Source: Escherichia phage BEK7
Length of the DNA stretch: 51,031 bases
Sequence record: MN158209.1
Strand: one strand, 5' to 3'
Numbering within the stretch: the first letter of the stretch is position 1; every line of letters begins with the position of its first letter. A model generated the notes under the pieces. The model had not been told where the DNA came from. It saw only the letters and a list, made by a program, of their open reading frames with translations, and searched no databases. Positions 1 through 51,031 of the stretch are shown here, in pieces. The translations under genes were made by a program, and so were the position numbers.

Positions 1-522
1 ATGGCTAAAAACGTTGAGCCAGCAGTAAAGGCTTGCAATTTTAAAAAACTATATAATAAGCAATATGGCGATATTGCAAAAATGACAAAGGCGCACAAGT
101 ACACGCCGGAGCAGGTATTTGATCTGGCTGTCCGTTACTTTACGTGGGCCGAGGAAAACCATATACAGGCGGCGGAAACGGCATCCTTTCAGGGTGATGT
201 ATACGAAAGCAAGATTCACAAGCCGCGCGTGTTCACCTTAAATGGATTCCGCTTATTCGCTGGGCTTTCTGCTTCCGTTCTTGAAAAATGGCGACGCGAG
301 CCAGGATTCAGCGATGTTATGGACTTTATCGACGGTGTTGTTTACGAGCAAAAATTCCAGCTTGCAGCAAACAATATTGTTAACGCCGGATTCATTGGTA
401 AAGAGATAGGCATTGAAAAGCCAGCTACCGTTACCATTGAGAATAACACGAGCGCAAGCGTTGACGCTGTAACGGCAGAGGAGGTCAAAGAGGCGGTAAT
501 TGACATTCTGGAGAAGATATAA
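1..522 (+). CDS. putative terminase small subunit
   Basis: 173-aa ORF directly upstream of and overlapping (TAATG) the large terminase ORF; assignment by position only. Confidence 0.5.
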   Translation: MAKNVEPAVKACNFKKLYNKQYGDIAKMTKAHKYTPEQVFDLAVRYFTWAEENHIQAAETASFQGDVYESKIHKPRVFTLNGFRLFAGLSASVLEKWRREPGFSDVMDFIDGVVYEQKFQLAANNIVNAGFIGKEIGIEKPATVTIENNTSASVDAVTAEEVKEAVIDILEKI

Positions 523-2090
523 TGCTGATTTGGGAAGACTTAACAGCGGCGCAGAAACGCGCCATTAAAGAAATGAGCGCTCACTCATTCGAAAAAATGA
601 TCCGCATTTGGTTTAACTTGCTACAGGGGCAAAAGTTTTTAGGTAATTGGCATTTATCATATATATGCCGATACCTTGAAGATGTGATTAGTGGCAAGGA
701 GCAGAACGTGATTTTCAACGTTGCTCCTGGTTCGTCAAAAACGGAAATATTCTCGATCCACATGCCAGTTTACGCAATGCTGAAAAGCAAGAAGGTGCGA
801 AATCTAAACCTTTCGTTTAGTGATGGCCTTGTGCAGCAAAACAGCATTAGAGTAAGGGAGATTATCGGTTCTCCAGAATGGCAAGAGCTATGGCCTTGCA
901 AGATGGCAAAAGCAAGCGCGAAAGATATAGCTGTACTTAATGGAGATGGAAAGGTCTGGTTGCAACTAAATTCGCGATCTATTGGTGGTCAGGTAACTGG
1001 TTTGCGTGGCGGTTACATGGATGATGGTTTTACTGGTATGCTGGTTCTTGACGACCCAGATAAGCCTGATGATCAACTATCAAAAACAAAGCGCGAAGCC
1101 GGACACATGCGCCTAAAGAACACGGTTCGATCGCGTAGAATGAAGGACACCACGCCAATTGTGATGGTTCAGCAACGCCTACACGTCAATGATTCAACAT
1201 GGTTCATGACAAACGGCGGCATGGGCGGCATCAAGTTTAAGGTGGTTAGTATTCCGGCGCTCGTTACTAAGGAATATCGCGAAACGCTTCCTGATTGGTT
1301 AAAGCCTGAGTTTGATCGCGATGTTTTGTCCAGTAAGCCAGTGATGATTGATGGTGTTGCTCATTATTCGTTCTGGCCTGCTAAGGAAAGCGCGGATGAA
1401 TTACTTGCGCTTCGAAATGCTGATCCGTACACGTTCGCTAGTCAGTATCAGCAACAGCCTGTTGCGCTTGGCGGTAACGTGTTTAAAACAGAGTGGTTTC
1501 AGTATTACGGCAGCAGCGAGAAATGCACGCTACCAAAACCGGATCGCTTTGAATATACATTTATCACGGTTGATACCGCACAGAAAACAGGGGAGCTTAA
1601 CGACTACTCCGTGATCTGTTATTGGGGGATGTATAAAGATCGCGTTTACTTCATTGATGGCGTTCGCGGAAAATGGGAAGCACCGGACCTTGAGACGAAT
1701 TTTGTTGCATTCGTGAATCAGTGTTGGAAGCGCAATAAAGAATGCGGAACATTGCGAAGGATTCATGTTGAAGATAAATCGTCTGGCACTGGTTTGATTC
1801 AGAGTGCAGCGAAAAAAATCATGATCAAGATCAATCCCGTTCAGCGTGATAAAGACAAGGTTACTCGTGCAATGGACGCAGCGCCAGTAATGCGCGCAGG
1901 ACGCGTAGCACTTCCAGAATCGCATCCTATGCTGGCTGAGATACTTGCGGAGGTTGCGGCTTTTGCTTATGATGATTCAGCGCCACACGATGATATTGTT
2001 GACACATTGATTGATGCGGTTAACATTGAAATGAACATGGCAGATGATCCGGTTGGAAGAATGTACCGCCTCGCTGGAATCAAGAAATAG
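522..2090 (+). CDS. terminase large subunit
   Basis: 522-aa ORF with P-loop-like GSSKTE near N-terminus and acidic C-terminal half; sits between small terminase and portal; followed by hairpin terminator. Confidence 0.75.
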   Translation: MLIWEDLTAAQKRAIKEMSAHSFEKMIRIWFNLLQGQKFLGNWHLSYICRYLEDVISGKEQNVIFNVAPGSSKTEIFSIHMPVYAMLKSKKVRNLNLSFSDGLVQQNSIRVREIIGSPEWQELWPCKMAKASAKDIAVLNGDGKVWLQLNSRSIGGQVTGLRGGYMDDGFTGMLVLDDPDKPDDQLSKTKREAGHMRLKNTVRSRRMKDTTPIVMVQQRLHVNDSTWFMTNGGMGGIKFKVVSIPALVTKEYRETLPDWLKPEFDRDVLSSKPVMIDGVAHYSFWPAKESADELLALRNADPYTFASQYQQQPVALGGNVFKTEWFQYYGSSEKCTLPKPDRFEYTFITVDTAQKTGELNDYSVICYWGMYKDRVYFIDGVRGKWEAPDLETNFVAFVNQCWKRNKECGTLRRIHVEDKSSGTGLIQSAAKKIMIKINPVQRDKDKVTRAMDAAPVMRAGRVALPESHPMLAEILAEVAAFAYDDSAPHDDIVDTLIDAVNIEMNMADDPVGRMYRLAGIKK

Positions 2091-2117
2091 CACGAATCGA
2101 CAAACCAATATATAATC

Positions 2118-2145
2118 AAAGGCTGGTAAATCCAGCCTTTTTTAT
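2118..2145 (+). terminator. rho-independent terminator
   Basis: GGCTGG-TAAA-CCAGCC then TTTTTT. Confidence 0.6.
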
Positions 2146-2158
2146 TGGAGGAAAGATA

Positions 2159-3439
2159 ATGAGTAAATCACGAATCGTTAAGACTGACGGCTATAACGAG
2201 ATCTTTAAAGGCGAGAATTGCAAATCGCGAGTAGAGCAACCATTCTACATGCAATCAATGCCATACAAGACACTTGCTGACTTTTACGAAAAAGACGGAC
2301 TAGCAAAAAGGATTATTGACGTAGTGCCAGAGGAAATGGTTTCCCCTGGCTTCACTGTTGACGGAGTGGCAGACGAGGCGGCATTCCGTTCTTTGTGGGA
2401 TGAAAAGCGATTGAATGCAAAAATTATTGATGCGCTTTGCTGGTCGCGTTTGTTTGGCGGATCTGCAATCATTGCTCTTGTTCAGGATGGGCGGGCGCTC
2501 AAATCACCTGTAAAGCCTGGGGCCATGCTGGAAGATGTTCGCGTTTACGATCGTTATCAGATTCGCGTTGAGGCGCGCGAAACTAATCCCCGCAAGGTTC
2601 GCTATGGTGAGCCAGTGCTTTACACTGTAACGCCAGGCGGAGACTTGCCGGAATACCAGGTACACTACACGCGAGTTTGCATTATCGACGGTGAGCGGAT
2701 ACCTAACGCAAAGCGACGCAGCAATGATGGCTGGGGTGAGTCAGTTCTGAATAAGCGACTTGTTGAGGCTATTGTTGATTATAACTATTGTGAAACATTG
2801 GCAACGCAATTATTGCGGAGGAAACAGCAGGCTGTATGGAAGGCTAAAGGACTTGCTGACTTGTGCGATGATGAGGAAGGTGTTAGCGCGGCACGCCTGA
2901 GACTTGCGCAGGTTGACGACGATGGCGGTGTTGGAAAAGCAATTGGTATTGATGCTGAGGATGAGGAATATGATGTTCTTAATTCTGACATCAGCGGCGT
3001 TGATTCTTTCTTGGAAAAGAAAATGGATCGCATCGTTTCCCTTTCAGGTATTCATGAAATCATCCTGAAAAACAAAAACGTTGGCGGCGTTAGCGCAAGC
3101 CAAAACACGGCGCTTGAAACATTCTATAAGCTGATTGAACGAAAACGCGTCGAGGATTACAAGCCTATCCTTGAATTTCTATTGCCGTTCATCATTAGTG
3201 AGCAGGAGTGGAGCATTGAGTTTTCACCTTTGAGCGTACCTAGCGATAAAGATCAGGCTGAAATTCTGAATAAGAATATCGACTCAATCAGCAAGGCTAT
3301 TGATGGTCAGTTCCTTGATGTTGAAGAAGCGCGCGACACGTTGCGAGCAATCGCCCCAAGCGTTAAACTAAAGGACACTAATAAAATCAAGCTGCCGGAG
3401 CCATCGGAGCCGGAGCCAGGCACACAGGGGAATGAGTAA
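2159..3439 (+). CDS. portal protein
   Basis: 426-aa ORF after terminase with strong RBS (GGAGGAAAGATAATG) and acidic C-terminus; canonical position. Confidence 0.7.
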   Translation: MSKSRIVKTDGYNEIFKGENCKSRVEQPFYMQSMPYKTLADFYEKDGLAKRIIDVVPEEMVSPGFTVDGVADEAAFRSLWDEKRLNAKIIDALCWSRLFGGSAIIALVQDGRALKSPVKPGAMLEDVRVYDRYQIRVEARETNPRKVRYGEPVLYTVTPGGDLPEYQVHYTRVCIIDGERIPNAKRRSNDGWGESVLNKRLVEAIVDYNYCETLATQLLRRKQQAVWKAKGLADLCDDEEGVSAARLRLAQVDDDGGVGKAIGIDAEDEEYDVLNSDISGVDSFLEKKMDRIVSLSGIHEIILKNKNVGGVSASQNTALETFYKLIERKRVEDYKPILEFLLPFIISEQEWSIEFSPLSVPSDKDQAEILNKNIDSISKAIDGQFLDVEEARDTLRAIAPSVKLKDTNKIKLPEPSEPEPGTQGNE

Positions 3440-4203
3440 TGAAAGTGAATGGCGTCGTTAAACAATGGCGCTTTCCTGAAGCAAGCGAGCGGCAATTTAG
3501 CCGCTCAATTCAGGAGGCAATTAGGGATCTGGTAGTTCTCATGCGCAAGCGTACAAAAGCGATGAAGTTTGACGCAGCAGATAATGAGATTAACAGCGCA
3601 GAAGATGAAATTAACAGCCTGGCAACTGACCTTATAGCTGGCATTATTTCAACTCTTCCTGCAATCGCGTTGACCATCTATAAATTCAATGCGAAGCAGT
3701 TCATAAATGTTGCAAAGTCAACTGGCGGAAATGATAACACGGCGGTAATTGTTTTGATCGCGGTTGGCGCTAACGCTAACGAGGAGTGGTATCAGACGCT
3801 TTACGGGCAATGGCACGGACTTACAGAATCATCGCTAAAGAAGTTGTTCACAAATATTGTGTCTGACTGGTCAACAAACATTCGCAATGCAAACTTTCGC
3901 GGAAGCAATGATAAACAGGTTAATGATCTTGCAGAAAAGAGATTTGCTGTTTATAGCTCCTGGGGTAAAACGAGATCAGAAAACATTATCGGCGCGTGGA
4001 ATAGTCGCCTGATGCGCCAGCGCCTTTATGATGCTAAGGTAACTCATTATTTCTGGCATGGAATGTTGGATGATAGAGAGCGCTTGCAGCATGTGTTATG
4101 GGAAGGTAAAAGAATAGCTCTTGATGCAATTCATGATTTCCCTGGTGAGCCGTGGGGTTGCCGTTGCTGGGCGATTCCAGATTGGAATAGTAAAGGAGAG
4201 TAA
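3439..4203 (+). CDS. head morphogenesis / minor capsid protein
   Basis: 254-aa ORF whose start overlaps the portal stop; position typical of SPP1 gp7-like head morphogenesis proteins. Confidence 0.5.
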   Translation: MKVNGVVKQWRFPEASERQFSRSIQEAIRDLVVLMRKRTKAMKFDAADNEINSAEDEINSLATDLIAGIISTLPAIALTIYKFNAKQFINVAKSTGGNDNTAVIVLIAVGANANEEWYQTLYGQWHGLTESSLKKLFTNIVSDWSTNIRNANFRGSNDKQVNDLAEKRFAVYSSWGKTRSENIIGAWNSRLMRQRLYDAKVTHYFWHGMLDDRERLQHVLWEGKRIALDAIHDFPGEPWGCRCWAIPDWNSKGE

Positions 4204-4206
4204 TTA

Positions 4207-5319
4207 ATGAAGGCAAAACAAAGATTTGATAGCGTCCAGGTTAAGGCGCATTTTGATGATAATGGTTTTTTAGTTGATCGCCCAATTGTGGCGCGAATTG
4301 GCTTGCAGGAGTATCACACACCGTATGGAATCAGACGAGAGTTCCGTCCAGCGTCCGAGGTGTTCAAGGCTGATTCCCTTGCTACTTTCGCAGGTAAGCC
4401 GATCACTATCGGTCACGTCACAGTGACGCCAGATAATGCGGATCAGGTTGTTGTTGGTTCATGCGCTGGCGCTGGTGTTCCAAATGGGATTGGCGTTGAA
4501 GTTCCGTTAAGTATTTACTCAAAGCGAGCAATTGAGAGTGCAAAAAAGAAAGACACGGCGGAAATTTCAGTTGGTTACACATCGGTTGATATTGACAAGC
4601 CAGGCTGGGGTAATAATAAAACTGGTGATTACTTGTTTGAGGAAGACCTCAAGGAAGACTGGAAGCCTGATTCTCCTGATTGGGTTAAATTTGACGCCAT
4701 TCAGACGAATATCCGTGTTAATCACATTGCACTTGTCTTTCGTGGTCGTGCTGGCATTGCCAAATTAAATCTTGATAGTGAGCAGGATTTTCCGTATAGT
4801 GACGAGGTTCTAAATGACAAAGGAGATGAGGAAATGACAGTAAAAATTAAACTTGATGGCGCGGTAGAATTTGATGTTCCAAAGGCCGTTGCTGATCATA
4901 TTGAGGCGTTAAAGGCAGATGCAAAAGCTGCAACCGAAAAAGCTGATGGCCTTGAGGCCGAGCGCGACGCCCTGAAAACTAAAGTCGATGGCATTCCGGT
5001 GCAGATTGCAGAAGCTGTTAAGAAGGCAAAGACTGATGCAGAAGAACACGCCAAGCTGGTTGCAGATGCAACTGAAATTGGCATCAAGTGTGACGGCTTG
5101 GACGATAAAGCGATCAAGGTTGCTTACGTCAAAGAAGTCACTGGCGCTGATATTTCAGAAAAAGCAGATGCATATATTGAAACAGCTTTTGACCTTGCGA
5201 AGCAGTCTGATAAAATGGCGGCGCAGCGTAAATCTGTTAAGGGCGATTCTTTCGAATCTGGCAAGAGTGAAAAAACCGACTCCCTTGATCCGACTGCGCG
5301 TTTGAAAAAACTTAAATAA
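4207..5319 (+). CDS. scaffolding protein (possible prohead protease-scaffold fusion)
   Basis: 370 aa; C-terminal half is Ala/Lys/Glu-rich predicted coiled coil; lies between portal/morphogenesis genes and capsid genes. Confidence 0.5.
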   Translation: MKAKQRFDSVQVKAHFDDNGFLVDRPIVARIGLQEYHTPYGIRREFRPASEVFKADSLATFAGKPITIGHVTVTPDNADQVVVGSCAGAGVPNGIGVEVPLSIYSKRAIESAKKKDTAEISVGYTSVDIDKPGWGNNKTGDYLFEEDLKEDWKPDSPDWVKFDAIQTNIRVNHIALVFRGRAGIAKLNLDSEQDFPYSDEVLNDKGDEEMTVKIKLDGAVEFDVPKAVADHIEALKADAKAATEKADGLEAERDALKTKVDGIPVQIAEAVKKAKTDAEEHAKLVADATEIGIKCDGLDDKAIKVAYVKEVTGADISEKADAYIETAFDLAKQSDKMAAQRKSVKGDSFESGKSEKTDSLDPTARLKKLK

Positions 5320-5331
5320 GGAGAAATAAAC

Positions 5332-5844
5332 ATGGCTACAATTGGAGCAAGTTATTTTGATGTAATGTCTCGCGCGTTACCTGGTCAGGTTTCTGACACT
5401 TCAGCTTATAATATTGATGGCGCTTGTGTTCTTGAGAATGCAGCAGGAAACCAGAACAAAAACATTTTTGTTGGTGTGGCAGTCCAGCATGGCGGCGTTG
5501 ACGCTATGGGCAATAAGCTAATTAAGCCGATGGCGGCAAGCGGCAAGGCTTACGGCGTTGCAATTCGTTCTCACTTTCAGACAACTGCGTCTGACGGTCG
5601 AATGATTTATGAATCTGGCGGCGGAATCAACGTAATGACTGAAGGGCGTGTTTGGATGTTGGCTAAAGACGCCACCGCGCCAGCGTTCGGCACTACAATC
5701 AAACTGTCTGAGGATGGTCAGGTTGATACCGGGTCTGGCACTATCGAAACAAAATGGATCGCGACTGGTGATTTCACCAAGTTTCAAGACTTGAAGCTGG
5801 TAGAGGTTCAGGTGCAAAAAGTTCCGGCATCTTCAGCAGGTTAA
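5332..5844 (+). CDS. capsid-associated protein, paralog A (possible decoration protein)
   Basis: 170 aa; shares GVA(I/V)R...G.VW.L...AP.(F/Y)G...DG...WI.TG pattern with the next ORF; followed by hairpin terminator. Confidence 0.4.
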   Translation: MATIGASYFDVMSRALPGQVSDTSAYNIDGACVLENAAGNQNKNIFVGVAVQHGGVDAMGNKLIKPMAASGKAYGVAIRSHFQTTASDGRMIYESGGGINVMTEGRVWMLAKDATAPAFGTTIKLSEDGQVDTGSGTIETKWIATGDFTKFQDLKLVEVQVQKVPASSAG

Positions 5845-5849
5845 TAAAT

Positions 5850-5876
5850 ATGGCGCTCACTGAGCGCCTTTTTTAT
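5850..5876 (+). terminator. rho-independent terminator
   Basis: GGCGCTCA-CTGAGCGCC then TTTTTT. Confidence 0.6.
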
Positions 5877-5890
5877 ATTTGGAGTTTCTC

Positions 5891-6325
5891 ATGAGTGATT
5901 ATTCAGTCATTGTTGGCGCTGAGTCGCAAGGGTGCATGGTCGATTCTTCAATAATGGTGATTAACGGTTCTTTCGTGTGCGGAGATGAATTTATTGCGCC
6001 AGGTAAGATTGTTCGACTATCACATATAACAAATGGATACAAAATAGCCAGTATTAATGGGGATCTCGTTATTGGCGTGGCAGTAAGGCCGCTGGACTCG
6101 TGCATATATGAGGAGGGTGATCCCGTTAATGTGGTTAGTAGAGGTAGTGTGTGGTGCTTAACTTCTGAGAGAGAAGCGCCAGAATATGGAGATAAAGTAT
6201 TTGTAACGCAAGATGGAGATGCGGCATACAGTGAAGGCGACTTGCTGATTGGTTGGATCTTTACTGGTGAACATGTAAAGGTTGATCATGATTCATATAT
6301 TGTCGGGGTAAGCATTAACGCATAA
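5891..6325 (+). CDS. capsid-associated protein, paralog B
   Basis: Start moved to ATG after GGAG; similar to 5332-5844 product by eye. Confidence 0.4.
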   Translation: MSDYSVIVGAESQGCMVDSSIMVINGSFVCGDEFIAPGKIVRLSHITNGYKIASINGDLVIGVAVRPLDSCIYEEGDPVNVVSRGSVWCLTSEREAPEYGDKVFVTQDGDAAYSEGDLLIGWIFTGEHVKVDHDSYIVGVSINA

Positions 6326-6343
6326 CACAAAATTATGTTGCAC

Positions 6344-6362
6344 GTTTAACAAAAAATGCTAT
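6344..6362 (-). promoter_or_regulatory. conserved element, atypical reversed copy inside structural operon
   Basis: Reverse complement GTTTAACAAAAAATGCTAT on + strand between capsid paralog B and major capsid gene; oriented against local transcription; lacks the usual 22-nt spacing to a -10. Confidence 0.3.
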
Positions 6363-6408
6363 CATTGTGGCGTTACATACTAACGACCTTTATATATGGA
6401 GGAAGAAA

Positions 6409-7383
6409 ATGGAAAAAGAAAAATTTGATCAGCTAGATGCGGATATTGTTTCTAGCTATCTGGCTACTCGCGGCGTTAAAGGTGATGCGTCCGATATGGG
6501 TATTTGGGCCGCTAAAGAACTGCATAAGATTCGCTCTGATGCTTACGAGAAAGAATATCCGGCAGGTTCTGCGCTTCGTGTATTCCCTGTAACTAATGAG
6601 CTTTCTGATACTGATAAGACTTTTGAATATCAGATGTTCGACAAGGTTGGTTACGCAAAAATTATCGCTGATTACACCGACGACCTGCCGACCGTTGACG
6701 CGCTGATGTCCAGCGAATTCGGTAAAGTTTTCCGCTTGGGTAACGCGTTCTTGATCTCAATTGACGAAATCAAGGCTGGTCAGCGTACTGGTAAGAGCCT
6801 TTCCACTCGCAAGGCAAACGCAGCGCAAAACGCCCATGATCAGGAAGTTAACCGCCTGGTGTTTAAGGGTTCAAAGCCGCATAAGATTCTTTCGGTGTTT
6901 GAACACCCTAACCTGACAAAGATTACATCTTCTGGCTGGTTAAGTCATGATGAAAACACTAAGTTCCCTCAAGCGGCATCTGATGAGCTGGAAAAGGCTA
7001 TTGAAACCATTCAGACCATTACCAATGGTCAGCACCGCGCAACCAATATCCTGATTCCGCCGTCTATGCGCAAGGTTCTTTCCGTTCGAATGGAAAACAC
7101 CACTGAAAGTTATCTGGAATACTTCCAGAAACAAAACAGCGGGATCACCATCGATTCAATCGCAGAACTCGAGGATATTGATGGCACTGGAACGAAAGGT
7201 TGCCTGGTATATGAGAAAGACCCGATGAACATGTCGATCGAAATTCCAGAAGCATTTAACATGCTTCCGGCGCAACCAAAAGATCTGCATTTCAAAGTTC
7301 CGTGTACTTCAAAATGTACTGGCCTGACGATTTACCGTCCGTTTACGCTAGTGCTTATTACTGGCTTGAAAAAATCAAGTTAA
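6409..7383 (+). CDS. major capsid protein
   Basis: About 325 aa from ATG after RBS GGAGGAAGAAA; position after scaffold; strong terminator hairpin downstream. Confidence 0.65.
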   Translation: MEKEKFDQLDADIVSSYLATRGVKGDASDMGIWAAKELHKIRSDAYEKEYPAGSALRVFPVTNELSDTDKTFEYQMFDKVGYAKIIADYTDDLPTVDALMSSEFGKVFRLGNAFLISIDEIKAGQRTGKSLSTRKANAAQNAHDQEVNRLVFKGSKPHKILSVFEHPNLTKITSSGWLSHDENTKFPQAASDELEKAIETIQTITNGQHRATNILIPPSMRKVLSVRMENTTESYLEYFQKQNSGITIDSIAELEDIDGTGTKGCLVYEKDPMNMSIEIPEAFNMLPAQPKDLHFKVPCTSKCTGLTIYRPFTLVLITGLKKSS

Positions 7384-7394
7384 TCGTATAGCAT

Positions 7395-7426
7395 TGGGGA
7401 ATCCTTAACTGGATTCCCTTTTTTAT
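7395..7426 (+). terminator. rho-independent terminator after major capsid gene
   Basis: GGGGAATCC-TTAACT-GGATTCCC then TTTTTT. Confidence 0.65.
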
Positions 7427-7439
7427 TGGAGGTTATGAA

Positions 7440-7712
7440 ATGGCTAAAGAAAAAACTGTAACGCTAAAGGTTTCCGGCGTGTGCCTTATCATTGTTGATG
7501 GTGAGCATTATCATCCAGGCAAAGAGTTTGACGTAGAAGAATCAAAATTGAAAACAAGCGCGTTTGAATATCTAATTGCAAAAGGCGATCTGGAGGTTAA
7601 AGACAACTCCGCATTGAACGAAGAAATCAAACAGAGCGCAGCAAGCAAACGTAAAAAAGACCCGCGAGAGGGCAAGAGCAAAGCCGAACTTGAAGACGGC
7701 GGCATCTATTAA
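7440..7712 (+). CDS. hypothetical protein
   Basis: 90-aa ORF between two terminator hairpins, RBS GGAGG upstream. Confidence 0.4.
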
Positions 7713-7713
7713 T

Positions 7714-7742
7714 AAAGAGGGCGCTTATAGCGCCCTCTTTCA
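7714..7742 (+). terminator. hairpin terminator
   Basis: AGAGGGCGC-TTAT-AGCGCCCTCT then TTT. Confidence 0.5.
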
Positions 7743-7759
7743 TATCTGGAGGAAACACA

Positions 7760-8176
7760 ATGGTTGATGAATTTTTCACTGACGCAGAAATCACGCAGCA
7801 AATCGTGAAATTAGCGCCACCGATGAAGCAGATTGATCCAGATTTAATGGTGGCATGGATTGAGCTTGCAAAGGAATTTGTTTGCAAGAAGCGGTTTAAA
7901 GAGTTATATCCTAAAGCGGTTGCTCTTTATACGTTGCACCTTATGACGCTTGATGGAGCCATGAAGCAAGAAGGGGAAAGCGTAGAAAGTTACTCGCGGC
8001 GAGTTGCGTCATTTTCCCTGACTGGTGAATTTAGCCAGACCTTTGATCGAGTGTCAGGCGACTCTGGCGGAAAAGATATTAGACAAACTCCCTGGGGGAA
8101 AATGTACGAAACGCTAAATCGTAAGAAAGGCGGTGGATTTGGTCTTGTGACTGGATTTAGGAGGCGTTGCAAATGA
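7760..8176 (+). CDS. head-tail connector protein (putative)
   Basis: 138-aa ORF with RBS GGAGGAAACACAATG; positional assignment. Confidence 0.4.
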
Positions 8177-8544
8177 ACTATAACGAGATCGCAAGAATGG
8201 CAACTGAAGGAATTAACTTCTTTAGTGATGGCAACGGTGAGTTTAAGTGCATAACGCAGCGTGGAAGCGTTGAAATCATCGGAGGAGAAGAAGTAGAAAA
8301 GCCAGAGATCAGTGTAATGATTAAGGGTTTAATTCGCTCCCCAAAAGTACGCGAGGTTGACGGAGAAACAATACGAGTAACCGATAAGTTGGGAGTTTTT
8401 AACAATAAAGTTGAAATTAAGAACGGGTATCATATTGATGTTGATGGTGAATTATATGCTGTAGTTGAAGCAAGACCAATCAGACAAACCAATGTCACTG
8501 TTGCTTATCGGCCTATTTTGAGAAGGATTTCTGTACATGGCTAA
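8173..8544 (+). CDS. head-tail joining protein (putative)
   Basis: ATG after AGGAGG; positional assignment. Confidence 0.4.
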
Positions 8545-8980
8545 AAACTACACGATAAGGGAATTTCACGGCAACATTGATGCGTGGATAAACGCCGTTG
8601 ATAGTGGATTAAAAGATTGCGTGGAGTTGTTCGCCGAAAAAGTACACACAGATTTGGTTAAGCGTTCTCCGGTTGATACTGGTCGTTATCGTGCAAACTG
8701 GCAGGTAACAGCAAACAAGCCGCCATTGTATGCGCTTAATCAGTACGATAAGCACGGAGACAAAACGATCGCGGAAGGAAAACGTGCCATATACGCAATA
8801 TTACGAGGTGGCGGCGCAGTAAGAGCTATTTATTTTTCCAACATGCTTATTTATGCTAACGCGCTTGAGTACGGTCATTCAAAACAAGCGCCAGCGGGTG
8901 TGCTTGGTATTGTTGCCGTGAAATTGCGTTCATATATGGCTGAAGCAATAAAAGAGTCGAGGGCTAAAAATGCACTATGA
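8537..8980 (+). CDS. neck / tail completion protein (putative)
   Basis: 147-aa ORF overlapping neighbours; positional. Confidence 0.4.
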   Translation: MAKNYTIREFHGNIDAWINAVDSGLKDCVELFAEKVHTDLVKRSPVDTGRYRANWQVTANKPPLYALNQYDKHGDKTIAEGKRAIYAILRGGGAVRAIYFSNMLIYANALEYGHSKQAPAGVLGIVAVKLRSYMAEAIKESRAKNAL

Positions 8981-9479
8981 TGATATATTCACATACAAAG
9001 ATGGACTTATTTACTGGAAGATTCAGATTAAAGATCAGTCAAAATGTAAGTATCCTTGTTCTGTTGGCGACGTAGCTGGAAATGTAAATAATCGCGGATA
9101 CGTTGTTGTTAATATGTTTGGCGGTCAGTTTAGGGTTCATCGCATAGTTTGGGAGATGCACAACGGGCCAATTCCTGACGGCATGGAGATTGACCATATT
9201 AATCACAACACAACTGACAACAGAATTGAGAATCTAAGGATTGTTGATAGATCTGGAAACATGAGAAACAAAACAATCGACAAAAGAAACTCAAGCGGAG
9301 TTACCGGTGTTTACTATCATCGAAAAAACAAGAAATGGTACGCTCAAATAATGCACAACAAAAAGAGGTTGCACTTAGGTTTCTTTGTTAGCTTTGATGA
9401 AGCTGCTAAAGCAAGAAAAGATGCAGAATTAAATTTTGGATACCACAAAAATCACGGAGTTCAACATGAGTCACTATGA
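8970..9479 (+). CDS. HNH homing endonuclease (HNH_3 + AP2-like domain)
   Basis: Motif HRIVWEMHNGPIPDGMEIDHINHNTTDNRIENLRIV plus C-terminal AP2-like segment; inserted within the structural operon. Confidence 0.85.
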   Translation: MHYDDIFTYKDGLIYWKIQIKDQSKCKYPCSVGDVAGNVNNRGYVVVNMFGGQFRVHRIVWEMHNGPIPDGMEIDHINHNTTDNRIENLRIVDRSGNMRNKTIDKRNSSGVTGVYYHRKNKKWYAQIMHNKKRLHLGFFVSFDEAAKARKDAELNFGYHKNHGVQHESL

Positions 9480-9867
9480 ATTAATGCTATCGGCGCGTAA
9501 GGCGCTGGCGACTGAATACGAAAGCAGATTCATGATCGCTTATGAAAACGTAGAGTTTACGCCACCTGGTGACGGTTCGCCGTGGTTGAAGTTTGACTAT
9601 GCCGAAGTTGACACAGAATACTTGTCATTGGATCGCAAATGCGTTTCTTATATCGGAATGATTCAGGTTGGTATTGTGTTTCCACCAGGTTACGGAACTG
9701 ACAGGCCGCGTGTGCTCGCTAAAGAGATTGCGCAATTCTTTTACGATGGTAAAATGTTGGAGCATGGTTATATATATGAGGGTGCAAGAGTTCACAAGCC
9801 GCTCAAGAGTGAAAGCGGCTGGCTTCTCCCAATAAGGTTTTATGTTCGAATTGAAACAAAGGAGTAA
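9466..9867 (+). CDS. tail completion protein (putative)
   Basis: ATG after GGAG; positional. Confidence 0.4.
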   Translation: MSHYELMLSARKALATEYESRFMIAYENVEFTPPGDGSPWLKFDYAEVDTEYLSLDRKCVSYIGMIQVGIVFPPGYGTDRPRVLAKEIAQFFYDGKMLEHGYIYEGARVHKPLKSESGWLLPIRFYVRIETKE

Positions 9868-9872
9868 AAATT

Positions 9873-10535
9873 ATGCATTTACCAAATGGATCGCAAGTTT
9901 TCGTTGAGAGCAATCGCGGCAGCGAAATCCAAGCAACGGCAGTATCAAACGCTAAAGATCCTGTGTTCACCGTTGCATCTGGTGGCACTGCGTACAAGAA
10001 AGGAGATTATGTAATCATCACTGCGTCCTCCTGGGGTAAGCTGATTGATCGTGTTATGCGTGTAAAGGCTAACGGTGAAGAAACAAGCGTAACTCTTGAG
10101 GGTGTTGATACTACAGATCAGAACGTGTTCCCGACTGGCGGAACTGCATCTTTTGCCAAGATTGATGCATGGACTGAGATCCCTTGCGTTCAGGATTTGT
10201 CGCAGGACGGCGGCGAACAGCAATACTATACTTATCAGTGTTTGGCAGACGACCAGGAACAGCAGTTGCCTACCTATAAGAGCGCCATTTCTCTGACCTA
10301 CACTTTTGCGCACGAATACGATAACGCGATCTATCCGTTACTTCGTGCAGCAGACGAATCCGGTGAAGTAAAGGCGCTTCGCATGTATGTACCAAAAGCA
10401 AAAGAAATGCGCCTTTGGGCTGGTGTGCTTTCTTTCAACGAGATCCCACAAACGGCGGTAAACGAAATGGAAACCGTTTCTTTGTCGGTATCCCTGAAAG
10501 GTCGCTTTACTTTCTTGCCGTCTACTCAGGCTTAA
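9873..10535 (+). CDS. major tail protein
   Basis: 220 aa, RBS AAGGAG, directly upstream of the chaperone/tape-measure block; terminator downstream. Confidence 0.6.
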   Translation: MHLPNGSQVFVESNRGSEIQATAVSNAKDPVFTVASGGTAYKKGDYVIITASSWGKLIDRVMRVKANGEETSVTLEGVDTTDQNVFPTGGTASFAKIDAWTEIPCVQDLSQDGGEQQYYTYQCLADDQEQQLPTYKSAISLTYTFAHEYDNAIYPLLRAADESGEVKALRMYVPKAKEMRLWAGVLSFNEIPQTAVNEMETVSLSVSLKGRFTFLPSTQA

Positions 10536-10539
10536 TTTA

Positions 10540-10566
10540 AAGGGGCGCATTGCGTCCCTTTTTTAT
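10540..10566 (+). terminator. rho-independent terminator after major tail gene
   Basis: GC-rich imperfect hairpin GGGGCGCATTGCGTCCC then TTTTTT. Confidence 0.5.
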
Positions 10567-10606
10567 TTGATGTAATATCACCTCAATATTTAACCACTCA
10601 GGAGAA

Positions 10607-10927
10607 ATGACAATGGCTAAAATGAAATTGACTCTTGCCCCGCTTCCAGATTTCAAACTTCCAGTTAAATTTGTATTGCCGGATGGTAACGAGCAAAAAA
10701 TTGTGTTTACCGTTAAGCATAAAAAGGCCAGCGAGATTCAAGAGCTTTACCAGAAAGAAGGTATTAAAGATCCTGAATTCATCATGAATGTTGCCGTGGG
10801 TTGGGATCTGGAAGAAGAATTCAACGAAGAAAACGCGCAACTGTTAGTTGATTATTATCCTGGCGCGGCGCTTGCTCTTATGGGATCTTATTTGAGCGCG
10901 CTGGCAGGGCAACGCGTAAAAAACTAA
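10607..10927 (+). CDS. tail assembly chaperone (G-like)
   Basis: 106-aa ORF directly upstream of tape measure, ending just after slippery A_AAA_AAC. Confidence 0.7.
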   Translation: MTMAKMKLTLAPLPDFKLPVKFVLPDGNEQKIVFTVKHKKASEIQELYQKEGIKDPEFIMNVAVGWDLEEEFNEENAQLLVDYYPGAALALMGSYLSALAGQRVKN

Positions 10928-11238
10928 AACGGGCGGTTTATCTGTATTATCAGAAACCGCCGACAGACGCAGAGCTTGAGGCCGTTGGGCTTACAAGGGC
11001 AGACTATGAAGGAGAAGATCCGCCAGAGGTTATATTTGATGAAAGCATGATGCAATCATGGGATATATTTTGCGCAATGCAAACGCAATGGAGATGTTCT
11101 GGCGGTGGCGCTTACGGATTTGATTACAACGTTCTCCCGATGCTTTTTGAGATTTACAAGGTTGAGGATCGCGAGATGGCGCTAAACGACTTGCGAATCA
11201 TGGAGCAAAAAGCACTTGAAATGATGCATTCAAAATAA
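10607..11238 (+). CDS. tail assembly chaperone -1 frameshift fusion product (GT-like)
   Basis: The -1 frame is open from the slippery heptamer 10918-10924 to the stop at 11236-11238 (verified codon by codon); the second ORF (11047-11238) is in exactly the -1 frame. Confidence 0.6.
10918..10924 (+). other. programmed -1 ribosomal frameshift slippery heptamer A_AAA_AAC
   Basis: X_XXY_YYZ heptamer just before the chaperone stop codon, -1 frame open downstream. Confidence 0.6.
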
Positions 11239-11260
11239 GCGCCTACGGGCGCTTTTTTAT
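11237..11260 (+). terminator. rho-independent terminator between chaperone and tape measure
   Basis: AGCGCC-TACG-GGCGCT then TTTTTT. Confidence 0.6.
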
Positions 11261-11277
11261 TACCAGGAGGATTAATA

Positions 11278-14181
11278 ATGTCAGAACAATACGCAGGATT
11301 GACGCTTGGGGTTGACGTTTCTCAACTCAACAATGCTGTAAAGTCTTTGCAGCAATTCAAGAAGGCAAACGACGAAGCAAAGAAAGGAGTTGAGAGCTTT
11401 GTTAATGAGGAAGAAATTGCAAAGCAAAGAGCAAAGCAATTAGCTGATGAATTGGCGAAACAGAGCCGTGAATTTAAGAGAATTCAGGATACAGTTGATC
11501 CGACAGCGGCAAAAATGCGCAAGCTGTCACAGGCAGCAAGTGATCTTGATAAGCTATGGAAAAAAGGGATTGTACCTGATGAAACATTCTTCCAATTAGG
11601 GAGCATGTTGGAAACTCAGATCAGTAAGCTGGAGCGTAATAAAAAGGCGTTAACGGAAGAAGGCCGTGCAGCACTTGAGGAATCAAAAGCCAAAGAGAAA
11701 GCAGCGTTAGCCGGAAAAACTTTCCTTGCGGATCTGGAATGGCAAGCCTCAGCGCTTGGCAAAACAAAATCCGAATTGCTGGAAATGAAAGCGGCGCAAC
11801 TTGGCGTAAGTGCTCAGGCCGCGCCATTTATTGCACAGCTTAAAGCGCAAGAAAAACAGATGAAGTTAACCGGAATTAGCGCGGGGCAATACAAGCAAGC
11901 TATGGCGCAACTTCCGGCTCAGATCACTGACGTTGTAACGTCGCTGGCTTCCGGTATGCCCGTTTGGTTAGTTGCAATCCAGCAGGGTGGACAGATTAAG
12001 GATTCTTTCGGCGGCGTTGGTAATACGTTTAAAGTGCTGTTGTCGTTTCTGAATCCGGTAAACGTTGGCCTTGCCGCATTAGCCGTTTCAATGGGTGCTA
12101 TTGTTAAAGCTGGTTATGATGCGTATAAATCGCAACGTGACTTGCAAGAGGCGTTGGCTCTGACTGGTGGATATGCTGGCACAAGCGGCTCACAGTTCGA
12201 TAATCTGGAGCAGGACATTAATAACAGCACTGACGCTACGATAGGAAACATACGATCCATCGCAACAGAGCTTGCAAAATCAGGCAAATTCACGATTGAT
12301 CAGATTAAAGCGATCACAAAGACTACCGCTCAGTGGTCAACGGTAACTGGTGAATCAAGCGACAAGATAACCGATTACTTTAATAAGATTGCTGGTGATC
12401 CGGTTAAAGGTCTTGCAGAGCTAAACGAACAATTCAACTTTTTAAGCGAAGGGCAGTTAACTTATATTGCAGACCTTGAGAAAACGAAAGGCAAAACAGA
12501 GGCTGTAACGACGGCAACAAAGTTATTTGCTGATGTTATGGATCAGAGATTAGCTGAACTGGCAGACTCCGCAACGCCATTAGAAAAGATGTGGACGGAC
12601 ATTAAAAAATGGGCGTCAGATGCATGGGGTTGGGTTGGGGATCACACGCTGGCGGCGCTGAACCTGATTATTGACGTTGTAGCCGGAACAGTTGAGCAAG
12701 TTCGTTATTTGCTTAATCAGGGTGATATTCTCATTGGTGAATTTATTGTATCTGCAACAAAGGCTATGCAAAAAATACCTGGTCTTGATGGCGTTGGTGA
12801 TTCAGTAATTGCACAGCAGCAACAGATCATTAATAAATCAAAAGAGCAAAACAAGGAGCTATTAAAATCAATTGCCGAACGTAACGAGAGAGTCAAAAAA
12901 GGCGAGCAAGGTTACATTGACATGATGAAAAATCGTGCGGCGGTTGAACAGCAATATGCGACAAAAACAAAAGATAATATCAGGAAGGAAGCCGAGGAAT
13001 TATCAAAGCGAGATAAAGTTACAAAAGTTAAGGTTTCGGCTGGAGATAAACTTGAAGAACAATATCAGCGTGATATCCTGGCGTTAGAAACTCAATTAAG
13101 AGTTTTGAAAGAGCACAAGACGATCACAGATACCATAAGCCAGCAACGTAAATCTTTATGGGCTGAACAAGCTAAAATTCAGATTTTGCAAGAAGCCTCA
13201 ACAAAGCGGCAACTTACTGATGAAGAAAAAAGCATTTTAGCCAACAAAGATAAGATCTTAGCCATGGCTGAACAAAAAGCTATTTTAGGCGATCAGATTG
13301 TTGCGCAAACGCGCCTTAATCAGTTGCAAGATAGCTCAATCAAGTTTATCCAGCAGCAGAAAGCAGCAACAGAAGCACTAGCAAAAACCAGAGGGTTGAG
13401 CGAGCGTGAATCAGCAAGAGCGGCGGAACGTGCAAAGGTTGAATCTGATTATCTTGCTAATGGAGGGCAGAAAGAAGATCCGCAACTTAAATCCATGATG
13501 GATGCCTTAGACAACCGCTATAAAGAGGAAGATGCTAAACGTGCTGATTGGTTGGCTGGCGCTAAAAATGCATTTGCTGAGTACGGCGAGGAAGCAATGA
13601 ACATGTATGATAATATCGGCAACATTGCGAGCCAGGCGCTAAACGGTCTATCGCAACAAATGGCTGATTTTTTGACTACTGGACAAGCAAACTTCAAAGA
13701 CTTTGCAAAATCGATCATTAGCCTGATTGTTCAGATGATTACGAAGATGGTTATCTTTAATGCCATATCTGGTGCGATGGGCGGTGACACTTGGACGATT
13801 GGAAGCCTTCTTAAAAATGTTGGATTTGCAACTGGTGGGTACACTGGCGACGGAGGGAAGTATGAGCCAGCAGGTGTTGTTCATAAAGGCGAGTTTGTCA
13901 TGACTAAGGAGGCCACGAAGCGGATCGGAGTTGGAAATCTTTACAAAATGATGCGCGGTTATGCAAATGGCGGCGTTGTTGGTGGAGCTTCATACACTGG
14001 AGGCGGAGTTTCATCTGGAGCCACAAATCTTAATATTGGCGGGATCAGCGTTGATATTAACAACGGAAGCGATCCGAAAGGGTTGGAGACTGGCGTAAAA
14101 ATGATTTTCACTGATATGATTAAGCGTTCCTGTACGCAGGGTGGGGAAGTTTACGAATTTGTTATGTCTAAGCGGGGGTGA
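11278..14181 (+). CDS. tail tape measure protein
   Basis: 967 aa, coiled-coil-rich N-terminal two thirds, Gly-rich C-terminus, follows chaperone pair. Confidence 0.85.
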   Translation: MSEQYAGLTLGVDVSQLNNAVKSLQQFKKANDEAKKGVESFVNEEEIAKQRAKQLADELAKQSREFKRIQDTVDPTAAKMRKLSQAASDLDKLWKKGIVPDETFFQLGSMLETQISKLERNKKALTEEGRAALEESKAKEKAALAGKTFLADLEWQASALGKTKSELLEMKAAQLGVSAQAAPFIAQLKAQEKQMKLTGISAGQYKQAMAQLPAQITDVVTSLASGMPVWLVAIQQGGQIKDSFGGVGNTFKVLLSFLNPVNVGLAALAVSMGAIVKAGYDAYKSQRDLQEALALTGGYAGTSGSQFDNLEQDINNSTDATIGNIRSIATELAKSGKFTIDQIKAITKTTAQWSTVTGESSDKITDYFNKIAGDPVKGLAELNEQFNFLSEGQLTYIADLEKTKGKTEAVTTATKLFADVMDQRLAELADSATPLEKMWTDIKKWASDAWGWVGDHTLAALNLIIDVVAGTVEQVRYLLNQGDILIGEFIVSATKAMQKIPGLDGVGDSVIAQQQQIINKSKEQNKELLKSIAERNERVKKGEQGYIDMMKNRAAVEQQYATKTKDNIRKEAEELSKRDKVTKVKVSAGDKLEEQYQRDILALETQLRVLKEHKTITDTISQQRKSLWAEQAKIQILQEASTKRQLTDEEKSILANKDKILAMAEQKAILGDQIVAQTRLNQLQDSSIKFIQQQKAATEALAKTRGLSERESARAAERAKVESDYLANGGQKEDPQLKSMMDALDNRYKEEDAKRADWLAGAKNAFAEYGEEAMNMYDNIGNIASQALNGLSQQMADFLTTGQANFKDFAKSIISLIVQMITKMVIFNAISGAMGGDTWTIGSLLKNVGFATGGYTGDGGKYEPAGVVHKGEFVMTKEATKRIGVGNLYKMMRGYANGGVVGGASYTGGGVSSGATNLNIGGISVDINNGSDPKGLETGVKMIFTDMIKRSCTQGGEVYEFVMSKRG

Positions 14182-14234
14182 TAGTGAAACTTGAGCAATT
14201 CAAATGGTGTACGCAAACGCAAGGAGGCGGCGGC

Positions 14235-14534
14235 ACTATGACCACATCAAATAACGACAGGGAAATATCATTTGGTAATGGTTACACGCAGGTTGCATCA
14301 GGAGGGTTTAACACGGTACGCAGGGAGTTTTCCATTGTCTATGTGGGTAATGATTACCGAGATGTTGTTGACTTCCTGAATGGACACAGGCTGAAGCCGT
14401 TTTTATGGTTTATGCCTGACGGTCAACCTGGTCTATTCAGGGTGAAATCCGGCAGTATTGGATTAACGCCTGTATCAGCAACCGTTCAGGAAGTGAAAGC
14501 AACATTTACTGAGCAATTTACATCAATGCAATAA
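14235..14534 (+). CDS. minor tail protein (lambda M-like)
   Basis: ATG after AAGGAGG; first gene after tape measure. Confidence 0.55.
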   Translation, partial: TMTTSNNDREISFGNGYTQVASGGFNTVRREFSIVYVGNDYRDVVDFLNGHRLKPFLWFMPDGQPGLFRVKSGSIGLTPVSATVQEVKATFTEQFTSMQ

Positions 14535-14536
14535 TT

Positions 14537-14562
14537 CAAGCCGCCTTTGTGCGGCTTTTTTA
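14537..14562 (+). terminator. rho-independent terminator
   Basis: AAGCCGC-CTTTGT-GCGGCTT then TTTTT. Confidence 0.6.
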
Positions 14563-14595
14563 TTGATGATACAATGCACGAAAGGAGGTGCAATT

Positions 14596-15357
14596 ATGGC
14601 TAATGAAACAACAGGTCGCGCAGATCTTGAAAACTGTCTGCAAAGCCTTTACCCTGGCGATATTATCACGCTAATTGAGATTGACGGTACAAAATTCGGT
14701 TCAAACATTTTTCGCATACACAATGAGAACATCTCATACACTGCGGAAGAATTATTGCAGGCGCGAGAAACTGGAGTTCTTCCGCCGAAAGAGATTACAT
14801 TCCGTGGCGAGGTTTACGGCGCGCGACCGTTTGGAATATCTGGAATCAACTTCACAAGCAACGGAAAGGCTGATAAGCCACAATTGATACTATCAAACCT
14901 TGATAGCCAGGTGAGCGCGATGATTCGCAACTTTAACGGCATGATGCAAGCTAAGGTTACAATCTGGATCACGCCAGCAGAATTAATGGGGAAAGATGGC
15001 AGCATTAAAGATGGCGCTTCAAGAAAGCTGGTTTATTACATTGAGCGCCCAAGCCATTACAATAGGATGATGGCAAAATTTGATCTGACATCGCCTTATG
15101 ATATGGATGGAATAATGATTCCTCCGCGAGTAACTCAAAGCGTTTGTTATTGGGCGCAGCGTGGATGGTATCGAAGCGGAAAAGGTTGCGGATATAATGG
15201 ATCGCGAATGTTCGATAAAGACAACAATCCTGTAACCGATCCATCTCAAGACTTTTGCGCCGGAACTGTAACCGCGTGTAAACTTCGTTTTGGTGCAGAC
15301 CAGCAGCTTGATTTTGGCGGCGCACCAGTAGCAAGCCTGTTAAGGAGAAACCAGTGA
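14596..15357 (+). CDS. minor tail protein (lambda L-like)
   Basis: ATG after AAAGGAGG; Cys-containing C-terminus; position. Confidence 0.55.
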   Translation: MANETTGRADLENCLQSLYPGDIITLIEIDGTKFGSNIFRIHNENISYTAEELLQARETGVLPPKEITFRGEVYGARPFGISGINFTSNGKADKPQLILSNLDSQVSAMIRNFNGMMQAKVTIWITPAELMGKDGSIKDGASRKLVYYIERPSHYNRMMAKFDLTSPYDMDGIMIPPRVTQSVCYWAQRGWYRSGKGCGYNGSRMFDKDNNPVTDPSQDFCAGTVTACKLRFGADQQLDFGGAPVASLLRRNQ

Positions 15358-16088
15358 TGATTAGCGCAAAAATAAAACTTGAAATAATGCAGCACGTAAA
15401 AGATGAATACCCGCGCGAGGCGTGCGGGGTTATCACTCAAAAATCACGCGTGCAAAAATACCACCGCGTAACCAACGTGCATGATGATCCTGAAAATCAT
15501 TTTGAGATGAACGCAATTGAATACGTTGAGGCGTGTGAAAGTGGCGAGCTTATTGCTGTTGTGCATAGCCACACTGGAGACGGGGCAAGTACAATTCCAA
15601 GCGCCCATGATACATGCATGTGTGATGAGATGGGTGTTTCATGGGTTATTGTGTCATGGCCAGAAGGTGATATGAGAATCATTGAGCCTGAATCTCGTCC
15701 TCTGATTGGTCGCCCGTGGTCGCTTGGGGCGTATGATTGCTGGGGGCTTATTATGGCATGGCACAAGCAACATGGCGTTATCCTGAATGATTTCAGGAAA
15801 CCGTATGAATGGTGGAAGCCTGAGTACGGGGAAAATCTTTACCAGGAAAATTATCTGAAAGAGGGTTTTGTTGAAACAGGAGAGCCGCCAAAACCTGGTG
15901 ATATGGTGATGATGAGATTGCAATCCGATGTTATCAATCACGCTGGGATTTACTTGGGAGATAACCAACTGCTACACCATACTTATGGAAAGCTATCTAG
16001 AATTGATTTATATTCTGGCTGGTATCAAGAGCATACCGCGATAGTTGTTAGGCATAAGGATCTGAAATATGACTTTAAAGGTAATTAA
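15354..16088 (+). CDS. tail assembly protein, lambda K-like (MPN/JAMM + NlpC/P60)
   Basis: JAMM motif HSHTGDGASTIPSAHD and downstream Cys/His papain-like segment YDCWGL...H. Confidence 0.75.
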   Translation: MMISAKIKLEIMQHVKDEYPREACGVITQKSRVQKYHRVTNVHDDPENHFEMNAIEYVEACESGELIAVVHSHTGDGASTIPSAHDTCMCDEMGVSWVIVSWPEGDMRIIEPESRPLIGRPWSLGAYDCWGLIMAWHKQHGVILNDFRKPYEWWKPEYGENLYQENYLKEGFVETGEPPKPGDMVMMRLQSDVINHAGIYLGDNQLLHHTYGKLSRIDLYSGWYQEHTAIVVRHKDLKYDFKGN

Positions 16089-16665
16089 ATTATCTGGATC
16101 TTTAGGACGAAGATTTGGTGTATTTCATAAGCTGGCTGTTGACTCATACCCTGAAGCAATACGCGCACTATCTTCGCAGGTGGAAGGATTCAAGGACTAC
16201 ATGCAAAGCGAAGTAGGATCGCGAATGCTTTACGCTGTATTTGTTGACGGTAAGAATGTAGGACAGCACGATGAAAAAGCGTGGCAATGCGCAAAGGAAG
16301 TGAGGATTATTCCAATCCCAACAGGTTCAAAGTCTGGCGGGTTGTTTCAGGTTGTTCTTGGCGCGGTCATTATGGCGACTGCATTTTTCACTGGCGGCGC
16401 TTCACTTGCGTTAATGGGTGCTTTTGCATCGTCTGCTTTTATGATGGGTGGAGCAATGGTACTTGGCGGAGTAATGCAAATGATCTCACCGCAGCAAGGA
16501 GGATCAAGATTGTCATCCCAATCAGCAGAAAACAAGCCGTCTTATGCTTTCGGTGGCGCTGTTAACACAACGGCAGCAGGATACCCAATACCATTGCCAT
16601 ATGGTCAAAGGACCGTCGGCGGAGCTATCTGGTCTGCTGGCAGCTATGCAGAGGACAAGGCTTAA
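16069..16665 (+). CDS. tail assembly protein, lambda I-like
   Basis: 198 aa with Gly/Ala-rich hydrophobic C-terminal half, between K-like and J-like genes. Confidence 0.55.
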   Translation: MTLKVIKLSGSLGRRFGVFHKLAVDSYPEAIRALSSQVEGFKDYMQSEVGSRMLYAVFVDGKNVGQHDEKAWQCAKEVRIIPIPTGSKSGGLFQVVLGAVIMATAFFTGGASLALMGAFASSAFMMGGAMVLGGVMQMISPQQGGSRLSSQSAENKPSYAFGGAVNTTAAGYPIPLPYGQRTVGGAIWSAGSYAEDKA

Positions 16666-16672
16666 TATAAAA

Positions 16673-16700
16673 GAGTCGCGCGTTGCGCGGCTTTTTTTTT
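16673..16700 (+). terminator. rho-independent terminator before J-like gene
   Basis: CGCGC-GTT-GCGCG then 9-nt T-run. Confidence 0.6.
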
Positions 16701-16745
16701 GCCCGTATAATTCAACAAATCAAATAGCACAAAAGGTGAAAAATA

Positions 16746-19700
16746 ATGGCTGAAAATATGATAACTGGCAGTAAGGGTGGATCATCAAAACCTTATGTGC
16801 CGAAAGAGATGGAAGATAACCTGATCTCAATCAACAAGATCAAAATCCTTCTTGCCGTTTCCGATGGTGAGTGCGATCCAGATTTTACACTTCGCGATCT
16901 GTATCTTGATAATGTTCCGGTAATTGCAGACGACGGAACTGTTAACTACAAGGGTGTGAGCGCAGAGTTTCGCCCAGGGACACAGACTCAAGATTACATC
17001 CAAGGATTTACTGACACATCAAGCGAAGTGACGCTGGCGCGTGATATTACTACGTCAAATCCTTATGTGATTTCCGTAACAAACAAAACATTATCTGCTA
17101 TCAGAATCAAAATGCTAATGCCAACAGGCATTAAGCAAGAGGATAACGGCGATCTTGTCGGCGTTAAGGTTACTTATGCTGTTGATATGGCTGTTGACGG
17201 AGACTCTTACAAAGAAGTATTGCGAGACACTATCGAAGGTAAAACACGTTCAGGTTACGACAGAAGCCGAAGGATTGACCTTCCGGCATTTAATGATCGC
17301 GTATTGCTTAGGGTTAGAAGGGTTACGGCAGACAGCACATCTTCTCGTGTTACTGATTTGATTAAGCTACAAAGTTACGCTGAGGTTATTGATGCAAAAT
17401 TCCGTTATCCTCTGACTGGTCTTGTATACGTTGAATTTGACAGCGAATTGTTCCCAAACCAGATCCCTAACATTTCAATCAAGAAGAAATGGAAGCTGAT
17501 TAATGTTCCTAGCAATTACGATCCGGTAATGCGAGAGTATCACGGTTCATGGGATGGTACGTTCAAGAAAGCGTGGTCGAACAATCCGGCGTGGGTACTT
17601 TATGACATTATCACAAACCAGCGATACGGATTAGATCAGCGAGAGCTTGGTGTACAGGTTGATAAATGGAGTCTTTACGAAGCGGCGCAATACTGCGATC
17701 AGAAAGTTCCTGACGGGAAAGGCGGTACAGAGCCGCGTTATCTATGCGACGTTGTGATTCAAAGCCAGATTGAGGCTTATCAGCTTATTCGTGATATTTG
17801 CTCAATCTTCAGAGGCATGAGCTTTTGGAATGGAGAGAGCTTGTCAATCGTCATTGATAAGCCGCGCGATCCGTCGTACATCTTCACAAATGACAATGTT
17901 GTTGATGGTGATTTTCAGTACACAACAGCAAGTGAAAAGAGCATGTACACGCAGTGCAACGTGACGTTCGATGACGAACAAAACATGTATCAACAGGACG
18001 TAGAGGGTGTATTCGACACAGAGGCCGCATTGCGTTTTGGATACAATCCTACAAGCATAACCGCGATCGGATGTACACGCAGGAGCGAGGCTAATCGGCG
18101 CGGTAGATGGATACTAAAAACCAACTTGCGCAGCACTACGGTAAACTTTGCTACTGGACTGGAAGGCATGATCCCATCAATAGGTGATGTGATTGCTATT
18201 GCTGACAACTTTCACAGCAGCAACCTTAAGTTAAACCTATCAGGGCGCGTGATGGAAGTTTCCGGCTTGCAGGTGTTCGTTCCGTTTAAGATTGACGCGC
18301 GACCAGGTGATTTCATTATCATCAACAAGCCGGACGGAAAGCCAGTTAAGCGCACAATCTCAAAAGTAAGCGTCGACGGAAAAACCATTGAACTAAACAT
18401 TGGGTTTGGGTTTGAAGTTAAACCGGATACAGTTTTTGCAATCGACCGCACTGATATTGCATTGCAGCAATACGTTGTAACGAGTATCGGAAAAGGTGAT
18501 GATGATGATGAATTTACATACTCCATCACGGCTGTTGAATATGACCCGAACAAATACGACGAGATTGATTATGGAGTAAACATTGACGACAGGCCAACGT
18601 CAATTGTCCAGCCTGACACAATGGCAGCACCGGAAAACGTGCAAATATCCTCATACTCGCGAATTGTCCAGGGTGCAAGCGTTGAAACAATGGTTGTGTC
18701 GTGGGATAAAGTACCTTACGCATCGCTGTATGAAATGCAATGGCGAAAAGGTGATGGCAACTGGCTGAATACACCACAGACCGCAAACAAAGAAATTGAG
18801 GTTGAAGGTATTTATTCAGGAAACTACCAGGTAAGGGTTAGATCTGTTTCTGCTTCAGGTTCTACTTCTCCGTGGTCCAGAATTGTGACAGCATCACTGA
18901 CTGGTAAGGTAGGAGAGCCAGGCGCGCCAGTTAACTTAACCGCATCCGACAATGAAGTGTTTGGCATTCGTGTTAAGTGGGGGATGCCAGAAGGGAGCGG
19001 AGACACGGCATACATTGAGCTTCATCAGTCGCCGGATGGAACGGCTGAAAACTCAAGCCTGCTAACGCTGATCCCGTATCCACAATATGAATACTGGCAC
19101 GGTACGCTTCCGGCTGGTCATGTTGTATGGTATCGGATCAGGAGCGTAGACAAGATCGGCAACGTTTCCGGTTGGACTGATTTTGTTAGAGGTATGGCTT
19201 CGGATGATGTTGATTCTGTTATGGGTGATCTTCTTGATAAGATTTTTGATACTGAAGCAGGCCAGGATATTAAAGAGAACGCCATTGATAGTGCAAACAA
19301 GATAAAGGACCAGGCGCAATCAATAATCCAGAATGCTATTGCAAATGATGCAAATCTTAAGTGGACAAGGGTACAAAACGGAAAGCGCAAGGCTGAATAT
19401 GGTCACGCTCTTGAGCTTATCGCCAACGAAACGGAGGCGCGAGTAACTCAAATCGAAGAGTTAAAGGCTTCAATTGATGACGATATAGTTTCAAGTATCA
19501 AAACCGTTCAGGAAGCGATTGCCAACGAATCAGAGACGCGAGCTACTCAAGTTCAGCAGCTTGATTCTAAATTTACGAAGGAAATAGACGGCGTAAAACG
19601 AGATACGGCTGCAAGTATTGGTGAGGTAAGGCAAACAATTGCCAATGAATCAGAAGCGCGCGCCCAGGCAGTTCAGCAGCTTGACGCTAAGTTTACGAAA

Positions 19701-20324
19701 GAGATAAACGACCTTGACGAAGTTATCAAGACCGAAGTCGAGGCTAACATCTCAGAAGTGAAACAGGCGATCGCCAATGAGACAGAGGCAAGGGTTCAGG
19801 CCGACCAGTCTTTAACAGCTAAATTCGGAGACGTTGAATCAGCACTAGCAGAAAAACTTGATTCGTGGGCTAACGTTGATTCTGTTGGCGCTAAGTACGC
19901 TATGAAATTGGGCCTTACTTACAAGGGGCAGAAGTACAGCGCAGGAATGATCATGCAGTTGTCGCAATCTTCTCAAGGCCTGATCTCGCAAATCCTGTTC
20001 GATGCTAACAGGTTCGCGATCATGACTAGCTCTACTGGCGGTACGTTTACATTGCCGTTTGTAGTAGAAAATAACCAGGTGTTTATCAACAGTTTGTTGG
20101 TGAAAAACGGGTCCATTACTAACGCAATGATTGGTAACGTGATTCAGTCAAATAACTTTGTTCAGAATCAGCAAGGATGGAGGCTTGATAAAAATGGTAA
20201 CTTTGAGAACTACGGAACTAGAGCGGGAGAAGGAGCTACAAAATTCACTAACGAAGGCTTAAAGGTGAAAGATGCAAATGGACGATTGAGAGTTGAGATA
20301 GGGAGAATAACCGGAAGTTGGTAA
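16746..20324 (+). CDS. tail tip / host specificity protein (lambda J-like central fibre)
   Basis: 1192 aa, last gene of tail operon; C-terminal tandem approx 40-aa IANE(S/T)EAR repeats. Confidence 0.85.
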   Translation: MAENMITGSKGGSSKPYVPKEMEDNLISINKIKILLAVSDGECDPDFTLRDLYLDNVPVIADDGTVNYKGVSAEFRPGTQTQDYIQGFTDTSSEVTLARDITTSNPYVISVTNKTLSAIRIKMLMPTGIKQEDNGDLVGVKVTYAVDMAVDGDSYKEVLRDTIEGKTRSGYDRSRRIDLPAFNDRVLLRVRRVTADSTSSRVTDLIKLQSYAEVIDAKFRYPLTGLVYVEFDSELFPNQIPNISIKKKWKLINVPSNYDPVMREYHGSWDGTFKKAWSNNPAWVLYDIITNQRYGLDQRELGVQVDKWSLYEAAQYCDQKVPDGKGGTEPRYLCDVVIQSQIEAYQLIRDICSIFRGMSFWNGESLSIVIDKPRDPSYIFTNDNVVDGDFQYTTASEKSMYTQCNVTFDDEQNMYQQDVEGVFDTEAALRFGYNPTSITAIGCTRRSEANRRGRWILKTNLRSTTVNFATGLEGMIPSIGDVIAIADNFHSSNLKLNLSGRVMEVSGLQVFVPFKIDARPGDFIIINKPDGKPVKRTISKVSVDGKTIELNIGFGFEVKPDTVFAIDRTDIALQQYVVTSIGKGDDDDEFTYSITAVEYDPNKYDEIDYGVNIDDRPTSIVQPDTMAAPENVQISSYSRIVQGASVETMVVSWDKVPYASLYEMQWRKGDGNWLNTPQTANKEIEVEGIYSGNYQVRVRSVSASGSTSPWSRIVTASLTGKVGEPGAPVNLTASDNEVFGIRVKWGMPEGSGDTAYIELHQSPDGTAENSSLLTLIPYPQYEYWHGTLPAGHVVWYRIRSVDKIGNVSGWTDFVRGMASDDVDSVMGDLLDKIFDTEAGQDIKENAIDSANKIKDQAQSIIQNAIANDANLKWTRVQNGKRKAEYGHALELIANETEARVTQIEELKASIDDDIVSSIKTVQEAIANESETRATQVQQLDSKFTKEIDGVKRDTAASIGEVRQTIANESEARAQAVQQLDAKFTKEINDLDEVIKTEVEANISEVKQAIANETEARVQADQSLTAKFGDVESALAEKLDSWANVDSVGAKYAMKLGLTYKGQKYSAGMIMQLSQSSQGLISQILFDANRFAIMTSSTGGTFTLPFVVENNQVFINSLLVKNGSITNAMIGNVIQSNNFVQNQQGWRLDKNGNFENYGTRAGEGATKFTNEGLKVKDANGRLRVEIGRITGSW
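19420..19830 (+). repeat. intragenic tandem repeats (approx 120 bp units) in J-like gene
   Basis: Near-identical units ATTGCCAA(C/T)GAATCAGA...GTTCAGCAGCTTGA..CTAA.TTTACGAA visible at about 19510 and 19630, further diverged copies flanking. Confidence 0.7.
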
Positions 20325-20352
20325 AAAAAAGGGGGCATAGCCCCCTTTAATT
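20322..20352. terminator. bidirectional terminator between convergent J-like and Cor-cassette genes
   Basis: A8-GGGGGC-ATAG-CCCCC-TTT; A-run and T-run flank the stem. Confidence 0.65.
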
Positions 20353-20967
20353 TTAATCATAGTGTGATGAATTTATAACCAAAACAGATGAAGCCGTGTA
20401 AATACCAACAGGACCAGAAGTTTGTGCAACCTGCCTAGATAAAGAATATACCCCGTTGCCATACGCGGCAGCTTGAGACTCAAATATCATGAATCCACCT
20501 AAAGACGGATTACTCACAGAGTTTAAAGCTGTTAGTGACGGCATGATGGCGCAAGGGTATCCCAAGTTAACGTCAAAAGTGATCCCGCTTACAGATACAA
20601 GTTTTGCATCTAAAGGCTTCATCTTTCCATGATAAACCATCTCACCATTAGCATTATAAAAAGCTATTCCGTGGCTACCAGGAGGAGTAACCATATTGCT
20701 AAAAGCATAAACAAATACCTCACCTTGATTGTCGGACTTTTCTATCTTTATTGCGTGCTTCCCACCATTATTAAATTGAGTAAATGCTATGTATGATTTT
20801 GATGTTAACCTTACAAAAAAGAAGCACGGTCTATTTATTGGTATAGAAGTATTAAAAACGGTTCCTGTTTTTGCTGATATTTTACCTTTATCTATAAGGT
20901 TAACAGGAGTGAAATCTGGACTTAACCACAATGATCCGTCTGGTTTTTTTATGCTCATCCCGTACAT
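20353..20967 (-). CDS. hypothetical protein (Cor-cassette gene 3)
   Basis: ATG after GGGGG RBS; convergent with J; no motif recognised. Confidence 0.45.
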   Translation of the reverse strand: MYGMSIKKPDGSLWLSPDFTPVNLIDKGKISAKTGTVFNTSIPINRPCFFFVRLTSKSYIAFTQFNNGGKHAIKIEKSDNQGEVFVYAFSNMVTPPGSHGIAFYNANGEMVYHGKMKPLDAKLVSVSGITFDVNLGYPCAIMPSLTALNSVSNPSLGGFMIFESQAAAYGNGVYSLSRQVAQTSGPVGIYTASSVLVINSSHYD

Positions 20968-20969
20968 TA

Positions 20970-21248
20970 TTACCCCCAAAAAGTATATATATATCTTGAG
21001 TCAGATCCAGAAAGTCCGCTCCATGTAACGGTATCACCACTTACACCTAAACTTGGAGCGCCAGGATCTCCTCCGCGCCACGAATTCATTCCAACATATA
21101 TTGCTTTCAACGACTTACCTGGAGGCCTGTTTGAGTAGGTCTTACTGCCAGATGATTGAGTAAATTTATCCAAGAAAAAAACTGGAGTTAAAAGGCCAGT
21201 AACATTTCTACCTTGCTCATCATATATTGCATACCCATATTCAGCCAT
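20970..21248 (-). CDS. hypothetical protein (Cor-cassette gene 2)
   Basis: 92-aa ORF tightly packed between lipoprotein gene and next ORF. Confidence 0.4.
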   Translation of the reverse strand: MAEYGYAIYDEQGRNVTGLLTPVFFLDKFTQSSGSKTYSNRPPGKSLKAIYVGMNSWRGGDPGAPSLGVSGDTVTWSGLSGSDSRYIYTFWG

Positions 21249-21516
21249 TTTTGCACCTCAAATCAATGAATTTTCTTTCATCTTGCCAACGGTTGATAAA
21301 TTTAACTTCTTTATTGTCAACGCTCAACCTGTATTGCTTTTGGCTGAATCTGTTTTCGCGGACCGCATTAATTTTAACTTCATGGAATCCGTTAACAGGG
21401 AATGTTTTAACGTTAAATTTTGCCGTGCAATCGATCTCCTTGAAGTTGCCAGTAGGCGAAGAAGAACATCCGGTCAGGGCGGCTACGGTGGCGATAACTG
21501 CGATTAATTTTTTCAT
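21241..21516 (-). CDS. outer-membrane lipoprotein, Cor-like superinfection exclusion candidate
   Basis: Signal peptide with lipobox LTGC (MKKLIAVIATVAALTGCSSS), about 90 aa, next to tail fibre/tip genes as cor is in T1/phi80-type phages; RBS AGGAG. Confidence 0.55.
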   Translation of the reverse strand: MKKLIAVIATVAALTGCSSSPTGNFKEIDCTAKFNVKTFPVNGFHEVKINAVRENRFSQKQYRLSVDNKEVKFINRWQDERKFIDLRCKNG

Positions 21517-21571
21517 CTTCAATACTCCTTAGTTGTTGTTGGCTGTAACTATACACGATCCGGCAAGCCGA

Positions 21572-21591
21572 GTTTAGCAAAAAGTGCTATT
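21572..21591 (-). promoter_or_regulatory. conserved element upstream of Cor-like lipoprotein gene
   Basis: Minus-strand ATAGCACTTTTTGCTAAAC; TATAGT 21 nt downstream; about 60 nt before ATG at 21516. Confidence 0.45.
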
Positions 21592-21660
21592 TGTTATTTT
21601 TTGTTTTCCGGTGTTATCGGATTTAAGGCGGCGTAAATTTAGCGCAAATCTTAGCCAACA

Positions 21661-21850
21661 TAAGAACAATAAATAATCAATAAAATAGATATATACATAT
21701 AAAATCAATAGTTTATTTATTTATGTATGTATATTTGTTTTTTCTTGTTATCTGTGTTTCTTGTGGTTTTGGTTGTTTGTGGTGATTTTTCTTTCTGAGT
21801 ATCTGTATGTGCCATCATTCATGTGTATGTATATAATCCGGCGTATCTGA
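21661..21850. repeat. AT-rich divergent control region, copy A
   Basis: Low-complexity AT-rich tract with TGTATGTATAT, ATAAAATCAATA, TGTTATCTGT, GGTGATTTT blocks shared with 42950-43145. Confidence 0.6.
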
Positions 21851-21959
21851 TAGAACAAGGGAACAAGAAAAATAACACATATTAATCATTAACTTACGCG
21901 TCAAATTTGTTTTATTGCCATCTGAGAACGTTTAGAAAACAGAAAAAACAAAACAACTA

Positions 21960-21987
21960 TTGACTAAATCAACCAAATGGCTACAAT
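21960..21987 (+). promoter_or_regulatory. sigma70-like promoter (TTGACT-16-TACAAT)
   Basis: -35 TTGACT at 21960-21965, 16-nt spacer, -10 TACAAT at 21982-21987, about 30 nt before ATG 22018. Confidence 0.55.
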
Positions 21988-22017
21988 GCACACACAAAGC
22001 AACGAGGAGCATTAAAG

Positions 22018-23076
22018 ATGAGTGATTTTAACGCCTATACTAGCGAAGAAATGAGCAATGAGCTTTATCATGATCCTAACGCGTGGACGGCTGAATACGT
22101 CAGCGGTTCCAGCCTGGCTGAGATTTACAGCACTTGCCCGGCGTACTGGAAGTACAAGCCTCGCCAGGAAACCAAAGCACTTGTTTTCGGTACGCAGTCG
22201 CATACCAATTTTGAAAGCAAGGAGCTTTTCGAAAAAACCTATCGCCGTGCGCCAGCACCAGAAGACTTTAAGGATCTGATAACCAGCCAAACGGCGCTTG
22301 CTGCAAAGCTAAAATCATTTGGCCTGAAAGGTACAACAGGAAAGACTTACCCTGAACTTATAAAAATGTTGGTTGACTGCGGAGAAGACCTTAACGTCAT
22401 GTGGTTAATCGACATGATCGCAGAAAGTCAGGCGAGGGCCGATGGGGTTCAGTTAATCGAAGCTAAAGATTACGATGCTTGCGTGGCAATGCGACAGGTT
22501 CTGGAATCAATACCGGAACATAACGCATGCATGAATAGCAAGACAGCACAACGTGAATTATCGTTGTTCGGTGAAATTAACGGCGTAAAAGTCAAAGTGC
22601 GATGCGATCACGTTGACGTAACAAAGAACGTCACCGCAACGCTGATTGATGGTTACGATGAAAAAGGTCAGCCGATTTGCCGCGATATTATTTATCCAGA
22701 GGCCATTGTGATCACAGACTACAAAACTACAATGAGCGCGAATCCGGCTGAGTTTATGCGCCTGGCTTACAATCACGGCTATTATCTTAAAATGGCGTTG
22801 CAATGTGATTTATTCAGGAAAGCGTATCCAGAAGAAAAGCGACCTATAGTTGTGCGCCTGTTAGCGCAAGAGAAGAAAGAGCCTTATTTGCCGTTGGCTT
22901 TCCGCATGAACAACGAGCAATTGAAGATTGGGCGCATTCAGTACATGAGCGTGATTAACCAGTTTGCCATGTGCCAGCATCATGACGTTTGGCCTTCGTA
23001 TTCAAACGGTGAGCCGGAGGTTTGCCTTGATACTCCTGATTGGGTGCGACGCCAGTTTAAGCAATATCTTATTTAA
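22018..23076 (+). CDS. putative recombination exonuclease (PD-(D/E)XK-like)
   Basis: 352 aa, first gene of exo-SSAP-SSB arrangement; ITDYKTT resembles a D-x-K nuclease core; assignment tentative. Confidence 0.45.
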   Translation: MSDFNAYTSEEMSNELYHDPNAWTAEYVSGSSLAEIYSTCPAYWKYKPRQETKALVFGTQSHTNFESKELFEKTYRRAPAPEDFKDLITSQTALAAKLKSFGLKGTTGKTYPELIKMLVDCGEDLNVMWLIDMIAESQARADGVQLIEAKDYDACVAMRQVLESIPEHNACMNSKTAQRELSLFGEINGVKVKVRCDHVDVTKNVTATLIDGYDEKGQPICRDIIYPEAIVITDYKTTMSANPAEFMRLAYNHGYYLKMALQCDLFRKAYPEEKRPIVVRLLAQEKKEPYLPLAFRMNNEQLKIGRIQYMSVINQFAMCQHHDVWPSYSNGEPEVCLDTPDWVRRQFKQYLI

Positions 23077-23157
23077 ACAGCACAAATAGCTAAACAAATG
23101 AAAAATGCGGTGTTATAATTCACCGCATAAGTTAACAACAAGCGTAAGGAAATAAAC

Positions 23158-23436
23158 ATGGAAAACAAACAAGTTTCAGAGGTAGCAGTTCATATCAATA
23201 ATTTTGCAACTGGCATGGCTATGTTGCTTCGTGACTTTGTAGCGCCCCTTGACCCAACGGCAGGCGCAGAAGAAATGGAGTACATCAGAAAAGTAATGGA
23301 TGCAGTCGATAACGTCGTACTCATTGCAACAATGAGCGAAGACAACGAGGAAGCAATCAAGGCGGTAAAAGAAAGTTCTGATCGCATGATGGAAAATCTG
23401 ATTAAATTACACACCAAAGAAGAAACAAAACATTAA
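23158..23436 (+). CDS. hypothetical acidic protein
   Basis: 92 aa, Glu/Asp-rich; flanked by small hairpins. Confidence 0.4.
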   Translation: MENKQVSEVAVHINNFATGMAMLLRDFVAPLDPTAGAEEMEYIRKVMDAVDNVVLIATMSEDNEEAIKAVKESSDRMMENLIKLHTKEETKH

Positions 23437-23481
23437 CAGCAATAAGGCGGCGAAAGCCGCCATGAATTACGGGGATTAATC

Positions 23482-24138
23482 ATGAAACTATCAGAGCAAT
23501 TCGACAAGGTTTTACCAGCACTGCATAAGGCGCGTAGTTTGTTTGTAAAGGTAAAGAAGGATAAGCAAAACACTCACCTTAAAAACCGTTACGCAACACT
23601 TGATGCCGTACTTGATGCAATCACCCCAGCACTGAACGATAACGCGCTAATGTTGATGCAGGATATGATCGAAAGCGAACAACCTAACCGCATCAAAGTT
23701 GAGACAACAGTTCTTCATGTTTCCGGTCAGTGGGTGAAATTTTACGCAGAGCTACCAATAGTTAAAAACGATCCTCAAGGTGTCGGATCTGCATTCACAT
23801 ACGCGCGTCGTTATGCAGCAGCAGCAGCATTTGGCTTAAGCCAGGCAGACGATGACGCTCAGATTGCCGTTAAATCTGCAAACGACTGGAAGCGTGACAT
23901 TGAGAAATGCGAAAGCGTAAACGAATTACAAGAAGTGCTAAAATCAGCATGGAAGGCAAGCGATCCGGCAAGCAAGCAGGTAATTAAAGAGCATTACGAA
24001 AAGCGCAAGGCAGAACTTGAGATCGGAAAAGCACGAGGATTTAATCCAGCGCAACCAAAACAAAATCTTGCCGCTCAAGACGTTGACACAAAAAACGACG
24101 AGCAAGTAAAATCACAAAGAATAACTGACTTTGAATAA
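23482..24138 (+). CDS. Erf-like single-strand annealing protein
   Basis: 218 aa between exonuclease and SSB; segment [14 protein letters not shown] and overall size consistent with ERF family. Confidence 0.55.
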
Positions 24139-24143
24139 TTGAC

Positions 24144-24168
24144 ATGGGGCGCTTGCGCCCCTTTCTTG
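24144..24168 (+). terminator. hairpin terminator-like element
   Basis: GGGGCGC-TTG-CGCCCC followed by TTTCTT. Confidence 0.45.
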
Positions 24169-24182
24169 CAGGAGAATAAATA

Positions 24183-24635
24183 ATGCATATTATTACTGGT
24201 GAGATCCGAAAAGAGCCGCGAGTAAAGCAAATGCCTAACGGCAGCACACTTTATGTGGTTGAACTTTCAGAGCGATACAAAGATAAAGATGGAAACTGGC
24301 AATATACAAACTACAGTTTCTTTTTTAATGCTAAAACAGAAGGTCTTAAGGGTTGGTATGATGAGGCATTCCAGGTTGGCAAGGTTATTTCTGTATCTTG
24401 CGACACGCTGCGCATTGAAACGCGTGAATATAACGGAAATCTGTATTCAAGTTTAATGCCAGGAGGATTTGCAAATCTTATCTTCAGTCAGCGCGGGGAA
24501 AGCCAGCAACAATATCAGCAGCGAACTCAAGGAGGATGGGGGCAGCAACAACAACAGAATCAACAGCAACAACCGCAACAGCCAAGACAAAGCAATCAGC
24601 CTCCTATGGACTTTGATTCTGACATCCCATTTTAA
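24183..24635 (+). CDS. ssb: single-stranded DNA-binding protein
   Basis: OB-fold-sized N-terminus, Gly/Gln-rich linker, C-terminal acidic tail ending DFDSDIPF. Confidence 0.85.
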   Translation: MHIITGEIRKEPRVKQMPNGSTLYVVELSERYKDKDGNWQYTNYSFFFNAKTEGLKGWYDEAFQVGKVISVSCDTLRIETREYNGNLYSSLMPGGFANLIFSQRGESQQQYQQRTQGGWGQQQQQNQQQQPQQPRQSNQPPMDFDSDIPF

Positions 24636-24678
24636 CACCCCATTTTAACATATAAGATACAAAGATATAACAAAAGAC

Positions 24679-24963
24679 ATGGTTGACGCCGCAAGGCGTC
24701 ACCTATCCTACGATGCAGAATCAGGAATTTTTACATGGATTCTTCCCACGTCGCAGAGCGTAGAGAAAGGTTCACAGGCCGGATCGCTTAGGAATGGATA
24801 CATAGGTATAAACATCCATGGCGAGCGATTTCAGGCGCACAGGCTTGCTGTTGCCTTCATTGAAGGCTATTTGATAGGCGATGTTGAAATTGACTACATA
24901 GACAGCAATTCTCTTTGCGAGTTCAGTTTGATGCGCATTCAACTTTCCGGTAGTCATTATTGA
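24679..24963 (+). pseudogene. degraded HNH homing endonuclease remnant
   Basis: HRLAVAFIEGYLIGDVEIDYIDSN resembles the HNH_3 core but His of DH is replaced and the ORF truncates after 94 aa. Confidence 0.45.
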
Positions 24964-25175
24964 CAACATGCAGCTCATGCTACCTATTCCGTTAAAATCA
25001 GTCATTGCAGATTTCATTATTGATATTGGAGAATAACCATCATCAGCTATTGTGTGCGCTCTCTCTGACAGGTCTTTAACTACCTGATCAATTCATTCAC
25101 TTTTCGTCATTTTCTTTTCCTTCAGGAATAGATATAAAACATTTGTAAGTGATATGTAAGAAACTGGCATAAAGA

Positions 25176-25207
25176 CGAAAAAAGGCGCAGCCGTAGCCGC
25201 GCCTTTC
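25176..25207 (-). terminator. rho-independent terminator (minus strand)
   Basis: Stem AGGCGC...GCGCCT with A-run on + strand (T-run on minus) just downstream of tail fibre stop. Confidence 0.6.
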
Positions 25208-25219
25208 GGTTAAATTTTG

Positions 25220-27238
25220 TTAATCCTCAAGCGTTGATTGCTTGTTAATTAACACTGAAACTACAGCTTTTAGTTCCTCAATCTCTTTTTGTAGTCTGGA
25301 TATCTTTTCCTTATTTTCATTATCACGTTTTGTTAAAGCCTGGATGGCCGCCAGACCATCAAGCAACATCGGAGTCGTGTCAAGATGCAACTTATCTCCG
25401 ACTTTTGTCGTGTATTCGCGGTCAATCAACCTGACTTGCTGAGCAATGACACCTCGTCTTGTGCTTCGTTCAGGGGAATCGCTCAGATAACGGAATAGTT
25501 TAAATTCCATTCTGTTAATATTATCCAATGCACCGTCAACGTTAAGATTGCCTTTAATATCCTTCAGGCTCTCATCAGATATGGCAGCGGTTGTTATTTT
25601 CAACCAGTCCTTCCAGCTATTACTCTCCAGGCATCTACCGTAAAAACCATTGTCTCTTGCCGCTATCTGCATTGCGTAGGAATTACTGTATCCAACGTGT
25701 ATCCCTGCGTACACCACATTATTAGCTGGTGAATTAACTTGCCCGGACATAAACAAACTACGGTTAACAATACTATTACCATCATTCCAATTCATGCTTG
25801 TGGCGGTCGTAATTCCACTCGGAGACCAAAAGCGACCAGCACGATCAAATGTAAAGAAATGAGTTGCATCACCTGATTTTGTAGCCCTATTGATAATGTT
25901 CACAACTCCATTAGCATCAACCCTAAATTCACCTTGTCCCTTATGCGTATTGGCTGAATCATAGTACCTTGTGGTAAAGGTTGCACCCTGAGTGTTTTCT
26001 ATACCATCAGCAAACACGCCGTTCGTACCATACGCCTTAACCTGACTAAACTGAACTTTGTCGTTAACGCCAAGGCCAATTGAAGCTCTAAATCCAGGGC
26101 TATTGTTTGGTCGGTCATATGCAGCCCACTCTGTCCATGGGCTTGGATTGCCTGCAAGATATTTTCTTATATAAAATCTGTTGCTGTTATTGTATGGGTA
26201 GTAAATCTGAGTACAACCATCAATGCCGCTTGCGCCGTTTCTTAACACCACAAGTGTTCCCGCGGAACTCTCTGGGTATCCACGCCCAGGTGTAGCGGCA
26301 GCGTTTCCAGATTGATAATACACACCGCTTTTTGCGCCAGTCAGCGTATTTAGATCTGTTTCTCCAAGAGCGGTCCTTGATTCACGGAACGTTTCAAGAT
26401 TACCCCTTGCACCTTCTGCACTTGTTGCACCAGTACCACCCCGCCCAACAGCAAGAGGCTTCGCTTCACCAGTAGTTGACTGAACACCCCAATTGCCATT
26501 ATTGGCAACAAACATGCTTAACTTTCCATCAGGTGATGCAATCTGATTGAACTTGCCAGCATCTGTACTTGTAGTACAGAAAACTCCTTGCACTCCAAGA
26601 TTTGTCTTTGCTGTATTAACATCGGTTAGATCGGAAAGGTTTGCATCTTTGCGTAAAAGGTTTTCAGCATTCAGGCTTTTAGCAAATTCCTCCGCCTCAT
26701 TGCGAGCAGTAACAGCGCCAGCCTTTGCAGTTTCAGCAGCACTCTTTGCAGACTGAGCATCGGTCATGTGTTGCTTTGCTGAGTCTCTTGCTGACACAGT
26801 TTCATTCTTAAGTTGTTCAGTTGCAGCGCGATCGGCTGATGTATTTTCTGCTGCATCCTTAATCTGATTTACCAGATCTTGTAACGCCTTCAGGTCAAAA
26901 TCTTTGAAAAACTCTATAGCTTCCTCAATGATTGTTTCTTTACTCTGATAGTATCGCAGCGTTTCAGCTACATCTTGAGCAAGTCCATCAACGGTTATTG
27001 AGTCATGAATCAAGATCGCGTAATTTGAGCGAGCAACTACCGCTCCACCAGTTGTAATTGCACGAATGCTTGTATCGTTTATAACTTCAGTTATTACAGC
27101 GATTTGTAACGGCTGAGTTAAGAATACAATGGTCGCGCCAGGGCGAATGAGTGTTAGTTGCTCTCGCCATTTTGTGTCGTATCCAGTTATATAGCCTTGA
27201 GCGTCCATTGACGCCTGTCCTGTTCTGTAAATTGCCAT
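25220..27238 (-). CDS. tail fibre protein with C-terminal intramolecular chaperone (S74-like) domain
   Basis: ATG after GGAG; Ala/Thr-rich coiled N-terminal region; C-terminus has [12 protein letters not shown]...[15 protein letters not shown] resembling the autoproteolytic chaperone domain of endosialidase/L-shaped fibres. Confidence 0.75.
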
Positions 27239-27295
27239 GCGCTTTCTCCAATGTTGCATGTTAATGTCAATGCAGATAATAGCATTTGCTAAGGC

Positions 27296-27320
27296 CAAAA
27301 AAAACCCCGCAATGCGGGGT
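27296..27320 (-). terminator. rho-independent terminator (minus strand)
   Basis: CCCCGC-AAT-GCGGGG with 8-nt A-run on + strand, between primase and tail fibre. Confidence 0.6.
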
Positions 27321-27337
27321 AAAAGTAGCAGTGACAT

Positions 27338-28270
27338 TTAGAGAAGAAATTCAGGTTTATAAACCTTCCTCTCTATCCCTTGCCTGTAATTATCATTAAT
27401 CGGCATCATAATTTCAAGTCCTCTTTCCTCTGCAGCAATGATCGCGTCACGATCTGTGCTCTTGCAGACAACTCGCATTCTTCTGTTGCCTTTATACCTG
27501 TAAGCTACAATCTCAATGTTAGTTGCATCAAAGCAGGCCCAAACCTCCTGACCAGTTGCAAGGTGAATATGTTGCGCATCAATCCAGTCAACGCAAAGAT
27601 AGATAGTCTTATCTGTACTTCCGGTTCTAACAATCGACCCTCTCGTGTAGTCCTTTGCTAGAAAAGACTGATTACCTTCTTCATCAATGAAAAGCACATT
27701 GCACATTTCATCATCAATTTCATCTGAATGTACCAGGTAACATGGTAACGCGTGAATGTATCGACCATCTTTAACGCCGCATTCATAATAACCATCTTCA
27801 GAAGGATATATCCCTTCATAGGTGCTTAACGGCGTGCGATCAAGTTTTAGTGTTTTTGACATAACGCGCTCGCAGCATTCATGGCTTGCCTGTTTCCCAA
27901 ACGAATAACCAGAATCACGAGATACTCGCTTATTTGCCTTGATTCTATAGTCCTGCGGAACTTTTCCAAGAAAGCGACCCAAAATATTGATCACTTCGCT
28001 GTAAGGTTCTCCGGTTAGCTTCATGATCCAACCAATTCCAGTATCGTTCCCGCACACGTTGCAGATAGCGCCTCCGTCGCCTTTTTTATCTCCAAGTTTA
28101 TCAGTCCATCTAAAGCGATCCTTTCCGCCGCAGTGGGGGCAAGATTGATGCTTGCCGTTAAAAACTTCATTTGGAAGACCGCAAATACTTTGTAGCGCCT
28201 CACGCCATAATCCCTGCATATATGGGAGAATATCTTCCTTTTGATAAACCATAAAGTTTTCGTTGTTCAT
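27338..28270 (-). CDS. DNA primase (zinc-ribbon type)
   Basis: ATG after GAGGTG; zinc-binding CPHCGGKDRFRW...CNVCG motif typical of primase zinc ribbons. Confidence 0.65.
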   Translation of the reverse strand: MNNENFMVYQKEDILPYMQGLWREALQSICGLPNEVFNGKHQSCPHCGGKDRFRWTDKLGDKKGDGGAICNVCGNDTGIGWIMKLTGEPYSEVINILGRFLGKVPQDYRIKANKRVSRDSGYSFGKQASHECCERVMSKTLKLDRTPLSTYEGIYPSEDGYYECGVKDGRYIHALPCYLVHSDEIDDEMCNVLFIDEEGNQSFLAKDYTRGSIVRTGSTDKTIYLCVDWIDAQHIHLATGQEVWACFDATNIEIVAYRYKGNRRMRVVCKSTDRDAIIAAEERGLEIMMPINDNYRQGIERKVYKPEFLL

Positions 28271-28325
28271 ATGCACCTCAAACAAAAAAGCCTGACAGAT
28301 GATAACATCATGCCAGGCATTGTTT

Positions 28326-28799
28326 TTAGCAATTAGTGCTTTCAGGTTTATACAGGAATCCGCCAGGCTCATAATCTGACATTCTTACCACTCGCAACAT
28401 TTCACGCTTATCACATCTCTTTGTGAGCGGTTTGCCATTGGAATCAAATCGCAGGTCTGGACGACAGAATGATGCGCGATAGCCTTGACATCCATATTTT
28501 TTGTAATCGTTATGCACCTTTTGAGCGCCAGCAGCTGAAATCATACCGCGAACACGCCACTGATTTACAGTTTGCTGGCTAACGTTAAGACGTTTTGCCA
28601 TTGCTGATACACTTCCGTAATACTCAATAAGGATGTCAAGTCGCGCTTTTAGTCCGGCGCGCACTTCATCTTTTAAAACATAGTATCCTGTAGGGCGCTT
28701 GCGTTTCTTCTTATCCTTGCCTCGTCTGGTTCCGTTATTGCCATTAATTGTGCGCTTGTCAATCTTGCCAGTTGATACCGCGATTCGCTGTTCTTTCAT
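28326..28799 (-). CDS. HTH DNA-binding protein (putative transcriptional regulator)
   Basis: Lys/Arg-rich N-terminus and helix-turn-helix-like SVSAMAKRLNVSQQTVNQWRVRG; divergent from helicase gene. Confidence 0.5.
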   Translation of the reverse strand: MKEQRIAVSTGKIDKRTINGNNGTRRGKDKKKRKRPTGYYVLKDEVRAGLKARLDILIEYYGSVSAMAKRLNVSQQTVNQWRVRGMISAAGAQKVHNDYKKYGCQGYRASFCRPDLRFDSNGKPLTKRCDKREMLRVVRMSDYEPGGFLYKPESTNC

Positions 28800-28811
28800 T
28801 ATTCATTCTCC

Positions 28812-28831
28812 AATAGCATTTTTTGTTAAAC
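28812..28831 (+). promoter_or_regulatory. conserved 21-nt promoter-like element (copy)
   Basis: AATAGCATTTTTTGTTAAAC; TATTAT 21 nt downstream; about 55-75 nt before helicase start. Confidence 0.5.
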
Positions 28832-28888
28832 GATGATTTAATGATTGTGTATTATACACGCCAAATGGCATTACTCAAAGGTTTTAGA

Positions 28889-30916
28889 ATGATTCCAAAC
28901 ATTGAAAAGCAAATATCAGCACTTGGTGAAGCGGTAATTAAATCCATTCAGGAGCGATTCACTGTTGGCGATATTGTGCCTTACCCTTACCAGTGCGTTG
29001 CATACGCTGAGATCGCAAAGCGTATGAAAAATTATGAGCATCCATTCTTTGTTAAAGCGTCGGTATCGTCTGGCAAAACATTGATGTTTGCAATGGTTGC
29101 TCACCAGTGCCGGAAAATGTGCTTAAAAATGATGGTTCTTGCTCGCCAGGCTGAGATTGTGGATCAAGATTCTGAAGAGATAACAAATCTTGGCGTGCCG
29201 AACTCCATCTATTGTGCAGGACTGAAGACAAAAAGCGCATACTTTCCGATCGTTGTTGGTTCTGAGGGAACTGTAGTTAATGGACTGTTTAAAGCGCTTG
29301 GCGACTATGTTCCGCACGTTATCGGGATTGACGAGTGTCACCAGGTGGATTGGGAAGACCTTGCCGACGCCATAGAGAAAGACGAGTCATTTTTACAAAT
29401 GACGACAAAGAAAGGCGAAAAAGTACAAAATCCAGATTATGACGTAGCGAGCGATAACGAATGCGAAGAATTCCTGATTGGTGAGGATGGCTTGCCAATG
29501 GAGGGAACAGGCCGCACACAATACACTGTCATTATCATGGAAATGATGCGACGTTGCAGGAAAGCATATGGTCATGAACTGCGCATCTTTGGTATGACTG
29601 GATCGGAGTTTCGCGGCGTAGTTCCAATACTGGTAGAAGATAAAAAACAAAAAGGATTCTGGCGCGAACAGGTTACTAATATTGATACCAACTACCTTAT
29701 CAAGTTTGGCTCGGTTGTGCCTACCAATTTTGGCGACGTTGGCGATCTAGGTTATGACCTTTCAGAGTTTGAGGCATCCAGTGAGGACGGCGTTGAAGAC
29801 TTTGACCAGAAAACTCTGCGCAAGATGGAGGAGAAGATCCATAATGATGCAACCATGACGCAAAAAATCATGTCACGCGTGCATGAGATCTGCAAAGACC
29901 GCAACGGCGTGCTGGTAACTTGCGCAGGTGAGCGTCACTGTAAAGAGGCCGCTGCCGCACTTCCGACAGGCACGACATACAGAATCATCACTGGCAAGAC
30001 GGGAGAGAAACAGCGTAAGGAGTGGTTAAGGGAAGCATTCGAGGGAAAGGTAAAATACATTTTCCAGGTTCAGGCGCTAACAACTGGCGTTAACCAGCCG
30101 TTATGGGATACTTCCGTCATTCTGCGTAAAATCAGATCACTAACGTTGCTGATTCAGCTTTTAGGGCGCGGTATGCGACTGCTTAAGAAATGGCATATTG
30201 AGCAAGGATTCACGAAAAACGATCACCTTGTTCTTGATTTCGCCGGAACGATGGACGAGCTAGGGGATTTATATTTCGATCCTATACTTGAGCAAGCGCA
30301 ATTCCAGAAGCGATTCACCAACGGGAAAGATCCGAAAACTTGCCCGATATGCAAGACGCTGAATAGCTACTACGCGCGCCGTTGTATGCACGTAGACGAA
30401 AGCGGAAAACGGTGTGAGCACTTCTGGACGTATCGCGAATGCACAGACCAGGTAGATCCGAGAACGAAAAAGATTATTCATCGCGGTTGCGGAACAAAAA
30501 ACGACGTAGTGGCGAGAGTATGCCGTTGTTGCGATATTTCTCTTGTCGATCCTAACGAGAAGTTAAGCGGCAAGCACTACACGAAAAACGATTACATGAG
30601 TGTTAAATCGTTCCGTGTTGACATGACAAAAAACCAGAAAGGTATCGTTTTTTGCTATGAGCTTGATTATCATGGGGAAACATTCAAGGCATACGAAAGA
30701 TTTTTCCCTGAGTCAGAAAGCAACATTTGCCGGACGATATGGAGAAAAATAGCATTGCAGCACATACCGGATCGCAAGATTGCTGGTATGGTGGCGAGCT
30801 ATAGAAATGCGCGTAAAATTATGGCATACGCCCATCACATCATGCCGCCAGTACGCGTGACGCATCGCAAGACGGCGAAAGGAGAGGACAACATTGCTAA
30901 ACGGGAGTTTGCTTAA
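28889..30916 (+). CDS. SF2 DNA helicase (DExH box)
   Basis: Walker A VSSGKT, DECH box (IGIDECHQV), C-terminal Cys-rich zinc-finger-like region; start could also be 28868. Confidence 0.75.
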   Translation: MIPNIEKQISALGEAVIKSIQERFTVGDIVPYPYQCVAYAEIAKRMKNYEHPFFVKASVSSGKTLMFAMVAHQCRKMCLKMMVLARQAEIVDQDSEEITNLGVPNSIYCAGLKTKSAYFPIVVGSEGTVVNGLFKALGDYVPHVIGIDECHQVDWEDLADAIEKDESFLQMTTKKGEKVQNPDYDVASDNECEEFLIGEDGLPMEGTGRTQYTVIIMEMMRRCRKAYGHELRIFGMTGSEFRGVVPILVEDKKQKGFWREQVTNIDTNYLIKFGSVVPTNFGDVGDLGYDLSEFEASSEDGVEDFDQKTLRKMEEKIHNDATMTQKIMSRVHEICKDRNGVLVTCAGERHCKEAAAALPTGTTYRIITGKTGEKQRKEWLREAFEGKVKYIFQVQALTTGVNQPLWDTSVILRKIRSLTLLIQLLGRGMRLLKKWHIEQGFTKNDHLVLDFAGTMDELGDLYFDPILEQAQFQKRFTNGKDPKTCPICKTLNSYYARRCMHVDESGKRCEHFWTYRECTDQVDPRTKKIIHRGCGTKNDVVARVCRCCDISLVDPNEKLSGKHYTKNDYMSVKSFRVDMTKNQKGIVFCYELDYHGETFKAYERFFPESESNICRTIWRKIALQHIPDRKIAGMVASYRNARKIMAYAHHIMPPVRVTHRKTAKGEDNIAKREFA

Positions 30917-31386
30917 TGAATTGGCATGATATTTTTTCATATGATAATGGTCGCCTTTTTTGGGCGACCAAAAGAGCAAACTGCATAAAAGTAGGTGACG
31001 AGGCAGGATTTTTACATCACCAAGGATACAGATTTGTTTGCATAAACGGGAAACAATTTGCAATCCATAGAATAGTATGGGAGATGCACTACGGAAAAAT
31101 ACCATATGGATATGAAATAGATCATATTAACGGCATAAGAGATGATAACCGCATAGAAAACTTGCGTCTGGTTATGAGAATCGACAACATGAAAAACAAA
31201 GCTACGTATAGGAATAACAAAAGCGGATTTGCTGGTGTTTCATGGGATAAAAGTAAGTCTAGATGGGTGGCAAAAATTGCAAACAAAAAACTAGGTGACT
31301 TCAAAAGCATAATTGATGCCGTGAATGCAAGAATAGTTGCAGAAGTTAGCTCAGGATTTCACAAAAATCACGGGAGGAAGCAGTGA
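30916..31386 (+). CDS. HNH homing endonuclease
   Basis: HRIVWEMHYGKIPYGYEIDHINGIRDDNRIENLRLV plus AP2-like C-terminus. Confidence 0.85.
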   Translation: MNWHDIFSYDNGRLFWATKRANCIKVGDEAGFLHHQGYRFVCINGKQFAIHRIVWEMHYGKIPYGYEIDHINGIRDDNRIENLRLVMRIDNMKNKATYRNNKSGFAGVSWDKSKSRWVAKIANKKLGDFKSIIDAVNARIVAEVSSGFHKNHGRKQ

Positions 31387-31799
31387 TAACTGATAAAGGC
31401 GATTATCTTGAGTTTTACGAAAGGGATCCAACCGACACGAGAAGGGAAGTTAATCACCAGATAGATAGTTTTCAGTGGTTGACTTATGCTCATCCTTATT
31501 TGCTGGCGTGGCATACGGTAAACGAGAATGAGAAGTCTAAAGCAACGGCGATGATTGATCAGCAGTCCGGTTTGGTTAAGGGAGTAAGCGATTTTATCAT
31601 CCTGATTGGTACAAAAGGCCGCTACCCGTTTGCGGCTATTGAGATGAAGCGCGTCAATAAGTCCGGAAAGGGAAAGGCTTCACCAGTCAGCAATGAGCAA
31701 AAAGCCTTCTTGCGACGTGTGCGTGAGATTGGCGGATTCGCCGCTGTAACATACGGATATAAGCAATTCATGATCGCTGTAGAATACATGATGAAATAG
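31383..31799 (+). CDS. VRR-NUC domain nuclease
   Basis: GVSDFIILIGTKGRYPFAAIEMKRVN...EQKAFL pattern (D...E.K) characteristic of VRR-NUC. Confidence 0.7.
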   Translation: MITDKGDYLEFYERDPTDTRREVNHQIDSFQWLTYAHPYLLAWHTVNENEKSKATAMIDQQSGLVKGVSDFIILIGTKGRYPFAAIEMKRVNKSGKGKASPVSNEQKAFLRRVREIGGFAAVTYGYKQFMIAVEYMMK

Positions 31800-31815
31800 C
31801 ACTTTTTGTTAAAAC
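31795..31815 (+). promoter_or_regulatory. conserved 21-nt promoter-like element (copy)
   Basis: AATAGCACTTTTTGTTAAAAC; TAG at 31797-31799 is the stop of the VRR-NUC ORF; CATAAT 22 nt downstream. Confidence 0.5.
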
Positions 31816-31873
31816 AGGCGCGAAGGATTTCGCCATAATAACAACAGTTCAACAAGCAACAGGTAATTAAGAA

Positions 31874-32575
31874 ATGAGCAAAGAAACTGAAGTGACATTT
31901 GAACAAATAGAACGCGAAACATTCATTGGCAATGCTCTTGCTACTGGTGGTCATTACCAGGCTGTTAAACCAAATCAATATTTCAAAGTGACTGGCAACC
32001 GCTATAACGGCAGCAATACGCCGGACGTTGTGCGCGATATGTGGAGCACGCCTCAAGAGATTGTGGAGTGGATGGAATCAGAATTTGGTGAATACGATCT
32101 CGACGCGGCAGCAAGCCAGGAAAACGCAGTTTGCGAGAAGTTCTATAGCAAGGAAACAAACTGCTTAAAGCGTTTGTGGGGTAGTAATAAGCATATATGG
32201 CTGAATCCACCGTACAGCAATATTACTCCATTTGTTAAGAAAGCGATTGAGCAAATGGAGTACAATAACCAGATCGACATTCTGTTACCTTGCGACACAT
32301 CAACAGGATGGTTTTATGAAGCGCAACAGCGAGCAGCGGAAATCATCTGGATCACTGGCGAAGTTTACCAGGAGGACGGAACAGAATATTCCCGCACCGG
32401 ACGACTGGCGTTTACCTCGGCTCTTACAGGTAAACCAGTGCAGGGAAACAACAAAGGAAGCGTTATTTTCATCATGCGCGAACTTAAAGAAGGTGAGCAG
32501 CAGAAAACGCGATACGTTAAGATCAGCGATATTTGTCCTTCTGTAACCGAACGTCGCGCACGGAAACGGAGCTAA
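31874..32575 (+). CDS. dam: DNA N6-adenine methyltransferase (phage Dam-like)
   Basis: Catalytic NPPY motif (HIWLNPPYSN); 233 aa. Confidence 0.8.
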   Translation: MSKETEVTFEQIERETFIGNALATGGHYQAVKPNQYFKVTGNRYNGSNTPDVVRDMWSTPQEIVEWMESEFGEYDLDAAASQENAVCEKFYSKETNCLKRLWGSNKHIWLNPPYSNITPFVKKAIEQMEYNNQIDILLPCDTSTGWFYEAQQRAAEIIWITGEVYQEDGTEYSRTGRLAFTSALTGKPVQGNNKGSVIFIMRELKEGEQQKTRYVKISDICPSVTERRARKRS

Positions 32576-32579
32576 AACC

Positions 32580-32837
32580 ATGCAGAAAGAAAGAAGAGTT
32601 TTACTTAATGAAGATGGCGAATTTCTTTTGTATCGCGCTATGGTATGCGATGCACTTGATAAAAACCCTAACGTGAAAAAGATGATTGATTGCGATCCGT
32701 GGGAATTTTCAAGCGCATTAGATATGAGCTTTGAGGAGACAAAAAAACTCCCACTTGAAAAATGGCACGAACAAATCAGAAATGACATGCAAGAATTTGT
32801 CGATTCGTGGAATTTTCAGAACGGAATGATCCACTAA
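32580..32837 (+). CDS. hypothetical protein
   Basis: 85-aa ORF; stop TAA immediately followed by the element's TAG. Confidence 0.4.
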   Translation: MQKERRVLLNEDGEFLLYRAMVCDALDKNPNVKKMIDCDPWEFSSALDMSFEETKKLPLEKWHEQIRNDMQEFVDSWNFQNGMIH

Positions 32838-32856
32838 TAGCACTTTTTGTTAAAAC
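32836..32856 (+). promoter_or_regulatory. conserved 21-nt promoter-like element (copy)
   Basis: AATAGCACTTTTTGTTAAAAC followed by hairpin GCCCGGC...CGGGC and ATAATT. Confidence 0.5.
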
Positions 32857-32912
32857 GCCCGGCCTTGTGTCGGGCATAATTATTTCAACGAAACAAACAT
32901 GAGGAAATAAAA

Positions 32913-33092
32913 ATGGTAGTATACAGCAAGAAAGCATTTGACCAGGCGCAAAAAACCGCACGCGAGGCGGTAAAAGGTGGAACGAAAAACAATATGCAGC
33001 TTTATTGGGGCGCTGCAATGATTCTACTTCGCGTTGCATATGGTCACTACCCATTAGAATTTGCGGAGGCATATTATCATCATGAGAGTTGA
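32913..33092 (+). CDS. hypothetical small protein (59 aa, below ORF-track cutoff)
   Basis: ATG after GAGGAAATAAAA, about 75 nt downstream of an element copy; stop overlaps next start. Confidence 0.3.
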   Translation: MVVYSKKAFDQAQKTAREAVKGGTKNNMQLYWGAAMILLRVAYGHYPLEFAEAYYHHES

Positions 33093-33327
33093 GCAAGGGC
33101 GTGAAGCAGTCTGGCAACATATAAACGAAATGGGGATGGCTGAGGACATAAAGAAGATCGCGCAATATTTTGATATTGCCGACATCAGCGTAATCGGCGG
33201 CGGCAAAATGACTTTCCTCAAGGAAAAGCCGCGTAAGATGGTACGCGTTCCAGCCATACCAACAAAAATTGACTACAAGGCAGAGATGGCAAAAGTTCGC
33301 GAGCCTAAAAAATATTACAAGAAATGA
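33082..33327 (+). CDS. hypothetical protein
   Basis: ORF in track, start moved to internal ATG overlapping previous stop. Confidence 0.35.
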   Translation: MRVEQGREAVWQHINEMGMAEDIKKIAQYFDIADISVIGGGKMTFLKEKPRKMVRVPAIPTKIDYKAEMAKVREPKKYYKK

Positions 33328-33426
33328 GGGTTATTATCATGTGGCGCTTGTTATATCTTCCGCTACCCGCTATCATTGCGACCGCTATCATGTATAGTAT
33401 CGTAATGCACCAATAGGAGAAACATC

Positions 33427-34545
33427 ATGAGTCAAAGCAAGATAACCGACGAGCAATTCACGCATGAGCGATTAAAGGGTAAGAGCTATCGACAGATTGC
33501 TGAGGAATACGGCCTGAATGTTCGCAGCGTCGAGCGCCGAGCGGCACGACTGGCAAAGCAGGGAAAAATAACCACTGTAGGAACGCCTGGTTTTGGTGTT
33601 CACGGCGAATCGGTCATGACCGACAAAGAAGGTAACGTGATCCTCAAATGGACAAAGACCAGTAAGGACAAAGAGCAACTGGAAGCGTTGATGCGCGCAG
33701 CTATGGACGCTTTTACCGAAGAATTACCTCGTGTAGATCCGACACCAGAAGAAACAATAAAATACAGAGAAAGCCTTGCCCTTTACCCCGTTTTTGATAT
33801 GCACCTGGGAGCTATGGCGCACAAGCACGAATGCGGCGAGAATTGGGATACATCAACGGCAGAGAAGGTAATGAATGACTTTTTCGATTATGCTGTGGCC
33901 TGCGCCCCGTTCAGCGAGAAAGCAGTGCTGCTGATTGGCGGCGACATGCTTCACAGTGACGGCCTGGAAGCGGTAACTCCTGCAAGCGGTCACGTATTGG
34001 ATCAAGATAGCCGATACGCAAAATTAGTTTACGTTGCAATTCGTGCCGTCCGTCGAGCCATTGAGTTGATGCTCAAAAAACACAAAGAAGTCGAGATCCA
34101 GATAATTGAGGGCAACCATGACCAAAGCGGCATGATCTGGTTACGTGCAGCTATGGCGGCGGCATATGAAAAAGAGCCTCGCGTTTACGTTGATGTATCG
34201 CCGCGAGTGGTTCACCATACGCAGTACGGAAAAACATTCCTTGCATATCATCACGGTCACACCGTCCGAAAGCCGGAAACATTGCTAATGATGTGCGCAG
34301 CAGACTGGCGGGAGGACTTTGGAAACTCAAAAACTATGTATGCGCACGTAGGGCATTTTCATCATCAGACTGTAACAGAAACATCGCTAGGCATTGTTGA
34401 AGTACATAGCACGATGGCAGCTAAAGACGCATACGCCGCGCGAGGCGGTTGGCGTTCCCGTCGCCGTGCTGCGGTTATCATTTACGACAAAGAACACGGC
34501 GAAATCGGACGCTTTATGTTTTATCCTGAAATGGCAGATAAATAA
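33427..34545 (+). CDS. calcineurin-like metallophosphoesterase with N-terminal HTH domain
   Basis: Phosphoesterase motifs DMH, GGDMLHSDG, EGNHD and His-rich HVGHFHH; N-terminal HTH-like YRQIAEEYGLNVRSVERR. Confidence 0.6.
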   Translation: MSQSKITDEQFTHERLKGKSYRQIAEEYGLNVRSVERRAARLAKQGKITTVGTPGFGVHGESVMTDKEGNVILKWTKTSKDKEQLEALMRAAMDAFTEELPRVDPTPEETIKYRESLALYPVFDMHLGAMAHKHECGENWDTSTAEKVMNDFFDYAVACAPFSEKAVLLIGGDMLHSDGLEAVTPASGHVLDQDSRYAKLVYVAIRAVRRAIELMLKKHKEVEIQIIEGNHDQSGMIWLRAAMAAAYEKEPRVYVDVSPRVVHHTQYGKTFLAYHHGHTVRKPETLLMMCAADWREDFGNSKTMYAHVGHFHHQTVTETSLGIVEVHSTMAAKDAYAARGGWRSRRRAAVIIYDKEHGEIGRFMFYPEMADK

Positions 34546-34546
34546 A

Positions 34547-34717
34547 ATGAAAGTACGTTGCACCAGAAACACATCTAAGCAATTGCCCTACACCGTCGGC
34601 CTGATTTACACGTCGGTAGCAATCCCTGGCGGGATGTATGAGATCCGCGACGGACAAGGTAGCGCGATTATCGCACCACTACACGGCTATTATCTGACTT
34701 TTTCGCCAGTAGAATGA
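34547..34717 (+). CDS. hypothetical small protein
   Basis: 57-aa ORF starting at ATG overlapping previous stop (TAAAATG). Confidence 0.3.
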   Translation: MKVRCTRNTSKQLPYTVGLIYTSVAIPGGMYEIRDGQGSAIIAPLHGYYLTFSPVE

Positions 34718-34740
34718 CCATATAAAACATTAACTTATAA

Positions 34741-34772
34741 GGAGGCTTGATTTTTAAGTCTCCTTTTTTTAT
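34741..34772 (+). terminator. rho-independent terminator
   Basis: GGAGGCT-loop-AGTCTCC followed by 7-nt T-run. Confidence 0.6.
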
Positions 34773-34840
34773 TTATTTTTTCAGCACAATGTTTAAAATA
34801 CAATCATCACTATTGACATTTGAATAAAGAGGATCTAAAT

Positions 34841-35056
34841 ATGAAAGATTTTTTGAACGCTGCAACGTCCGGCACGGGCGGCGCATCAATCACTGGAGCA
34901 GTAACAGGACAAACGGCAATTGCAATTGCCAGCTTCGTATTGATGGCTATTTTCGGCGTATGGGGCGCTTATCTGCGGTGGCGTGATAGTAAAGCCTTCC
35001 AGAAGGCGCTTGATAGTGGTGACTTTAAAAAAGCAATTGAAATCAGGGGTAAATGA
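34841..35056 (+). CDS. holin (pinholin candidate)
   Basis: 71 aa with one clear hydrophobic TMD and charged C-terminus; RBS AAGAGGA; directly upstream of and overlapping the endolysin gene. Confidence 0.6.
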
Positions 35057-35544
35057 TGAGCGCAAGAAAAAGCATCGTGTCCGTCGCTATCGGTGCTGCG
35101 CTTGCTCTTACTTCTCCACTCCTTGAAGAAATTGAGGGGATCAGATACACGCCATATAAAGATATTGCCGGAGTCTGGACGGCATGCGCCGGAATCACCG
35201 GAAAAGATGTGATTATCGGTAAGACCTACACAAAGCGAGAATGCGATGCGCTACTGGCAAAACATATCAAGGTGGCAAAGGATGAAGTAGACAAGCGCGT
35301 GAAGGTTGAAATCCCAGCCACGATGCGAGCGGCGATGTATAGTTTCACTTTTAACGCTGGCGTTGGTGCATTCCGCAATTCGACAATGCTCAAACTGATT
35401 AATCAGGGCAGATTGCCGGAAGCGTGCCAGCAGTTATGGCGGTGGGATAAATTCACGAATCCTAAAACCGGAAAGAAAGAACTCTCGAAAGGTTTACGCA
35501 ACCGCCGCGCGGTGGAATTTAAATATTGCATTAAGGATCTGTAA
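35053..35544 (+). CDS. SAR endolysin (phage lysozyme family)
   Basis: N-terminal weakly hydrophobic Gly/Ala/Ser-rich segment ([18 protein letters not shown]) followed by lysozyme catalytic region [23 protein letters not shown]. Confidence 0.75.
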
Positions 35545-35546
35545 TT

Positions 35547-35945
35547 ATGCGAAAGTTATCAATAATCGCGATCGCTGTTATTTTGTCTGGATGTTCAAGC
35601 GTTACGCCACTGACCGGATTAATCGGCAGTAAACCGGAAATCACAGCACAGGCAGGAGCTGAGAACGTAAAGCAGACCGTTGGCGTTACCGCAAAGCAGG
35701 ACACCAGTACAAAACAGGAAACCACAATAAAGGAATCTGCGGTTGATAAGGTGGACACTTCAAGCAAGAAGGATTTCACTACGTCAACCATTCAGGCTAA
35801 CACCATCAAGGCTGATAAAATCCAGGTCGTGCAGGGTGAGCAAAGGAAATGGTACGATCCTATAATCTATTGCGCTGCGATTTTCAGTGGTCTTTTGACT
35901 ATGCTTTACTTTTCCTACCGCAAAGGCAACAAAAAGGAGGCTTAA
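35547..35945 (+). CDS. unimolecular spanin (u-spanin)
   Basis: N-terminal lipoprotein signal with lipobox LSGC plus C-terminal TMD (IIYCAAIFSGLLTMLYF); architecture as described for T1 gp11. Confidence 0.7.
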   Translation: MRKLSIIAIAVILSGCSSVTPLTGLIGSKPEITAQAGAENVKQTVGVTAKQDTSTKQETTIKESAVDKVDTSSKKDFTTSTIQANTIKADKIQVVQGEQRKWYDPIIYCAAIFSGLLTMLYFSYRKGNKKEA

Positions 35946-35956
35946 CGCCTCCTTTG

Positions 35957-36199
35957 TTATTCAATACGCTTTACAGTAACCAATAAAACGCCGTCATCAT
36001 CACACAAATTATGCTCTGATATGTTAAACGCTCGCATGTCAGAATGAATTAGCGTTAACATTGCGTGCATGAAGTCGCCATGTGAGATTTGAGAAGTAGC
36101 GCAAAACTTAAGAATTTCATCTATCAGTTTACTTTCCATGATTTTCATGATAACCAAGTTTAGCCTCTGCTTGTTCTCTTGCCATAATTGCATCATCAA
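35957..36199 (-). CDS. hypothetical protein
   Basis: 80-aa ORF, last gene of leftward cluster. Confidence 0.35.
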   Translation of the reverse strand: MMMQLWQENKQRLNLVIMKIMESKLIDEILKFCATSQISHGDFMHAMLTLIHSDMRAFNISEHNLCDDDGVLLVTVKRIE

Positions 36200-36214
36200 T
36201 GCTTGAAAATAATC

Positions 36215-36601
36215 CTAAATGAATACTCTTACCTTTATCATATATGGTTGCATGCCATTTCTTTCTTTCTTCCTCCAGCACACTCCAACCCTACCAGATT
36301 TATTTCTTTTTAGTAGAGATACGTTTTTGCTGTTCTCTAATCTTGATGCAAGCCTTAAATTTTCAATCCTGTTATCCAACCTATTGTGCCATATATGATC
36401 TATCTCCATTCCTTCTGGTATTTTTCCATTGTGCATTTCCCATATTATTCTATGAGCCAAAAGCAATACACCATTATACCTTATTCTTACATAGCCATTT
36501 TTATCTACACATCCAGCAACGATTCCTGGCTTTGCTTTTCCCCTTCTGTTTCTCCATCTCAATATTCCATTGTCATATATAAATATTTTATTCCAATCCA
36601 T
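36215..36601 (-). CDS. HNH homing endonuclease
   Basis: HRIIWEMHNGKIPEGMEIDHIWHNRLDNRIENLRLA. Confidence 0.85.
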   Translation of the reverse strand: MDWNKIFIYDNGILRWRNRRGKAKPGIVAGCVDKNGYVRIRYNGVLLLAHRIIWEMHNGKIPEGMEIDHIWHNRLDNRIENLRLASRLENSKNVSLLKRNKSGRVGVCWRKKERNGMQPYMIKVRVFI

Positions 36602-36986
36602 ATCTTTTCCTTAGAGCTTCTATTTGTTGTCTATTAGCATTTGGCGTAAACAATTCTTCATCACTCATTTCTCCGATCCGTAAAACATCTCTTACCCATT
36701 CGTTTTGCATACCTTCCAGGCTGTAAAGTTCAAACGAGAAAGGGCGATTTGCTGATCCTTTCTTACACCAGAACTTTCCACAAACTCCATCAAGATAACC
36801 AGCAGTCATCATTCTTGCGCAAAACTCTTTTGAAACGGCAGTCGCAAACATTCTCGGCGTAAATCCTGCGGCCCTTGCGAGCCGCTCACATTCTCTGTGC
36901 TGAAAGATAAATTTTGCTATATGTTGACGCGTAAACCATTCGAATGACTCACACCAGCGATAAATATCAAGTAGAAACACGATCAC
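36588..36986 (-). CDS. hypothetical protein
   Basis: 132-aa ORF (true start probably internal ATG). Confidence 0.35.
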   Translation of the reverse strand: MIVFLLDIYRWCESFEWFTRQHIAKFIFQHRECERLARAAGFTPRMFATAVSKEFCARMMTAGYLDGVCGKFWCKKGSANRPFSFELYSLEGMQNEWVRDVLRIGEMSDEELFTPNANRQQIEALRKRYGLE

Positions 36987-38566
36987 CCCAGCAATGTTGG
37001 ATTTACGAAAACAACGCCATTAATCACACAAATATAATTTCTTTCCTCAAGCATCGGAAGCAGTTGCGTTTCCATGCGCTTCATTACGCCAGCCTGACCA
37101 ACAAAAGGCTTAACTTTTCGTGCTGCCTCATATATGGCGCGCACATTCAAGATTCCCTTATTAGCCTTGCCGTGTCGAGTGATGATCTCGATTAGTTTAC
37201 CCATTTCAGCATCATCACCAGCATAGCCAGAAGCGTTTGCGGCGCTAATGTATGTTTTGCTCAACTCGCTAAACATCAGCAATGCTTCCTGAACGGTTTC
37301 AACCTCAATCTCTTTAGACTTCTGAGGGTATCCACCAGGATTAAACCAATTGCGGATAGTGTGCAAAACCGAAGCAATCCTGATCACCTGCTTATCCATT
37401 TTGCCAAGCGCACCTCGCAGCATTGTATGCGAATACTTTCCGCCATCAGCAAGATGCGGTTCCATCTCCTGACGAGCCATGTTAAGCACTCGCATTGCTG
37501 ATTTGCTGATCTTAAGCTGGATGTTTGATTCGCTCATTATGTTATGGATCAGCTTGAAATATTGGCTTTTCAGTTCCCCATCAACAGGTTCATAAGTAGA
37601 GTCACCGTTATCATCAACAAACTTTCTACGGCCTAAAAATGATTCCTCACGCACAAGCAAATAACGCTCACTTACACCGATACCTCGCGATCCTGCATCC
37701 ATGATGGCATTGATTGTTTCATCCTGGGCAATTACCGCCATACATCCAAGAGCTTTAAAACTCATATTGTTGTCAGCGTTTGCGCGAGCTATAGAAACAT
37801 GACCGTGATCCCATGCTTTCAGCACAAGTTCGCTGTTTGTTTTGCGTTCGCTATTGGCATATGTCAGACCTAAAAGGCTGTTAATACTCGTTGCCTCGTC
37901 TGAAATTACAGCAAAGTTACCCTGGCGATTGTTGATTCTTGCAAGTCCTTCCGGCGTGGTATCGGACACAGGGAAAACAATGTCACACATCTTTTCAAGT
38001 TTTTCTTCAAGATCTTCTTTCTCCTGGTATAGCGATTCCATGTCAGCGCCAGATCGCTCGCTTTTCATCTCTTTTGCAAGACCTGCCAACTTTGCCTGAA
38101 TCTTTTTTCGTTCCTTCTTTCGCTGATCATTAATTCTTTCTACTTCAGCAACCATAGGAGCAAGCGCCAGGCTGTTAACGGCAGATTTACCAGTTGAAGG
38201 AGGCTGGCTTGTGACAACATAAAGAGCGGTCGGCTGATCCGTTCCGTGATACTCAACAGTGAAGCGTCCAAGCATTGCAGCAGACACACATCCGATAAAA
38301 TGCATATATGCCGATGATTCAGGGAACTGAACTGATCGAGCAATGTTGCGCGCCAACTTACCAACAACATCAACATCATTGCCAAGAGAAATTATAGGGT
38401 AGCGATCGTTTCCGTTATTAACATCATTAACCCCACCCCAAAAGCTGGACGATTGACGGTATCCGTTAGCCTGAATGGACACGCGCACCGGAGACAATCC
38501 TTGCGCATCAGCTAATTCTATAATTTGTTTTGGTGTTAGTTTATTGGTTTCAAACGAAAAATTCAT
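36983..38566 (-). CDS. P-loop NTPase protein (possible replication protein)
   Basis: ATG after GGAG; Walker A-like SQPPSTGKS; about 527 aa; no other motif recognised. Confidence 0.45.
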   Translation of the reverse strand: MNFSFETNKLTPKQIIELADAQGLSPVRVSIQANGYRQSSSFWGGVNDVNNGNDRYPIISLGNDVDVVGKLARNIARSVQFPESSAYMHFIGCVSAAMLGRFTVEYHGTDQPTALYVVTSQPPSTGKSAVNSLALAPMVAEVERINDQRKKERKKIQAKLAGLAKEMKSERSGADMESLYQEKEDLEEKLEKMCDIVFPVSDTTPEGLARINNRQGNFAVISDEATSINSLLGLTYANSERKTNSELVLKAWDHGHVSIARANADNNMSFKALGCMAVIAQDETINAIMDAGSRGIGVSERYLLVREESFLGRRKFVDDNGDSTYEPVDGELKSQYFKLIHNIMSESNIQLKISKSAMRVLNMARQEMEPHLADGGKYSHTMLRGALGKMDKQVIRIASVLHTIRNWFNPGGYPQKSKEIEVETVQEALLMFSELSKTYISAANASGYAGDDAEMGKLIEIITRHGKANKGILNVRAIYEAARKVKPFVGQAGVMKRMETQLLPMLEERNYICVINGVVFVNPTLLG

Positions 38567-38619
38567 TGGTGATAACTCCTTTTTGATGCGGCAATAATAC
38601 CGCACCAATGCTACCCGCA

Positions 38620-38638
38620 TTTAACAAAAAATGCTATT
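38620..38638 (-). promoter_or_regulatory. conserved 21-nt promoter-like element (copy)
   Basis: Minus-strand AATAGCATTTTTTGTTAAA; its TAG is the stop of ORF 38634-38897; TATTAT 22 nt downstream. Confidence 0.5.
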
Positions 38639-38897
38639 TGATCCGCTCTATGCTAACTAAGATTTTTTCTGGTTCCTTTGCACTATGGAAATGCGCGGTT
38701 ACAGAATCAACAAAATCAAAGTAAAGTGATTTGTGATATGAGAATCCAATCAGCCAACCTACCGCCGTTTTTTTGATGGGCCTGACTATATCGCCAGGCT
38801 TGAAGGTTTTTGTTGCTGAATAAGTCACCTTATAGCGATATTCAGTCTTGATCATGAGACTTCTCTTTTCCGTGGTTTTCGTGGAAACCATGCTCAA
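38634..38897 (-). CDS. hypothetical protein
   Basis: 87-aa ORF. Confidence 0.35.
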   Translation of the reverse strand: MSMVSTKTTEKRSLMIKTEYRYKVTYSATKTFKPGDIVRPIKKTAVGWLIGFSYHKSLYFDFVDSVTAHFHSAKEPEKILVSIERIK

Positions 38898-39360
38898 TCA
38901 ACAACCTATCTATTGCTGATATAGCCGACTCAATACATGTGTGCCATCCACCATAAATCAATCTACCATCAACCTTTACATTAACCTTGTACTTCCCCCT
39001 ATTTTCGTACCAGATAATTCCTATATGACCGATTGTATTGTTAGATCGCATGGATAAATTTCGTCCGTTTATCGACCTTGTAACCAATCTCAAGTTTTCT
39101 ATCCTGTTATCAGTTCTGTCATGGTTTATGTGATCAATTTCCATTCCTTGAGGAATATCTCCGTTGTGCATAATCCAAACAACCCTGTGAGCATAAATTT
39201 GTACACCTTCTACAGTTAGCTTTACATACCCTTTGCTGTTTACGGTTCCAGCCTCAAGACTGCGTTTTCTACCCTTTCTCCACTCCTTCCAGTAAAGAAT
39301 ACCGTCGTCGTATCTTAGTTGGCTTAGAAGTATTTCGCTTGAAATTTTGCAGTTGCACAT
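38842..39360 (-). CDS. HNH homing endonuclease
   Basis: HRVVWIMHNGDIPQGMEIDHINHDRTDNRIENLRLV. Confidence 0.85.
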   Translation of the reverse strand: MCNCKISSEILLSQLRYDDGILYWKEWRKGRKRSLEAGTVNSKGYVKLTVEGVQIYAHRVVWIMHNGDIPQGMEIDHINHDRTDNRIENLRLVTRSINGRNLSMRSNNTIGHIGIIWYENRGKYKVNVKVDGRLIYGGWHTCIESAISAIDRLLIEHGFHENHGKEKSHDQD

Positions 39361-39707
39361 TCAAAACCATCCTCGCAGCGATATAGAGTAAAGCGATCAC
39401 CTTGTTCATCGTAAACATACCCAGCAACAGCGCCAAGCACTCTACCACTTTCCACTTGATACCTCTTTCCTTGCTTGAAAGTTTTCTTAACGCTAAGAGA
39501 ATGGTCAACGAAAGTGCAAAGTATTGTTTTTGTCTTGATATGACGATAGTCAGACTCAACAGCGTTTTGCCACTTGCTACCCTTTGTAATGCTCTTTACC
39601 TGGAATTGTTCCAACTCGATCACATCATCGCTACCAGCAATTTTTTCGTATACAGCTTTATAACGACCGTTCATCAAAACGTTGGTTTTATTGCAGATAA
39701 CTTTCAT
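39324..39707 (-). CDS. hypothetical protein
   Basis: 127-aa ORF about 70 nt downstream of an element copy. Confidence 0.4.
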   Translation of the reverse strand: MKVICNKTNVLMNGRYKAVYEKIAGSDDVIELEQFQVKSITKGSKWQNAVESDYRHIKTKTILCTFVDHSLSVKKTFKQGKRYQVESGRVLGAVAGYVYDEQGDRFTLYRCEDGFECATAKFQAKYF

Positions 39708-39762
39708 CGTTTATTTCTCCTTTCGTTTCGGTGAAGTGATTATGCCAGGTTTTTACACCTGG

Positions 39763-39783
39763 CTTTTAACAAAAAGTGCTATT
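39763..39783 (-). promoter_or_regulatory. conserved 21-nt promoter-like element (copy)
   Basis: Minus-strand AATAGCACTTTTTGTTAAAAG; TAG is the stop of ORF 39779-40465; hairpin CCAGGT...ACCTGG then CATAAT. Confidence 0.5.
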
Positions 39784-40465
39784 TTGAGTTTGCCTCAAAT
39801 ACGGCGCGAGCAAATCCTCGCGGAGTGAGTGAGCGTAGTTGCTTTGTTCTGGCAGACTTACCGCCTAAAAACTTCCAACCCCAAAAGAACATTACGCCCT
39901 CATCATTGCATAACGGCTTGCGTTCGGGTTCTGTAAATCCGTTGCCGCACCAGATAGCAGTCCTTTTTGTGTATCCATCCTTTAGCGGCATCTTGGGGTG
40001 AAAAGATCCATCGGATTCGTCCAGGTAGTTACCAAAATCGCGCGGATTGAAATAAAAATCAGGCTTGCGCCATAGCGTTGATAGTCGGCCTACAGGATTC
40101 TCAGCCATCCAGGGAACACCGAAATGATTCCCGACAGTTTCAACCATGATTGCATTTTTGAGCGCGACCTGAATATCATCATCGCTTCGCAAGTGCTTAC
40201 TTCCTGATTGGGCAAACATGGTGCAGTCTGGAAATCCAAATACAATATCTGGTTTTGGAATATCCATCTTACTGATTCTTTCAATGAAATTTTCATCAAT
40301 CCACATATTCACATAATGAAGATTTTCATGCTTCATCTTGATGAAATATTCTCCGTGGTTGCCTTCGTCAGCGTTGAAGCAATAGCATTGATAGCCAGCC
40401 TTCGCATATTCCAGCAACATAATTCCAGATCCATCAAACATTGAGTAAGCGATTTTTTGTTTCAT
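39779..40465 (-). CDS. C5-cytosine methyltransferase-like protein (compact, no obvious target-recognition domain)
   Basis: AdoMet motif I-like YSMFDGSG, PC-like FGFPDCTMFAQSG, ENV-like AENPVG; only 228 aa. Confidence 0.45.
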   Translation of the reverse strand: MKQKIAYSMFDGSGIMLLEYAKAGYQCYCFNADEGNHGEYFIKMKHENLHYVNMWIDENFIERISKMDIPKPDIVFGFPDCTMFAQSGSKHLRSDDDIQVALKNAIMVETVGNHFGVPWMAENPVGRLSTLWRKPDFYFNPRDFGNYLDESDGSFHPKMPLKDGYTKRTAIWCGNGFTEPERKPLCNDEGVMFFWGWKFLGGKSARTKQLRSLTPRGFARAVFEANSK

Positions 40466-40474
40466 CTTTCAGCC

Positions 40475-40699
40475 TCAAAACGGAAAGCATATGGGGCAGT
40501 TCGGATCAAAATTGCAACCACAATCATTAACAATCATAGTTGGATCTGCAAATGCAGCGCCGCATTCATGATCCATATCCATTTCACCCAACGCATCATC
40601 AAGCGTCCTGATCTTATATGCAACTTCAAGCGCCGCCTCTTTATTTAGTCCGGCATCTTCTGCCATTTGAAGGCGTTCAAAAAAACCGTCCTGACTCAT
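40475..40699 (-). CDS. hypothetical Cys-rich small protein
   Basis: 74 aa with HECG...CGC...CPIC cluster. Confidence 0.4.
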   Translation of the reverse strand: MSQDGFFERLQMAEDAGLNKEAALEVAYKIRTLDDALGEMDMDHECGAAFADPTMIVNDCGCNFDPNCPICFPF

Positions 40700-40809
40700 T
40701 TCATAAACTCCTTAATAACAGCAAGAATAATTACAAGACCAGCAGTAAAAACAAGAAAACCGACAAGGCCAATCATAACACCAAATAAAATATCAAGCGC
40801 CTTAATCAT
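40696..40809 (-). CDS. hypothetical 37-aa membrane peptide (below ORF-track cutoff)
   Basis: Translation MIKALDILFGVMIGLVGFLVFTAGLVIILAVIKEFMK from reverse strand; stop overlaps next start (ATGA). Confidence 0.3.
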   Translation of the reverse strand: MIKALDILFGVMIGLVGFLVFTAGLVIILAVIKEFMK

Positions 40810-40819
40810 TTATTCACCA

Positions 40820-40850
40820 TTGATAAAACGGGAGGCAGCAACCTCCCATT
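40820..40850 (-). terminator. hairpin terminator-like element (minus strand)
   Basis: GGGAGGC-AGCAA-CCTCCC followed on minus strand by GTTTTAT. Confidence 0.4.
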
Positions 40851-40856
40851 AATTAA

Positions 40857-41123
40857 TCAGACAGCCTTCCAGCTTTCAATGAACATGCTGTTCTCTTCAA
40901 GAAGTTTAATCAATTCTTCGCGAGTATATTTGCGAATTTTACTACCAGGATGCGAGCCAACAACAAACACACCTTTACCGCTTGTGATTGTTAACTGGTT
41001 GATTCCACAAGATTGATCAATTTTCACAGCGACGCGGTGATGTGCATCAACAGTGTGCATGATGTTAGTTACTTTAGCTTTCATTGCGCGATCCTCATTA
41101 TATTTGGTTTGGTAACTATACAA
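40857..41123 (-). CDS. hypothetical protein
   Basis: ORF in track. Confidence 0.35.
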   Translation of the reverse strand: MYSYQTKYNEDRAMKAKVTNIMHTVDAHHRVAVKIDQSCGINQLTITSGKGVFVVGSHPGSKIRKYTREELIKLLEENSMFIESWKAV

Positions 41124-41258
41124 GGTTTAAGAAATATTGTTTAGCAATTCGTGATATCAGTTGAAATGGCTATGGCGTTTTGCTCGCTTTCCGTCTCCGC
41201 CATAATGATCATTAGAAACAGCAATCATCCAGGAATTATGGAATATTATTAGCTTCAT

Positions 41259-41537
41259 CTAATTAATACCAACCAAGTTAAAACTTACATTTTTTGTTGA
41301 GAATACATACGCCTCAACAGCGCCGCCAAATACGCGAATTTTCCCATGTCCGTACTGCGTATTCATATTGCGCCAAACCGTTATATTAGAACAGAACGCG
41401 CTACCAGTCTTAATGAGATTATCCATTTCTCTTCTTAGATCACGATAATCAAGCCAGAATCTATAAGCGCGTTGTTTAATTCGCGCCGACTTGATTATCT
41501 CGATTGCGCTATTGAAATCATTCTTTTCATATGCCAT
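41259..41537 (-). CDS. hypothetical protein
   Basis: ORF in track. Confidence 0.35.
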   Translation of the reverse strand: MAYEKNDFNSAIEIIKSARIKQRAYRFWLDYRDLRREMDNLIKTGSAFCSNITVWRNMNTQYGHGKIRVFGGAVEAYVFSTKNVSFNLVGIN

Positions 41538-41734
41538 TAGATGATCTCCATATAGGTTTCAAAGCCAGTCAACTTGAACAAGCCGTTTTCACATTTTCGC
41601 ACGTTCCAAGTCAGCCCTGAGTGGTACGCCTCCATATCATCAAGATCAATGGTGATTTCAACGCCTTTCTTAAATAATCCTTTTTCGTGAGATTTGTCGC
41701 GCTTAACCACTTTAACATCAACCTGTGTTTCCAT
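41537..41734 (-). CDS. hypothetical protein
   Basis: Start moved to ATG (METQVDV); about 68 nt downstream of an element copy. Confidence 0.35.
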   Translation of the reverse strand: METQVDVKVVKRDKSHEKGLFKKGVEITIDLDDMEAYHSGLTWNVRKCENGLFKLTGFETYMEII

Positions 41735-41791
41735 TTTCAAATCCTCGCATTCGTTGTCGATGCGCTTAATATACCAATCAGAGGCGCATCG

Positions 41792-41812
41792 GTTTTAACA
41801 AAAAGTGCTATT
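41792..41812 (-). promoter_or_regulatory. conserved 21-nt promoter-like element (copy)
   Basis: Minus-strand AATAGCACTTTTTGTTAAAAC; TATATT lies in the loop of hairpin GATGCGC...GCGCATC. Confidence 0.5.
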
Positions 41813-42171
41813 TAGTCCAGGAATTCGATTTCACGTTCTCCAGTTAGCGGATCTACAAGCCAGAATCCGAGCGGCTCGCCGTAAACACCGCCATAGAATC
41901 CAAGCGCCGACAGATCTTCACCTTTAACGAATGCCAGGTTTCCGCAACGACTTACGTGAGACACGTTAACGATAACCGGAAAGGTGCGATCCTTAAACGC
42001 AGGCCGCAGGGCGTAACACCCGTTATTGAGCAAACGTGCTTTGCGCTTAACTGGAATAGGTGCATTGATTCGCGCCATCTCTATTTCTCCATTGTTGTTA
42101 ACCATGTTTAACGGCATCCAGAACATCACAGGATTCGTTAATAAATTTTGCCATGCGCTTATCATCACCAA
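41812..42171 (-). CDS. hypothetical protein
   Basis: ORF in track. Confidence 0.35.
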   Translation of the reverse strand: MVMISAWQNLLTNPVMFWMPLNMVNNNGEIEMARINAPIPVKRKARLLNNGCYALRPAFKDRTFPVIVNVSHVSRCGNLAFVKGEDLSALGFYGGVYGEPLGFWLVDPLTGEREIEFLD

Positions 42172-42337
42172 CAGGGATTAGCGCGTTAAACTCGAGTTTG
42201 CTACTGAATACCGTAACTTTATGAAACGATGCGAACGGCATCGACGGGAACTCCACTGTTTGCGTCAAGATCCGCAACCCCATCTTTTTGGCCCTTACCT
42301 GGGCCTCTGCAAGTTCAAAATCCATCTCATTAATCAT
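42098..42337 (-). CDS. hypothetical protein
   Basis: ORF in track. Confidence 0.3.
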   Translation of the reverse strand: MINEMDFELAEAQVRAKKMGLRILTQTVEFPSMPFASFHKVTVFSSKLEFNALIPVGDDKRMAKFINESCDVLDAVKHG

Positions 42338-42606
42338 TTCTTGATCTCCTCAGCAATAAACTTCAATACCTGGCGCAAAAACACTTCGTTGTTGATGGTC
42401 GCTGGCAATTCTTCTTTCACTTCTTGCGGCAGATATATATTGCCGTGCCAGGTCAAGCAATCGTAGTTGATACGATAAGAGCAAAGCCATTCGCAATCGT
42501 TATCTGCTTCCCAAATGCAAAGCTGCATTACGTCGCCAAAATCCTCAACAGTCAGATCCAGACCGTGACGCTTAGCGAAGTTGAAAGTGGTTTTGCTGAT
42601 GTTCAT
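42334..42606 (-). CDS. hypothetical protein (first gene of leftward cluster)
   Basis: 90-aa ORF, RBS GGAGAT, about 65 nt downstream of an element copy. Confidence 0.4.
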   Translation of the reverse strand: MNISKTTFNFAKRHGLDLTVEDFGDVMQLCIWEADNDCEWLCSYRINYDCLTWHGNIYLPQEVKEELPATINNEVFLRQVLKFIAEEIKK

Positions 42607-42664
42607 TGCTATCTCCTGAGCGTTTCGTTTCGATGTGTGTAATGTACCCGATCAGGCGGATTCA

Positions 42665-42685
42665 GTTTTAACAAAAAGTGCTATT
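42665..42685 (-). promoter_or_regulatory. conserved 21-nt promoter-like element (copy)
   Basis: Minus-strand AATAGCACTTTTTGTTAAAAC; TACATT 22 nt downstream. Confidence 0.5.
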
Positions 42686-42949
42686 TGCCGACTGGTTATT
42701 ATTCCATCTATTCCATTAATCAGGAATAACAGGAATAACTCATTCGCGATCACCTGGATTGTGAGACTTTGAGTTTGATCAATTTTAATCAGTTGATTAA
42801 CTTTTTGTGCGGAGGGGATAGAGAAACACGGTCCTCTCGCATCCTTTCCGGCAATCCTGGCGAGCAATTCTGTTTCTTTCGTTCCCGTTGTTATGCCAAA
42901 TAGCCCTCCGCAACTGGCGATAACAGAAATCGCGTTGACATAACAAAAA

Positions 42950-43145
42950 AAACAAATATAAATATATATATATACCCATAAAATCAATAAGTTAGTTATA
43001 TATATAATTATAACTGTTATCTGTTGTTATCCTTGTTTCATGGGTATATTGGTAGGTGGTATTGTTTTTGTGAATATGTATGTGTGATTGTATGTTTTTT
43101 AATCAATGGTGATATGTGGTGATTTTGTATGTATATATGTATGGG
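42950..43145. repeat. AT-rich divergent control region, copy B
   Basis: Shares ATAAAATCAATA, TGTTATCTGT, GGTGATTTT, GTATGTATAT blocks with 21661-21850. Confidence 0.6.
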
Positions 43146-43276
43146 GGAGTGGCAATCCTCCGTCAACCAGCTAAACAAGCCAATATTTTCAAGTTAAAAC
43201 AATGACTTAAGCTGTGTCATTTGTTATCAGGCAACAGCATTTTGATAAAAAATGCAGCCAAAACAGAGAAAACATA

Positions 43277-43305
43277 TTGACACCACCAGGCTGCATGGTC
43301 ATAAT
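43277..43305 (+). promoter_or_regulatory. sigma70-like promoter (TTGACA-17-CATAAT)
   Basis: -35 TTGACA 43277-43282, 17-nt spacer, -10 CATAAT 43300-43305, about 40 nt before ATG 43345. Confidence 0.6.
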
Positions 43306-43344
43306 GCGCCACATCTAAACGCAACCAATACGGGAGAAAATTCA

Positions 43345-43863
43345 ATGATTAACGACGATCTTGAAATGATTGACGAAAGCGAAGACGAAGCGCCACGCAT
43401 GACGCGCAAGGAGTTCTGTAACATGCTGCGCGAGGTTGCGCAGAAGATTGGCAGCGGTGAACGTGACGAAGTGTCAATGCCGATCCTGTATATACACGCC
43501 AACGTCGAGGATGGTCACGAAATTACAGCATCATACATGCGCGGAATTATGAATCGTGTGCCGGAAATCAAAAAGCGCGGAGTGACAAGCATTAAGCGCA
43601 AAACTGGTAGTGGTGGATGCTGCTATGTGTTCTCACTTGCAGAGAAAGAGAGCAAACCTCGCGTGCTGACTGGCGATGAAATTAACGCCATTGTAAGCGA
43701 GAGAACTGCTAAGGCTGTTAATAAAGCGCTTAAGCACCTGGCTAGCGTGATGCCTCGCGTGTCAGATCTTGAAGGTGATAAGCTGGCTGGGGCGCTCATT
43801 ATGGGTGAGCGATTCCATGAAATTATTGATGGCATGATTAAGAAGGTTGGCGACGATGAATAA
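43345..43863 (+). CDS. hypothetical protein (acidic N-terminus)
   Basis: ATG after GGGAGA; first gene of rightward cluster. Confidence 0.45.
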   Translation: MINDDLEMIDESEDEAPRMTRKEFCNMLREVAQKIGSGERDEVSMPILYIHANVEDGHEITASYMRGIMNRVPEIKKRGVTSIKRKTGSGGCCYVFSLAEKESKPRVLTGDEINAIVSERTAKAVNKALKHLASVMPRVSDLEGDKLAGALIMGERFHEIIDGMIKKVGDDE

Positions 43864-44104
43864 GATTGATATTGATAAAGCCGCAAAACAAGTTGTTAGT
43901 GCGCTTGGTGGCAAGAAGTACACGAAAGAGGATGTGGAAAAAATACTGGACACGGCTAGGGACTTGATGATTCACGATGCCGTGCTTTCTTCTGGAGAGT
44001 GGCAAAAAACGTATCCGGCATCTTCCGAGGATATGATGAAAGCTATCAGAATCCTAGTAAATCACAGGGATAGCTTTAGCGTTACTTTCACTGACCGGAA
44101 ATAG
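43847..44104 (+). CDS. hypothetical protein
   Basis: 85-aa ORF; stop TAG is inside the next element copy. Confidence 0.4.
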   Translation: MATMNKIDIDKAAKQVVSALGGKKYTKEDVEKILDTARDLMIHDAVLSSGEWQKTYPASSEDMMKAIRILVNHRDSFSVTFTDRK

Positions 44105-44120
44105 CACTTTTTGTTAAAAC
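44100..44120 (+). promoter_or_regulatory. conserved 21-nt promoter-like element (copy)
   Basis: AATAGCACTTTTTGTTAAAAC; CATAAT 22 nt downstream. Confidence 0.5.
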
Positions 44121-44198
44121 TCGAAAACGATAACCAGGCATAATAAATCACATAGGGCGGCACGGCGTCGACCACAAAACCAATCAGGAGAAAGCACC

Positions 44199-45089
44199 AT
44201 GTTAAAACTTGCTGACATTAAATTCCCGATCACCTTCGAATCTCGCTACATTGGTCATTTCATGTTTACCGACGAGAAGACATGCACTAAGTTTAACGAA
44301 GACGGAAGTACAAACGCTTCAACAATGGAGATTGAACACTTCATTGAAGCGCACAATAAACACTACAACTCACTCAGAGACTACGGTTACGCAATGCCAG
44401 GCTACACTTGTTTGCACTACAAACCATATGAAGGCCAGGTGTTACCAGTGCGCTCGCCGGAACGCGAAGAGATTCATACGGTAGATATGAAAACCTGCGA
44501 CTACAAAAAATTGTGGTGCTTAAACGTGGATAACATTAAGTATCCGATCGTATTCCGCACTGTTGATTATTCAACGATTCGCTATACGTCACCAGACAAC
44601 GGCGTTTATAGTGATGGCCTGAAATCAGGTTTTAAAGTTGATTTTTTTGTTGATGGTCATAACAAATTAAATCCGCACAACGAAAAAGATAAGGTGTACT
44701 ACGTGGAAGATATTACAAAACACTTGTTTGGGGAAACACCATTCGGCGGCGGGAAGACGTCAATTCAAAAAATCATTGGCGAGGAGATCCACAAGGAAGC
44801 CGCTGAAATGAAAGCGCCTGGAAGCTGGCGTATTGATAAGAGCGAAATTGCCTATCAAGAAATAGTAACGCAGGGAGCAATTGAAGACATGCCAGTTGCC
44901 GCCACGTTAAAAGGGGTTCAGCTTGATGACGGCACCTGGTATGAATTAACGGCTAAGCCAAAGACGATCGAAATTCATGATGACGTTGTTATCCTCCTTC
45001 TTCACTACTGCGGAGCTAAAAACCGGACTGTTGCAGGTGAGATCAGCATCAAGCGCGGAACTATGGTTAAGTGGAAGGTCAAAGTATGA
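44199..45089 (+). CDS. hypothetical protein
   Basis: 296-aa ORF with RBS AGGAG; no motif recognised. Confidence 0.45.
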   Translation: MLKLADIKFPITFESRYIGHFMFTDEKTCTKFNEDGSTNASTMEIEHFIEAHNKHYNSLRDYGYAMPGYTCLHYKPYEGQVLPVRSPEREEIHTVDMKTCDYKKLWCLNVDNIKYPIVFRTVDYSTIRYTSPDNGVYSDGLKSGFKVDFFVDGHNKLNPHNEKDKVYYVEDITKHLFGETPFGGGKTSIQKIIGEEIHKEAAEMKAPGSWRIDKSEIAYQEIVTQGAIEDMPVAATLKGVQLDDGTWYELTAKPKTIEIHDDVVILLLHYCGAKNRTVAGEISIKRGTMVKWKVKV

Positions 45090-45148
45090 GTAATTGGCAC
45101 AACGAGCATGTAATGCAGTTTTACCGCCAGCGCATCAAGAAAATGCTC

Positions 45149-45169
45149 AATAGCACGAATTGTTAAAAC
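45149..45169 (+). promoter_or_regulatory. conserved element, GAA-variant copy
   Basis: AATAGCACGAATTGTTAAAAC followed by hairpin GGGCCA-TGTATAA-TGGCCC with TATAAT in the loop. Confidence 0.5.
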
Positions 45170-45221
45170 TCAAATGTGGGGCCATGTATAATGGCCCTAC
45201 TTTCAACGAAGGAGACAAAAG

Positions 45222-45452
45222 ATGTACATTAGCAAGAAGATGAAGTGCATTTCCGTTAACCATGGTCGATCTGGCATGTTCAAGCCAGGCGAAATCTATA
45301 TGGCGCAAAAGTTGAAATCATCAACCGGATCTTTTTACGTGAGAAATAGTAAAGGACATCTCATGTTCCTGAACGGTGGCGAAGGTACTAAGGTTATGGC
45401 ACACGCTATGGTAATTGCTGAATTTGAGGAGGTGAAGGATGGAGACAAATAA
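45222..45452 (+). CDS. hypothetical protein
   Basis: 76-aa ORF, RBS AAGGAG. Confidence 0.4.
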   Translation: MYISKKMKCISVNHGRSGMFKPGEIYMAQKLKSSTGSFYVRNSKGHLMFLNGGEGTKVMAHAMVIAEFEEVKDGDK

Positions 45453-45660
45453 GCGCGTTAAACACAAGTTTATTGATAATCATGGCGATGCGCTTGAGGT
45501 ATATAAGTTTGGCGATCGAGTGTTTATTGATGGAACGTTTGAAGGTGGGCTAAGGCCAGATTTTAGGTCGACACTCACCATTGACAAGGTGCGCAAGCTG
45601 GCGGATAAGTTAAATGATCTTGCAGATGAAATCGAATACAAGCAAATTCATTTTAATTGA
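45439..45660 (+). CDS. hypothetical protein
   Basis: 73-aa ORF, RBS GGAGG. Confidence 0.4.
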   Translation: METNKRVKHKFIDNHGDALEVYKFGDRVFIDGTFEGGLRPDFRSTLTIDKVRKLADKLNDLADEIEYKQIHFN

Positions 45661-45671
45661 TAGGTTTGATA

Positions 45672-46214
45672 ATGAAAAAATACGAATTTGAACTTTGGGG
45701 CAGCAAATACCATTTTTCCACGAGCAAGCCGATTGTTATCGTTGACCTGGACGGAACGTTATCAGACGGAACGCATCGCTTGCACCTGCTTCCGACAGAA
45801 GATTTGCACCTTACAGAAAGCTGGTCTGAGTTCAATAAGGCGGCTGTTGGCGATTCGCCGATTAAGAGCACGGTTGCAGTGGTTAACGGTTTGTGGATGT
45901 CGGGATTTGCCATCGTTATCCTGACCGGACGTAGCGATGAAGTGATGGAGGACACCTGCAAATGGCTTAACGAAAACAGCATCAAGTACGATGCGTTAAT
46001 CATGCGCCGCAAGGAAGACAACCGCAAAGACACAATCATCAAAGAAGAAGTCTTGCGCGCTATCGGACTGGAAAACATTGTGTGCGCTTTTGATGATTCG
46101 CCGAACGTGGTTAAGCACTTCCGAAGCCTGGGAATCACAACCTATCAGGTCACGGAATACGACAAGCCACATAATCATATCCAATCGCATGGCGTGGAGG
46201 AGTTGCAGAAATGA
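45672..46214 (+). CDS. HAD-family phosphatase (polynucleotide 3'-phosphatase / nucleotidase-like)
   Basis: HAD motif I IVIVDLDGTLSDG, motif II ILTGRS, motif IV FDDSP. Confidence 0.6.
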   Translation: MKKYEFELWGSKYHFSTSKPIVIVDLDGTLSDGTHRLHLLPTEDLHLTESWSEFNKAAVGDSPIKSTVAVVNGLWMSGFAIVILTGRSDEVMEDTCKWLNENSIKYDALIMRRKEDNRKDTIIKEEVLRAIGLENIVCAFDDSPNVVKHFRSLGITTYQVTEYDKPHNHIQSHGVEELQK

Positions 46215-46420
46215 TCCTGAATGTAGCATATGCTAACCCTCGCGGCCGCAATATATTCGGCTTTAAGGTTGGCGCGATGGTCAACGCCAGGATAAACGAA
46301 AAAGGCGTATTAGTTGTCAAGTCTCCTAAAACTGGCGTGGATATGCACATCAAGGAGAACGGCGGAAGATTGTTTATCAGGTCAATGTCTGGTCAAACGC
46401 TCGCAACGTTCACCAAATAG
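46211..46420 (+). CDS. hypothetical protein
   Basis: 69-aa ORF; stop TAG inside the next element copy. Confidence 0.35.
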   Translation: MILNVAYANPRGRNIFGFKVGAMVNARINEKGVLVVKSPKTGVDMHIKENGGRLFIRSMSGQTLATFTK

Positions 46421-46437
46421 CACGAATTGCAAAAAAC
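46416..46437 (+). promoter_or_regulatory. conserved element, GAA-variant copy
   Basis: AATAGCACGAATTGCAAAAAAC then hairpin GGGCTT...AAGCCC containing TATAGT. Confidence 0.45.
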
Positions 46438-46492
46438 AGATCATCGGGCTTGCTGTATAGTAAGCCCATCAACAACAAACGAGGATTAAATC

Positions 46493-46756
46493 ATGGCTAA
46501 CAAGATCGAGTTTTTTAAAGCTGTAGACATTATCGACGGCACGCCTAGCTTCTTTGCTATACATTCTATTGACGGAAAGGACATTGGTTACAATGTTATC
46601 CGTCGTGATGGAATCTCAAAACTTAGTAACCTGGTAGGCCATATTGTGTCAAACGGGAAATGCACATGGCCCGATTCGCCACGAGATCCACGCCGCCGCG
46701 ACATGGTAGAGCCTGTTCTGCTTTACACTCTGGTAATTGAAGGGGAAAACAAATGA
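46493..46756 (+). CDS. hypothetical protein
   Basis: 87-aa ORF, RBS GAGGA. Confidence 0.4.
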   Translation: MANKIEFFKAVDIIDGTPSFFAIHSIDGKDIGYNVIRRDGISKLSNLVGHIVSNGKCTWPDSPRDPRRRDMVEPVLLYTLVIEGENK

Positions 46757-46938
46757 TCTATGCACTTGTATTTTTAGTTATTTTCTTTTATATTTCAGGA
46801 TTATTCATCTTCCGCGCATTGGTTAAAGTGTGTGATTGCACTGATAAAGATCAGCCTCTTGTTCTGGTGTTCTGGTTTGTGTGGTTTTGGGTGGCGCTTT
46901 ACCAGATTGTACTGGATGAAAGCGGCTTTAAGTGGTGA
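46753..46938 (+). CDS. hypothetical small membrane protein
   Basis: 61 aa with two hydrophobic segments. Confidence 0.35.
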   Translation: MIYALVFLVIFFYISGLFIFRALVKVCDCTDKDQPLVLVFWFVWFWVALYQIVLDESGFKW

Positions 46939-47132
46939 TTCTTGCTATAGCGCATTCATGCAGTGCGCTATATTGAGATAACAACAGGAGATTATGAAGA
47001 TGCGAAGCGTCGAAAAAATCGTATCCAAGAAGAAGCGATACAGCTACTACGAGCACCAAGAGATGAATCAACGCTATCGCAATAAGCGCAAGCGACCAGG
47101 CAAACATTCAAGCAGATATGGAGACAACTAAT

Positions 47133-47723
47133 ATGAAGCGCGACATTATCATCCTTAACGGACCGCCAGGGGTTGGAAAAGATACGCTTGCGGCATACTT
47201 AACGGGCCATCGTTACGCAGCCGTTGAAGCGTCGTTTAAACAGCCTATGTTTGATATTGCGTTTTCCATGCTTGGTGTTTACCGATATGACGAGTTCATT
47301 GATCTGTATAATGACCGCGAGCAGAAAGAAAAGCCTCAAGCAATCTTGCAAGGCAAGTCGCCTCGCCAGTTCATGATCTGGATTAGCGAAGAAGTTATGA
47401 AGCCAGCTTTTGGCGAGCAATATTTCGGAAATCGCATGGTTGAGCAAGTACACGAGATGTACGGAGATTTAGCTGTTGTAATTAGTGATGGCGGATTCCC
47501 TGAAGAAATCAAGCCGCTAGTTAAGGCAGGCCATGAAGTTCACATTTGCAGACTGCATCGCGAAGGCTTCACGTTTGATGGCGATTCACGAAACTATATT
47601 GACCTGAACGGATACCATCACCGAGTAAAACATTACGACTTCACAATGATTGATGGCGATCCAGAAAAGACTATTGACGAGATCATCAAAACGGTCCAGT
47701 GGAAACACATTAAGATCAAATAG
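47133..47723 (+). CDS. P-loop nucleotide / polynucleotide kinase-like protein
   Basis: Walker A ILNGPPGVGKDT (GKDT variant as in phage dNMP kinases); 196 aa. Confidence 0.55.
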   Translation: MKRDIIILNGPPGVGKDTLAAYLTGHRYAAVEASFKQPMFDIAFSMLGVYRYDEFIDLYNDREQKEKPQAILQGKSPRQFMIWISEEVMKPAFGEQYFGNRMVEQVHEMYGDLAVVISDGGFPEEIKPLVKAGHEVHICRLHREGFTFDGDSRNYIDLNGYHHRVKHYDFTMIDGDPEKTIDEIIKTVQWKHIKIK

Positions 47724-47740
47724 CACGAATTGCTAAAAGC
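47719..47740 (+). promoter_or_regulatory. conserved element, GAA-variant copy
   Basis: AATAGCACGAATTGCTAAAAGC; TAG is the kinase stop; TATAAT 22 nt downstream. Confidence 0.45.
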
Positions 47741-47793
47741 GGGGCGCAATGCCTCGCTATAATGCAAACACTAATCAACGAGAGGAAATCATC

Positions 47794-48195
47794 ATGGTAG
47801 AGTTAAACGACATTCGCGTTGGAACAAAATTTCGCGTAACCTGGGCAGATGAATATTGCGGCGTTAGCAGGGGTCAGGTTGTTACGGTGGATAGTATTTA
47901 TCGCGGGTGTAGCAAAGACTTTCGCCGACCACGCATCAAGAATGGCTATATCATAACTCGCCGTTTTGGCTTTGAGCATTATTACGTAGTGGCGACTCAA
48001 GGAGTTTTGATTGAGCTTCAGCGAATCAGCGATCATCGCGGCTGTCATGTCAAAACAACGAAGATACCATCTCAGCGATCGCGATACGATGCGCGCAGGA
48101 TGCGCAGGATTGCACGAAACGCGATCAAGTTCAAAAAGCATGGTGGTAACTTTTACCGAATGTACAAAGGGATTGCGCGAAATGCTGGAAAATAA
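47794..48195 (+). CDS. hypothetical basic protein
   Basis: ATG after GAGAGGA; Arg/Lys-rich C-terminus. Confidence 0.4.
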   Translation: MVELNDIRVGTKFRVTWADEYCGVSRGQVVTVDSIYRGCSKDFRRPRIKNGYIITRRFGFEHYYVVATQGVLIELQRISDHRGCHVKTTKIPSQRSRYDARRMRRIARNAIKFKKHGGNFYRMYKGIARNAGK

Positions 48196-48291
48196 CAAAT
48201 CAACCAATCCAAAGCCGACATTTGATTTTCATGAAATCATGACTGTGTTATTCTTGATTCTCTTAGTTGTTTATTCAGTGAGGGCAGCAAT

Positions 48292-48555
48292 ATGGTTTTT
48301 AATGCACTAAAACGAATCTTTAAACCTGAATACCGGATTGTTTCTTGCACAGAATGCAAGATTTATTACCTGCAACTCCGCCGCGTTATTAGTGGCGATT
48401 GGGAATATCTGACGAATGATGCTTTCGGCTTTTGGGCTATGAAGTTCAATAGCTACAGCGAAGCGCGTGAATACGCTAAAAAGTTGCACAAGTTCCGACC
48501 TTACAAGCTGCGTTTGCTGGTTGTCAAAAAATGCGATGTGTTGGATCACGAATGA
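48292..48555 (+). CDS. hypothetical protein
   Basis: 87-aa ORF. Confidence 0.35.
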   Translation: MVFNALKRIFKPEYRIVSCTECKIYYLQLRRVISGDWEYLTNDAFGFWAMKFNSYSEAREYAKKLHKFRPYKLRLLVVKKCDVLDHE

Positions 48556-48771
48556 AAAGAGTAATTGTCATTTTTATTGCCATTATCGCTGGTTCTCACT
48601 TGGCCTATGAGTATAGCGGCATTGTTGAGTCAATAGGCGGAATGATTATATTCCTGGCTGGCGCATATTACGGCTACGGCGATGGATTTTAAAATGGCAA
48701 GCGTTACATCCTGACTGGTAAGAAATAATGTTTAACCGCGCCGCTTCTGTGGCGCTAAAAGGAGGAAACAA

Positions 48772-49059
48772 ATGGCTAAAAGCAATCGTAAGATGTTGAT
48801 TAACGCATTCGAAAAGGCAGCGCTTGAGCGTGGTTGGAATGACTCATTTCACACAGCAAACTGTATCCGACGTTACGGATTCAAGAATTGCCGCTCATGG
48901 GCGCGTCAAATGGCTTCATGGTATGATCTTGATGCGCATTACCTTGATATGGATTGCGCCCTTGTTGAAATGATTGAGCAGGCCGCACTAGAGGATCGAC
49001 CATTAACGCAATCTGATTTTGACGATTTTGTGCGCGATGAAATCTATTACATGAGCTAA
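48772..49059 (+). CDS. hypothetical protein
   Basis: 95-aa ORF with RBS AAGGAGG; TAA stop followed in frame by the element's TAG. Confidence 0.4.
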   Translation: MAKSNRKMLINAFEKAALERGWNDSFHTANCIRRYGFKNCRSWARQMASWYDLDAHYLDMDCALVEMIEQAALEDRPLTQSDFDDFVRDEIYYMS

Positions 49060-49078
49060 TAGCACTTTTTGTTAAAAC
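49058..49078 (+). promoter_or_regulatory. conserved 21-nt promoter-like element (copy)
   Basis: AATAGCACTTTTTGTTAAAAC; imperfect hairpin then TAAAGT; about 75 nt before GTG start 49135. Confidence 0.45.
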
Positions 49079-49134
49079 TTCCGCGAGGGCATTTGTTAAA
49101 GTGTCCTCATTGAAGCGAAACAGAGGAAATAAAA

Positions 49135-49347
49135 GTGAAAATTCGAATTACCAGGGTTGACATTGATCGCAACGACGGAAGCATTGCCCTTGAGCAATGC
49201 GGATTCAAAGTTGGTGACATTGTAGAGGTTGATGGATTCTTTCGAGATGGTTCTTACTGCGTGTTAGCAATCCGCAACACAGAAGAAATTCGAATCGGTG
49301 ATAACATCGGTGTAAATCATGACGAATGCGAGGTAGTAGAGGAATGA
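49135..49347 (+). CDS. hypothetical protein
   Basis: 70-aa ORF, GTG start after AGAGGAAAT. Confidence 0.35.
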   Translation: MKIRITRVDIDRNDGSIALEQCGFKVGDIVEVDGFFRDGSYCVLAIRNTEEIRIGDNIGVNHDECEVVEE

Positions 49348-49652
49348 TCACGATTAACCTTTCAGAAGAGCAAGCAAAGAAACTCCTGCATGCTGTAGGT
49401 TCTCGTGCGCTTTGCGGATCAACTGATGAAATTATGATTGATCATGAGGTTGCAAGAGAGCTTTTTACTCAGCTTGAGCAAAAATTCTCACCACGTCCGA
49501 CTGACGCGGCAGAAACTGCAAAATGGCTTGCTGAGAATGGATACACGGCTTTAAAAGTTCATAACTGGAAGCGAAAGAATGAAAGCATGGAGTCGGCATT
49601 TGCAAATTACGCCAAATCAGTTGCAAAGCAGGTAATGGAGAAATATAAATGA
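49326..49652 (+). CDS. hypothetical protein
   Basis: 108-aa ORF overlapping neighbours. Confidence 0.35.
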   Translation: MRGSRGMITINLSEEQAKKLLHAVGSRALCGSTDEIMIDHEVARELFTQLEQKFSPRPTDAAETAKWLAENGYTALKVHNWKRKNESMESAFANYAKSVAKQVMEKYK

Positions 49653-49963
49653 TTTACATTCACTACTACCAGATCGGGACAAACGAGAACAAGAAAGAGC
49701 ATCGTTTCATTCATGATGATTTTGACAAGGCAAAGGCCCAGCAACAGGTTTTAGGCGGTGTCATTCAGGCTTTTGATCCAGTGGAAGACATAGAGCACCG
49801 AGAGCATTTGAAAGAGATTGTTATTGATGAAATTTCATCACTAATCGACGACATGACAAATCACGGGCCTGGTTCTCCGTGGGAAGAAGCCGGATCGACG
49901 GAGTGGGATTGCGCTAAAGTTGCAACGCTTAACAACTTTCGTGAGTTGCTCGACGATTTTTAA
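49649..49963 (+). CDS. hypothetical protein
   Basis: 104-aa ORF. Confidence 0.35.
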   Translation: MIYIHYYQIGTNENKKEHRFIHDDFDKAKAQQQVLGGVIQAFDPVEDIEHREHLKEIVIDEISSLIDDMTNHGPGSPWEEAGSTEWDCAKVATLNNFRELLDDF

Positions 49964-50161
49964 TTAAAATTGAATGCCTCATACAGCGAACAGGACGCAT
50001 TTTGACGAGGTATTTTTTAGGTAAGGTGATTCAATGGATAACTACATAAAACCGTCGCAGTGGTGCGCACAGAAGCAAGAGGAAGCATTAGAACGAGGCG
50101 ACACTGAAACGGCAATGCACTATTTCGAAATGTACAACTTGTGGAAGGGTAGAGGTCTGTA

Positions 50162-50392
50162 ATGTTTGGAATGAACGAGGCACAATTCAACGCTGCAAAA
50201 CGCCAGGCTAAGAAGTGCGGCGAGGCAATGAAAGCGGATGTTGAAAAGCGCGGAAAGTATGTTGATGAAGTTATGAAGGGCATTATTGCCGAACATTATC
50301 AGCCAGTTGCGCCAATGCTGACAATTACCCAATTCATCTGGTTGTGTGGTTATCTTCGTGGGCGATGGGGAAACGCATTTGACCGAGAATGA
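50162..50392 (+). CDS. hypothetical protein
   Basis: 76-aa ORF; a 42-aa ORF (about 50034-50162) precedes it with ATGA overlap. Confidence 0.35.
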   Translation: MFGMNEAQFNAAKRQAKKCGEAMKADVEKRGKYVDEVMKGIIAEHYQPVAPMLTITQFIWLCGYLRGRWGNAFDRE

Positions 50393-50536
50393 TTGACAAC
50401 AATTTCCTGATTGGTTAGCATATCAATCGTTTACATAAGAGCAGCTAAGGCTGAACGGGTGGCGCGGTTGCCACGCAACAACGGCGATATGCAGGTTTTT
50501 ACCGTAAGACGTATCGCCTTTTTATGAGGATAAAGA

Positions 50537-50719
50537 ATGAAGTGGAAAGTTATCCTTACCATACGAAAAATGGGAAGGAGCTGCGCGACATGTAAACAAG
50601 AATTTGAAACAATTGTTACGGCATGTAGCTCCGATATGGCAGTAAGACTGGCAAAAGATTACTCCGGAGCCAATCAAGAAACGCACCAGTTTTCAGTTAA
50701 TTTAGTGAGGAAAATATAA
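50537..50719 (+). CDS. hypothetical protein
   Basis: 60-aa ORF. Confidence 0.3.
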   Translation: MKWKVILTIRKMGRSCATCKQEFETIVTACSSDMAVRLAKDYSGANQETHQFSVNLVRKI

Positions 50720-50952
50720 TGTTAAACTTAATTTCTGCTTTTATTATTGGTTTTGTTTTTGCTGTAATTATTTTGTTTGTCGCATCGGAAAAAATTTGCA
50801 AATTTCTTGCTAAGAACGGTAAGTTTGCAAGCGCAACATGGAATAACAAGATGCAGCGATGGGATGTGCGCGGTCACTATCTGACGATTGGTAGCAAAAT
50901 CCATCAGCACATGAAGAATCAAGAAGATGAAAAAGTAAAATACAAGTATTGA
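50719..50952 (+). CDS. hypothetical membrane protein
   Basis: 77 aa with N-terminal TMD; followed by strong terminator. Confidence 0.35.
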   Translation: MLNLISAFIIGFVFAVIILFVASEKICKFLAKNGKFASATWNNKMQRWDVRGHYLTIGSKIHQHMKNQEDEKVKYKY

Positions 50953-50957
50953 CCAAC

Positions 50958-50983
50958 TACCCGCCATTTGGCGGGTTTTTTAT
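50958..50983 (+). terminator. rho-independent terminator at right end
   Basis: CCCGCC-ATTT-GGCGGG then TTTTTT. Confidence 0.6.
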
Positions 50984-51031
50984 TGCCTGCAATTTGTCTA
51001 TAATGAGGCTTTGTTATAAGGAGGGCGCATT

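Follow-up and report, generated by a model that had tools for sequence, protein, structure and literature searches.

The closest described relatives of the locus analysed here are the 21-nt direct repeats DR1-DR18 of phage TLS, published in 2024 and also noted in phages T1, Rtp and Rogue1 (PMC11447400). Members of this family have the consensus aaATAGCACnnnTTGnTAAAA, are read along the transcription direction, and lie ~76 nt before a start codon. The TLS authors left the function of the repeat open, with stoperators, enhancer sites or UP elements as options, and tied it neither to a fixed-distance -10 nor to a marbox or gp57; MarA, SoxS and Rob are absent from their text (PMC11447400). In a T1-like phage of the Drexlerviridae, we found the same element in the spacer between an HTH gene and a helicase gene, where it is the orthologue of TLS DR11. 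The HTH promoter equals TLS P57, and the primase-side copy and the HTH terminator are the counterparts of TLS DR10 and T57.

Host promoters that respond to MarA, SoxS or Rob provide a second term of comparison. The marbox has been defined as the 15-mer 5'-gcannwwntgnnaaa-3' (PMC12052159), the soxbox as an A site GCAC plus a B site CAAA (PMC9638938), and the micF box as 'CACT-7X-AAA' (PMC8811837), while class II boxes lie in forward orientation near -41 to -41.5 (PMC8811837, PMC9638938). The phage element is like a micF-type class II promoter in its arrangement (GCAC, 7 bp, YAAA), in having no usable -35 and in a box centre near -41, and the distance from box to -10 is 18 bp in micF and in most phage copies, with 17 bp at the helicase copy. 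Unlike the boxes of host class II promoters, it sits in a virulent phage, occurs in ~20 copies in 51 kb that are far nearer to consensus than typical host sites, is fused to an upstream stop codon and terminator hairpins, and, at the HTH/helicase spacer, uses a -10 common to a divergent sigma-70 promoter.

Several phage systems share part of this architecture. As in lambda PR/PRM, transcription of a Cro-fold gene starts in a short control region whose two divergent promoters would compete, and a putative activator site near -42 stands in for a good -35, comparable to cI at OR2 in the case of PRM. However, the T1-like spacer has no tandem palindromic operator array, its promoters overlap at their -10 hexamers, its site matches that of a host monomeric activator and not that of a Cro-like protein, and the phage is virulent. 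The PeSLs of T4-type phages are likewise repeated intergenic modules of ~80 nt, with a promoter and a stem-loop or terminator, that border small early ORFs and are plausible points of modular exchange (PMC2839356, PMC4122927); their sequence is unrelated, though, their promoters are described as early, and the upstream half of the T1-like module is a marbox-type site. Finally, T4 MotA/AsiA and Mu Mor/C also define temporal gene classes through -10-only promoters with a conserved upstream box, but no phage activator is evident in the T1-like phage, whose box matches a host factor site, lies at -40 as opposed to -30 for the MotA box, and is asymmetric in contrast to the Mor/C dyads.

Layout of the HTH/helicase locus

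In the window (the whole stretch of 51,031 nt that was analysed), the HTH and helicase genes diverge from a spacer of 89 nt (28800-28888), in agreement with the preliminary description, which had given ~90 nt (Table 1). The single copy of the 21-nt repeat reported there was recovered by our copy search as AATAGCATTTTTTGTTAAAC, at 28812-28831 on the plus strand. It had also been said to overlap the complement of the HTH ribosome-binding site: GGAGA only adjoins the element in these coordinates, and an overlap of 1 nt appears when the published 21-mer (28811-28831) is used.

Table 1. Features of the HTH/helicase locus and of the adjoining primase promoter (window positions)
Feature	Position	Strand	Remarks
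DNA primase gene	27338..28270	-	downstream of HTH gene; its promoter with the second marbox-type site is assigned by annotation and spacing
HTH terminator hairpin GCCTGGCATGATG-TTAT-CATCTGTCAGGC plus T6	28284..28318	-	direct sequence reading; orthologue of TLS T57
Primase -10 TATCAT	28304-28299	-	in hairpin loop and descending arm; 18 bp after marbox-type site
Second marbox-type site AAAGCACTAATTGCTAAAAA	28323..28342	-	overlaps HTH stop codon 28326-28328; putative upstream element of primase promoter
HTH gene	28326..28799	-	157-aa Cro-like HTH protein, QGH77151.1; orthologue of T1 gp23 and TLS gp57
HTH Shine-Dalgarno GGAGA	28807..28811	-	7 nt 5' of ATG; adjoins element; direct sequence reading
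21-nt repeat, published form CAATAGCATTTTTTGTTAAAC	28811-28831	+	78 nt before ATG 28889; conforms to the TLS DR family
20-bp marbox-type site ATAGCATTTTTTGTTAAACG	28813..28832	+	A site GCAT, B site TAAA, forward; centre ~-40 of helicase promoter
Helicase -10 hexamer TATTAT	28850..28855	+	17 bp after marbox-type site; predicted start ~28862-28863
HTH sigma-70 promoter TTGAGT-16-TATAAT	28851..28878	-	-35 at 28878-28873, -10 at 28856-28851; predicted start ~28844-28846
Helicase Shine-Dalgarno AAAGG	28877..28881	+	direct sequence reading
DNA helicase gene	28889..30916	+	QGH77152.1; ATG 28889 per MN158211.1 annotation

The HTH promoter has 10/12 matches in a promoter scan, and a sigma-70 promoter on this strand (at least 9/12 matches) is kept in 73 of the 74 distinct spacer variants found in related phages. 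The start of the helicase transcript was predicted from a conserved CA ~6-7 nt after the -10. The two -10 hexamers overlap with an offset of 1 nt, which 67 of the 74 variants retain, and, counted along the HTH transcription unit, the element covers roughly +13 to +33. The idea that HTH expression is coupled to the promoter class of the element therefore survives as far as coupling is concerned, since the -10 regions overlap in a layout kept in 67-73 of 74 variants; control by the HTH protein, the other half of that idea, is not supported. We also looked for a second operator in the spacer; 12-mers taken from 28832-28888 showed no recurrence elsewhere above the chance level.

The repeated element and the host marbox

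The window contains 11 copies of the element at up to 3 mismatches (0.01 expected), and the phage carries ~19 copies in total; a start codon lies 52-79 nt downstream on the same strand in 16 of the 20 copies scored. The element is unchanged among T1, TLS, Vc1, HCF1 and BEK1-23, and the most divergent lineages retain GCAC..TG..YTAAAC, with drift at positions 1-3, which the marbox consensus permits. Such constancy fits a pleiotropic, slowly changing host factor as the putative reader of the element. Conservation is 90% or more at positions G6, C7, A8 and G15, and CGAAT can occur at the centre. In a scan of viral contigs, multi-copy matches were confined to T1-like contigs of ~50 kb and single matches elsewhere look like chance; the scan does not discriminate among hypotheses.

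The 15-mer definition of the marbox has 16 exact matches in the window, 15 of which are element copies, against 1.74 +/- 1.32 in shuffles, and the locus 15-mer GCATTTTTTGTTAAA (28816-28830) is an exact match. A longer, 20-bp form, AYnGCACnnWnnRYYAAAYn, is reportedly that of Martin et al. 1999. Allowing at most 1 mismatch to this form, we found 18 sites in BEK1-23, 21 in T1 and 21 in TLS, with ~1 in mononucleotide shuffles and 0 in lambda. The site at the locus differs from it at a single position (GCAT for GCAC), and the weaker copy at 28323-28342 at 2, the latter again with an exact 15-mer.

The geometry is that of class II activation. In the E. coli micF promoter, as read from NC_000913.3, ACAGCACTGAATGTCAAAAC is followed after 18 bp by TAGAAT; for the phage consensus matches, the -10 lies exactly 18 bp downstream in 45 of 70 and 17 bp downstream in 10 of 70. 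In both the phage copies and micF, the A site (GCAC) is promoter-distal and the B site proximal, and all class-II-spaced copies are oriented toward the downstream gene. The 56 phage element promoters average 1.89 matches to TTGACA, and Salmonella class II promoters average 1.9 matches at -35. At the helicase promoter, the canonical -35 position is occupied by TAAACG (3/6 matches), which leaves no functional -35 hexamer; two alternatives were rejected, TTGnTA as its spacer of 22 bp is too long, and TTAAAA as one of 19 bp is implausible. The copy at 28813-28832, centred near -40 of the predicted start, is thus a bipartite box in forward orientation, overlapping the -35 region at a fixed distance from the -10, as class II marboxes do, and 73 of the 74 distinct spacers keep both the exact 15-mer and a -10 at 17-18 bp. 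These sequences, their geometry, their conservation and their match to the published consensus are direct observations.

A first alternative dispenses with any activator. Host RNA polymerase would use an extended -10 and an A/T-rich UP-like region, and the 21-mer would be mainly a cassette boundary, like the T4-type PeSLs, and a stop-codon block. The TG of an extended -10 (-15/-14) is present in 24 of the 56 element promoters, and such promoters can work without an activator, which also counts against the marbox reading. Moreover, the element centre is always an A/T tract, upstream ORFs terminate in its AAATAG or TAATAG, and GC-rich hairpins or terminators belong to the same module; UP elements were proposed by the TLS authors (PMC11447400), and PeSLs combine promoter and terminator in cassettes next to small early ORFs (PMC2839356, PMC4122927). 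However, an UP element is A/T-rich from -59 to -38 and requires no specific G or C, whereas the phage element has the conserved G and C positions listed above and reaches -32. More than half of the promoters lack TG, with a mean of only 1.9/6 matches at -35, and the fixed distance of 17-18 bp to the -10, together with the orientation with respect to it, points to a protein in contact with polymerase. A role as cassette boundary is compatible with marbox function and is not an alternative to it. We give this explanation a small chance of being the correct one.

The element could also function in the transcript, where UAGCA/UGYUA would form a 5-bp hairpin for antitermination (like lambda boxB) or RNA processing. 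In T-type copies, a G-U wobble allows pairing on the transcribed strand alone, and the element is followed by GC hairpins, but none of the 5 pairs shows a compensatory change, pairing is simply lost in variant copies and does not exceed that of shuffles, and the fixed distance is to the -10 and not to the hairpins. We rejected this candidate, which is extremely improbable given the absent compensatory changes and the lack of any Rfam match within the window.

The HTH protein and other candidate readers

The HTH protein carries a Cro/YdaS-type HTH at aa 55-89, which scores just under the cutoff for both Pfam YdaS_toxin (29.8 bits against 30) and P22_Cro (25.2 against 30.2). It matches PHROG 2856 'transcriptional regulator', and a PDB profile search retrieved Xfaso1 Cro (E 9e-4). 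The protein thus has a Cro-like fold signature, with a conserved N-terminal arm and a C-terminal segment that are extra to Cro.

It would be natural to make this protein the reader of the element, as a dimer bound to the imperfect dyad TAGCA-N5-TG(C/T)TA that would activate the helicase and ~20 other promoters from -42 and repress its own. No other protein of the phage is recognisably like a transcription factor; a canonical sigma-70 promoter is limited to the HTH gene and 3-4 other units, and a terminator insulates this gene, as expected of an immediate-early regulator. Like Cro/cI operators, the core of the element forms an imperfect palindrome (15 bp) around an A/T-rich middle, and the near-invariant N-terminal arm DKRxxNGNNGTRRGxDKKxRK could read DNA. 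However, among the structured segments of the protein, the recognition helix shows the lowest conservation (2.06 bits of entropy; N-terminal arm, 0.57), with variants such as QQTVNQ, NQTVQG, LKTVWG and VRLTNA among phages whose element is identical. The DNA-reading residues are neither conserved nor co-varying with the site, as those of an operator-binding protein would be; indeed, no co-variation is possible because the element is invariant across the family, and we rejected the HTH protein as binder by this argument. A symmetric dimer would not explain the strong orientation dependence and asymmetric flanks, conservation peaks precisely at the marbox A and B sites, and no other spacer sequence recurs elsewhere in the genome. 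For the same reasons, a symmetric operator TAGCA-N5-TGCTA, bound by a class II dimer like CRP or cI, was discarded as the main reading: neither flanks nor orientation are symmetric, and all conserved positions are accommodated by the marbox.

The comparison suggests that HTH protein binding to the element is unlikely, and so is the dimer scheme as a whole. The preliminary description had judged the arrangement suited to autoregulation, or to coupling with a promoter class that the protein might control. We found no support for binding or control of the element by the protein, as the site matches the MarA/SoxS/Rob box and the recognition helix varies against a constant element. Autoregulation through the element is likewise unsupported, the element fitting a host box read by a monomer with two HTH motifs and the phage protein having a single HTH.

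The effector might instead be another, unrecognised phage protein, with marbox-like specificity or with the ability to alter a host activator or set it free. No function can be assigned to most of the small early proteins, and virulent phages often encode their own middle-gene activators, such as T4 MotA or Mu Mor/C, which speaks for such a protein. However, a Pfam scan of the concatenated small non-structural phage proteins found no AraC-type (AraC/XylS) or other DNA-binding transcription factor domain, and host proteins explain the sequence and geometry match to a host box more simply. We consider this possibility quite improbable. The 'Serglycin' matches returned by the same scan are artefacts of the GS linkers used to join the proteins.

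A proposed host-activated helicase promoter and its possible consequences

The marbox match, the class II geometry, the overlapping -10 hexamers and the variable recognition helix together indicate that the element most likely recruits a host activator to drive the helicase promoter, and would thereby occlude the HTH promoter. More precisely, we consider it probable, from sequence comparison, that the element is a marbox recruiting MarA, SoxS or Rob to a helicase promoter that is mutually exclusive with the HTH promoter. The HTH gene would be read from an ordinary sigma-70 promoter needing no helper, and the helicase gene from a class II activator-dependent promoter, with TATTAT as its -10 and the element near -40 replacing the -35 hexamer. 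One molecule of a host AraC-family activator would bind each asymmetric bipartite marbox/soxbox/robbox (GCAC, 7 bp, YAAA); MarA, SoxS and Rob, which bring in RNA polymerase through contacts with the alpha-CTD and sigma region 4, are the candidates, with RamA in Klebsiella and Salmonella. Given the 1-nt offset of the -10 hexamers and the position of the putative marbox within the start of the HTH unit, occupancy of either promoter should exclude the other: an activator-polymerase complex on the helicase promoter would shut the HTH promoter, and vice versa. We infer activator binding, the transcription starts and this mutual exclusion from the sequence. The marbox match, the micF-like geometry, the overlapping divergent promoters and the contrast between a variable recognition helix and a constant element are new here.

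Some observations count against the marbox reading. The marbox consensus is degenerate, and the helicase copy departs from the norm in its A site (GCAT for GCAC) and in its distance to the -10, 17 bp in place of 18. Class II geometry does not accommodate two of the conserved copies, 6344- and 16722+. Some related phages are labelled with Vibrio, Pseudomonas or Campylobacter hosts, labels that look doubtful. In unstressed cells, MarA and SoxS are scarce and Rob is mostly sequestered in aggregates unless induced, so dependence on host activators would be a risky design for a virulent phage. In the literature searched, whose coverage was incomplete, we found no binding or expression data for the T1-like family, no transcriptome or start-site map of any T1-like phage and, among the matches listed, no paper joining the marbox with T1-like phages.

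The same module (marbox, 17-18 bp, -10, a leader of ~30 nt and ATG) may drive ~16-20 other non-structural units, including the primase gene. A broader scheme, which we put forward tentatively and hold to be possible rather than probable, is that T1-like phages connect the majority of their non-structural genes, through near-consensus class II marboxes at ~20 promoters, to the host Mar/Sox/Rob(/Ram) stress regulon, so that their development would be tuned by the stress and antibiotic-resistance state of the host. Genome replication would then create thousands of high-affinity boxes that titrate the host activators, relieving the occlusion of the activator-independent promoter of the Cro-like gene, and the spacer would work as a sensor or timer of activator availability. 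Phage replication may also blunt the host stress response through this titration.

These results correct the natural assumption that the element is owned by the neighbouring phage 'transcriptional regulator'. If the host-activator reading is true, it gives a testable function to a repeat left unexplained in the TLS reannotation and accounts for the scarcity of ordinary promoters in T1-like genomes. The expression of a very common phage family, which includes laboratory contaminants as well as the Webervirus and Tunavirus phages used against Klebsiella and E. coli, would then hinge on regulators that clinical multidrug-resistant strains over-express, which matters for how phages and antibiotics interact and for the selection of phages for therapy.

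The repeat element as part of a predicted promoter

The copy of the 21-nt direct repeat between the HTH and helicase genes is one of 11 found in the window at no more than three mismatches (0.01 expected), and of about 19-20 recovered with a looser pattern plus a weight matrix. The element has already been described, without explanation: the 2024 reannotation of phage TLS reports 21 copies of a 21-nt direct repeat (aaATAGCACnnnTTGnTAAAA) about 76 nt ahead of start codons and oriented with transcription, names T1, Rtp and Rogue1 as further carriers, and leaves its function undecided among stoperators, enhancer sites and UP elements (PMC11447400). Table S1 of that paper lists the TLS orthologues: DR11 for the spacer copy, DR10 at the 3' end of gp57 (itself the orthologue of the HTH gene), P57 as the sigma-70 promoter of gp57, and T57 as the terminator. 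Only three canonical sigma-70 promoters are reported for TLS, and MarA, SoxS, Rob and the marbox are not mentioned (PMC11447400).

We aligned 80 element copies from five genomes (BEK1-23, T1, TLS, Vc1 and the Citrobacter phage HCF1). A TAnnnT hexamer lies 18-20 nt past the 21-mer in 67 of them, at exactly 19 nt in 52, and the aligned promoters share a conserved G at -14, a less conserved T at -15 and CA at the expected transcription-start position. They lack a -35 hexamer; taking TTGnTA as one would imply a 22-bp spacer, and this candidate was rejected. A same-strand start codon follows 52-79 nt past the element in 16/20 window copies. As judged from sequence, the element supplies the upstream half of a predicted promoter. 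The 24 of 56 promoters that carry TG might be extended -10 promoters independent of any activator. The invariant G and C positions speak against a UP element, and an RNA hairpin was rejected (compensatory change in 0/5 pairs, pairing not above shuffles, no Rfam match).

Two conserved copies are atypical. One (6344-6364, minus strand; also in T1 at 15068-, in TLS as DR7 and in Vc1 at 5712-) is a marbox-type element, reversed in orientation, in the spacer preceding the major capsid gene (plus strand, ATG 6409); a -10 at 17-18 bp is missing, and this copy could be an antisense promoter, decoy or roadblock. The other, an 'A-type' copy (AAATAGCACAAAAGGTGAAAA; 16722-16742, plus strand; T1 25019, TLS 24906), includes the ribosome-binding site for the large tail-tip protein and stops 3 nt short of that gene's ATG; it cannot serve the gene as a class II promoter.

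Correspondence with the marbox of MarA, SoxS and Rob

The conserved positions of the element are those published for sites of the host activators MarA/SoxS/Rob, defined as 5'-gcannwwntgnnaaa-3' (PMC12052159), as CACT-7X-AAA in the micF form (PMC8811837), or as an A site GCAC plus a B site CAAA (PMC9638938). The 15-mer definition, which is independent of phage data, has 16 exact matches in the window (1.74 expected), 15 of which are element copies; T1 has 20, TLS 19 and phage lambda one. With a 20-bp consensus, reportedly that of Martin and co-workers in 1999, we found 18-21 matches per T1-like genome at one mismatch or fewer, about one in shuffles and none in lambda. The -10 lies exactly 18 bp downstream in 45/70 phage consensus matches and 17 bp downstream in 10/70, and GCAC is distal in all those with a -10 at 17-18 bp.

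According to the literature, class II boxes are in forward orientation at about -41 to -41.5, and their promoters lack a -35 (mean 1.9 matches); the phage element promoters average 1.89 matches at -35. The E. coli micF promoter (NC_000913.3) reads ACAGCACTGAATGTCAAAAC, 18 bp, TAGAAT, and its RNA begins 7 nt beyond. The HTH lineages that diverge most (46-51% identity) retain GCAC..TG..YTAAAC, with drift at element positions 1-3, which the marbox consensus allows. The best-supported reading is that the element would be a marbox, forming in the spacer a class II host-activator promoter that overlaps the HTH promoter.

Compatible with the marbox reading is that the modules might also act as cassette borders, since they resemble the PeSL cassettes of T4-type phages, the likeness being the combined promoter-terminator module, and upstream ORFs often end in the element's AAATAG. 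In many cases their stop codon is TAG, or a TAA before it, within the AAATAG/TAATAG start (copies at 2085, 31794, 38619, 39764, 44099, 46415, 47718 and others), with an A/C-rich leader (CAtCgAAACGAAA) past the predicted transcription start. Most element promoters have GC-rich inverted repeats, differing in sequence, between marbox and -10 or around the -10 (e.g. 31815-31833, 32857-32875, 45168-45192, 28284-28318); some are full terminators of the upstream gene, giving very compact terminator-within-promoter modules.

The window is circularly permuted relative to MN158211.1 (window position = record position - 8116), the record of BEK1-23, a virulent T1-like siphovirus (Drexlerviridae, Tempevirinae, Hanrivervirus). 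About 19 GenBank records titled 'Campylobacter phage A1xx' share 90-93% identity with this coliphage, and 'Vibrio phage Vc1' and 'Pseudomonas phage Motto' share its family and element; these host labels look doubtful. A very AT-rich, non-coding region of ~600 bp with (TA)n runs (42700-43340) separates two divergent small-gene arms and may be an origin or packaging region; its 3' limit is the genome's best canonical sigma-70 promoter (43277-43305, TTGACA-17-CATAAT), equivalent to TLS P01.

Layout and conservation of the HTH/helicase spacer

Features of the HTH/helicase spacer and its surroundings (window positions)
Feature	Position	Strand	Detail
HTH ORF	28326-28799	-	157 aa
HTH Shine-Dalgarno	complement of 28807-28811	-	adjoins element
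Element copy AATAGCATTTTTTGTTAAAC	28812-28831	+	in HTH/helicase spacer
Marbox	28813-28832	+	sequence match
Helicase -10 TATTAT	28850-28855	+	17 bp past marbox
Predicted helicase transcription start	~28862-28863	+	
Helicase SD AAAGG	28877-28881	+	ATG 28889
HTH sigma-70 promoter TTGAGT-16-TATAAT	28878-28851	-	10/12 match
Second marbox	28342-28323	-	overlaps HTH stop codon
Primase ATG	28270	-	

The two genes do diverge around a shared element copy, as the preliminary description had it, from an 89-nt spacer with the helicase start as annotated; the proposed overlap between the element and the complement of the HTH ribosome-binding site proved to be adjacency. No 12-mer from the rest of the spacer (28832-28888) recurs in the genome above chance. 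Canonical intergenic promoters number only four or five genome-wide, and the HTH promoter is one of them. Its -10 and the helicase -10 are one base out of register, and in the HTH transcription unit the marbox occupies about +13 to +33.

Our comparison covered 84 loci, which yielded 74 distinct spacers (HTH identity 49-100%). An exact 15-mer marbox with a -10 at 17-18 bp is present in 73/74, as is an HTH-strand sigma-70 promoter with at least 9/12 matches, the -10 offset being 1 nt in 67. The conservation of this layout argues that mutual exclusion of the HTH and helicase promoters would be under selection. The HCF1 spacer (33948-34246 in its record) has a ~100-bp direct duplication covering the -10 region, which may be an assembly artefact because several other genes are broken in that record.

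The HTH protein and its transcription unit

Residues 55-89 of the HTH protein form a Cro/YdaS-type HTH (Pfam scores slightly below cutoffs), and the protein matches PHROG 2856. Its AF2 model (pLDDT >90 over aa 40-145, basic N-terminal arm of low confidence) has Xfaso1, N15 and P22 Cro as closest structural neighbours, in agreement with a PDB-sequence profile search. That this Cro-like protein reads the element, and so regulates itself, had been proposed and now seems unlikely: across 23 diverse homologues no structured segment is less conserved than the recognition helix (aa 75-84; 2.06 bits of entropy), phages with the identical element carry QQTVNQW, NQTVQGW, LKTVWGW or VRLTNAY there, and the element is asymmetric and orientation-dependent, as expected of a monomeric activator with two HTHs but not of a symmetric Cro dimer. 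A scan of the small non-structural proteins revealed no further TF-like domain. The suggested coupling of HTH expression to the promoter class would hold as promoter occlusion, but hardly with the HTH protein as effector.

Two segments scarcely vary in the same 23 homologues: the N-terminal arm, at 0.57 bits, and a C-terminal segment, at 0.83 bits. The arm (aa 14-34, DKRxxNGNNGTRRGxDKKxRK) is almost invariant despite its low structural confidence, and aa 106-123 carry a conserved motif, GYRASFCRPDLxFDxNGK; nothing comparable to either is known from Cro proteins. The arm might contact DNA or a partner protein.

Beyond the HTH gene, TATCAT lies 18 bp past the second marbox, within the hairpin loop of the HTH terminator, and the primase start codon follows. 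This arrangement indicates that the HTH gene is a predicted monocistronic, activator-independent unit between two putatively marbox-driven replication genes.

What the first reader, a model, noticed from the sequence alone, without database searches (positions are those of the whole stretch)
33427..34545. Metallophosphoesterase fused to an N-terminal HTH domain
The calcineurin-like phosphoesterase motifs (GDxxH-like GGDMLHSDG, GNHD, His-rich HVGHFHH) are preceded by a helix-turn-helix-like segment. DNA-binding plus phosphoesterase is an unusual combination. It could be a DNA-targeted nuclease or phosphatase, or a protein phosphatase with a regulatory DNA-binding module, located just upstream of the lysis genes.
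Basis: partly seen in the sequence, partly recalled or inferred. Interest (0 to 1): 0.4.

Follow-up and report, generated by a model that had tools for sequence, protein, structure and literature searches.

The report
Phage HTH-fused Mre11-like phosphoesterase gene
This gene of a T1-like coliphage really does fuse a small DNA-binding helix-turn-helix domain to an intact metallophosphoesterase, but the fusion is the standard form of a very large, already catalogued and untested phage family ("DNA repair exonuclease"), and it most likely cuts DNA during phage replication or repair and has no role in lysis.

Summary
Window 33427-34545 (+) is a 372-aa ORF. It has an N-terminal three-helix HTH (res 8-44), a beta-hairpin plus helix (56-97), and a metallophosphoesterase (MPE) domain (113-372) with all five catalytic motifs.

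The window is Escherichia phage BEK1-23/BEC3 (Drexlerviridae). The protein matches PHROG 704 "DNA repair exonuclease" over its full length (E 7.5e-148). The phage T1 orthologue is annotated as an SbcD-like exonuclease.

The fusion is not unusual for phages. Homologues occur in about 2,040 phage genomes and 4,615 protein clusters (50% identity), and nearly all carry the HTH.

In unrelated phages the gene sits among replication and repair genes: O-like initiator/DnaB, exonuclease/endonuclease VII/PNKP/ligase, SSB, RusA/ligase. In the window a strong predicted terminator separates it from the holin.

Best reading: an HTH-tethered, Rad50-independent DNA nuclease. Protein phosphatase and lysis roles are disfavoured. 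No experiment on this family was found. Interest is modest.

The parts
33427..34545 (+). CDS, 372 aa: HTH-fused metallophosphoesterase (PHROG 704 'DNA repair exonuclease'; orthologue of phage T1 Orf16/CPTT1_064)
   Evidence: ORF. PHROG 704, E 7.5e-148, res 4-370. 100% identical to BEK1-23, BEK12B and BEC3. T1 annotation.
33415..33419 (+). Shine-Dalgarno-like AGGAG, 7 nt before the ATG
   Evidence: Read directly from the sequence.
33448..33558 (+). N-terminal helix-turn-helix domain (res 8-44; helices 8-16, 21-28, 32-44; basic third helix NVRSVERRAARLAKQGK)
33559..33591 (+). Flexible linker (res 45-55, low pLDDT)
   Evidence: pLDDT below 50 for res 51-55. This region has variable length and insertions across the family.
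33592..33717 (+). Conserved beta-hairpin plus helix module (res 56-97; near-invariant G69 and W75); role unknown
   Evidence: AF2 strands 56-65 and 71-80, helix 82-97. W75 is invariant and G69 near-invariant.
33763..34542 (+). Metallophosphoesterase catalytic domain (res 113-372)
33796..33804 (+). MPE motif I, D124-M-H126 (followed by L-G128: DxHxG as in Mre11)
   Evidence: Invariant in 119 sequences. Aligned to the T. maritima Mre11 'sDwHLG' motif.
33937..33960 (+). MPE motif II, G171-G-D173-M-L-H176-S-D178 (GDxLH type)
   Evidence: D173 is invariant; G172, H176 and D178 are at least 90% conserved. Aligned to 'GDlLHs' of Tm Mre11 and 'GDFLHA' of nuclease MPE.
34111..34122 (+). MPE motif III, G229-N230-H231-D232
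   Evidence: N230 and H231 are invariant. Aligned to GNHD of nuclease MPE/PdeM.
34252..34260 (+). MPE motif IV, H276-G-H278
   Evidence: H276 is invariant.
34351..34362 (+). MPE motif V, G309-H310-F-H312
   Evidence: G309 and H312 are invariant; H310 is at least 90% conserved.
34547..34717 (+). 56-aa DUF7244 ('SH3-like') ORF starting 2 nt after the MPE stop; probably co-transcribed. Not conserved next to the MPE outside T1-like phages
   Evidence: Pfam DUF7244 3.5e-27. phrog_4788. Downstream ORFs are unrelated in other phages. Described in PMC13164509.
34739..34781 (+). Predicted intrinsic terminator (12-bp stem, 3-nt loop, U-tract) that closes the transcription unit before the holin gene at 34820
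   Evidence: Pattern scan. RNA fold -14.2 kcal/mol, z -3.2, 0 of 200 shuffles as stable. T1 has annotated terminators at the equivalent places.

Best explanation
The gene encodes a two-module enzyme. A small LuxR / sigma region-4-like HTH domain is tethered by a flexible linker to an active binuclear metallophosphoesterase of the nuclease type, closest to Mre11/SbcD, PolD-DP1 and nuclease MPE/PdeM.

**Proposed mechanism (inferred).** The HTH, possibly helped by the conserved hairpin-helix module, holds the enzyme on DNA. It takes the place of the capping domain and the Rad50/SbcC clamp that give Mre11/SbcD its grip on DNA. The di-metal centre (D124, H126, D173, N230, H276, H310, H312, with H231 and H176 as catalytic or transition-state histidines) then hydrolyses DNA phosphodiester bonds. 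The activity would be a 3'-5' exonuclease and/or a single-strand or structure-specific endonuclease acting on ends, flaps or hairpins.

**Proposed role (inferred).** It is expressed with the early/middle DNA-metabolism operon (SNF2 helicase, resolvase, Dam) and serves phage DNA replication, recombination or end-processing.

**Shown here:** the domain architecture, intact and conserved catalytic residues, nuclease-type fold and motif similarity, family-wide presence of the HTH, and gene neighbourhoods.

**Not shown:** DNA binding, nuclease activity, the actual substrate, and expression timing.
For: **Catalytic residues.** They are invariant across 119 homologues at 31-54% identity.

**Sequence.** With a profile of the MPE domain alone, the only metallophosphoesterases in the PDB reached at E < 10 are nuclease MPE/PdeM and Mre11/SbcD. 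The alignments run through DxHLG and GD[FL]LH. Among NCBIfam MPE subfamilies, only the ligase-associated endonuclease PdeM recurs, in 22 of 119 members. The T1 orthologue carries a curated HHpred note of 99% probability to E. coli SbcD.

**HTH.** DNA-binding type and family-wide.

**Neighbourhoods in unrelated phages.**
- Lambdoid prophage: O-like initiator, homing endonuclease, this gene, DnaB helicase.
- Autographiviridae mellemsur and a metagenomic podovirus: DNA polymerase, 5'-3' exonuclease, endonuclease VII, this gene, PNKP, and in the metagenomic contig also a ligase.
- Vibrio siphovirus: SSB, this gene, HNH.
- Fletchervirus: RusA, ligase, HTH-less homologue.
- Jedunavirus: primase nearby.
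- Window and T1: helicase, resolvase, Dam, then this gene.

**Separation from lysis.** A predicted terminator lies between the gene and the lysis cassette.

**Precedent.** A different phage MPE, mycobacteriophage Gp48, is an experimentally shown DNase (PMC12287305).
Against: - No biochemical or genetic data exist for any member in the searched literature.
- Sequence matches to Mre11 and PdeM are weak (E 0.04-0.2) and cover only motifs I-III.
- There is no Rad50/SbcC partner and no capping domain, so Mre11-like chemistry on DNA is assumed by analogy.
- Some contexts are uninformative or next to late genes: after the lysis genes in RcIroh, an island in the tail module in Jerseyvirus, unknown neighbours in L014.
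- The copy in Klebsiella phage KB2 looks decayed, so the function is dispensable in some lineages.
Confidence: 0.5

Rival explanations
1. Host-takeover or anti-defence DNase. The enzyme degrades the bacterial chromosome, supplying nucleotides and silencing host defence genes, as shown for mycobacteriophage A10ZJ24 Gp48. The HTH simply raises its affinity for DNA.
For: Gp48, a phage MPE, degrades host genomic DNA in vivo and in vitro and is needed to overcome host defence (PMC12287305). The nuclease-type fold and motifs apply equally here. In podoviruses the gene sits beside exonuclease and endonuclease genes, in the region where T7-like phages place their host-DNA-degrading nucleases; the T7 comparison is from my own knowledge, the context. 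From my own knowledge of the classical literature, phage T1 degrades host DNA; this was not checked here.
Against: A close homologue (67% identity) sits in the replication module of a temperate lambdoid prophage, next to O-like and DnaB genes, where indiscriminate host degradation is less expected. Gp48 has no HTH (motif I at residue 10), and no Mycobacterium phages were among the ten most frequent organism names in the tblastn hits, so homology beyond the superfamily is unshown. Nothing here explains how phage DNA would be spared.
Confidence: 0.2
2. A phosphodiesterase or phosphatase for a non-DNA substrate: cyclic or linear signalling nucleotides (anti-CBASS or anti-Pycsar style, cAMP, Ap4A) or phosphoproteins (like lambda PPase). 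The HTH would serve only for localisation or autoregulation.
Confidence: 0.12
3. Primarily a transcription regulator, for example an activator or antiterminator of the late/lysis operon that follows it, analogous in position to lambda Q. The MPE domain would be a sensory or auxiliary module.
For: The HTH resembles sigma-70 region 4 and LuxR activator domains. In T1-like phages, RcIroh and a Vibrio phage the gene lies close to holin and endolysin genes. A terminator precedes the holin, and the scan found no strong promoter between the terminator and the holin start.
Against: The invariant catalytic residues argue that enzymatic activity is the selected function. Adjacency to lysis genes is absent in the prophage, podoviruses, Fletchervirus, Jedunavirus and the N4-like phage. 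Homologues without an HTH exist. The promoter and terminator scans are consensus matches only.
Confidence: 0.08
4. A non-nucleolytic replisome accessory, analogous to the MPE-fold small subunits of archaeal and eukaryotic polymerases (PolD DP1, Pol alpha/delta/epsilon B-subunits). It would bridge the origin or DNA and the replicative helicase or polymerase.
Against: Polymerase B-subunits have lost the catalytic residues (own knowledge), whereas this family keeps all of them. No OB domain is predicted. The gene occurs both in phages that encode their own DNA polymerase and in T1-like phages where no DNA polymerase is annotated.
Confidence: 0.05

Closest known systems
PHROG 704 'DNA repair exonuclease' and phage T1 Orf16 (CPTT1_064, 'exonuclease', HHpred 99% to E. 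coli SbcD)
   Same: Full-length match (E 7.5e-148, res 4-370 against profile positions 2-389 of 390). Same position in the T1-like genome between the Dam methylase block and the lysis cassette. The fused N-terminal region is part of the family profile.
   Different: Nothing structural; this protein is a member. The family name rests on remote homology only. No experiment was found, and the annotations do not mention the HTH.
Mre11 / SbcD nucleases (with Rad50 / SbcC)
   Different: Only about 185 residues of the catalytic core superpose at 12-15% identity. There is no C-terminal capping domain or Rad50-binding region, since the protein ends with the MPE domain. There is no Rad50/SbcC-like ATPase gene in the window or in T1. 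No NCBIfam Mre11 or SbcD model is matched. It carries an N-terminal HTH instead.
Nuclease MPE / PdeM (ligase-associated DNA-damage-response endonuclease, TIGR04123; PDB 6nvo)
   Same: The best sequence-level PDB hit for the catalytic domain, and the only recurrent NCBIfam MPE subfamily (22 of 119 members). It shares GDFLH and the segment leading into GNHD. It is a stand-alone MPE nuclease with no Rad50-type partner (own knowledge). HTH-MPE or its HTH-less relative lies near a DNA ligase gene in two phages.
PolD small subunit DP1 (3'-5' proofreading exonuclease)
   Different: 15% identity. DP1 has an OB domain and works within a polymerase heterodimer (own knowledge). No PolD large subunit is annotated in the T1 genome or in the relatives examined.
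Mycobacteriophage A10ZJ24 Gp48 (Cluster A phage MPE)
   Same: A phage-encoded MPE with all five motifs, shown experimentally to be a phosphodiesterase and DNase (PMC12287305). It is a functional precedent.
   Different: It has no N-terminal HTH (motif I at residue 10). It is not detectably close in sequence: no Mycobacterium phages were among the ten most frequent organism names in the tblastn hits. Its role, host genome degradation, has not been demonstrated for this family.
Lambda Ser/Thr protein phosphatase (PPP family)
   Same: Both are phage-encoded members of the MPE superfamily.

Membership tests
Metallophosphoesterase (calcineurin-like) superfamily | Five metal-binding/catalytic motifs: DxH, GDxx[DH], GNH[DE], H, GHxH | tested here: met
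   D124xH126, G172D173xxH176, G229N230H231D232, H276 and G309H310xH312 are invariant or at least 90% conserved in 119 homologues.
Metallophosphoesterase (calcineurin-like) superfamily | Alpha/beta sandwich MPE fold | tested here: met
Metallophosphoesterase (calcineurin-like) superfamily | Pfam PF00149 / PF12850 at gathering score | tested here: not met
   Metallophos scores 13.2 bits against a cut-off of 21.5. Only 28 of 119 members hit at E <= 0.01. This is a divergent subfamily, recognised by fold and motifs rather than by the Pfam model.
PHROG 704 (phage 'DNA repair exonuclease') | Full-length match to the family profile | tested here: met
   E 7.5e-148, res 4-370 against profile positions 2-389 of 390.
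Mre11/SbcD nuclease | Nuclease-type MPE core with DxHLG and GDxxH motifs | tested here: met
Mre11/SbcD nuclease | C-terminal capping domain and Rad50/SbcC-binding region | tested here: not met
   The protein ends with the MPE domain at residue 372. Only 183-188 residues superpose on Mre11/SbcD chains of 319-362 residues.
Mre11/SbcD nuclease | Partner Rad50/SbcC ATPase encoded with it | tested here: not met
   No such gene among the window ORFs or in the annotated relatives.
Mre11/SbcD nuclease | Match to curated SbcD/Mre11 sequence models | tested here: not met
   No NCBIfam SbcD or Mre11 hit for this protein or among the 25 most frequent families matched by the 119 relatives. The T1 record cites HHpred 99% to SbcD, which I could not rerun.
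PdeM / nuclease MPE (TIGR04123) | Score above the model cut-off (150 bits) | tested here: not met
   16.4 bits, local match to res 208-238 only.
PdeM / nuclease MPE (TIGR04123) | Operon association with ATP-dependent ligase and Lhr helicase | tested here: not met
   There is no ligase next to the window gene. A ligase is adjacent or near in Fletchervirus and podovirus homologues.
PPP-family Ser/Thr phosphatase (lambda PPase type) | GDxHG, GDxVDRG and GNHE motifs, and PPP fold similarity | tested here: not met
LuxR/GerE / sigma-70 region-4 type HTH DNA-binding domain | Helix-turn-helix fold with a basic recognition helix | tested here: met
LuxR/GerE / sigma-70 region-4 type HTH DNA-binding domain | Pfam family match at gathering score | tested here: inconclusive
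   This protein scores 22.9 bits on Sigma70_r4_2 against a cut-off of 25.7. Relatives reach 1.5e-9 for Sigma70_r4_2 and 2.4e-8 for GerE, but hits are spread over many HTH families.
LuxR/GerE / sigma-70 region-4 type HTH DNA-binding domain | Actual DNA binding | not testable with these tools
   Needs EMSA or ChIP.

The most novel reading that the evidence does not exclude
The family is a distinct class of Rad50-independent, HTH-guided Mre11-like nuclease that is a core replication or recombination factor of thousands of phages. One possibility is a site- or structure-specific cut, directed by the HTH, that starts recombination-dependent or rolling-circle replication or processes concatemer junctions. 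In that case the MPE fold would have been turned into a sequence-targeted DNA-processing enzyme, a combination not yet described biochemically.
Probability: 0.2. Interest if true: 0.6.

Novelty: new member of a known kind. Interest (0 to 1): 0.3.

Why it matters
The practical gain is better annotation. Most GenBank records examined call this gene "hypothetical protein" or "DNA repair exonuclease" and do not note the DNA-binding module. One recent paper groups it with the lysis block (PMC13164509), whereas the evidence here places it with replication and repair genes.

The family is very large: about 4% of sequenced phage genomes carry it, and it forms 4,615 clusters at 50% identity. It spans siphoviruses, podoviruses, myoviruses and lambdoid prophages, yet no experiment on it was found.

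If it is an autonomous HTH-tethered Mre11-like nuclease, it would show how phages dispense with Rad50/SbcC. It could also explain part of T1-type DNA metabolism, such as concatemer processing or host DNA breakdown. For a specialist, a nuclease fused to an HTH is not surprising.

Tried and rejected
1. **Direct sequence search against the PDB.** The full-length protein gave nothing meaningful, only a chance nanobody hit. Profiles were needed.

2. **Related loci from the diverse alignment.** The search for related loci failed because no stretch was conserved enough. I sampled contexts one at a time with the fetch of an annotated region and the look-up of encoding contigs instead.

3. **A conserved, translationally coupled downstream partner (two-component idea).** Rejected. 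DUF7244 follows the gene only in T1-like phages, and the downstream ORFs in Jerseyvirus, Fletchervirus, the N4-like phage and a metagenomic contig belong to unrelated PHROGs.

4. **A functional link to lysis.** Considered because T1-like phages, RcIroh and a Vibrio phage all have lysis genes nearby. Rejected as the main reading because of the terminator and the replication/repair contexts elsewhere.

5. **Homing endonuclease (nuclease plus HTH is typical of these).** Rejected. The gene keeps the same position in the T1-like genomes examined and is classed as persistent in 39 of 42 Tunavirus genomes (PMC13164509), so it is not sporadic.

6. **Defence-system component.** No PADLOC match.

7. **Literature.** Searches for any characterised member found none. 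The T1 genome paper (PMID 14972552) is not held, so I could not check a link to the classical T1 host-DNA-degradation gene.

Full report
**1. Identity of the window and the ORF**

The window is identical to Escherichia phages BEK1-23 and BEC3, both 51,031 bp. Its closest classified relatives are Drexlerviridae, Tempevirinae, Warwickvirus. The finding coincides exactly with a 372-aa ATG-initiated ORF at 33427-34545 (+), preceded by an AGGAG ribosome-binding site. So are motif I (D124-M-H126-L-G) and motif IV (H276-G-H278), which complete the five-motif metallophosphoesterase signature.

**2. The domains are real**

Pfam gives only sub-threshold hits. Five HTH families match res 11-49 (best Sigma70_r4_2, E 6.5e-5, 22.9 bits against a 25.7 cut-off), and Metallophos scores E 0.13. 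PHROGs gives a full-length hit to phrog_704 "DNA repair exonuclease" (E 7.5e-148, res 4-370) and a weaker hit to phrog_284 "exonuclease".

An AlphaFold2 model built on 119 diverse homologues is confident (pLDDT 91.5). It shows:
- helices at 8-16, 21-28 and 32-44;
- a disordered linker (51-55);
- a beta-hairpin (56-65 and 71-80) followed by a helix (82-97);
- an alpha/beta domain from about residue 113 to the C-terminus.

**3. The fusion is the family norm**

A tblastn search finds homologues in 2,040 of 50,697 phage records, and 1,908 of them cover at least 80% of the query. An exhaustive HMMER scan of 1.84 billion cluster representatives finds 4,615 clusters at E <= 1e-3 and 1,041 at E <= 1e-30. 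The best 150 are mostly 360-420 aa.

Inspection of those 150 shows an N-terminal extension with an HTH-like signature in all but about seven, some of which are fragments. An HMM of res 1-50 built from half of the alignment recovers 54 of 59 proteins in the other half at E <= 1e-3. Individual members hit many different Pfam HTH families: HTH_1 26, Sigma70_r4_2 19, HTH_8 16, GerE 6 and others.

Vibrio phage homologues at first seemed to lack the N-terminus when queried with the window protein. They align from residue 6 when queried with a distant member. A genuinely HTH-less homologue does exist in Campylobacter myovirus NCTC12673 (317 aa).

**4. The enzyme looks active and nuclease-like**

Across 119 sequences at 31-54% identity, the invariant positions are D124, H126, G128, D173, T184, N230, H231, H276, G309 and H312. 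H176, D178, H310 and D232 are at least 90% conserved. That is the complete metal-binding and catalytic set, which points to selection for catalysis.

| Evidence | Result |
|---|---|
| Foldseek | Mj Mre11 and DP1 on top |
| PDB, profile of the catalytic domain alone | Only nuclease MPE/PdeM (E 0.04) and Tm/Pf Mre11-SbcD (E 0.05-5) reached below E 10 |
| NCBIfam MPE subfamilies | Only PdeM recurs, 22 of 119 members |
| T1 GenBank record | Orthologue Orf16 called "exonuclease", HHpred 99% to E. coli SbcD |

**5. It is not a canonical Mre11/SbcD**

- The protein ends with the catalytic domain, so there is no capping or Rad50-binding region.
- No Rad50/SbcC-like ATPase is encoded in the window or in annotated relatives.
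- No curated Mre11 or SbcD model is matched.
- It scores 16 bits against the 150-bit PdeM cut-off.

I therefore describe it as working like an Mre11/PdeM-type nuclease, not as a member of those families. It is a member of PHROG 704.

**6. Genomic context**

In the window and its relatives the gene is the last large gene of a rightward block. The order is SNF2-type helicase, (HNH), VRR-NUC/RecU-like resolvase, Dam methylase, small ORFs, this gene. Two nucleotides after its stop codon begins a 56-aa DUF7244 ORF. After that comes a 12-bp-stem hairpin with a U-tract at 34739-34781 (-14.2 kcal/mol, z -3.2). The holin starts at 34820. T1 has annotated terminators at the equivalent positions. The proximity to lysis genes is real, but it looks like an operon boundary.

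| Phage (group) | Gene order around the homologue |
|---|---|
| E. coli lambdoid prophage (67% identity) | O-like initiator, homing endonuclease, this gene, DnaB-like helicase, then NinB further on |
| Autographiviridae mellemsur | DNA polymerase, exonuclease, endonuclease, this gene, PNKP |
| Metagenomic podovirus L012 | DNA polymerase, 5'-3' exonuclease, endonuclease VII, this gene, PNKP, then ATP-dependent ligase |
| Vibrio siphovirus | SSB, this gene, HNH |
| Fletchervirus NCTC12673 | RusA, ligase, HTH-less homologue |
| Jedunavirus KB2 | Downstream of primase; the copy looks decayed |
| N4-like roseophage | Next to ThyX |
| RcIroh | End of the late operon, after the lysis genes |
| Jerseyvirus AG11 | A three-gene island on the opposite strand inside the tail module |
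| Metagenomic contig L014 | Unknown neighbours |

The last three contexts are uninformative or near late genes. The downstream small ORF is not conserved between groups, so I dropped the idea of a conserved partner protein.

**7. Literature**

The only paper found that mentions the gene in T1-like phages lists it as "DNA repair exonuclease" within a conserved exonuclease-SH3-holin-endolysin-spanin block, without analysing it (PMC13164509). No functional study of this family was found.

A different phage MPE, mycobacteriophage A10ZJ24 Gp48, has no HTH. It has been shown to be a phosphodiesterase and DNase that degrades host DNA and counteracts defence (PMC12287305). It is a functional precedent, not a demonstrated homologue.

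**8. Interpretation**

The best-supported reading (about 0.5) is an HTH-tethered, Rad50-independent DNA nuclease serving phage replication, recombination or end-processing.

| Rival reading | Confidence | Main point against |
|---|---|---|
| Host-DNA-degrading or anti-defence DNase | ~0.2 | Close homologue in the replication module of a temperate prophage |
| Hydrolase of a non-DNA substrate | ~0.12 | Universal HTH, DNA-repair neighbours, nuclease-only sequence matches |
| Late-gene transcription regulator | ~0.08 | Invariant catalytic residues; lysis adjacency not general |
| Non-catalytic replisome accessory | ~0.05 | Catalytic residues retained; no OB domain |

A protein phosphatase role and a lysis role are disfavoured.

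**9. Verdict**

The claim that the combination is unusual does not hold within phages, and the family is already catalogued. Interest is modest (0.3). Its value is a corrected annotation and a clear set of experiments for a very widespread, untested phage enzyme.

Noticed in passing
window 34547-34781 (+): The 56-aa DUF7244 ('SH3-like') ORF starts 2 nt after the phosphoesterase stop codon. A strong predicted terminator (34739-34765 plus U-tract) follows it, before the holin. That fits the end of the upstream transcription unit better than membership of the lysis cassette, as proposed in PMC13164509.
   Followed up: partly
window 33339-33416 (+): A 25-aa hydrophobic mini-ORF (MWRLLYLPLPAIIATAIMYSIVMHQ) with a GAGGG ribosome-binding site lies immediately upstream of the phosphoesterase gene. 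A short CDS is annotated at the corresponding position in phage MatMar. Its function is unknown.
   Followed up: no
window 36129-36601 (-), compared with 30916-31386 (+): An HNH-type homing-endonuclease-like gene appears split between two reading frames (ORFs of 128 aa and 50 aa). An intact 156-aa paralogue sits between the helicase and the VRR-NUC gene. The split copy is probably frameshifted or decaying.
   Followed up: no
GenBank records MG065636-MG065685 (hits H9-H23): Many records labelled 'Campylobacter phage' (host C. jejuni, 22-50 kb, unannotated) carry a gene about 79% identical in nucleotide sequence to this T1-like coliphage gene. The host label may be wrong, or the lysates may have been contaminated with a T1-like phage.
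   Followed up: no
L010 7665-12559 (E. coli GCA_005390225.1 prophage): A lambdoid prophage carries a 67%-identical homologue inside its replication module: O-like initiator, a 330-aa homing-type endonuclease overlapping the phosphoesterase start, the HTH-phosphoesterase, then a DnaB-like helicase. So the family also occurs in temperate phages.
   Followed up: partly
L018 4998-6147 (Klebsiella phage vB_KleM_KB2): The homologue is annotated only as a misc_feature and matches in two tblastn pieces. It is apparently a disrupted copy, which suggests the gene is dispensable in some lineages.
   Followed up: no
L004 5609-7358 (Salmonella phage AG11, Jerseyvirus): In Jersey-like phages the homologue forms a three-gene island, transcribed in the opposite direction, in the middle of the tail morphogenesis genes. 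This placement is odd and unexplained.
   Followed up: no

Follow-up and report, generated by a model that had tools for sequence, protein, structure and literature searches.

The genome of Escherichia phage BEK7 (MN158209.1; 51,031 nucleotides, referred to here as the window) carries what is in all likelihood the late lysis cassette of a T1-like siphophage. Judged from their sequences, its genes would code for a holin, an endolysin of the signal-anchor-release (SAR) type, and a unimolecular spanin (u-spanin). The three genes lie tightly packed on the plus strand at positions 34841-35945, where they are bracketed by two hairpin terminators. The T1-type arrangement is already known from T1 itself and from hundreds of related phages, and its occurrence in BEK7 is an ordinary finding. 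The features of the cassette and its surroundings are as follows.

33427-34545, plus strand: SbcD-like exonuclease/phosphoesterase gene, 372 aa (annotation in relatives)
34547-34717, plus strand: DUF7244 (standalone SH3-like) gene, 56 aa (Pfam PF23896, E 3.5e-27)
34739-34765, plus strand: hairpin terminator with a T-run, between the exonuclease/DUF7244 genes and the holin gene (terminator scan, fold, T1 equivalent)
34794-34799, plus strand: TAnnAT (TAAAAT in BEK7), candidate -10 element of the lysis cassette (suggested by alignment)
34841-35056, plus strand: holin of the T1 gp13 family, candidate class II pinholin, 71 aa (T1 gp13, PHROG 2877, hydropathy, family alignment)
35056-35544, plus strand: predicted SAR endolysin, GH24 muramidase of the R21 type, 162 aa (PF00959, 3HDE, RrrD, T1 gp12)
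35071-35124, plus strand: putative SAR domain, endolysin residues 6-23 (read from sequence, hydropathy, 3HDE alignment)
35134-35181, plus strand: catalytic triad of the endolysin, E27-x8-D36-x5-T42 (read from sequence)
35547-35945, plus strand: predicted unimolecular spanin of the T1 gp11 family, 132 aa (T1 gp11, PHROG 1804, homologues)
35547-35594, plus strand: lipoprotein signal peptide of the spanin, with an LSGC lipobox at residues 13-16 (read from sequence)
35859-35918, plus strand: C-terminal transmembrane domain (TMD) of the spanin, about residues 105-124 (hydropathy, AlphaFold2 helix, homologues)
about 35928-35958, both strands: bidirectional hairpin terminator between the spanin gene and a convergent minus-strand gene (folds of both strands, T1 equivalent)
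36215-36601, minus strand: HNH homing endonuclease gene (PF13392, E 7.6e-22)

Matches to known families, together with 129 matching phage records, indicate that the three ORFs of the cassette are not chance ORFs. The first matches a PHROG holin family (E 3.4e-34), the second the Pfam family Phage_lysozyme (E 1.2e-36), and the third a PHROG family of Rz-like spanins (E 5.2e-50). Over a 1.3-kb stretch, the DNA is 100% identical to that of Escherichia phages BEK1-23 (MN158211.1) and BEC3, both of which are classified in the genus Hanrivervirus (Drexlerviridae, Tempevirinae), and the same DNA is matched by a further 127 phage records, hence the total of 129. In the BEK1-23 record, the genes are labeled holin, lysin, and hypothetical protein, and the names given to the third one in close relatives are RzlA, Rz-like spanin, and u-spanin. 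The order holin, endolysin, u-spanin was found in all 17 of the close IMG/VR loci that were retrieved. The same arrangement is described in papers on phages TLS (PMC11447400) and KanT1 (PMC13164509), the latter of which reports a module of exonuclease, holin, endolysin, and spanin in 508 of 522 Drexlerviridae. In addition, members of the T1gp11 spanin family lie almost exclusively within cassettes that pair a pinholin with a SAR endolysin (Kongari 2018, PMC6139136).

Twenty unannotated GenBank records named “Campylobacter phage A1xx” (MG0656xx; host given as C. jejuni) also match the cassette, the 15 that were listed at ~85-96% identity. Their host label is doubtful, since the records look like T1-like coliphages.

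An initial annotation of this DNA had described three overlapping or abutting genes, and the three ORFs are indeed arranged in this way, with a 1-nt overlap at the first junction and a 2-base gap at the second. Its reading improves on the GenBank records of the identical sequence, since in these the third gene is a “hypothetical protein” with no spanin name and the endolysin carries no SAR mark. It overlooked that cassettes of this kind are familiar from earlier work, and it did not mention the DUF7244 (SH3-like) gene just upstream. The significance of the cassette beyond annotation is small, as its biology is that of the established T1 paradigm.

The first gene begins with ATG 34841 and ends with a TGA stop at 35054-35056. 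It had been called a small holin, and this identification is borne out by the 71-aa product, which matches PHROG 2877 along its full length (residues 1-71 against profile positions 1-71) and is 61% identical to T1 gp13. According to Kyte-Doolittle (KD) hydropathy, the protein contains a single strong TMD, which covers about residues 25-45 (27-45), and its C-terminal tail is basic. Residues 4-24 form a conserved N-terminal segment rich in Gly, Ala, Ser, and Thr, and seven positions (M1, K2, F4, T9, G14, A20, and Q24) are invariant in the family alignment. The loop between the two putative helices is three residues long (G-Q-T). Hydropathy values and insertion energies, the latter on an approximate Hessa scale, are both crude measures. 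On the Hessa scale, 19 residues of the N-terminal segment come to an insertion energy of ~+5.6 kcal/mol in T1 and ~+7.4 in BEK7 (residues 4-22, hand calculation), and the TMD1 region of EssD, a holin of the S21 family, falls in the same range at +6.5. In S21, TMD1 is a releasable SAR-like helix. The weakly hydrophobic N-terminus and the strong TMD after it would speak for a pinholin-like protein of class II, albeit one with a periplasmic loop of only three residues.

Pinholins, a class defined for S21 68, form nanometre-scale holes that depolarize the membrane but do not let the folded endolysin pass (PMC9239132). Homology of the BEK7 holin to the S21 pinholin was considered but not detected. 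In a Pfam search, the holin had no match to PF04971, the S21 family, at E ≤1, whereas EssD scored 2e-35; a BLASTP comparison of the BEK7 holin with EssD found nothing; and an hhalign comparison of a 22-sequence T1-type alignment with a 26-sequence S21-type alignment returned a probability of 0.4%. Finally, when 1.84 billion representative proteins were searched with a profile, just eight clusters were obtained, all with E below 1e-10, which presumably represent the same small, tight family. The pinholin label is thus not supportable by homology.

The initial annotation had argued for a pinholin on the grounds that SAR endolysins are normally partnered with one. The T1 annotation and the literature agree with the call itself; the argument, however, is a tendency rather than a rule. 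The gene that neighbors the holin gene is indeed that of the SAR endolysin, with a 1-nt overlap, and likewise in the 17 related loci. Nevertheless, such pairing is not obligatory, as phage Mu has a SAR endolysin without any holin (PMC9239132). Since the pairing is only a tendency and the holin shows no homology to the only well-characterized pinholin family, “candidate pinholin” is the fitting strength of claim, drawn from analogy and from the SAR endolysin as its partner.

The holin can also be read in other ways. Published TMD counts for T1-type holins conflict, with one given in the T1 record (AY216660: “1 transmembrane domain, predicted N-out and C-in”) and two predicted in the TLS paper, where the T1 and TLS holins are assigned to the class II pinholins (PMC11447400). 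One alternative, which is rather unlikely, is that the 71-aa protein is a large-hole holin of the canonical type and not a pinholin, the rest of the cassette being as described. A SAR endolysin would be released under these circumstances as well, since the triggering of any holin collapses the membrane potential, and the Mu system shows that SAR endolysins do not require a pinholin (PMC9239132), while u-spanins function in both types of system (PMC6139136). The failure of four methods to find homology to the S21 pinholin points in this direction too, as does the presence of only one segment clearly hydrophobic enough for a stable TMD, in keeping with the single TMD of the T1 record. Such a holin would, however, be very small, and it would sit uneasily with the conserved G/A/S/T-rich N-terminal segment, whose hydropathy resembles that of the TMD1 region of EssD, as well as with the judgment of specialists, who annotate the homologues in T1, TLS, and KanT1 as class II pinholins (PMC11447400, PMC13164509).

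A second alternative, to which modest weight is given, concerns topology: the holin may be a single-pass protein with its N-terminus out and C-terminus in, never having two inserted TMDs, so that its N-terminal 24 residues stay in the periplasm throughout and it forms a topology class of its own. The prediction in the T1 record is of precisely this kind, a C-in orientation suits the basic C-terminal tail, and a mere three residues between the putative helices, along with the strongly positive crude insertion energy of the N-terminal segment, fit it as well. Two TMDs are nonetheless predicted for the T1 and TLS holins (PMC11447400), and the TMD1 region of EssD is equally unfavorable on the crude scale, so the energy does not exclude transient insertion. 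A broader proposal, also tentative and put forward from sequence comparisons, is that T1-type holins may be a pinholin family that evolved independently of S21, with an N-terminal segment that is either a releasable inhibitory pseudo-TMD or periplasmic throughout, and that the DUF7244 protein may act as a fourth, accessory lysis factor. Whether the T1-type holin is a pinholin, and with what topology, is a question general to T1-like phages and not particular to BEK7. In the literature, no experiments on a T1-type holin or endolysin were found; of the three proteins, gp11 is the only one tested.

No dual-start motif was found in the BEK7 holin, which has a single start. A TTG at 34820 was entertained as a dual-start (antiholin) codon and rejected, since no Shine-Dalgarno sequence precedes it and AGAGGA at 34829-34834 serves ATG 34841. 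Some relatives of the holin do have an extra upstream Met, including MVDHMKE... in locus L017 (1252-1479) and M1RDFLLM2 in TLS (PMC11447400), a hint that some members of the family have an antiholin made from a dual start.

The endolysin gene has tandem ATGs at 35053 and 35056 and a TAA stop at 35542-35544, giving a product of 162 aa (163 aa from 35053). Position 35056 is the start used by GenBank and in T1; it overlaps the holin stop by 1 nt (TGATG) and lies 6 nt from a GGGG Shine-Dalgarno sequence, a better spacing than that of 35053. The closest relatives of known structure are 3HDE (phage 21 R, the prototypic SAR endolysin, E 1.4e-41) and 4ZPU (DLP12 RrrD). The HMMER alignment with 3HDE covers residues 3-159, and so takes in the N-terminal segment, with a 6-residue deletion relative to 3HDE between that segment and the catalytic Glu. 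RrrD, the R21-like endolysin of the DLP12 prophage, is 49% identical, although the BLASTP alignment starts only at residue 24. Residues E27, D36, and T42, which make up a conserved E-x8-D-x5-T triad, align with E35/D44/T50 of the R21-like chain and RrrD, the catalytic residues there.

The putative SAR segment follows R4 and K5, and 9 of its 18 residues are Ala, Gly, Ser, or Thr. Its best 19-residue window has a KD value of 1.64 and a G/A/S/T content of 47%. The stretch lies inside the 3HDE alignment but is of low complexity. Compared with R21, the hydrophobic part spans fewer residues and is, on a crude scale, less hydrophobic. Across the 17 related loci, the C-terminal half of the segment (starting with G) is conserved and the other half variable. 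Catalytic Glu27 is four residues from the segment. From work on Mu gp22, SAR domains are described as weakly hydrophobic, rich in Gly, Ala, Ser, and Thr, and situated after a short basic stretch (PMC9239132), a description that the BEK7 segment fits, and gp12 is a predicted SAR endolysin in the TLS paper (PMC11447400). The earlier reading of the second gene as a lysozyme with a weakly hydrophobic, SAR-like N-terminus is upheld by the PF00959 match, the triad, the homology to R21, and the composition of the segment. Sequence comparison thereby supports an endolysin of the SAR type, which would be uncleaved, tethered, and released upon depolarization as R21 is.

The N-terminus might instead be a cleavable Sec signal peptide, in which case the endolysin would be a soluble periplasmic enzyme controlled in some other way, but this is very improbable. 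The positively charged n-region (R4, K5) and short hydrophobic core are those of a signal peptide, the segment has an unfavorable insertion energy on the crude scale, and A15 and A17 fit the -3/-1 pattern, with small residues recurring at these positions in relatives. Such an A-x-A-like motif within the N-terminal segment does not discriminate, however, since it is expected from composition alone in SAR domains rich in Ala, Gly, and Ser. The protein is moreover a clear homologue of R21, in which the equivalent segment, covered by the alignment, serves as an uncleaved SAR domain; a periplasmic lysozyme with constitutive activity would be lethal to the host too early for assembly to finish; and the curated annotation of T1 and TLS specifies a SAR endolysin (AY216660, PMC11447400).

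An IMG/VR contig (L022:1166-2356) carries an R21-like SAR endolysin between an S21-like holin and an Rz-like i-spanin. One endolysin lineage is hence paired with unrelated holins and with different spanin types.

The spanin gene starts with ATG 35547, two bases past the endolysin stop, and its product shares 47% identity with T1 gp11 across 127 of its 132 residues. It has 602 homologues, some of which are named u-spanin or RzlA. The initial annotation had described a lipoprotein signal (LSGC) and a C-terminal TMD, the architecture of T1 gp11; both elements are present, both are conserved across homologues, and T1 gp11 is labeled a u-spanin in its own record. The lipobox ends in Cys16 (codon 35592-35594), and the residue at +2 is Ser, which would imply sorting to the outer membrane. 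A canonical lipobox is found in 116 of 120 homologues (LSGC in 110), with Ser at +2 in 115. The C-terminal TMD (KD 1.68 for residues 106-124) coincides with an AlphaFold2 (AF2) helix at residues 103-128 (pLDDT 83-90) and is present in 113 of 116 homologues. No Cys occurs between Cys16 and the TMD in BEK7, and only 1 of the 116 homologues has a periplasmic Cys.

According to Kongari 2018 (PMC6139136), u-spanins have a lipobox Cys not followed at +2 by a residue for inner-membrane retention, a C-terminal TMD, no periplasmic Cys, and a periplasmic domain dominated by beta-strands, and the T1gp11 family is delimited by ≥40% identity over ≥40% of the length. At the level of sequence, the BEK7 protein lies within this family threshold and has the described lipobox and +2 residue, the TMD, and a periplasmic portion free of Cys. 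In the AF2 monomer model (52-sequence alignment), the mean pLDDT is 55, and only the two terminal helices, corresponding to the signal peptide and the TMD, are confident; residues 17-76 have pLDDT <50, and the model shows no strands, a result that is neutral with regard to a beta-rich periplasmic domain. T1 gp11 complements the lysis defect of lambda Rz/Rz1 and is the sole member of the family so shown (PMC6139136); the u-spanin entry of the T1 record cites PMID 30135120 for molecular function. A search of the other reading frames for an embedded or overlapping o-spanin-like ORF revealed none with a lipobox. The identification of the third gene as coding for a u-spanin, with predicted lipidation, is accordingly a supported one. 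A KKEA C-terminus is seen in 67 of 116 homologues. Since the 5' arm of the downstream terminator encodes the last spanin codons (K-E-A), conservation of this end may be due to the stem of the terminator no less than to what the protein does.

By homology to phage 21 and T1, lysis by the cassette can be pictured as a programmed sequence of events. The 71-aa holin would accumulate in the inner membrane, while the endolysin would be exported by Sec and held there, tethered and inactive, by the weakly hydrophobic SAR segment at its N-terminus. The spanin would be lipidated at Cys16 and, with Ser at +2, sorted to the outer membrane, its C-terminal TMD staying in the inner membrane. Given an outer-membrane lipid anchor and an inner-membrane TMD, a single molecule would bridge the periplasm by passing through the meshes of the murein. 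Triggering of the holin at a programmed time would depolarize the membrane, most likely via small “pinholes”. The SAR segment would then exit the bilayer, allowing the endolysin to refold and degrade the murein, and the freed spanin would disrupt the outer membrane, probably through its fusion with the inner membrane.

Phage T1 (AY216660) is among the closest known parallels. Its record labels gp13 “pinholin class 2”, gp12 “SAR endolysin”, and gp11 “u-spanin”, and the respective identities to BEK7 are 61%, 65%, and 47%. The two phages share gene order, product sizes (71/162/133 aa in T1 and 71/162/132 aa in BEK7), the 1-nt overlap of holin and endolysin genes, terminators on both sides of the cassette, and, upstream, genes for DUF7244 and for an SbcD-like exonuclease. 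They differ in subfamily, with BEK7 in the Tempevirinae (Hanrivervirus) and T1 in the Tunavirinae. In addition, the endolysin and spanin genes are 2 nt apart in BEK7 but overlap by 1 nt in T1, and T1 carries an HNH gene in the interval from its exonuclease gene to its DUF7244 gene, whereas BEK7 has one inserted downstream of the cassette.

The systems of phage 21 and DLP12 (S21/EssD, R21/RrrD, Rz/Rz1) resemble that of BEK7 in having a homologous endolysin (49% identity to RrrD) with the same triad and a SAR-like N-terminus. Their holin is also 71 aa long, overlaps the endolysin gene by 1 nt, and shows a comparable hydropathy pattern, weak in the N-terminal segment and strong in the TMD behind it. 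The BEK7 holin is nonetheless not detectably homologous to S21 and is without the dual-start motif; six fewer residues link the SAR segment to the catalytic Glu in BEK7 than in R21; and phage 21 uses a two-component, embedded Rz/Rz1 spanin instead of a single u-spanin. Mu gp22 is, like the BEK7 endolysin, a GH24 SAR enzyme with an E-x8-D-x5-T motif and a weakly hydrophobic segment from residue 6. Mu has no holin, however, and employs the releasin gp25 (PMC9239132), whereas in BEK7 a gene of a conserved holin family directly precedes that of the endolysin.

Upstream of the cassette, the DUF7244 gene has a counterpart in T1 orf14, which also matches PF23896, and for DUF7244 an accessory role, as a “shell” component in the lysis modules of Drexlerviridae, has been proposed (PMC13164509, 2026). 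Since a strong terminator (34739-34765) separates it from the holin gene, the DUF7244 gene looks coupled to the exonuclease gene. In phage vojen, no DNA aligns to 34547-34717 and no gene is annotated there. The 372-aa exonuclease has a weak N-terminal match to a helix-turn-helix (sigma-70 region 4-like) family, at E 6.5e-05 and below the Pfam cut-off. Just downstream of the cassette, the HNH gene is contained in an insertion of ~485 bp relative to vojen (36128-36612) that adjoins a YdbL-like gene. A second annotated homing endonuclease gene is found further downstream on the minus strand, from ~37442.

The terminator upstream of the holin gene consists of a 12-bp stem plus TTTTTATTTA in the terminator scan, and its RNA fold has an energy of -14.2 kcal/mol (z -3.87). 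For the downstream hairpin, folds of the two strands gave -15.6 and -17.1 kcal/mol (z -3.65 and -3.99). T1 has annotated terminators at places equivalent to both. A promoter scan did not find a sigma-70 consensus promoter upstream of the holin gene. The candidate -10 element at 34794-34799 is suggested by an alignment of T1-like holin upstream regions, in which the T, A, A, and T of TAnnAT are invariant (12 of 12); TTGAC, at 34813-34818 in BEK7, is shared by nine of these 12 regions.

Follow-up and report, generated by a model that had tools for sequence, protein, structure and literature searches.

A leftward gene cluster of a T1-like phage joins a putative replicative helicase module to exchangeable small genes and portable promoter-like units

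Introduction

In relatives of the phage studied here, two small proteins are known as triggers sensed by bacterial defence systems. Gp54 of phage Bas11 activates CapRelSJ46 (PMC11578894), and a 128-aa protein of SECphi27 activates Mokosh type I (bioRxiv 10.1101/2022.08.27.505566). Bas11 escape mutations located 'immediately upstream' of gene 54 lower expression from its native promoter, as measured from a plasmid in uninfected E. coli, and Bas11 stays viable after deletions that remove gene 54 and its neighbours. Mokosh escapers carry a frameshift at codon 7 or a nonsense mutation in the 128-aa protein. In a large escaper study, triggers were mostly core replication or structural components.

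Two further bodies of work concern the larger proteins described below. The DUF3987 family is classified among the SF6 replicative helicases of phages (PMC4889955), and 5'-3' ATP-dependent helicase activity has been demonstrated for one DUF3987 protein (PMC11724360). In the BASEL study, most Drexlerviridae were highly restriction-sensitive, and no pattern linked methyltransferase genes to restriction resistance (PMC8594841).

Results and discussion

We analysed positions 35957-42606 of the window, by which we mean the whole 51,031-nt stretch of DNA. The window matches Escherichia phage BEC3/BEK1-23/BEK12B at 100% identity, and its source is a T1-like siphovirus (Drexlerviridae, Hanrivervirus). 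All credible ORFs of the block lie on the minus strand at a coding density of 94.8%, bearing out the leftward cluster of the original prediction; GC skew goes negative across 36-43 kb. Syntenic clusters occupy the same location in JakobBernoulli, SECphi27, Bas11, T1 (ST1-ST10), SRT8 and NJS2. The BEC3 record annotates 16 CDS (14 hypothetical and 2 homing endonuclease), and a 33-aa ORF annotated by relatives brings the count to 17, against the 'some 14' first proposed. Compared with six relatives, third codon positions take most substitutions in nearly all ORFs (3/1/17 by codon position in the 90-aa gene, 3/0/18 in the 75-aa gene), so nearly all are real genes. A 111-aa ORF at 42652-42987, a gene in some relatives' annotation, was rejected because its codon changes (7 synonymous versus 21 non-synonymous) lack a coding signature, which leaves 42.6-43.25 kb as the non-coding control DNA that had been predicted. 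An AT-rich repeat region of origin-like appearance adjoins the cluster at 42.9-43.15 kb.

We read the region, with a probability of about 0.7, as the early arm, transcribed leftward, of a virulent T1-like phage, made of core and accessory genes with portable promoter units. A portable expression unit of ~85 nt, present five times, would provide the start sites for host sigma-70 RNA polymerase, and leftward transcription would be attenuated at a hairpin 3' of the 75-aa gene and terminate at 35.93 kb. From the last unit, a DUF3987/SF6 replicative helicase would be made together with two small, co-translated partner proteins; the Drexlerviridae core also takes in the 75-aa protein, the 127-aa protein and, of the 74-aa protein, the N-terminal half. 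An orphan compact C5-cytosine methyltransferase most likely modifies a short motif in phage DNA, blunting some restriction enzymes, and its central part has probably been exchanged between phages. Recombination between repeated promoter units would add and remove, as cassettes, small promoter-proximal accessory genes confined to one subfamily, and two HNH homing endonucleases would have inserted at gene junctions. In sister phages, CapRelSJ46 senses Gp54 and Mokosh type I senses the 128-aa protein; members of these two families may benefit the phage through host takeover or counter-defence. Read in this way, the block would be an ordinary early cluster: a helicase, a small methyltransferase, two selfish nucleases and swappable small genes.

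Table 1 Features of the leftward cluster, in the order of leftward transcription.
Feature	Coordinates	Strand	Details
Promoter unit P1	42641..42684	-	box ATAGCACTTTTTGTTAAAA 42666-42684; spacer 19 nt; -10-like TACATT 42641-42646
o01, 90 aa, first cluster gene	42334..42606	-	phrog_6147
o02, 79 aa	42098..42337	-	only in Hanrivervirus
o03, 97 aa	41812..42105	-	phrog_9595
Promoter unit P2	41768..41811	-	box 41793-41811; -10-like TATATT 41768-41773
o04, 65 aa, Gp54-family protein	41537..41734	-	PF25180 E=6e-38; PDB 9axb E=7e-18
o05, 92 aa	41259..41537	-	translationally coupled to o04, TAATG overlap
o06, 33 aa, putative	41157..41258	-	phrog_32259; without annotation in BEC3; coding status uncertain
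Promoter unit P3	41115..41157	-	variant box ATATCACGAATTGCTAAAC 41139-41157; -10-like TATAGT 41115-41120
o07, 75 aa, single-gene unit	40857..41084	-	phrog_4344
Intrinsic-terminator-like hairpin	40822..40847	-	GGGAGGTTGCTGCCTCCC then GTTTTATC; directly 3' of o07; dG -17.9 kcal/mol
o08, 37-aa peptide, one transmembrane segment	40696..40809	-	best 19-aa hydropathy 2.78
o09, 74 aa, Cys-rich	40475..40699	-	C60, C62, C68, C71 conserved in Tempevirinae
o10, 228-aa compact C5-cytosine-methyltransferase-like protein	39779..40465	-	catalytic motifs, model fold
Promoter unit P4	39739..39782	-	box 39764-39782; palindromic spacer GCCAGGT...ACCTGGC; -10-like CATAAT 39739-39744
o11, 127 aa, SECphi27 gp13 orthologue	39324..39707	-	65% identity, E=4e-62
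HNH2, 172-aa HNH_3 homing endonuclease	38842..39360	-	insertion between o11 and o13
o13, 73 aa	38634..38855	-	Tempevirinae only
Promoter unit P5	38594..38637	-	box ATAGCATTTTTTGTTAAAT 38619-38637; -10-like TATTAT 38594-38599
o14, 527 aa, DUF3987/SF6-type putative replicative helicase	36983..38566	-	Pfam, PHROG, Walker A
o15, 132 aa	36588..36986	-	GTG start overlapping helicase stop; homologue of T1 ST10
HNH1, HNH_3 homing endonuclease gene	36129..36601	-	1-nt deletion in AAGAAAGAAAG run
o18, 63 aa, final cluster gene	35957..36148	-	phrog_9539
Intrinsic-terminator-like hairpin	35925..35953	-	AGGAGGCGTTAAGCCTCCT then TTTTGTTGCC; about -22 kcal/mol

The five promoter-like copies originally reported were recovered, and leftward transcription in units, each headed by this repeated element, held up. 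Genome-wide, the box has 18 matches at ≤2 mismatches (0.54 expected by chance); for the promoter unit, 11 matches stand against 0.01 expected by chance. Each unit of ~85 nt runs from a conserved 19-21-bp A/T-rich box through a spacer, a -10 hexamer and an A/C-rich leader to a Shine-Dalgarno sequence. Spacers of 18-19 nt are variable and often palindromic; in good copies, box and -10 lie a fixed 18-20 nt apart and the leader between -10 and Shine-Dalgarno sequence has a fixed length. The -10-like hexamer of P5 sits in a hairpin loop. No good, canonically spaced -35 hexamer is present in the box; TAAAAC, 18-19 nt from the -10, shares just 2 of the 6 bases of TTGACA, and a host or phage co-factor for box-driven transcription is therefore conceivable and may exist.

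The missing -35 hexamer would also suit a box that is no promoter at all and instead marks a boundary or a site of recombination, acts as an antisense terminator or binds the phage's transcriptional regulator, in a cluster forming one long operon from the divergent region and timed by that regulator. On the opposite strand, a palindrome followed by a T-run (TTTTAAC) looks terminator-like, the T1 record labels such hairpins terminators, the source phage encodes a putative transcriptional regulator and the units coincide with recombination junctions. We hold this unlikely, since every good copy continues into a -10-like hexamer, fixed-length leader and Shine-Dalgarno sequence, box orientation always matches that of the genes, and only ~10 of 17 box copies have a strong hairpin. 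Moreover, Bas11 gene 54 is preceded by the same box with a TATCAT -10, and in that relative the promoter is active in uninfected E. coli and weakened by the nearby upstream mutations.

Promoter logic, together with this one indirect Bas11 experiment, suggests that the cluster is expressed early; our literature search found no time-course transcript or protein data for any Drexlerviridae phage. The hairpin at 35.93 kb ends the leftward cluster, extends into the 3' end of the spanin gene, which is convergent with the cluster, and has an annotated terminator at the equivalent site in T1.

The largest gene, 24% of the block, encodes a protein that the original prediction, with its 'mostly small' products of 'no recognisable function', had missed together with its conserved partner genes. 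It matches Pfam DUF3987 at 149.5 bits (cutoff 27) and phrog_2373 'DNA helicase' at E=3e-244, carries an invariant Walker A motif (QPPSxGK), is homologous to T1 ST9 and would be the replicative helicase of the source phage. In phages C1 and Vibrio D71, the helicase gene adjoins primase, exonuclease VIII, Erf and SSB genes. The 132-aa protein, labelled 'YdbL' in some records, is a lineage-specific partner always encoded next after the helicase (21 representatives among 1.84 billion). With the helicase in 920 phage records and the partner in 834, the pair is core to >800 Drexlerviridae genomes, and both are conserved across the compared Drexlerviridae along with the 63-aa protein, which is kept out to T1, SRT8 and NJS2. 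Helicase and conserved partner together make the far end of the cluster housekeeping replication; this unit (distal ~2.7 kb, ~40% of the block, inserted HNH pseudogene included) is a core replication module. Both predicted HNH genes are present, and HNH1 proved to have lost 1 nt relative to Fulano1 gp49; the resulting frameshift leaves a 128-aa HNH portion and, split from it, a C-terminal remnant of 50 aa. JakobBernoulli, herni and SECphi27 are without HNH2.

These results bear directly on the suggestion that small early genes devoid of housekeeping functions fill the entire 6.6 kb and make it an island for host takeover or anti-defence. Such an island would explain why the ORFs are small, dense, promoter-rich and strand-coherent, why most have no match in Pfam, NCBIfam or PADLOC, why, in relatives, members of two families engage defence systems and why the Bas11 deletions are viable. 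The replication module, with its hundreds of records, makes it quite unlikely; strong purifying selection also acts on several further small ORFs that the whole family shares as core, and no block ORF matches a known anti-defence protein. The original proposal of a host-takeover or anti-defence region thus keeps its promoter-proximal part, with small, lineage-restricted genes of fast turnover, and loses the distal ~2.7 kb; any anti-defence role of block ORFs would be putative.

The predicted connection to immunity stands for two small proteins, whose homologues are linked to it experimentally in sister phages, as triggers only; detection by a defence system does not amount to evidence for counter-defence. 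The 65-aa Gp54-family protein has V7 and V25, residues that abolish CapRelSJ46 triggering; its SECphi27 homologue gp19, to which it is 95% identical, showed no triggering when tested. For Mokosh, the published trigger sequence and escaper coordinate place the trigger at SECphi27 gp13, the orthologue of the 127-aa protein, whose C-terminal half is conserved across Drexlerviridae.

Conservation of this kind gives some weight to a replication (early/middle) module throughout, in which the small conserved proteins assist the replisome (for example as loader, origin binder or regulators) and the 127-aa and Gp54 proteins are sensed as parts or abundant by-products of replication, with no action on the host. 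The 127-aa protein's C-terminal domain and the 75-, 132- and 63-aa proteins occur in all subfamilies in fixed order around the helicase; the trigger classes of the escaper study and the neighbouring origin-like repeats point the same way. We regard this as possible but doubtful: the Mokosh frameshift and nonsense escapers and the deletable Gp54 make both proteins dispensable in the laboratory in relatives, which fits an accessory, host-interaction region, and the promoter-proximal genes are limited to one subfamily and swapped among close relatives. The early arm of core and accessory genes remains our preferred reading.

The C5-methyltransferase-like protein, Cys-rich 74-aa protein and 37-aa single-TMD peptide named in the original prediction were all found. 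In the first, family motifs FDGSG, P79-x-C81 and E122-N-P-V are invariant across 46 aligned sequences, and the AlphaFold model (pLDDT 88.7) has a C5-MTase fold; the target-recognition domain is nearly missing, and the match to Pfam falls below the Pfam threshold. The protein probably methylates. Its identity is 60% to Klebsiella phage NJS2 versus 45% to JakobBernoulli, and by this measure the allele has been swapped relative to close relatives. Bacterial homologues are located in prophage early regions, with no recognisable restriction enzyme among their neighbours.

The remaining small genes differ in reach. The 75-aa protein is Drexlerviridae-wide (T1 ST5, SRT8 gp66, NJS2 gp75), and the 74-aa protein keeps its N-terminal half out to T1, with its C-terminal CxC...CxxC cluster limited to Tempevirinae. 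The 90-aa protein is present in Tempevirinae (SRT8 copy 44% identical), SECphi27 has other genes in place of the 79-aa gene, and a domain related to the 97-aa protein occurs in T1's other arm. The 92-aa protein belongs to an orphan family (no more than 16 clusters in a set of 5.8 billion proteins) and evolves fast (14 synonymous and 22 non-synonymous changes); its predicted structure (pLDDT 57.8) is too low in confidence for use. The ~85-nt promoter-leader-RBS unit flanks cassette gains and losses: JakobBernoulli and SECphi27 each carry two copies of an 82-bp segment around P2 (41731-41812), and both copies border additional gene cassettes. These cassette-flanking units resemble T4 PeSLs. The 37-aa peptide is under weak constraint.

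A core and an exchangeable half in one early-type arm

A single promoter-punctuated cluster in this phage unites homologues of two experimentally defined immune triggers with a swapped orphan methyltransferase-like gene, and our analysis splits the arm that carries them into a core and an exchangeable part. Over its 6650 nt the region matches Escherichia phages BEC3, BEK1-23 and BEK12B at 100% identity, and it shows patchy identity of ~91% to other Hanrivervirus members (Drexlerviridae, Tempevirinae), including the BASEL phage JakobBernoulli (Bas07). By this match the window represents the entire genome of a T1-like siphovirus. Phages of the T1 type often turn up as contaminants, are candidates for therapy and are used heavily in current phage-defence research (SECphi27 and BASEL phages Bas1-13).

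From 35957 to 42606 the credible ORFs are all encoded on the minus strand, the GC skew flips over 36-43 kb and coding density reaches 94.8%, in agreement with the leftward cluster proposed earlier. The original prediction of some 14 proteins was right about a dense ORF set and low in number: we count 17, namely the 16 CDS of the BEC3 record plus a 33-aa ORF annotated in relatives. Substitutions relative to six relatives fall overwhelmingly on third codon positions in almost every ORF (positions 1/2/3: 4/1/55 in the helicase gene, 3/1/17 in o01 and 3/0/18 in o07), so we regard these as genuine genes. The other named elements were recovered as well: a Cys-rich 74-aa protein (o09) whose four cysteines are kept within Tempevirinae, a hydrophobic 37-aa peptide with a single TMD (o08), two HNH endonucleases, both HNH_3 genes, a C5-methyltransferase-like protein (o10), and at least five copies of a promoter-like element, of which we find five in the cluster. 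The description of mostly small products with no recognisable function does not hold for the whole block, which also contains a 527-aa protein that had been left unmentioned.

Features of the window and of relatives used for comparison (the overall genome map is taken from a well-annotated relative)
Feature	Location	Strand or direction	Remark
Structural genes	0-20 kb
Recombination genes	21-24 kb
Tail-fibre, primase and regulator arm		leftward
SNF2-helicase, Dam and lysis arm	ends 35.9 kb	rightward
Cluster under study	35957-42606	leftward	after lysis arm
Non-coding interval	beyond cluster		~640 bp
Small-gene arm	reaches terminase	rightward
o01	42334-42606	minus
o02	42098-42337	minus
o03	41812-42105	minus
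o04	41537-41734	minus	Gp54 family
o05	41259-41537	minus	92 aa
o06	41157-41258	minus	33 aa
o07	40857-41084	minus	75 aa
o08	40696-40809	minus	37 aa
o09	40475-40699	minus	74 aa, Cys-rich
o10	39779-40465	minus	methyltransferase-like
o11	39324-39707	minus	127 aa
HNH2	38842-39360	minus
o13	38634-38855	minus	73 aa
o14	36983-38566	minus	527 aa, putative helicase
o15	36588-36986	minus	132 aa
HNH1	36129-36601	minus
o18	35957-36148	minus	63 aa
Promoter-unit copies	21572, 28324, 38619, 39764, 41139, 41793, 42666	minus
Promoter-unit copies	28813, 31796, 32837, 44101, 45150, 46417, 47720, 49059	plus
82-bp segment, JakobBernoulli locus (L001)	8818-8899 and 9324-9406
82-bp segment, SECphi27 locus (L004)	5484-5570 and 6211-6297

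Orthologous leftward clusters are present in T1 (ST1-ST10), SECphi27 (gp9-gp25), Bas11 (gp45-gp55) and JakobBernoulli (bas07_0049-0065). They occupy the same site, with the lysis cassette on one side and the divergent intergenic region on the other, follow the same strand logic and share the gene order 75-aa, Cys-rich, [MTase], 127-aa, helicase, 132-aa, 63-aa, with the promoter box likewise at equivalent positions. In T1 the counterpart, ST1-ST10, lies at the right-hand genome end and adjoins the terminal repeat. The window differs from these clusters in its promoter-proximal cassette set (o02 is found in Hanrivervirus only, and extra cassettes of JakobBernoulli and SECphi27 are missing), in its methyltransferase allele (45-49% identity) and in two HNH insertions, one of them frameshifted.

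To separate core from variable genes we combined a tblastn matrix over seven relatives with the cassette map. Kept in a fixed order across subfamilies are the genes for the putative helicase o14, its followers o15 (132 aa) and o18 (63 aa) and the 75-aa protein o07, together with parts of two others, the C-terminal half of o11 (127 aa) and the N-terminal half of o09 (74 aa); restricted or variable are o01-o06, o08, o13, the methyltransferase and both HNH genes. The promoter-proximal half is a plastic set of small accessory genes, and the distal part is a putative replication helicase module.

Two features of the divergent region beyond the cluster deserve mention. A 111-aa ORF at 42652-42987, which the records of JakobBernoulli, herni and other phages list as a CDS, has 7 synonymous versus 21 non-synonymous codon changes and no codon-position bias, and is probably not a gene. 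The intergenic stretch 42940-43150 is AT-rich, with (TA)n runs and several inverted repeats, and is a candidate replication origin or packaging-related site; the equivalent point in T1 is the genome end with its terminal repeat.

A repeated promoter-like unit punctuates the non-structural arms

The promoter-like element has a conserved box, AATAGCAC(TTTT/GAAT)TG(T/C)TAAAA(C), with 11 matches at up to 3 mismatches against 0.01 expected; a looser pattern gave 18 matches against 0.54 expected. One match, at 25961, lacks the box core and was set aside, leaving 17 copies. Two 2-mismatch matches among them, both in the structural module, are doubtful: 6344(-) is antisense and 16724(+) abuts a start codon. 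All 15 accepted copies match the orientation of their genes and lie in non-structural arms only, five of them in the cluster.

Alignment of 14 copies defines a unit of ~85 nt that consists of the box, an 18-19-nt spacer, a -10-like hexamer (CATAAT, TATAAT, TATAGT, TATATT, TATTAT or TACATT), an A/C-rich leader, GAGGA and the start codon. The -10 is good, but a canonical -35 was not seen 16-18 nt away from it; that place is taken by the end of the box, a poor match. Two other ways of parsing the box, as an extended -10 (TGTTAAAAC) and with TTGTTA as the -35, were dropped because a -10 hexamer is found at a fixed 18-20 nt downstream, which leaves TTG ~22 nt away. A strong hairpin (z <= -3) accompanies ~10 of the 17 copies, with none in the remainder, and falls into two registers, either a GC-rich palindromic spacer or a palindrome enclosing the -10, which in several copies places the -10 in the hairpin loop. 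The annotators of T1 marked such hairpins as terminators. Elsewhere in the cluster, a terminator-like hairpin (-17.9 kcal/mol) follows the 75-aa gene, and another, at 35925-35953, closes the cluster.

The box recurs at equivalent positions in T1, SRT8, NJS2, SECphi27 and Bas11; in Bas11 it stands directly upstream of gene 54, with TATCAT as the -10. The Bas11 expression data for the region upstream of gene 54 provide indirect but real evidence that the unit would act as a host-polymerase promoter, which makes it compatible with early expression. We found no transcript time courses for T1 or Drexlerviridae in the literature; the prediction from the unit is that minus-strand transcription starts ~7 nt after the five -10 hexamers of the cluster, near 42634, 41761, 41108, 39732 and 38587.

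Two further promoter-like features lie outside the cluster. A near-consensus sigma-70 promoter, TTGACA-17-CATAAT, is located at 43277-43305 (+), and the ATG of the first rightward gene follows 40 nt further on, at 43345, so the rightward arm would start from a different, stronger-looking promoter type than the leftward arm. In the tail-gene region, 14547-14583 and 16683-16719 carry a different repeat, GCGGC and a T-run followed by TACAAT or TATAAT, which suggests a second class of terminator-promoter junction, perhaps a late one.

Probable cassette turnover between promoter-like units recalls T4 PeSLs

An 82-bp promoter segment of the window, 41731-41812, has two counterparts in JakobBernoulli, herni and pSf-1, one on each side of a two-gene insert of 425 bp, and likewise two in SECphi27, on either side of an insert of ~640 bp. 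Because the same segment flanks these inserts, cassettes appear to be gained and lost by recombination between promoter units.

Such an arrangement is known from T4-type phages as promoter-early stem-loop (PeSL) cassettes (PMC2839356, PMC4122927). Like T4 PeSLs, the units are short, conserved and promoter-like, are concentrated among variable early ORFs, and have copies that flank insertions and deletions between close relatives; a strong stem-loop goes with ~10 of the 17. Unlike them, they belong to a different phage family and differ in sequence and layout: the T4 stem-loop is a terminator ahead of near-consensus -35/-10 elements, whereas the stem-loop of those copies in the window that have one lies between box and -10 or encloses the -10, and the Drexlerviridae unit also includes a conserved leader and ribosome-binding site. 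Our literature search found no published description of PeSL-like units in Drexlerviridae.

Homologues of two immune triggers share the cluster

The o04 product matches the Pfam family 'Phage antiviral trigger protein Gp54' (PF25180; E=6e-38, 128.9 bits, cutoff 27) and aligns over its full length to the solved Bas11 Gp54 (PDB 9axb; E=7e-18). Gp54 of Bas11 binds to the toxin-antitoxin defence CapRelSJ46 and activates it, and is itself non-essential and non-toxic alone; activation requires A7 and I25, and A7V or I25V each largely abolishes it (PMC11578894). The SECphi27 homologue, gp19, was tested in the same study and did not activate CapRelSJ46 (PMC11578894). Like Bas11 Gp54 (PF25180; PDB 9axb/9erv), o04 is a full-length homologue of equal length in the same genomic slot behind the same promoter box; unlike it, o04 is only ~53-55% identical and has V7 and V25 in place of A7 and I25. 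Since it carries both valines and is 95% identical to the inactive SECphi27 gp19, o04 is predicted not to trigger CapRelSJ46.

The neighbouring 92-aa protein o05 has 16 close homologues, and its AlphaFold model (pLDDT 57.8, pTM 0.44) was unusable. Its label 'putative homing endonuclease' has no support in Pfam, PHROGs or PDB; the same applies to the record labels 'YdbL', 'MORN repeat', 'polyribonucleotide nucleotidyltransferase' and 'TamB', and we treat all of them as annotation noise.

The second family is that of the 127-aa protein o11, which is 65% identical over its full length (E=4e-62) to a SECphi27 'protein of unknown function (128aa)'. The SECphi27 protein is toxic only when expressed with Mokosh type I, and phages that escape Mokosh have it altered by E7fs, C102* or Y109C (bioRxiv 10.1101/2022.08.27.505566). 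The sequence published for it and the coordinate 6995 both correspond to SECphi27 gp13, which is the syntenic gene. Because frameshift and nonsense escapers occur, the gene is dispensable in the laboratory, although the C-terminal domain is kept across the family. Like gp13, an abortive-infection trigger of Mokosh type I, o11 sits in the same slot upstream of the helicase unit and retains, as Y108, the Y109 that became C in one escaper; the gp13 family diverges in its N-terminal half. From homology, o11 is expected to activate Mokosh type I.

A compact orphan methyltransferase-like gene with an exchanged centre

Sequence searches with o10 gave a weak match to the M.HaeIII N-terminus (E=0.0012) and a match to PHROG 757 'DNA methyltransferase', with no Pfam match at E<=0.01; only 4 of 46 family members match PF00145 (best E=3e-6). 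The family comprises at least 817 proteins; among the best 120 most have 210-250 aa, and phage-sized contigs are the main source, bacterial genomes supplying some. Across 46 aligned sequences there is no variation at G12, S13, P79, C81, E122, N123 and P124 and hardly any at F10, D11, G14 and V125, giving motifs I (FDGSG), IV (P-x-C) and VI (ENPV), the first two of which align to their M.HaeIII counterparts. An AlphaFold model built on the 46-sequence alignment was confident (pLDDT 88.7), and its best structural matches are the catalytic domains of C5-cytosine methyltransferases; as modelled, o10 has the fold of that domain.

Of its 228 residues only 180-192 align to the catalytic domains of enzymes of 270-390 aa. 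The last core strand is separated from the C-terminal helices by ~35 residues, in which no target-recognition domain (expected between motifs VIII and IX) was found, and no motif VIII QxRxR is visible. The protein resembles C5-cytosine methyltransferases (PF00145, the DNMT3 catalytic domain and orphan enzymes such as 3g7u from CP-933R) in its Rossmann-type fold and motifs I (FxGxG), IV (P-C) and VI (ENV-like), and resembles orphan phage and prophage enzymes such as 3g7u in being an orphan gene in a phage context. It differs from PF00145 enzymes in its length, in having ~35 residues in place of the target-recognition domain and in falling below the Pfam threshold.

The o10 allele shares only 45% identity with that of JakobBernoulli, between flanks that are 86-96% identical as DNA, and 60% with its counterpart in Klebsiella phage NJS2. 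The middle of the gene, 39835-40425, is non-homologous to the closest relatives, with both gene ends and the flanks kept. Because the flanks match JakobBernoulli but the allele is closer to NJS2, the alignments argue that the central part was exchanged: an intragenic allele replacement whose closest allele found is in a Klebsiella phage.

For such a gene an anti-restriction role would be the natural inference. Homologues in bacterial genomes are found in the early or replication regions of prophages, and no restriction enzyme was recognised beside them. In the BASEL collection most Drexlerviridae were very sensitive to restriction, and no pattern tied methyltransferase genes to resistance (PMC8594841). 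In a Bdellovibrio prophage locus (L015, 5403-8657), a 794-aa primase-polymerase protein is followed closely downstream, after a single 41-aa ORF, by a relative of the compact methyltransferase. The 794-aa protein has a faint DUF3987 match, and the pairing of helicase and methyltransferase may recur in this prophage, an unrelated element.

A putative helicase module in the distal part, and sporadic HNH genes

The 527-aa protein matches Pfam DUF3987 (PF13148) with 149.5 bits against a cutoff of 27, its residues 100-449 spanning profile positions 3-350 of 364, and also matches the PHROG 'DNA helicase'. Its Walker A residues Q121, P122, P123, S124, G126 and K127 and the acidic motifs examined for Walker B, S222-x-E224 and Q281 D282 E283, are invariant in seven sequences down to 36% identity. 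DUF3987 proteins are classed as MCM-related SF6 replicative helicases of phages (PMC4889955), and one of them, the PriCT-DUF3987 protein AgaPH, was shown experimentally to be an ATP-dependent 5'-3' helicase (PMC11724360). We therefore annotate the 527-aa protein as a putative SF6-type replicative helicase.

A total of 920 phage records contain the gene. C1 and Vibrio D71, which are more distant phages, have it next to genes for primase, exonuclease VIII, Erf and SSB; in the window the primase gene lies ~8 kb away, on another arm. In its strong domain match the protein is like DUF3987 helicases such as AgaPH, from the SF6 group of phages and mobile elements. It differs in having no PriCT or primase fusion and in always being trailed by a lineage-specific 132-aa protein.

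The start of that protein, o15, overlaps the helicase stop. It is found in 834 phage records and adjoins the helicase in every record listed that annotates one. Only 21 representatives, and no informative fusions, occur among 1.84 billion clustered proteins, and for this reason we consider o15 a lineage-specific partner. The idea that o15 is the 'cytidine deaminase' reported by Phold for T1/KanT1 was rejected, as the HxE-like and Cys positions are not kept as a zinc site and the family has neither fusions nor wider relatives. Family profiles of the helicase, o15 and o11 gave no meaningful match against PDB sequences.

Both HNH genes match PF13392 (HNH_3; E=8e-22 and 2e-23) and are missing from JakobBernoulli, herni and SECphi27, while Fulano1, pSf-1 and T1 have other HNH genes at other gene junctions. 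By motif and sporadic presence at junctions, both are predicted HNH_3 homing endonucleases. HNH1 has a 1-nt deletion in a AAGAAAGAAAG run relative to the intact Fulano1 gp49, which splits the gene in two; the deletion is common to all three Belgian records. HNH1 would be either a pseudogene or the product of a homopolymer sequencing error.

Anti-defence potential of the exchangeable genes

No small ORF showed homology to a characterised inhibitor of a defence system; the Gp54 match aside, Pfam, PHROGs functional classes, NCBIfam and PDB gave no hits for them. PADLOC, a library of defence rather than anti-defence systems, returned nothing meaningful, NCBIfam likewise, and a phmmer search of eleven concatenated small ORFs against PDB gave no meaningful match. 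AntiDefenseFinder found none in the T1-like phage KanT1 (PMC13164509). The proposal of a host-takeover or anti-defence region stands in part: plastic small accessory genes and two families tied to immunity speak for it, but those families are tied as triggers, and the putative helicase module falls outside it. All recognisable components fall into known families, and in overall design the region is what is usually met in early arms of virulent phages.

One reading would join these strands, and we give it, taken as a whole, roughly one chance in four. The ~85-nt units would be the Drexlerviridae counterpart of PeSLs, portable cassettes through which host RNA polymerase can express any captured ORF at once, and shuffled by recombination. 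Undescribed immunity inhibitors would be among the subfamily-restricted ORFs (o01-o03, o04 of the Gp54 family with its partner o05, o13, and the compact methyltransferase with its swapped allele), and the Gp54 and 128-aa families would be inhibitors that other defences learned to detect. Most worth further study are the promoter-cassette architecture and the remaining ~8 orphan ORFs; the analysis yields a short list of ~8 small genes for anti-defence and toxicity screens.

Outside the cluster, 33427-34545 (+) encodes a 372-aa phosphoesterase, or 'DNA repair exonuclease'. A homologue is listed as an escaper-mutated gene in the row before the Mokosh entries (Stokar-Avihail supplement), so this phage family may have a further gene that acts as a defence determinant.

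Follow-up and report, generated by a model that had tools for sequence, protein, structure and literature searches.

The large P-loop protein of Escherichia phage BEK7 belongs to the DUF3987 family and is probably an MCM-like replicative DNA helicase

Proteins of the DUF3987 family are typically, though not by definition, linked to a primase, either as a fusion or as neighboring genes. Phage DUF3987 proteins were assigned to SF6 by Kazlauskas et al. (2016), who found a link between one member and MCM (HHsearch probability 98%), described a C-terminal wHTH as well as an association with AEP and DnaG primases, and proposed that these proteins are replicative helicases (PMC4889955). In the same work the phage N4 protein ‘dns’ is a DUF3987-AEP fusion with the primase at the C-terminus, reported to be essential for replication. 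DUF3987 was later counted among the helicase modules that are fused to AEP primases (Kazlauskas et al., 2018). Direct evidence for helicase activity comes from a 2025 study, in which the PriCT-DUF3987 helicase AgaPH was purified and found to be oligomeric (PMC11724360). AgaPH is a 5'-to-3' helicase that opens 5'-tailed as well as forked DNA and uses ATP or dATP; its activity is lost upon mutation of Walker A or Walker B, and it binds its PrimPol (PMC11724360). MCM, Cch and Cch2, on the other hand, run in the 3'-to-5' direction (PMC7581432). Here we analyzed a large gene of Escherichia phage BEK7 in its genomic context, using the whole sequence record MN158209.1 (51,031 nucleotides, hereafter the window). 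We propose with good confidence that the phage obtains a replicative DNA helicase of its own from this gene. The protein belongs to DUF3987, a bacterial and phage branch of the MCM-like (SF6) AAA+ ATPases.

According to the list of open reading frames the gene covers positions 36983-38566 on the minus strand and encodes 527 aa plus a stop codon, starting at ATG 38566. The minus-strand frame as a whole, running from 38620 to 36983, would give 545 aa from its first ATG. The ribosome-binding site AAAGGAG is located 9 nt upstream of ATG 38566, and the N-termini of all 32 aligned homologues agree with this position. Because the spacing of the ribosome-binding site and the homologous N-termini point to the same codon, we take ATG 38566 as the right start; the 545-aa reading from ATG 38620 is rejected on the basis of the same two observations. 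The 527-aa product corresponds to the GenBank CDS QGH77590.1 of Escherichia phage BEC3, labelled ‘hypothetical protein’. An earlier sequence-only reading had proposed an open reading frame of about this size, and ribosome-binding site, GenBank entry and homologue starts all bear it out. A 3-kb stretch around the gene is 100% identical to phage BEC3 (MN158217.1, 51,031 bp), which is classified as Drexlerviridae, Tempevirinae, Hanrivervirus.

The neighbors of the helicase gene are small leftward genes. HNH endonuclease genes are found on either side (36215-36601 and 38842-39360), each separated from the helicase gene by one small ORF, and this setting was described correctly in the sequence-only reading. 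Both HNH genes are mobile. The alignment with the closest Hanrivervirus relatives, aaroes, haarsle and damhaus, is limited to window positions 36613-38854 and ends short of both HNH genes, and in phage Fulano1 the HNH genes lie at different positions.

The protein scores far above the curated gathering threshold of Pfam DUF3987 (PF13148), with 149.6 bits against a cutoff of 27 (E 1.8e-43). Residues 82-431 align to profile positions 3-350 of 364, and the same profile is hit by every one of the 33 aligned homologues. Furthermore, PHROG 2373, termed ‘DNA helicase’, is matched over the full length (E 2.6e-244), and proteins with 99% identity are named DNA helicase in sister phages such as herni. 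The ‘unknown role’ given to the protein in the sequence-only reading thus holds for the ‘hypothetical protein’ entry in GenBank, but not for the near-identical genes of the sister phages. The ‘DNA helicase’ of phage T1, encoded by ST9, is an orthologue with 58% identity and the same synteny: it follows the lysis genes on the opposite strand and precedes an ST10-like ORF, with an HNH gene adjoining. Using tblastn we recovered homologues in 920 phage records, 899 of them full length, and these records are essentially the T1-like phages of Escherichia, Klebsiella, Salmonella, Shigella and Citrobacter. The gene is conserved far beyond chance. When 1.84 billion representative proteins were searched with the profile, 5717 clusters matched at E<=1e-3 (370 at E<=1e-30), and the DUF3987-type family is therefore large. 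An NCBIfam scan of the protein returned nothing meaningful, and searches of PDB sequences, either with this protein alone or with a profile built from 33 sequences, brought up chance matches only.

Split ‘helicase’ genes are annotated in Salmonella phage 36 and Shigella phage 2019SD1. We considered insertion of homing endonucleases as an explanation and set it aside. The pieces in Salmonella phage 36 together span the normal gene length, and the record of Shigella phage 2019SD1 carries an unverified-assembly flag, which makes errors of sequencing or assembly the simpler reading.

To describe the domain anatomy, secondary structure was taken from the DSSP string of the predicted monomer structure, and motif conservation was scored in 133 representatives with 23-37% identity that were aligned to the family profile. 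The prediction shows an AAA+ alpha/beta core with a helical lid, and MCM is the nearest solved fold. The NTPase assignment of the sequence-only reading, which had named structure prediction as a check, is upheld by this result. Residues 1-100 (38267..38566, minus strand) form an N-terminal helical domain with helices at 12-22, 26-34, 37-42, 67-78 and 83-98. This domain is variable in distant relatives, where occupancy is only 0.1-0.7 for residues 1-50, and neither an OB fold nor a zinc finger is evident in its DSSP assignment. The Walker A motif SQPPSTGKS, already noticed in the sequence-only reading and confirmed by translation of 38183..38209 (minus strand), comprises residues 120-128, with K127 as the P-loop lysine, and is directly preceded by a strand at 116-120. 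Residues Q121, P122, G126, K127 and S128 are invariant in alignment A1, and K127 is found in all 121 distant relatives that are aligned at this position. An antiparallel helical hairpin of about 65 residues (residues ~129-192; 37991..38182, minus strand; DSSP helices 127-169 and 173-192) prolongs the Walker A helix. Among distant relatives the occupancy of this region is 85-92%, and its only Pfam match is a weak one of coiled-coil type. The hairpin is a family-specific insert that MCM does not show.

Walker B is represented by VISDE at residues 220-224 (37895..37909, minus strand, from translation), which lies on a strand at 218-222 and ends in the catalytic E224. Hence, both Walker motifs of the DUF3987 family (GxxxxGK[ST]-like for Walker A, ..DE for Walker B) are present, as QPPSTGKS at 121-128 and VISDE at 220-224. 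The glutamate never varies (133 of 133 distant relatives) and S222 is kept in 93%, while the position of the Walker B aspartate, D223 in BEK7, is occupied by D, A or S among the family. A pre-sensor-1 beta-hairpin (residues 256-271; 37754..37801, minus strand) is formed by strands 256-259 and 268-271 directly before core strand 4 (274-280). The loop joining the two hairpin strands contains R261, conserved in 132 of 133 relatives. Hairpin and R261 probably line the DNA channel and would contact DNA there; we take R261 to be close to the DNA-contacting basic residue of MCM, a comparison that draws on general knowledge of the family and not on residue-level superposition. Q281 (37724..37726, minus strand) follows core strand 4, is a glutamine in 132 of 133 distant relatives and is a candidate for sensor 1.

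The sequence GVSERY at residues 297-302 (37661..37678, minus strand, from translation) leads into a strand at 302-306 and contains a putative arginine finger, R301, in a motif that comes after helix 4 and resembles the MCM ‘SRF’. All 133 relatives have G297 and R301, and 92% have E300; the general form is G-V-S-E-R-[FY]. The helical lid (residues ~330-406; 37349..37579, minus strand) is built from helices 330-344, 355-372, 381-388 and 390-406. It carries K389, a candidate sensor 2 present in every one of the 133 relatives, and H402, present in 92%. Further positions with 98-99% conservation in the same set are T204, E206 and E307, at the level of R261 and Q281. A second helical hairpin (residues 422-468) is followed by the C-terminal winged-helix domain (residues ~472-527; 36986..37153, minus strand), whose winged helix covers 472-521 in the DSSP string.

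How does this protein compare to the described systems? With AgaPH and the DUF3987 family it shares the Walker A, Walker B and arginine motifs, the core followed by a small C-terminal winged helix, and probably a functional tie to a primase. AgaPH differs in its N-terminal PriCT, its AEP PrimPol and its residence in an integrated element, whereas the BEK7 protein has a short helical N-terminus and would work with a DnaG-type primase. Phage N4 ‘dns’ is likewise a DUF3987 helicase of a virulent coliphage; however, the N4 helicase is fused to its primase, while BEK7 has two separate, non-adjacent genes. Identity to MCM is only 11-18%, and in a relaxed Pfam scan of the 33 homologues (E up to 10) we found no match to MCM, Mg-chelatase or any other AAA family. 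Consequently, the link to MCM is visible only at the level of structure and profile-profile comparison, and the label ‘MCM-like’ should be read in this sense, as it rests on a structure prediction together with the published profile-profile result. MCM has an N-terminal tier of OB fold and zinc finger, in place of which the BEK7 protein has about 100 helical residues. Relative to MCM, the ~65-residue hairpin after the Walker A helix is an insertion. A helix-2 insert is not evident in BEK7, where, as judged from secondary structure only, the helix that separates strands 2 and 3 (205-215) is short and has no interruption. Since there is neither an HMM match to MCM nor an OB/zinc N-terminal tier, we regard the BEK7 protein as a relative of MCM and not as a member. 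Cch (DUF927, SCCmec) and SaPI Rep belong to other Pfam families and are structurally more distant than MCM; they bind iterons near their own genes and run 3'-to-5', and no iterons were found here. DnaB and T7 gp4 (SF4) have the same proposed job at the fork with a DnaG-type primase, but their motor is RecA-type. The BEK7 motor is AAA+ and has no sequence or structural similarity to theirs, and a Pfam scan of the protein gave no match to DnaB_C.

A connection to primases is apparent from domain fusions and from gene neighborhoods. In longer relatives DUF3987 is preceded by a further module: P0151 has a DnaG CHC2 zinc ribbon there, P0235 an AEP primase domain of the BT4734-like kind, and P0183 the N-terminal domain of DnaB. 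We also inspected two distant phage-like contigs, L004 and L005, with 35-38% identity to the query. In L005 a Cro/YdaS-like regulator is followed by a zinc-ribbon primase and DUF3987, the last two in overlapping frames, and the other strand encodes an SF2 helicase, a RecE-like exonuclease, Erf and SSB. The order in L004 is DUF3987, DnaG-type primase, SF2 helicase and exonuclease. The L005 primase is orthologous to the primase of the window (29% identity, E 1e-38), and the L005 SF2 helicase to that of the window (40% identity, E 7e-156). Therefore, BEK7 has the same replication gene set, with the helicase separated from the primase. Indeed, the DUF3987 gene of this genome is not beside the primase gene but 8.6 kb away, in the leftward block of small genes. 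The primase is of the DnaG type with a zinc ribbon (27338..28372, minus strand; Pfam Zn_Ribbon_Prim, PHROG 510) and lies with a regulator (28326-28799), followed by a tail-fibre gene. It is the probable working partner of the helicase. Of a 667-position primase profile, the primase of the window aligns to the first half only, and the T1 record likens its own primase to the P4/phiR73 alpha primase; taken together, this suggests a primase without its own helicase half.

Besides the primase gene, the window contains genes for a RecE-like exonuclease, Erf, SSB (24183-24635), two methylases, PNK and a dNMP kinase. We detected no DNA polymerase, no DnaB-type helicase and no helicase loader in the window. 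An SF2 helicase (28889-30916) lies beside the primase, and after it come an HNH gene and VRR-NUC. The distance of the gene from the primase and the presence of this second helicase adjoining it speak against our helicase reading, as do the missing helix-2 insert, OB/zinc tier and HMM match to MCM. Moreover, a paper on phage TLS treats SF2 helicase and primase as the replication pair, and its passages on helicase and primase name no other helicase. SF2 helicase and VRR-NUC look like a pair for branch processing. As no DnaB was detected, the DUF3987 protein is then the sole candidate for a ring helicase.

In the mechanism that we propose, the subunits would assemble as a ring. ATP would be bound between neighbors, contacted by K127 and D223/E224 of one subunit and by the arginine finger R301 of the next. 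Hydrolysis would then move the pre-sensor-1 hairpin with its R261 loop along single-stranded DNA in the central channel, and the duplex ahead would be unwound. Contacts to DNA or to partners would probably be made by the winged helix at the C-terminus and by the short domain at the N-terminus. The helicase would work with the phage DnaG-type primase (27338-28372), the phage SSB and host DNA polymerase III, the latter because the phage encodes no polymerase. Hexamer assembly, unwinding by this protein itself, its polarity, its partners and its essentiality are what we infer for the BEK7 helicase. Literature searches returned no biochemical or structural experiment on this protein or any T1-like orthologue, and searches for defence-escape mutations in Drexlerviridae helicases and for the old T1 requirements for host dna genes brought up nothing relevant.

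The fold does not reveal the direction of movement, since MCM, Cch and Cch2 move 3'-to-5' and the tested DUF3987 enzyme moves 5'-to-3'; the polarity of the BEK7 protein may thus be opposite to that of MCM. One could imagine that the MCM-fold ring of T1-like phages runs 5'-to-3' and replaces DnaB on the lagging strand, together with phage primase and host Pol III. It may load itself without DnaC, by means of the winged helix, the helical hairpin or a coupled winged-helix protein. We offer this idea tentatively and consider it rather doubtful at present.

The sequences flanking the gene were analyzed for elements of control and replication. The upstream control region (38570..38639, minus strand) contains one copy of a 21-nt repeat (38619-38639), the hexamer TATTAT, a hairpin and the ribosome-binding site AGGAG. 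The 21-nt element, AAATAGCAyTTTTTGTTAAAw, occurs in ten copies in the window, where none is expected. All copies are intergenic and each is oriented with the following gene. A -10-like hexamer lies 21-22 nt after the TTGTTA of each copy (in the copy of the helicase gene it is TATTAT, 22 nt after TTGTTA), and about half of the copies are followed by a hairpin. Neither the scan for sigma-70 promoters, which stayed below random expectation, nor the one for terminators, which was at expectation, was informative. The 21-nt repeat has also been described for phage TLS (consensus aaATAGCACnnnTTGnTAAAA), where it lies ~76 nt ahead of start codons and has no known function (PMC11447400). Downstream, a winged-helix ORF of ~130 aa that belongs to the T1 ST10 family (36588..36986, minus strand) begins with a GTG that overlaps the TGA of the helicase gene. 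It has a conserved acidic SDEELF motif, yields generic winged-helix matches only in fold comparison and is found only in T1-like phages. In the BEC3 record this ORF is annotated too short. Position is all that connects it to the helicase, and in L004 and L005 no such ORF lies beside DUF3987.

These flanking elements bear on the question whether the protein might be a self-loading initiator-helicase. Such a protein, in the manner of SaPI Rep and SCCmec Cch2, would recognize the origin through its C-terminal winged helix, perhaps together with the 36588-36986 protein, and would then unwind the DNA, which extends our main reading rather than replacing it. The winged helix is present, we detected no gene for a loader in the window, and the downstream winged-helix ORF is translationally coupled. 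In addition, Cch2 and SaPI Rep bind iterons near their own genes (PMC7581432). However, no iterons or tandem repeats that could serve as an origin were found in or around the BEK7 gene, and the one strong repeat nearby is the genome-wide 21-nt element. The coupled ORF is also not a constant companion of DUF3987, as the two distant contigs demonstrate. MCM proteins, moreover, have a C-terminal winged helix without being initiators. On balance, an initiator function is conceivable but on the unlikely side.

The ring might alternatively act as a motor for recombination or branch migration, like ComM, MCM8/9 or RuvB, and serve recombination-dependent replication and concatemer formation. We consider this improbable. 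In structure comparison replicative MCM2-7 and archaeal MCM score higher, the fusion partners are primases and the DnaB N-terminal domain and not recombination proteins, and the conserved neighbor is a primase. Besides, the SF2 helicase with VRR-NUC already resembles a branch-processing module.

The DUF3987 match and the AAA+ fold support the P-loop ATPase that the sequence-only reading had seen, but not three of the roles it had suggested for a P-loop protein among small early-type genes. A helicase loader would be expected to resemble DnaC/IstB or lambda P, and neither a loader HMM nor a loader fold was the best match. An ATPase of the SF3 ‘primase C-terminal domain’ kind (SF3 D5 or P4-alpha helicases) would show D5_N or Primase_Cterm, and we found neither HMM match nor an SF3 fold. 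For an ATPase in host takeover we found no support, and we judge these three roles, even taken jointly, to be very improbable. An AAA+ protein that is no helicase but acts on proteins, like those of the MoxR/RavA or Mg-chelatase type, is barely credible. Scores are clearly higher for MCM proteins, the arginine of the hairpin is conserved, there are a C-terminal winged helix and, in relatives, fusions to primases and DnaB-N, and helicase activity has been demonstrated in one family member (PMC11724360).

We conclude that 36983-38566 is a real and, in itself, ordinary gene: an unannotated copy of an already known, widely conserved phage helicase, the activity of which was predicted in 2016 and shown for a family member in 2025. 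The entry QGH77590.1, now ‘hypothetical protein’, should read DUF3987-family (MCM-like) DNA helicase. The questions of polarity and loading have already been posed in the literature, and the locus does not represent a new kind of system. T1-like phages are common therapy and model phages, and their replication has barely been studied. In these phages an MCM-like motor would be combined with a DnaG-type primase and the polymerase of the host, and if the 5'-to-3' reading were true, a motor of archaeal and eukaryotic type would operate there with bacterial polarity and bacterial partners.

The DUF3987 gene (36983..38566, minus strand) encodes an MCM-like AAA+ protein of 527 aa, the orthologue of T1 ST9, and across its family the Walker B motif differs from the classic hhhhDE motif. 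When 133 representatives were aligned to the family profile, the position of the Walker B aspartate (residue 223, window 37898-37900) was occupied by aspartate in 51 proteins, by alanine in 47 and by serine in 28. The glutamate that follows is invariant across this alignment, and the serine that precedes it is kept in 93%.

The helicase gene is translationally coupled to a further ORF on the same strand (36588-36986), whose GTG start overlaps the helicase TGA. This ORF is confined to T1-like phages and is a member of the T1 ST10/PHROG 2794 family. Its product, named 'YdbL' in some records and given only as an 87-aa version in the BEC3 GenBank record, is predicted to be a winged-helix protein and carries an invariant acidic ...SD[DE]ELF motif that recalls the C-terminal tails of the SSB type.

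HNH homing-endonuclease genes flank the helicase on both sides (36215-36601 and 38842-39360, both minus strand), and a third (30916-31386, plus strand) separates the SF2 helicase gene from that of VRR-NUC; all three adjoin replication genes. In the closest relatives, aaroes, haarsle and damhaus, the alignment is confined to the stretch between the two helicase-flanking HNH genes. Phage Fulano1 also possesses HNH genes, at positions different from those in the window. We conclude that the HNH genes next to the replication genes are recent mobile insertions. Around 20 records named 'Campylobacter phage' (GenBank MG0656xx; A16a, A15a, A118 and others) show 92-95% identity to this T1-like phage of E. 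coli across window 36500-39500. These unannotated records state C. jejuni as host, which looks doubtful.

A 21-nt element that reads AAATAGCACTTTTTGTTAAAA when oriented with transcription occurs in 10 copies in the window, compared to 0 expected by chance. The copies (21572-21592, 28811-28831, 31794-31814, 32835-32855, 38619-38639, 39764-39784, 41793-41813, 42666-42686, 44099-44119 and 49057-49077) are located in early and replication regions, every one of them in the orientation of its following gene. All 10 are accompanied by a -10-like hexamer (CATAAT, TATTAT, TATATT or similar) 21-22 nt past TTGTTA, and about half by a downstream hairpin. Counted from the putative start, the element spans about -54 to -34, a location that would fit an activator site or an UP-like element. 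The same repeat has been described in phage TLS, without known function (PMC11447400).

An unusual pairing was observed in the 'DNA repair exonuclease' (33427-34545, plus strand; 372 aa; PHROG 704, T1 ST16 family), where a sigma-70 region-4-like HTH at the N-terminus (Pfam E 6.5e-5) is followed by a phosphoesterase part.

Of a primase profile with 667 positions, only the first half is matched by the phage primase (27338-28372, minus strand; zinc ribbon, PHROG 510), which looks like a primase of the primase-helicase type without its own helicase half; the T1 record compares its primase to the P4/phiR73 alpha primase. In two distant phage-like contigs the primase gene is adjacent to or overlaps the DUF3987 gene, with the order regulator-primase-DUF3987 in L005 (6075-8542) and DUF3987-primase-SF2 helicase in L004 (7001-9319). 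This primase and DUF3987 pair has been separated in BEC3 and T1, where a tail-fibre gene now comes next after the primase.
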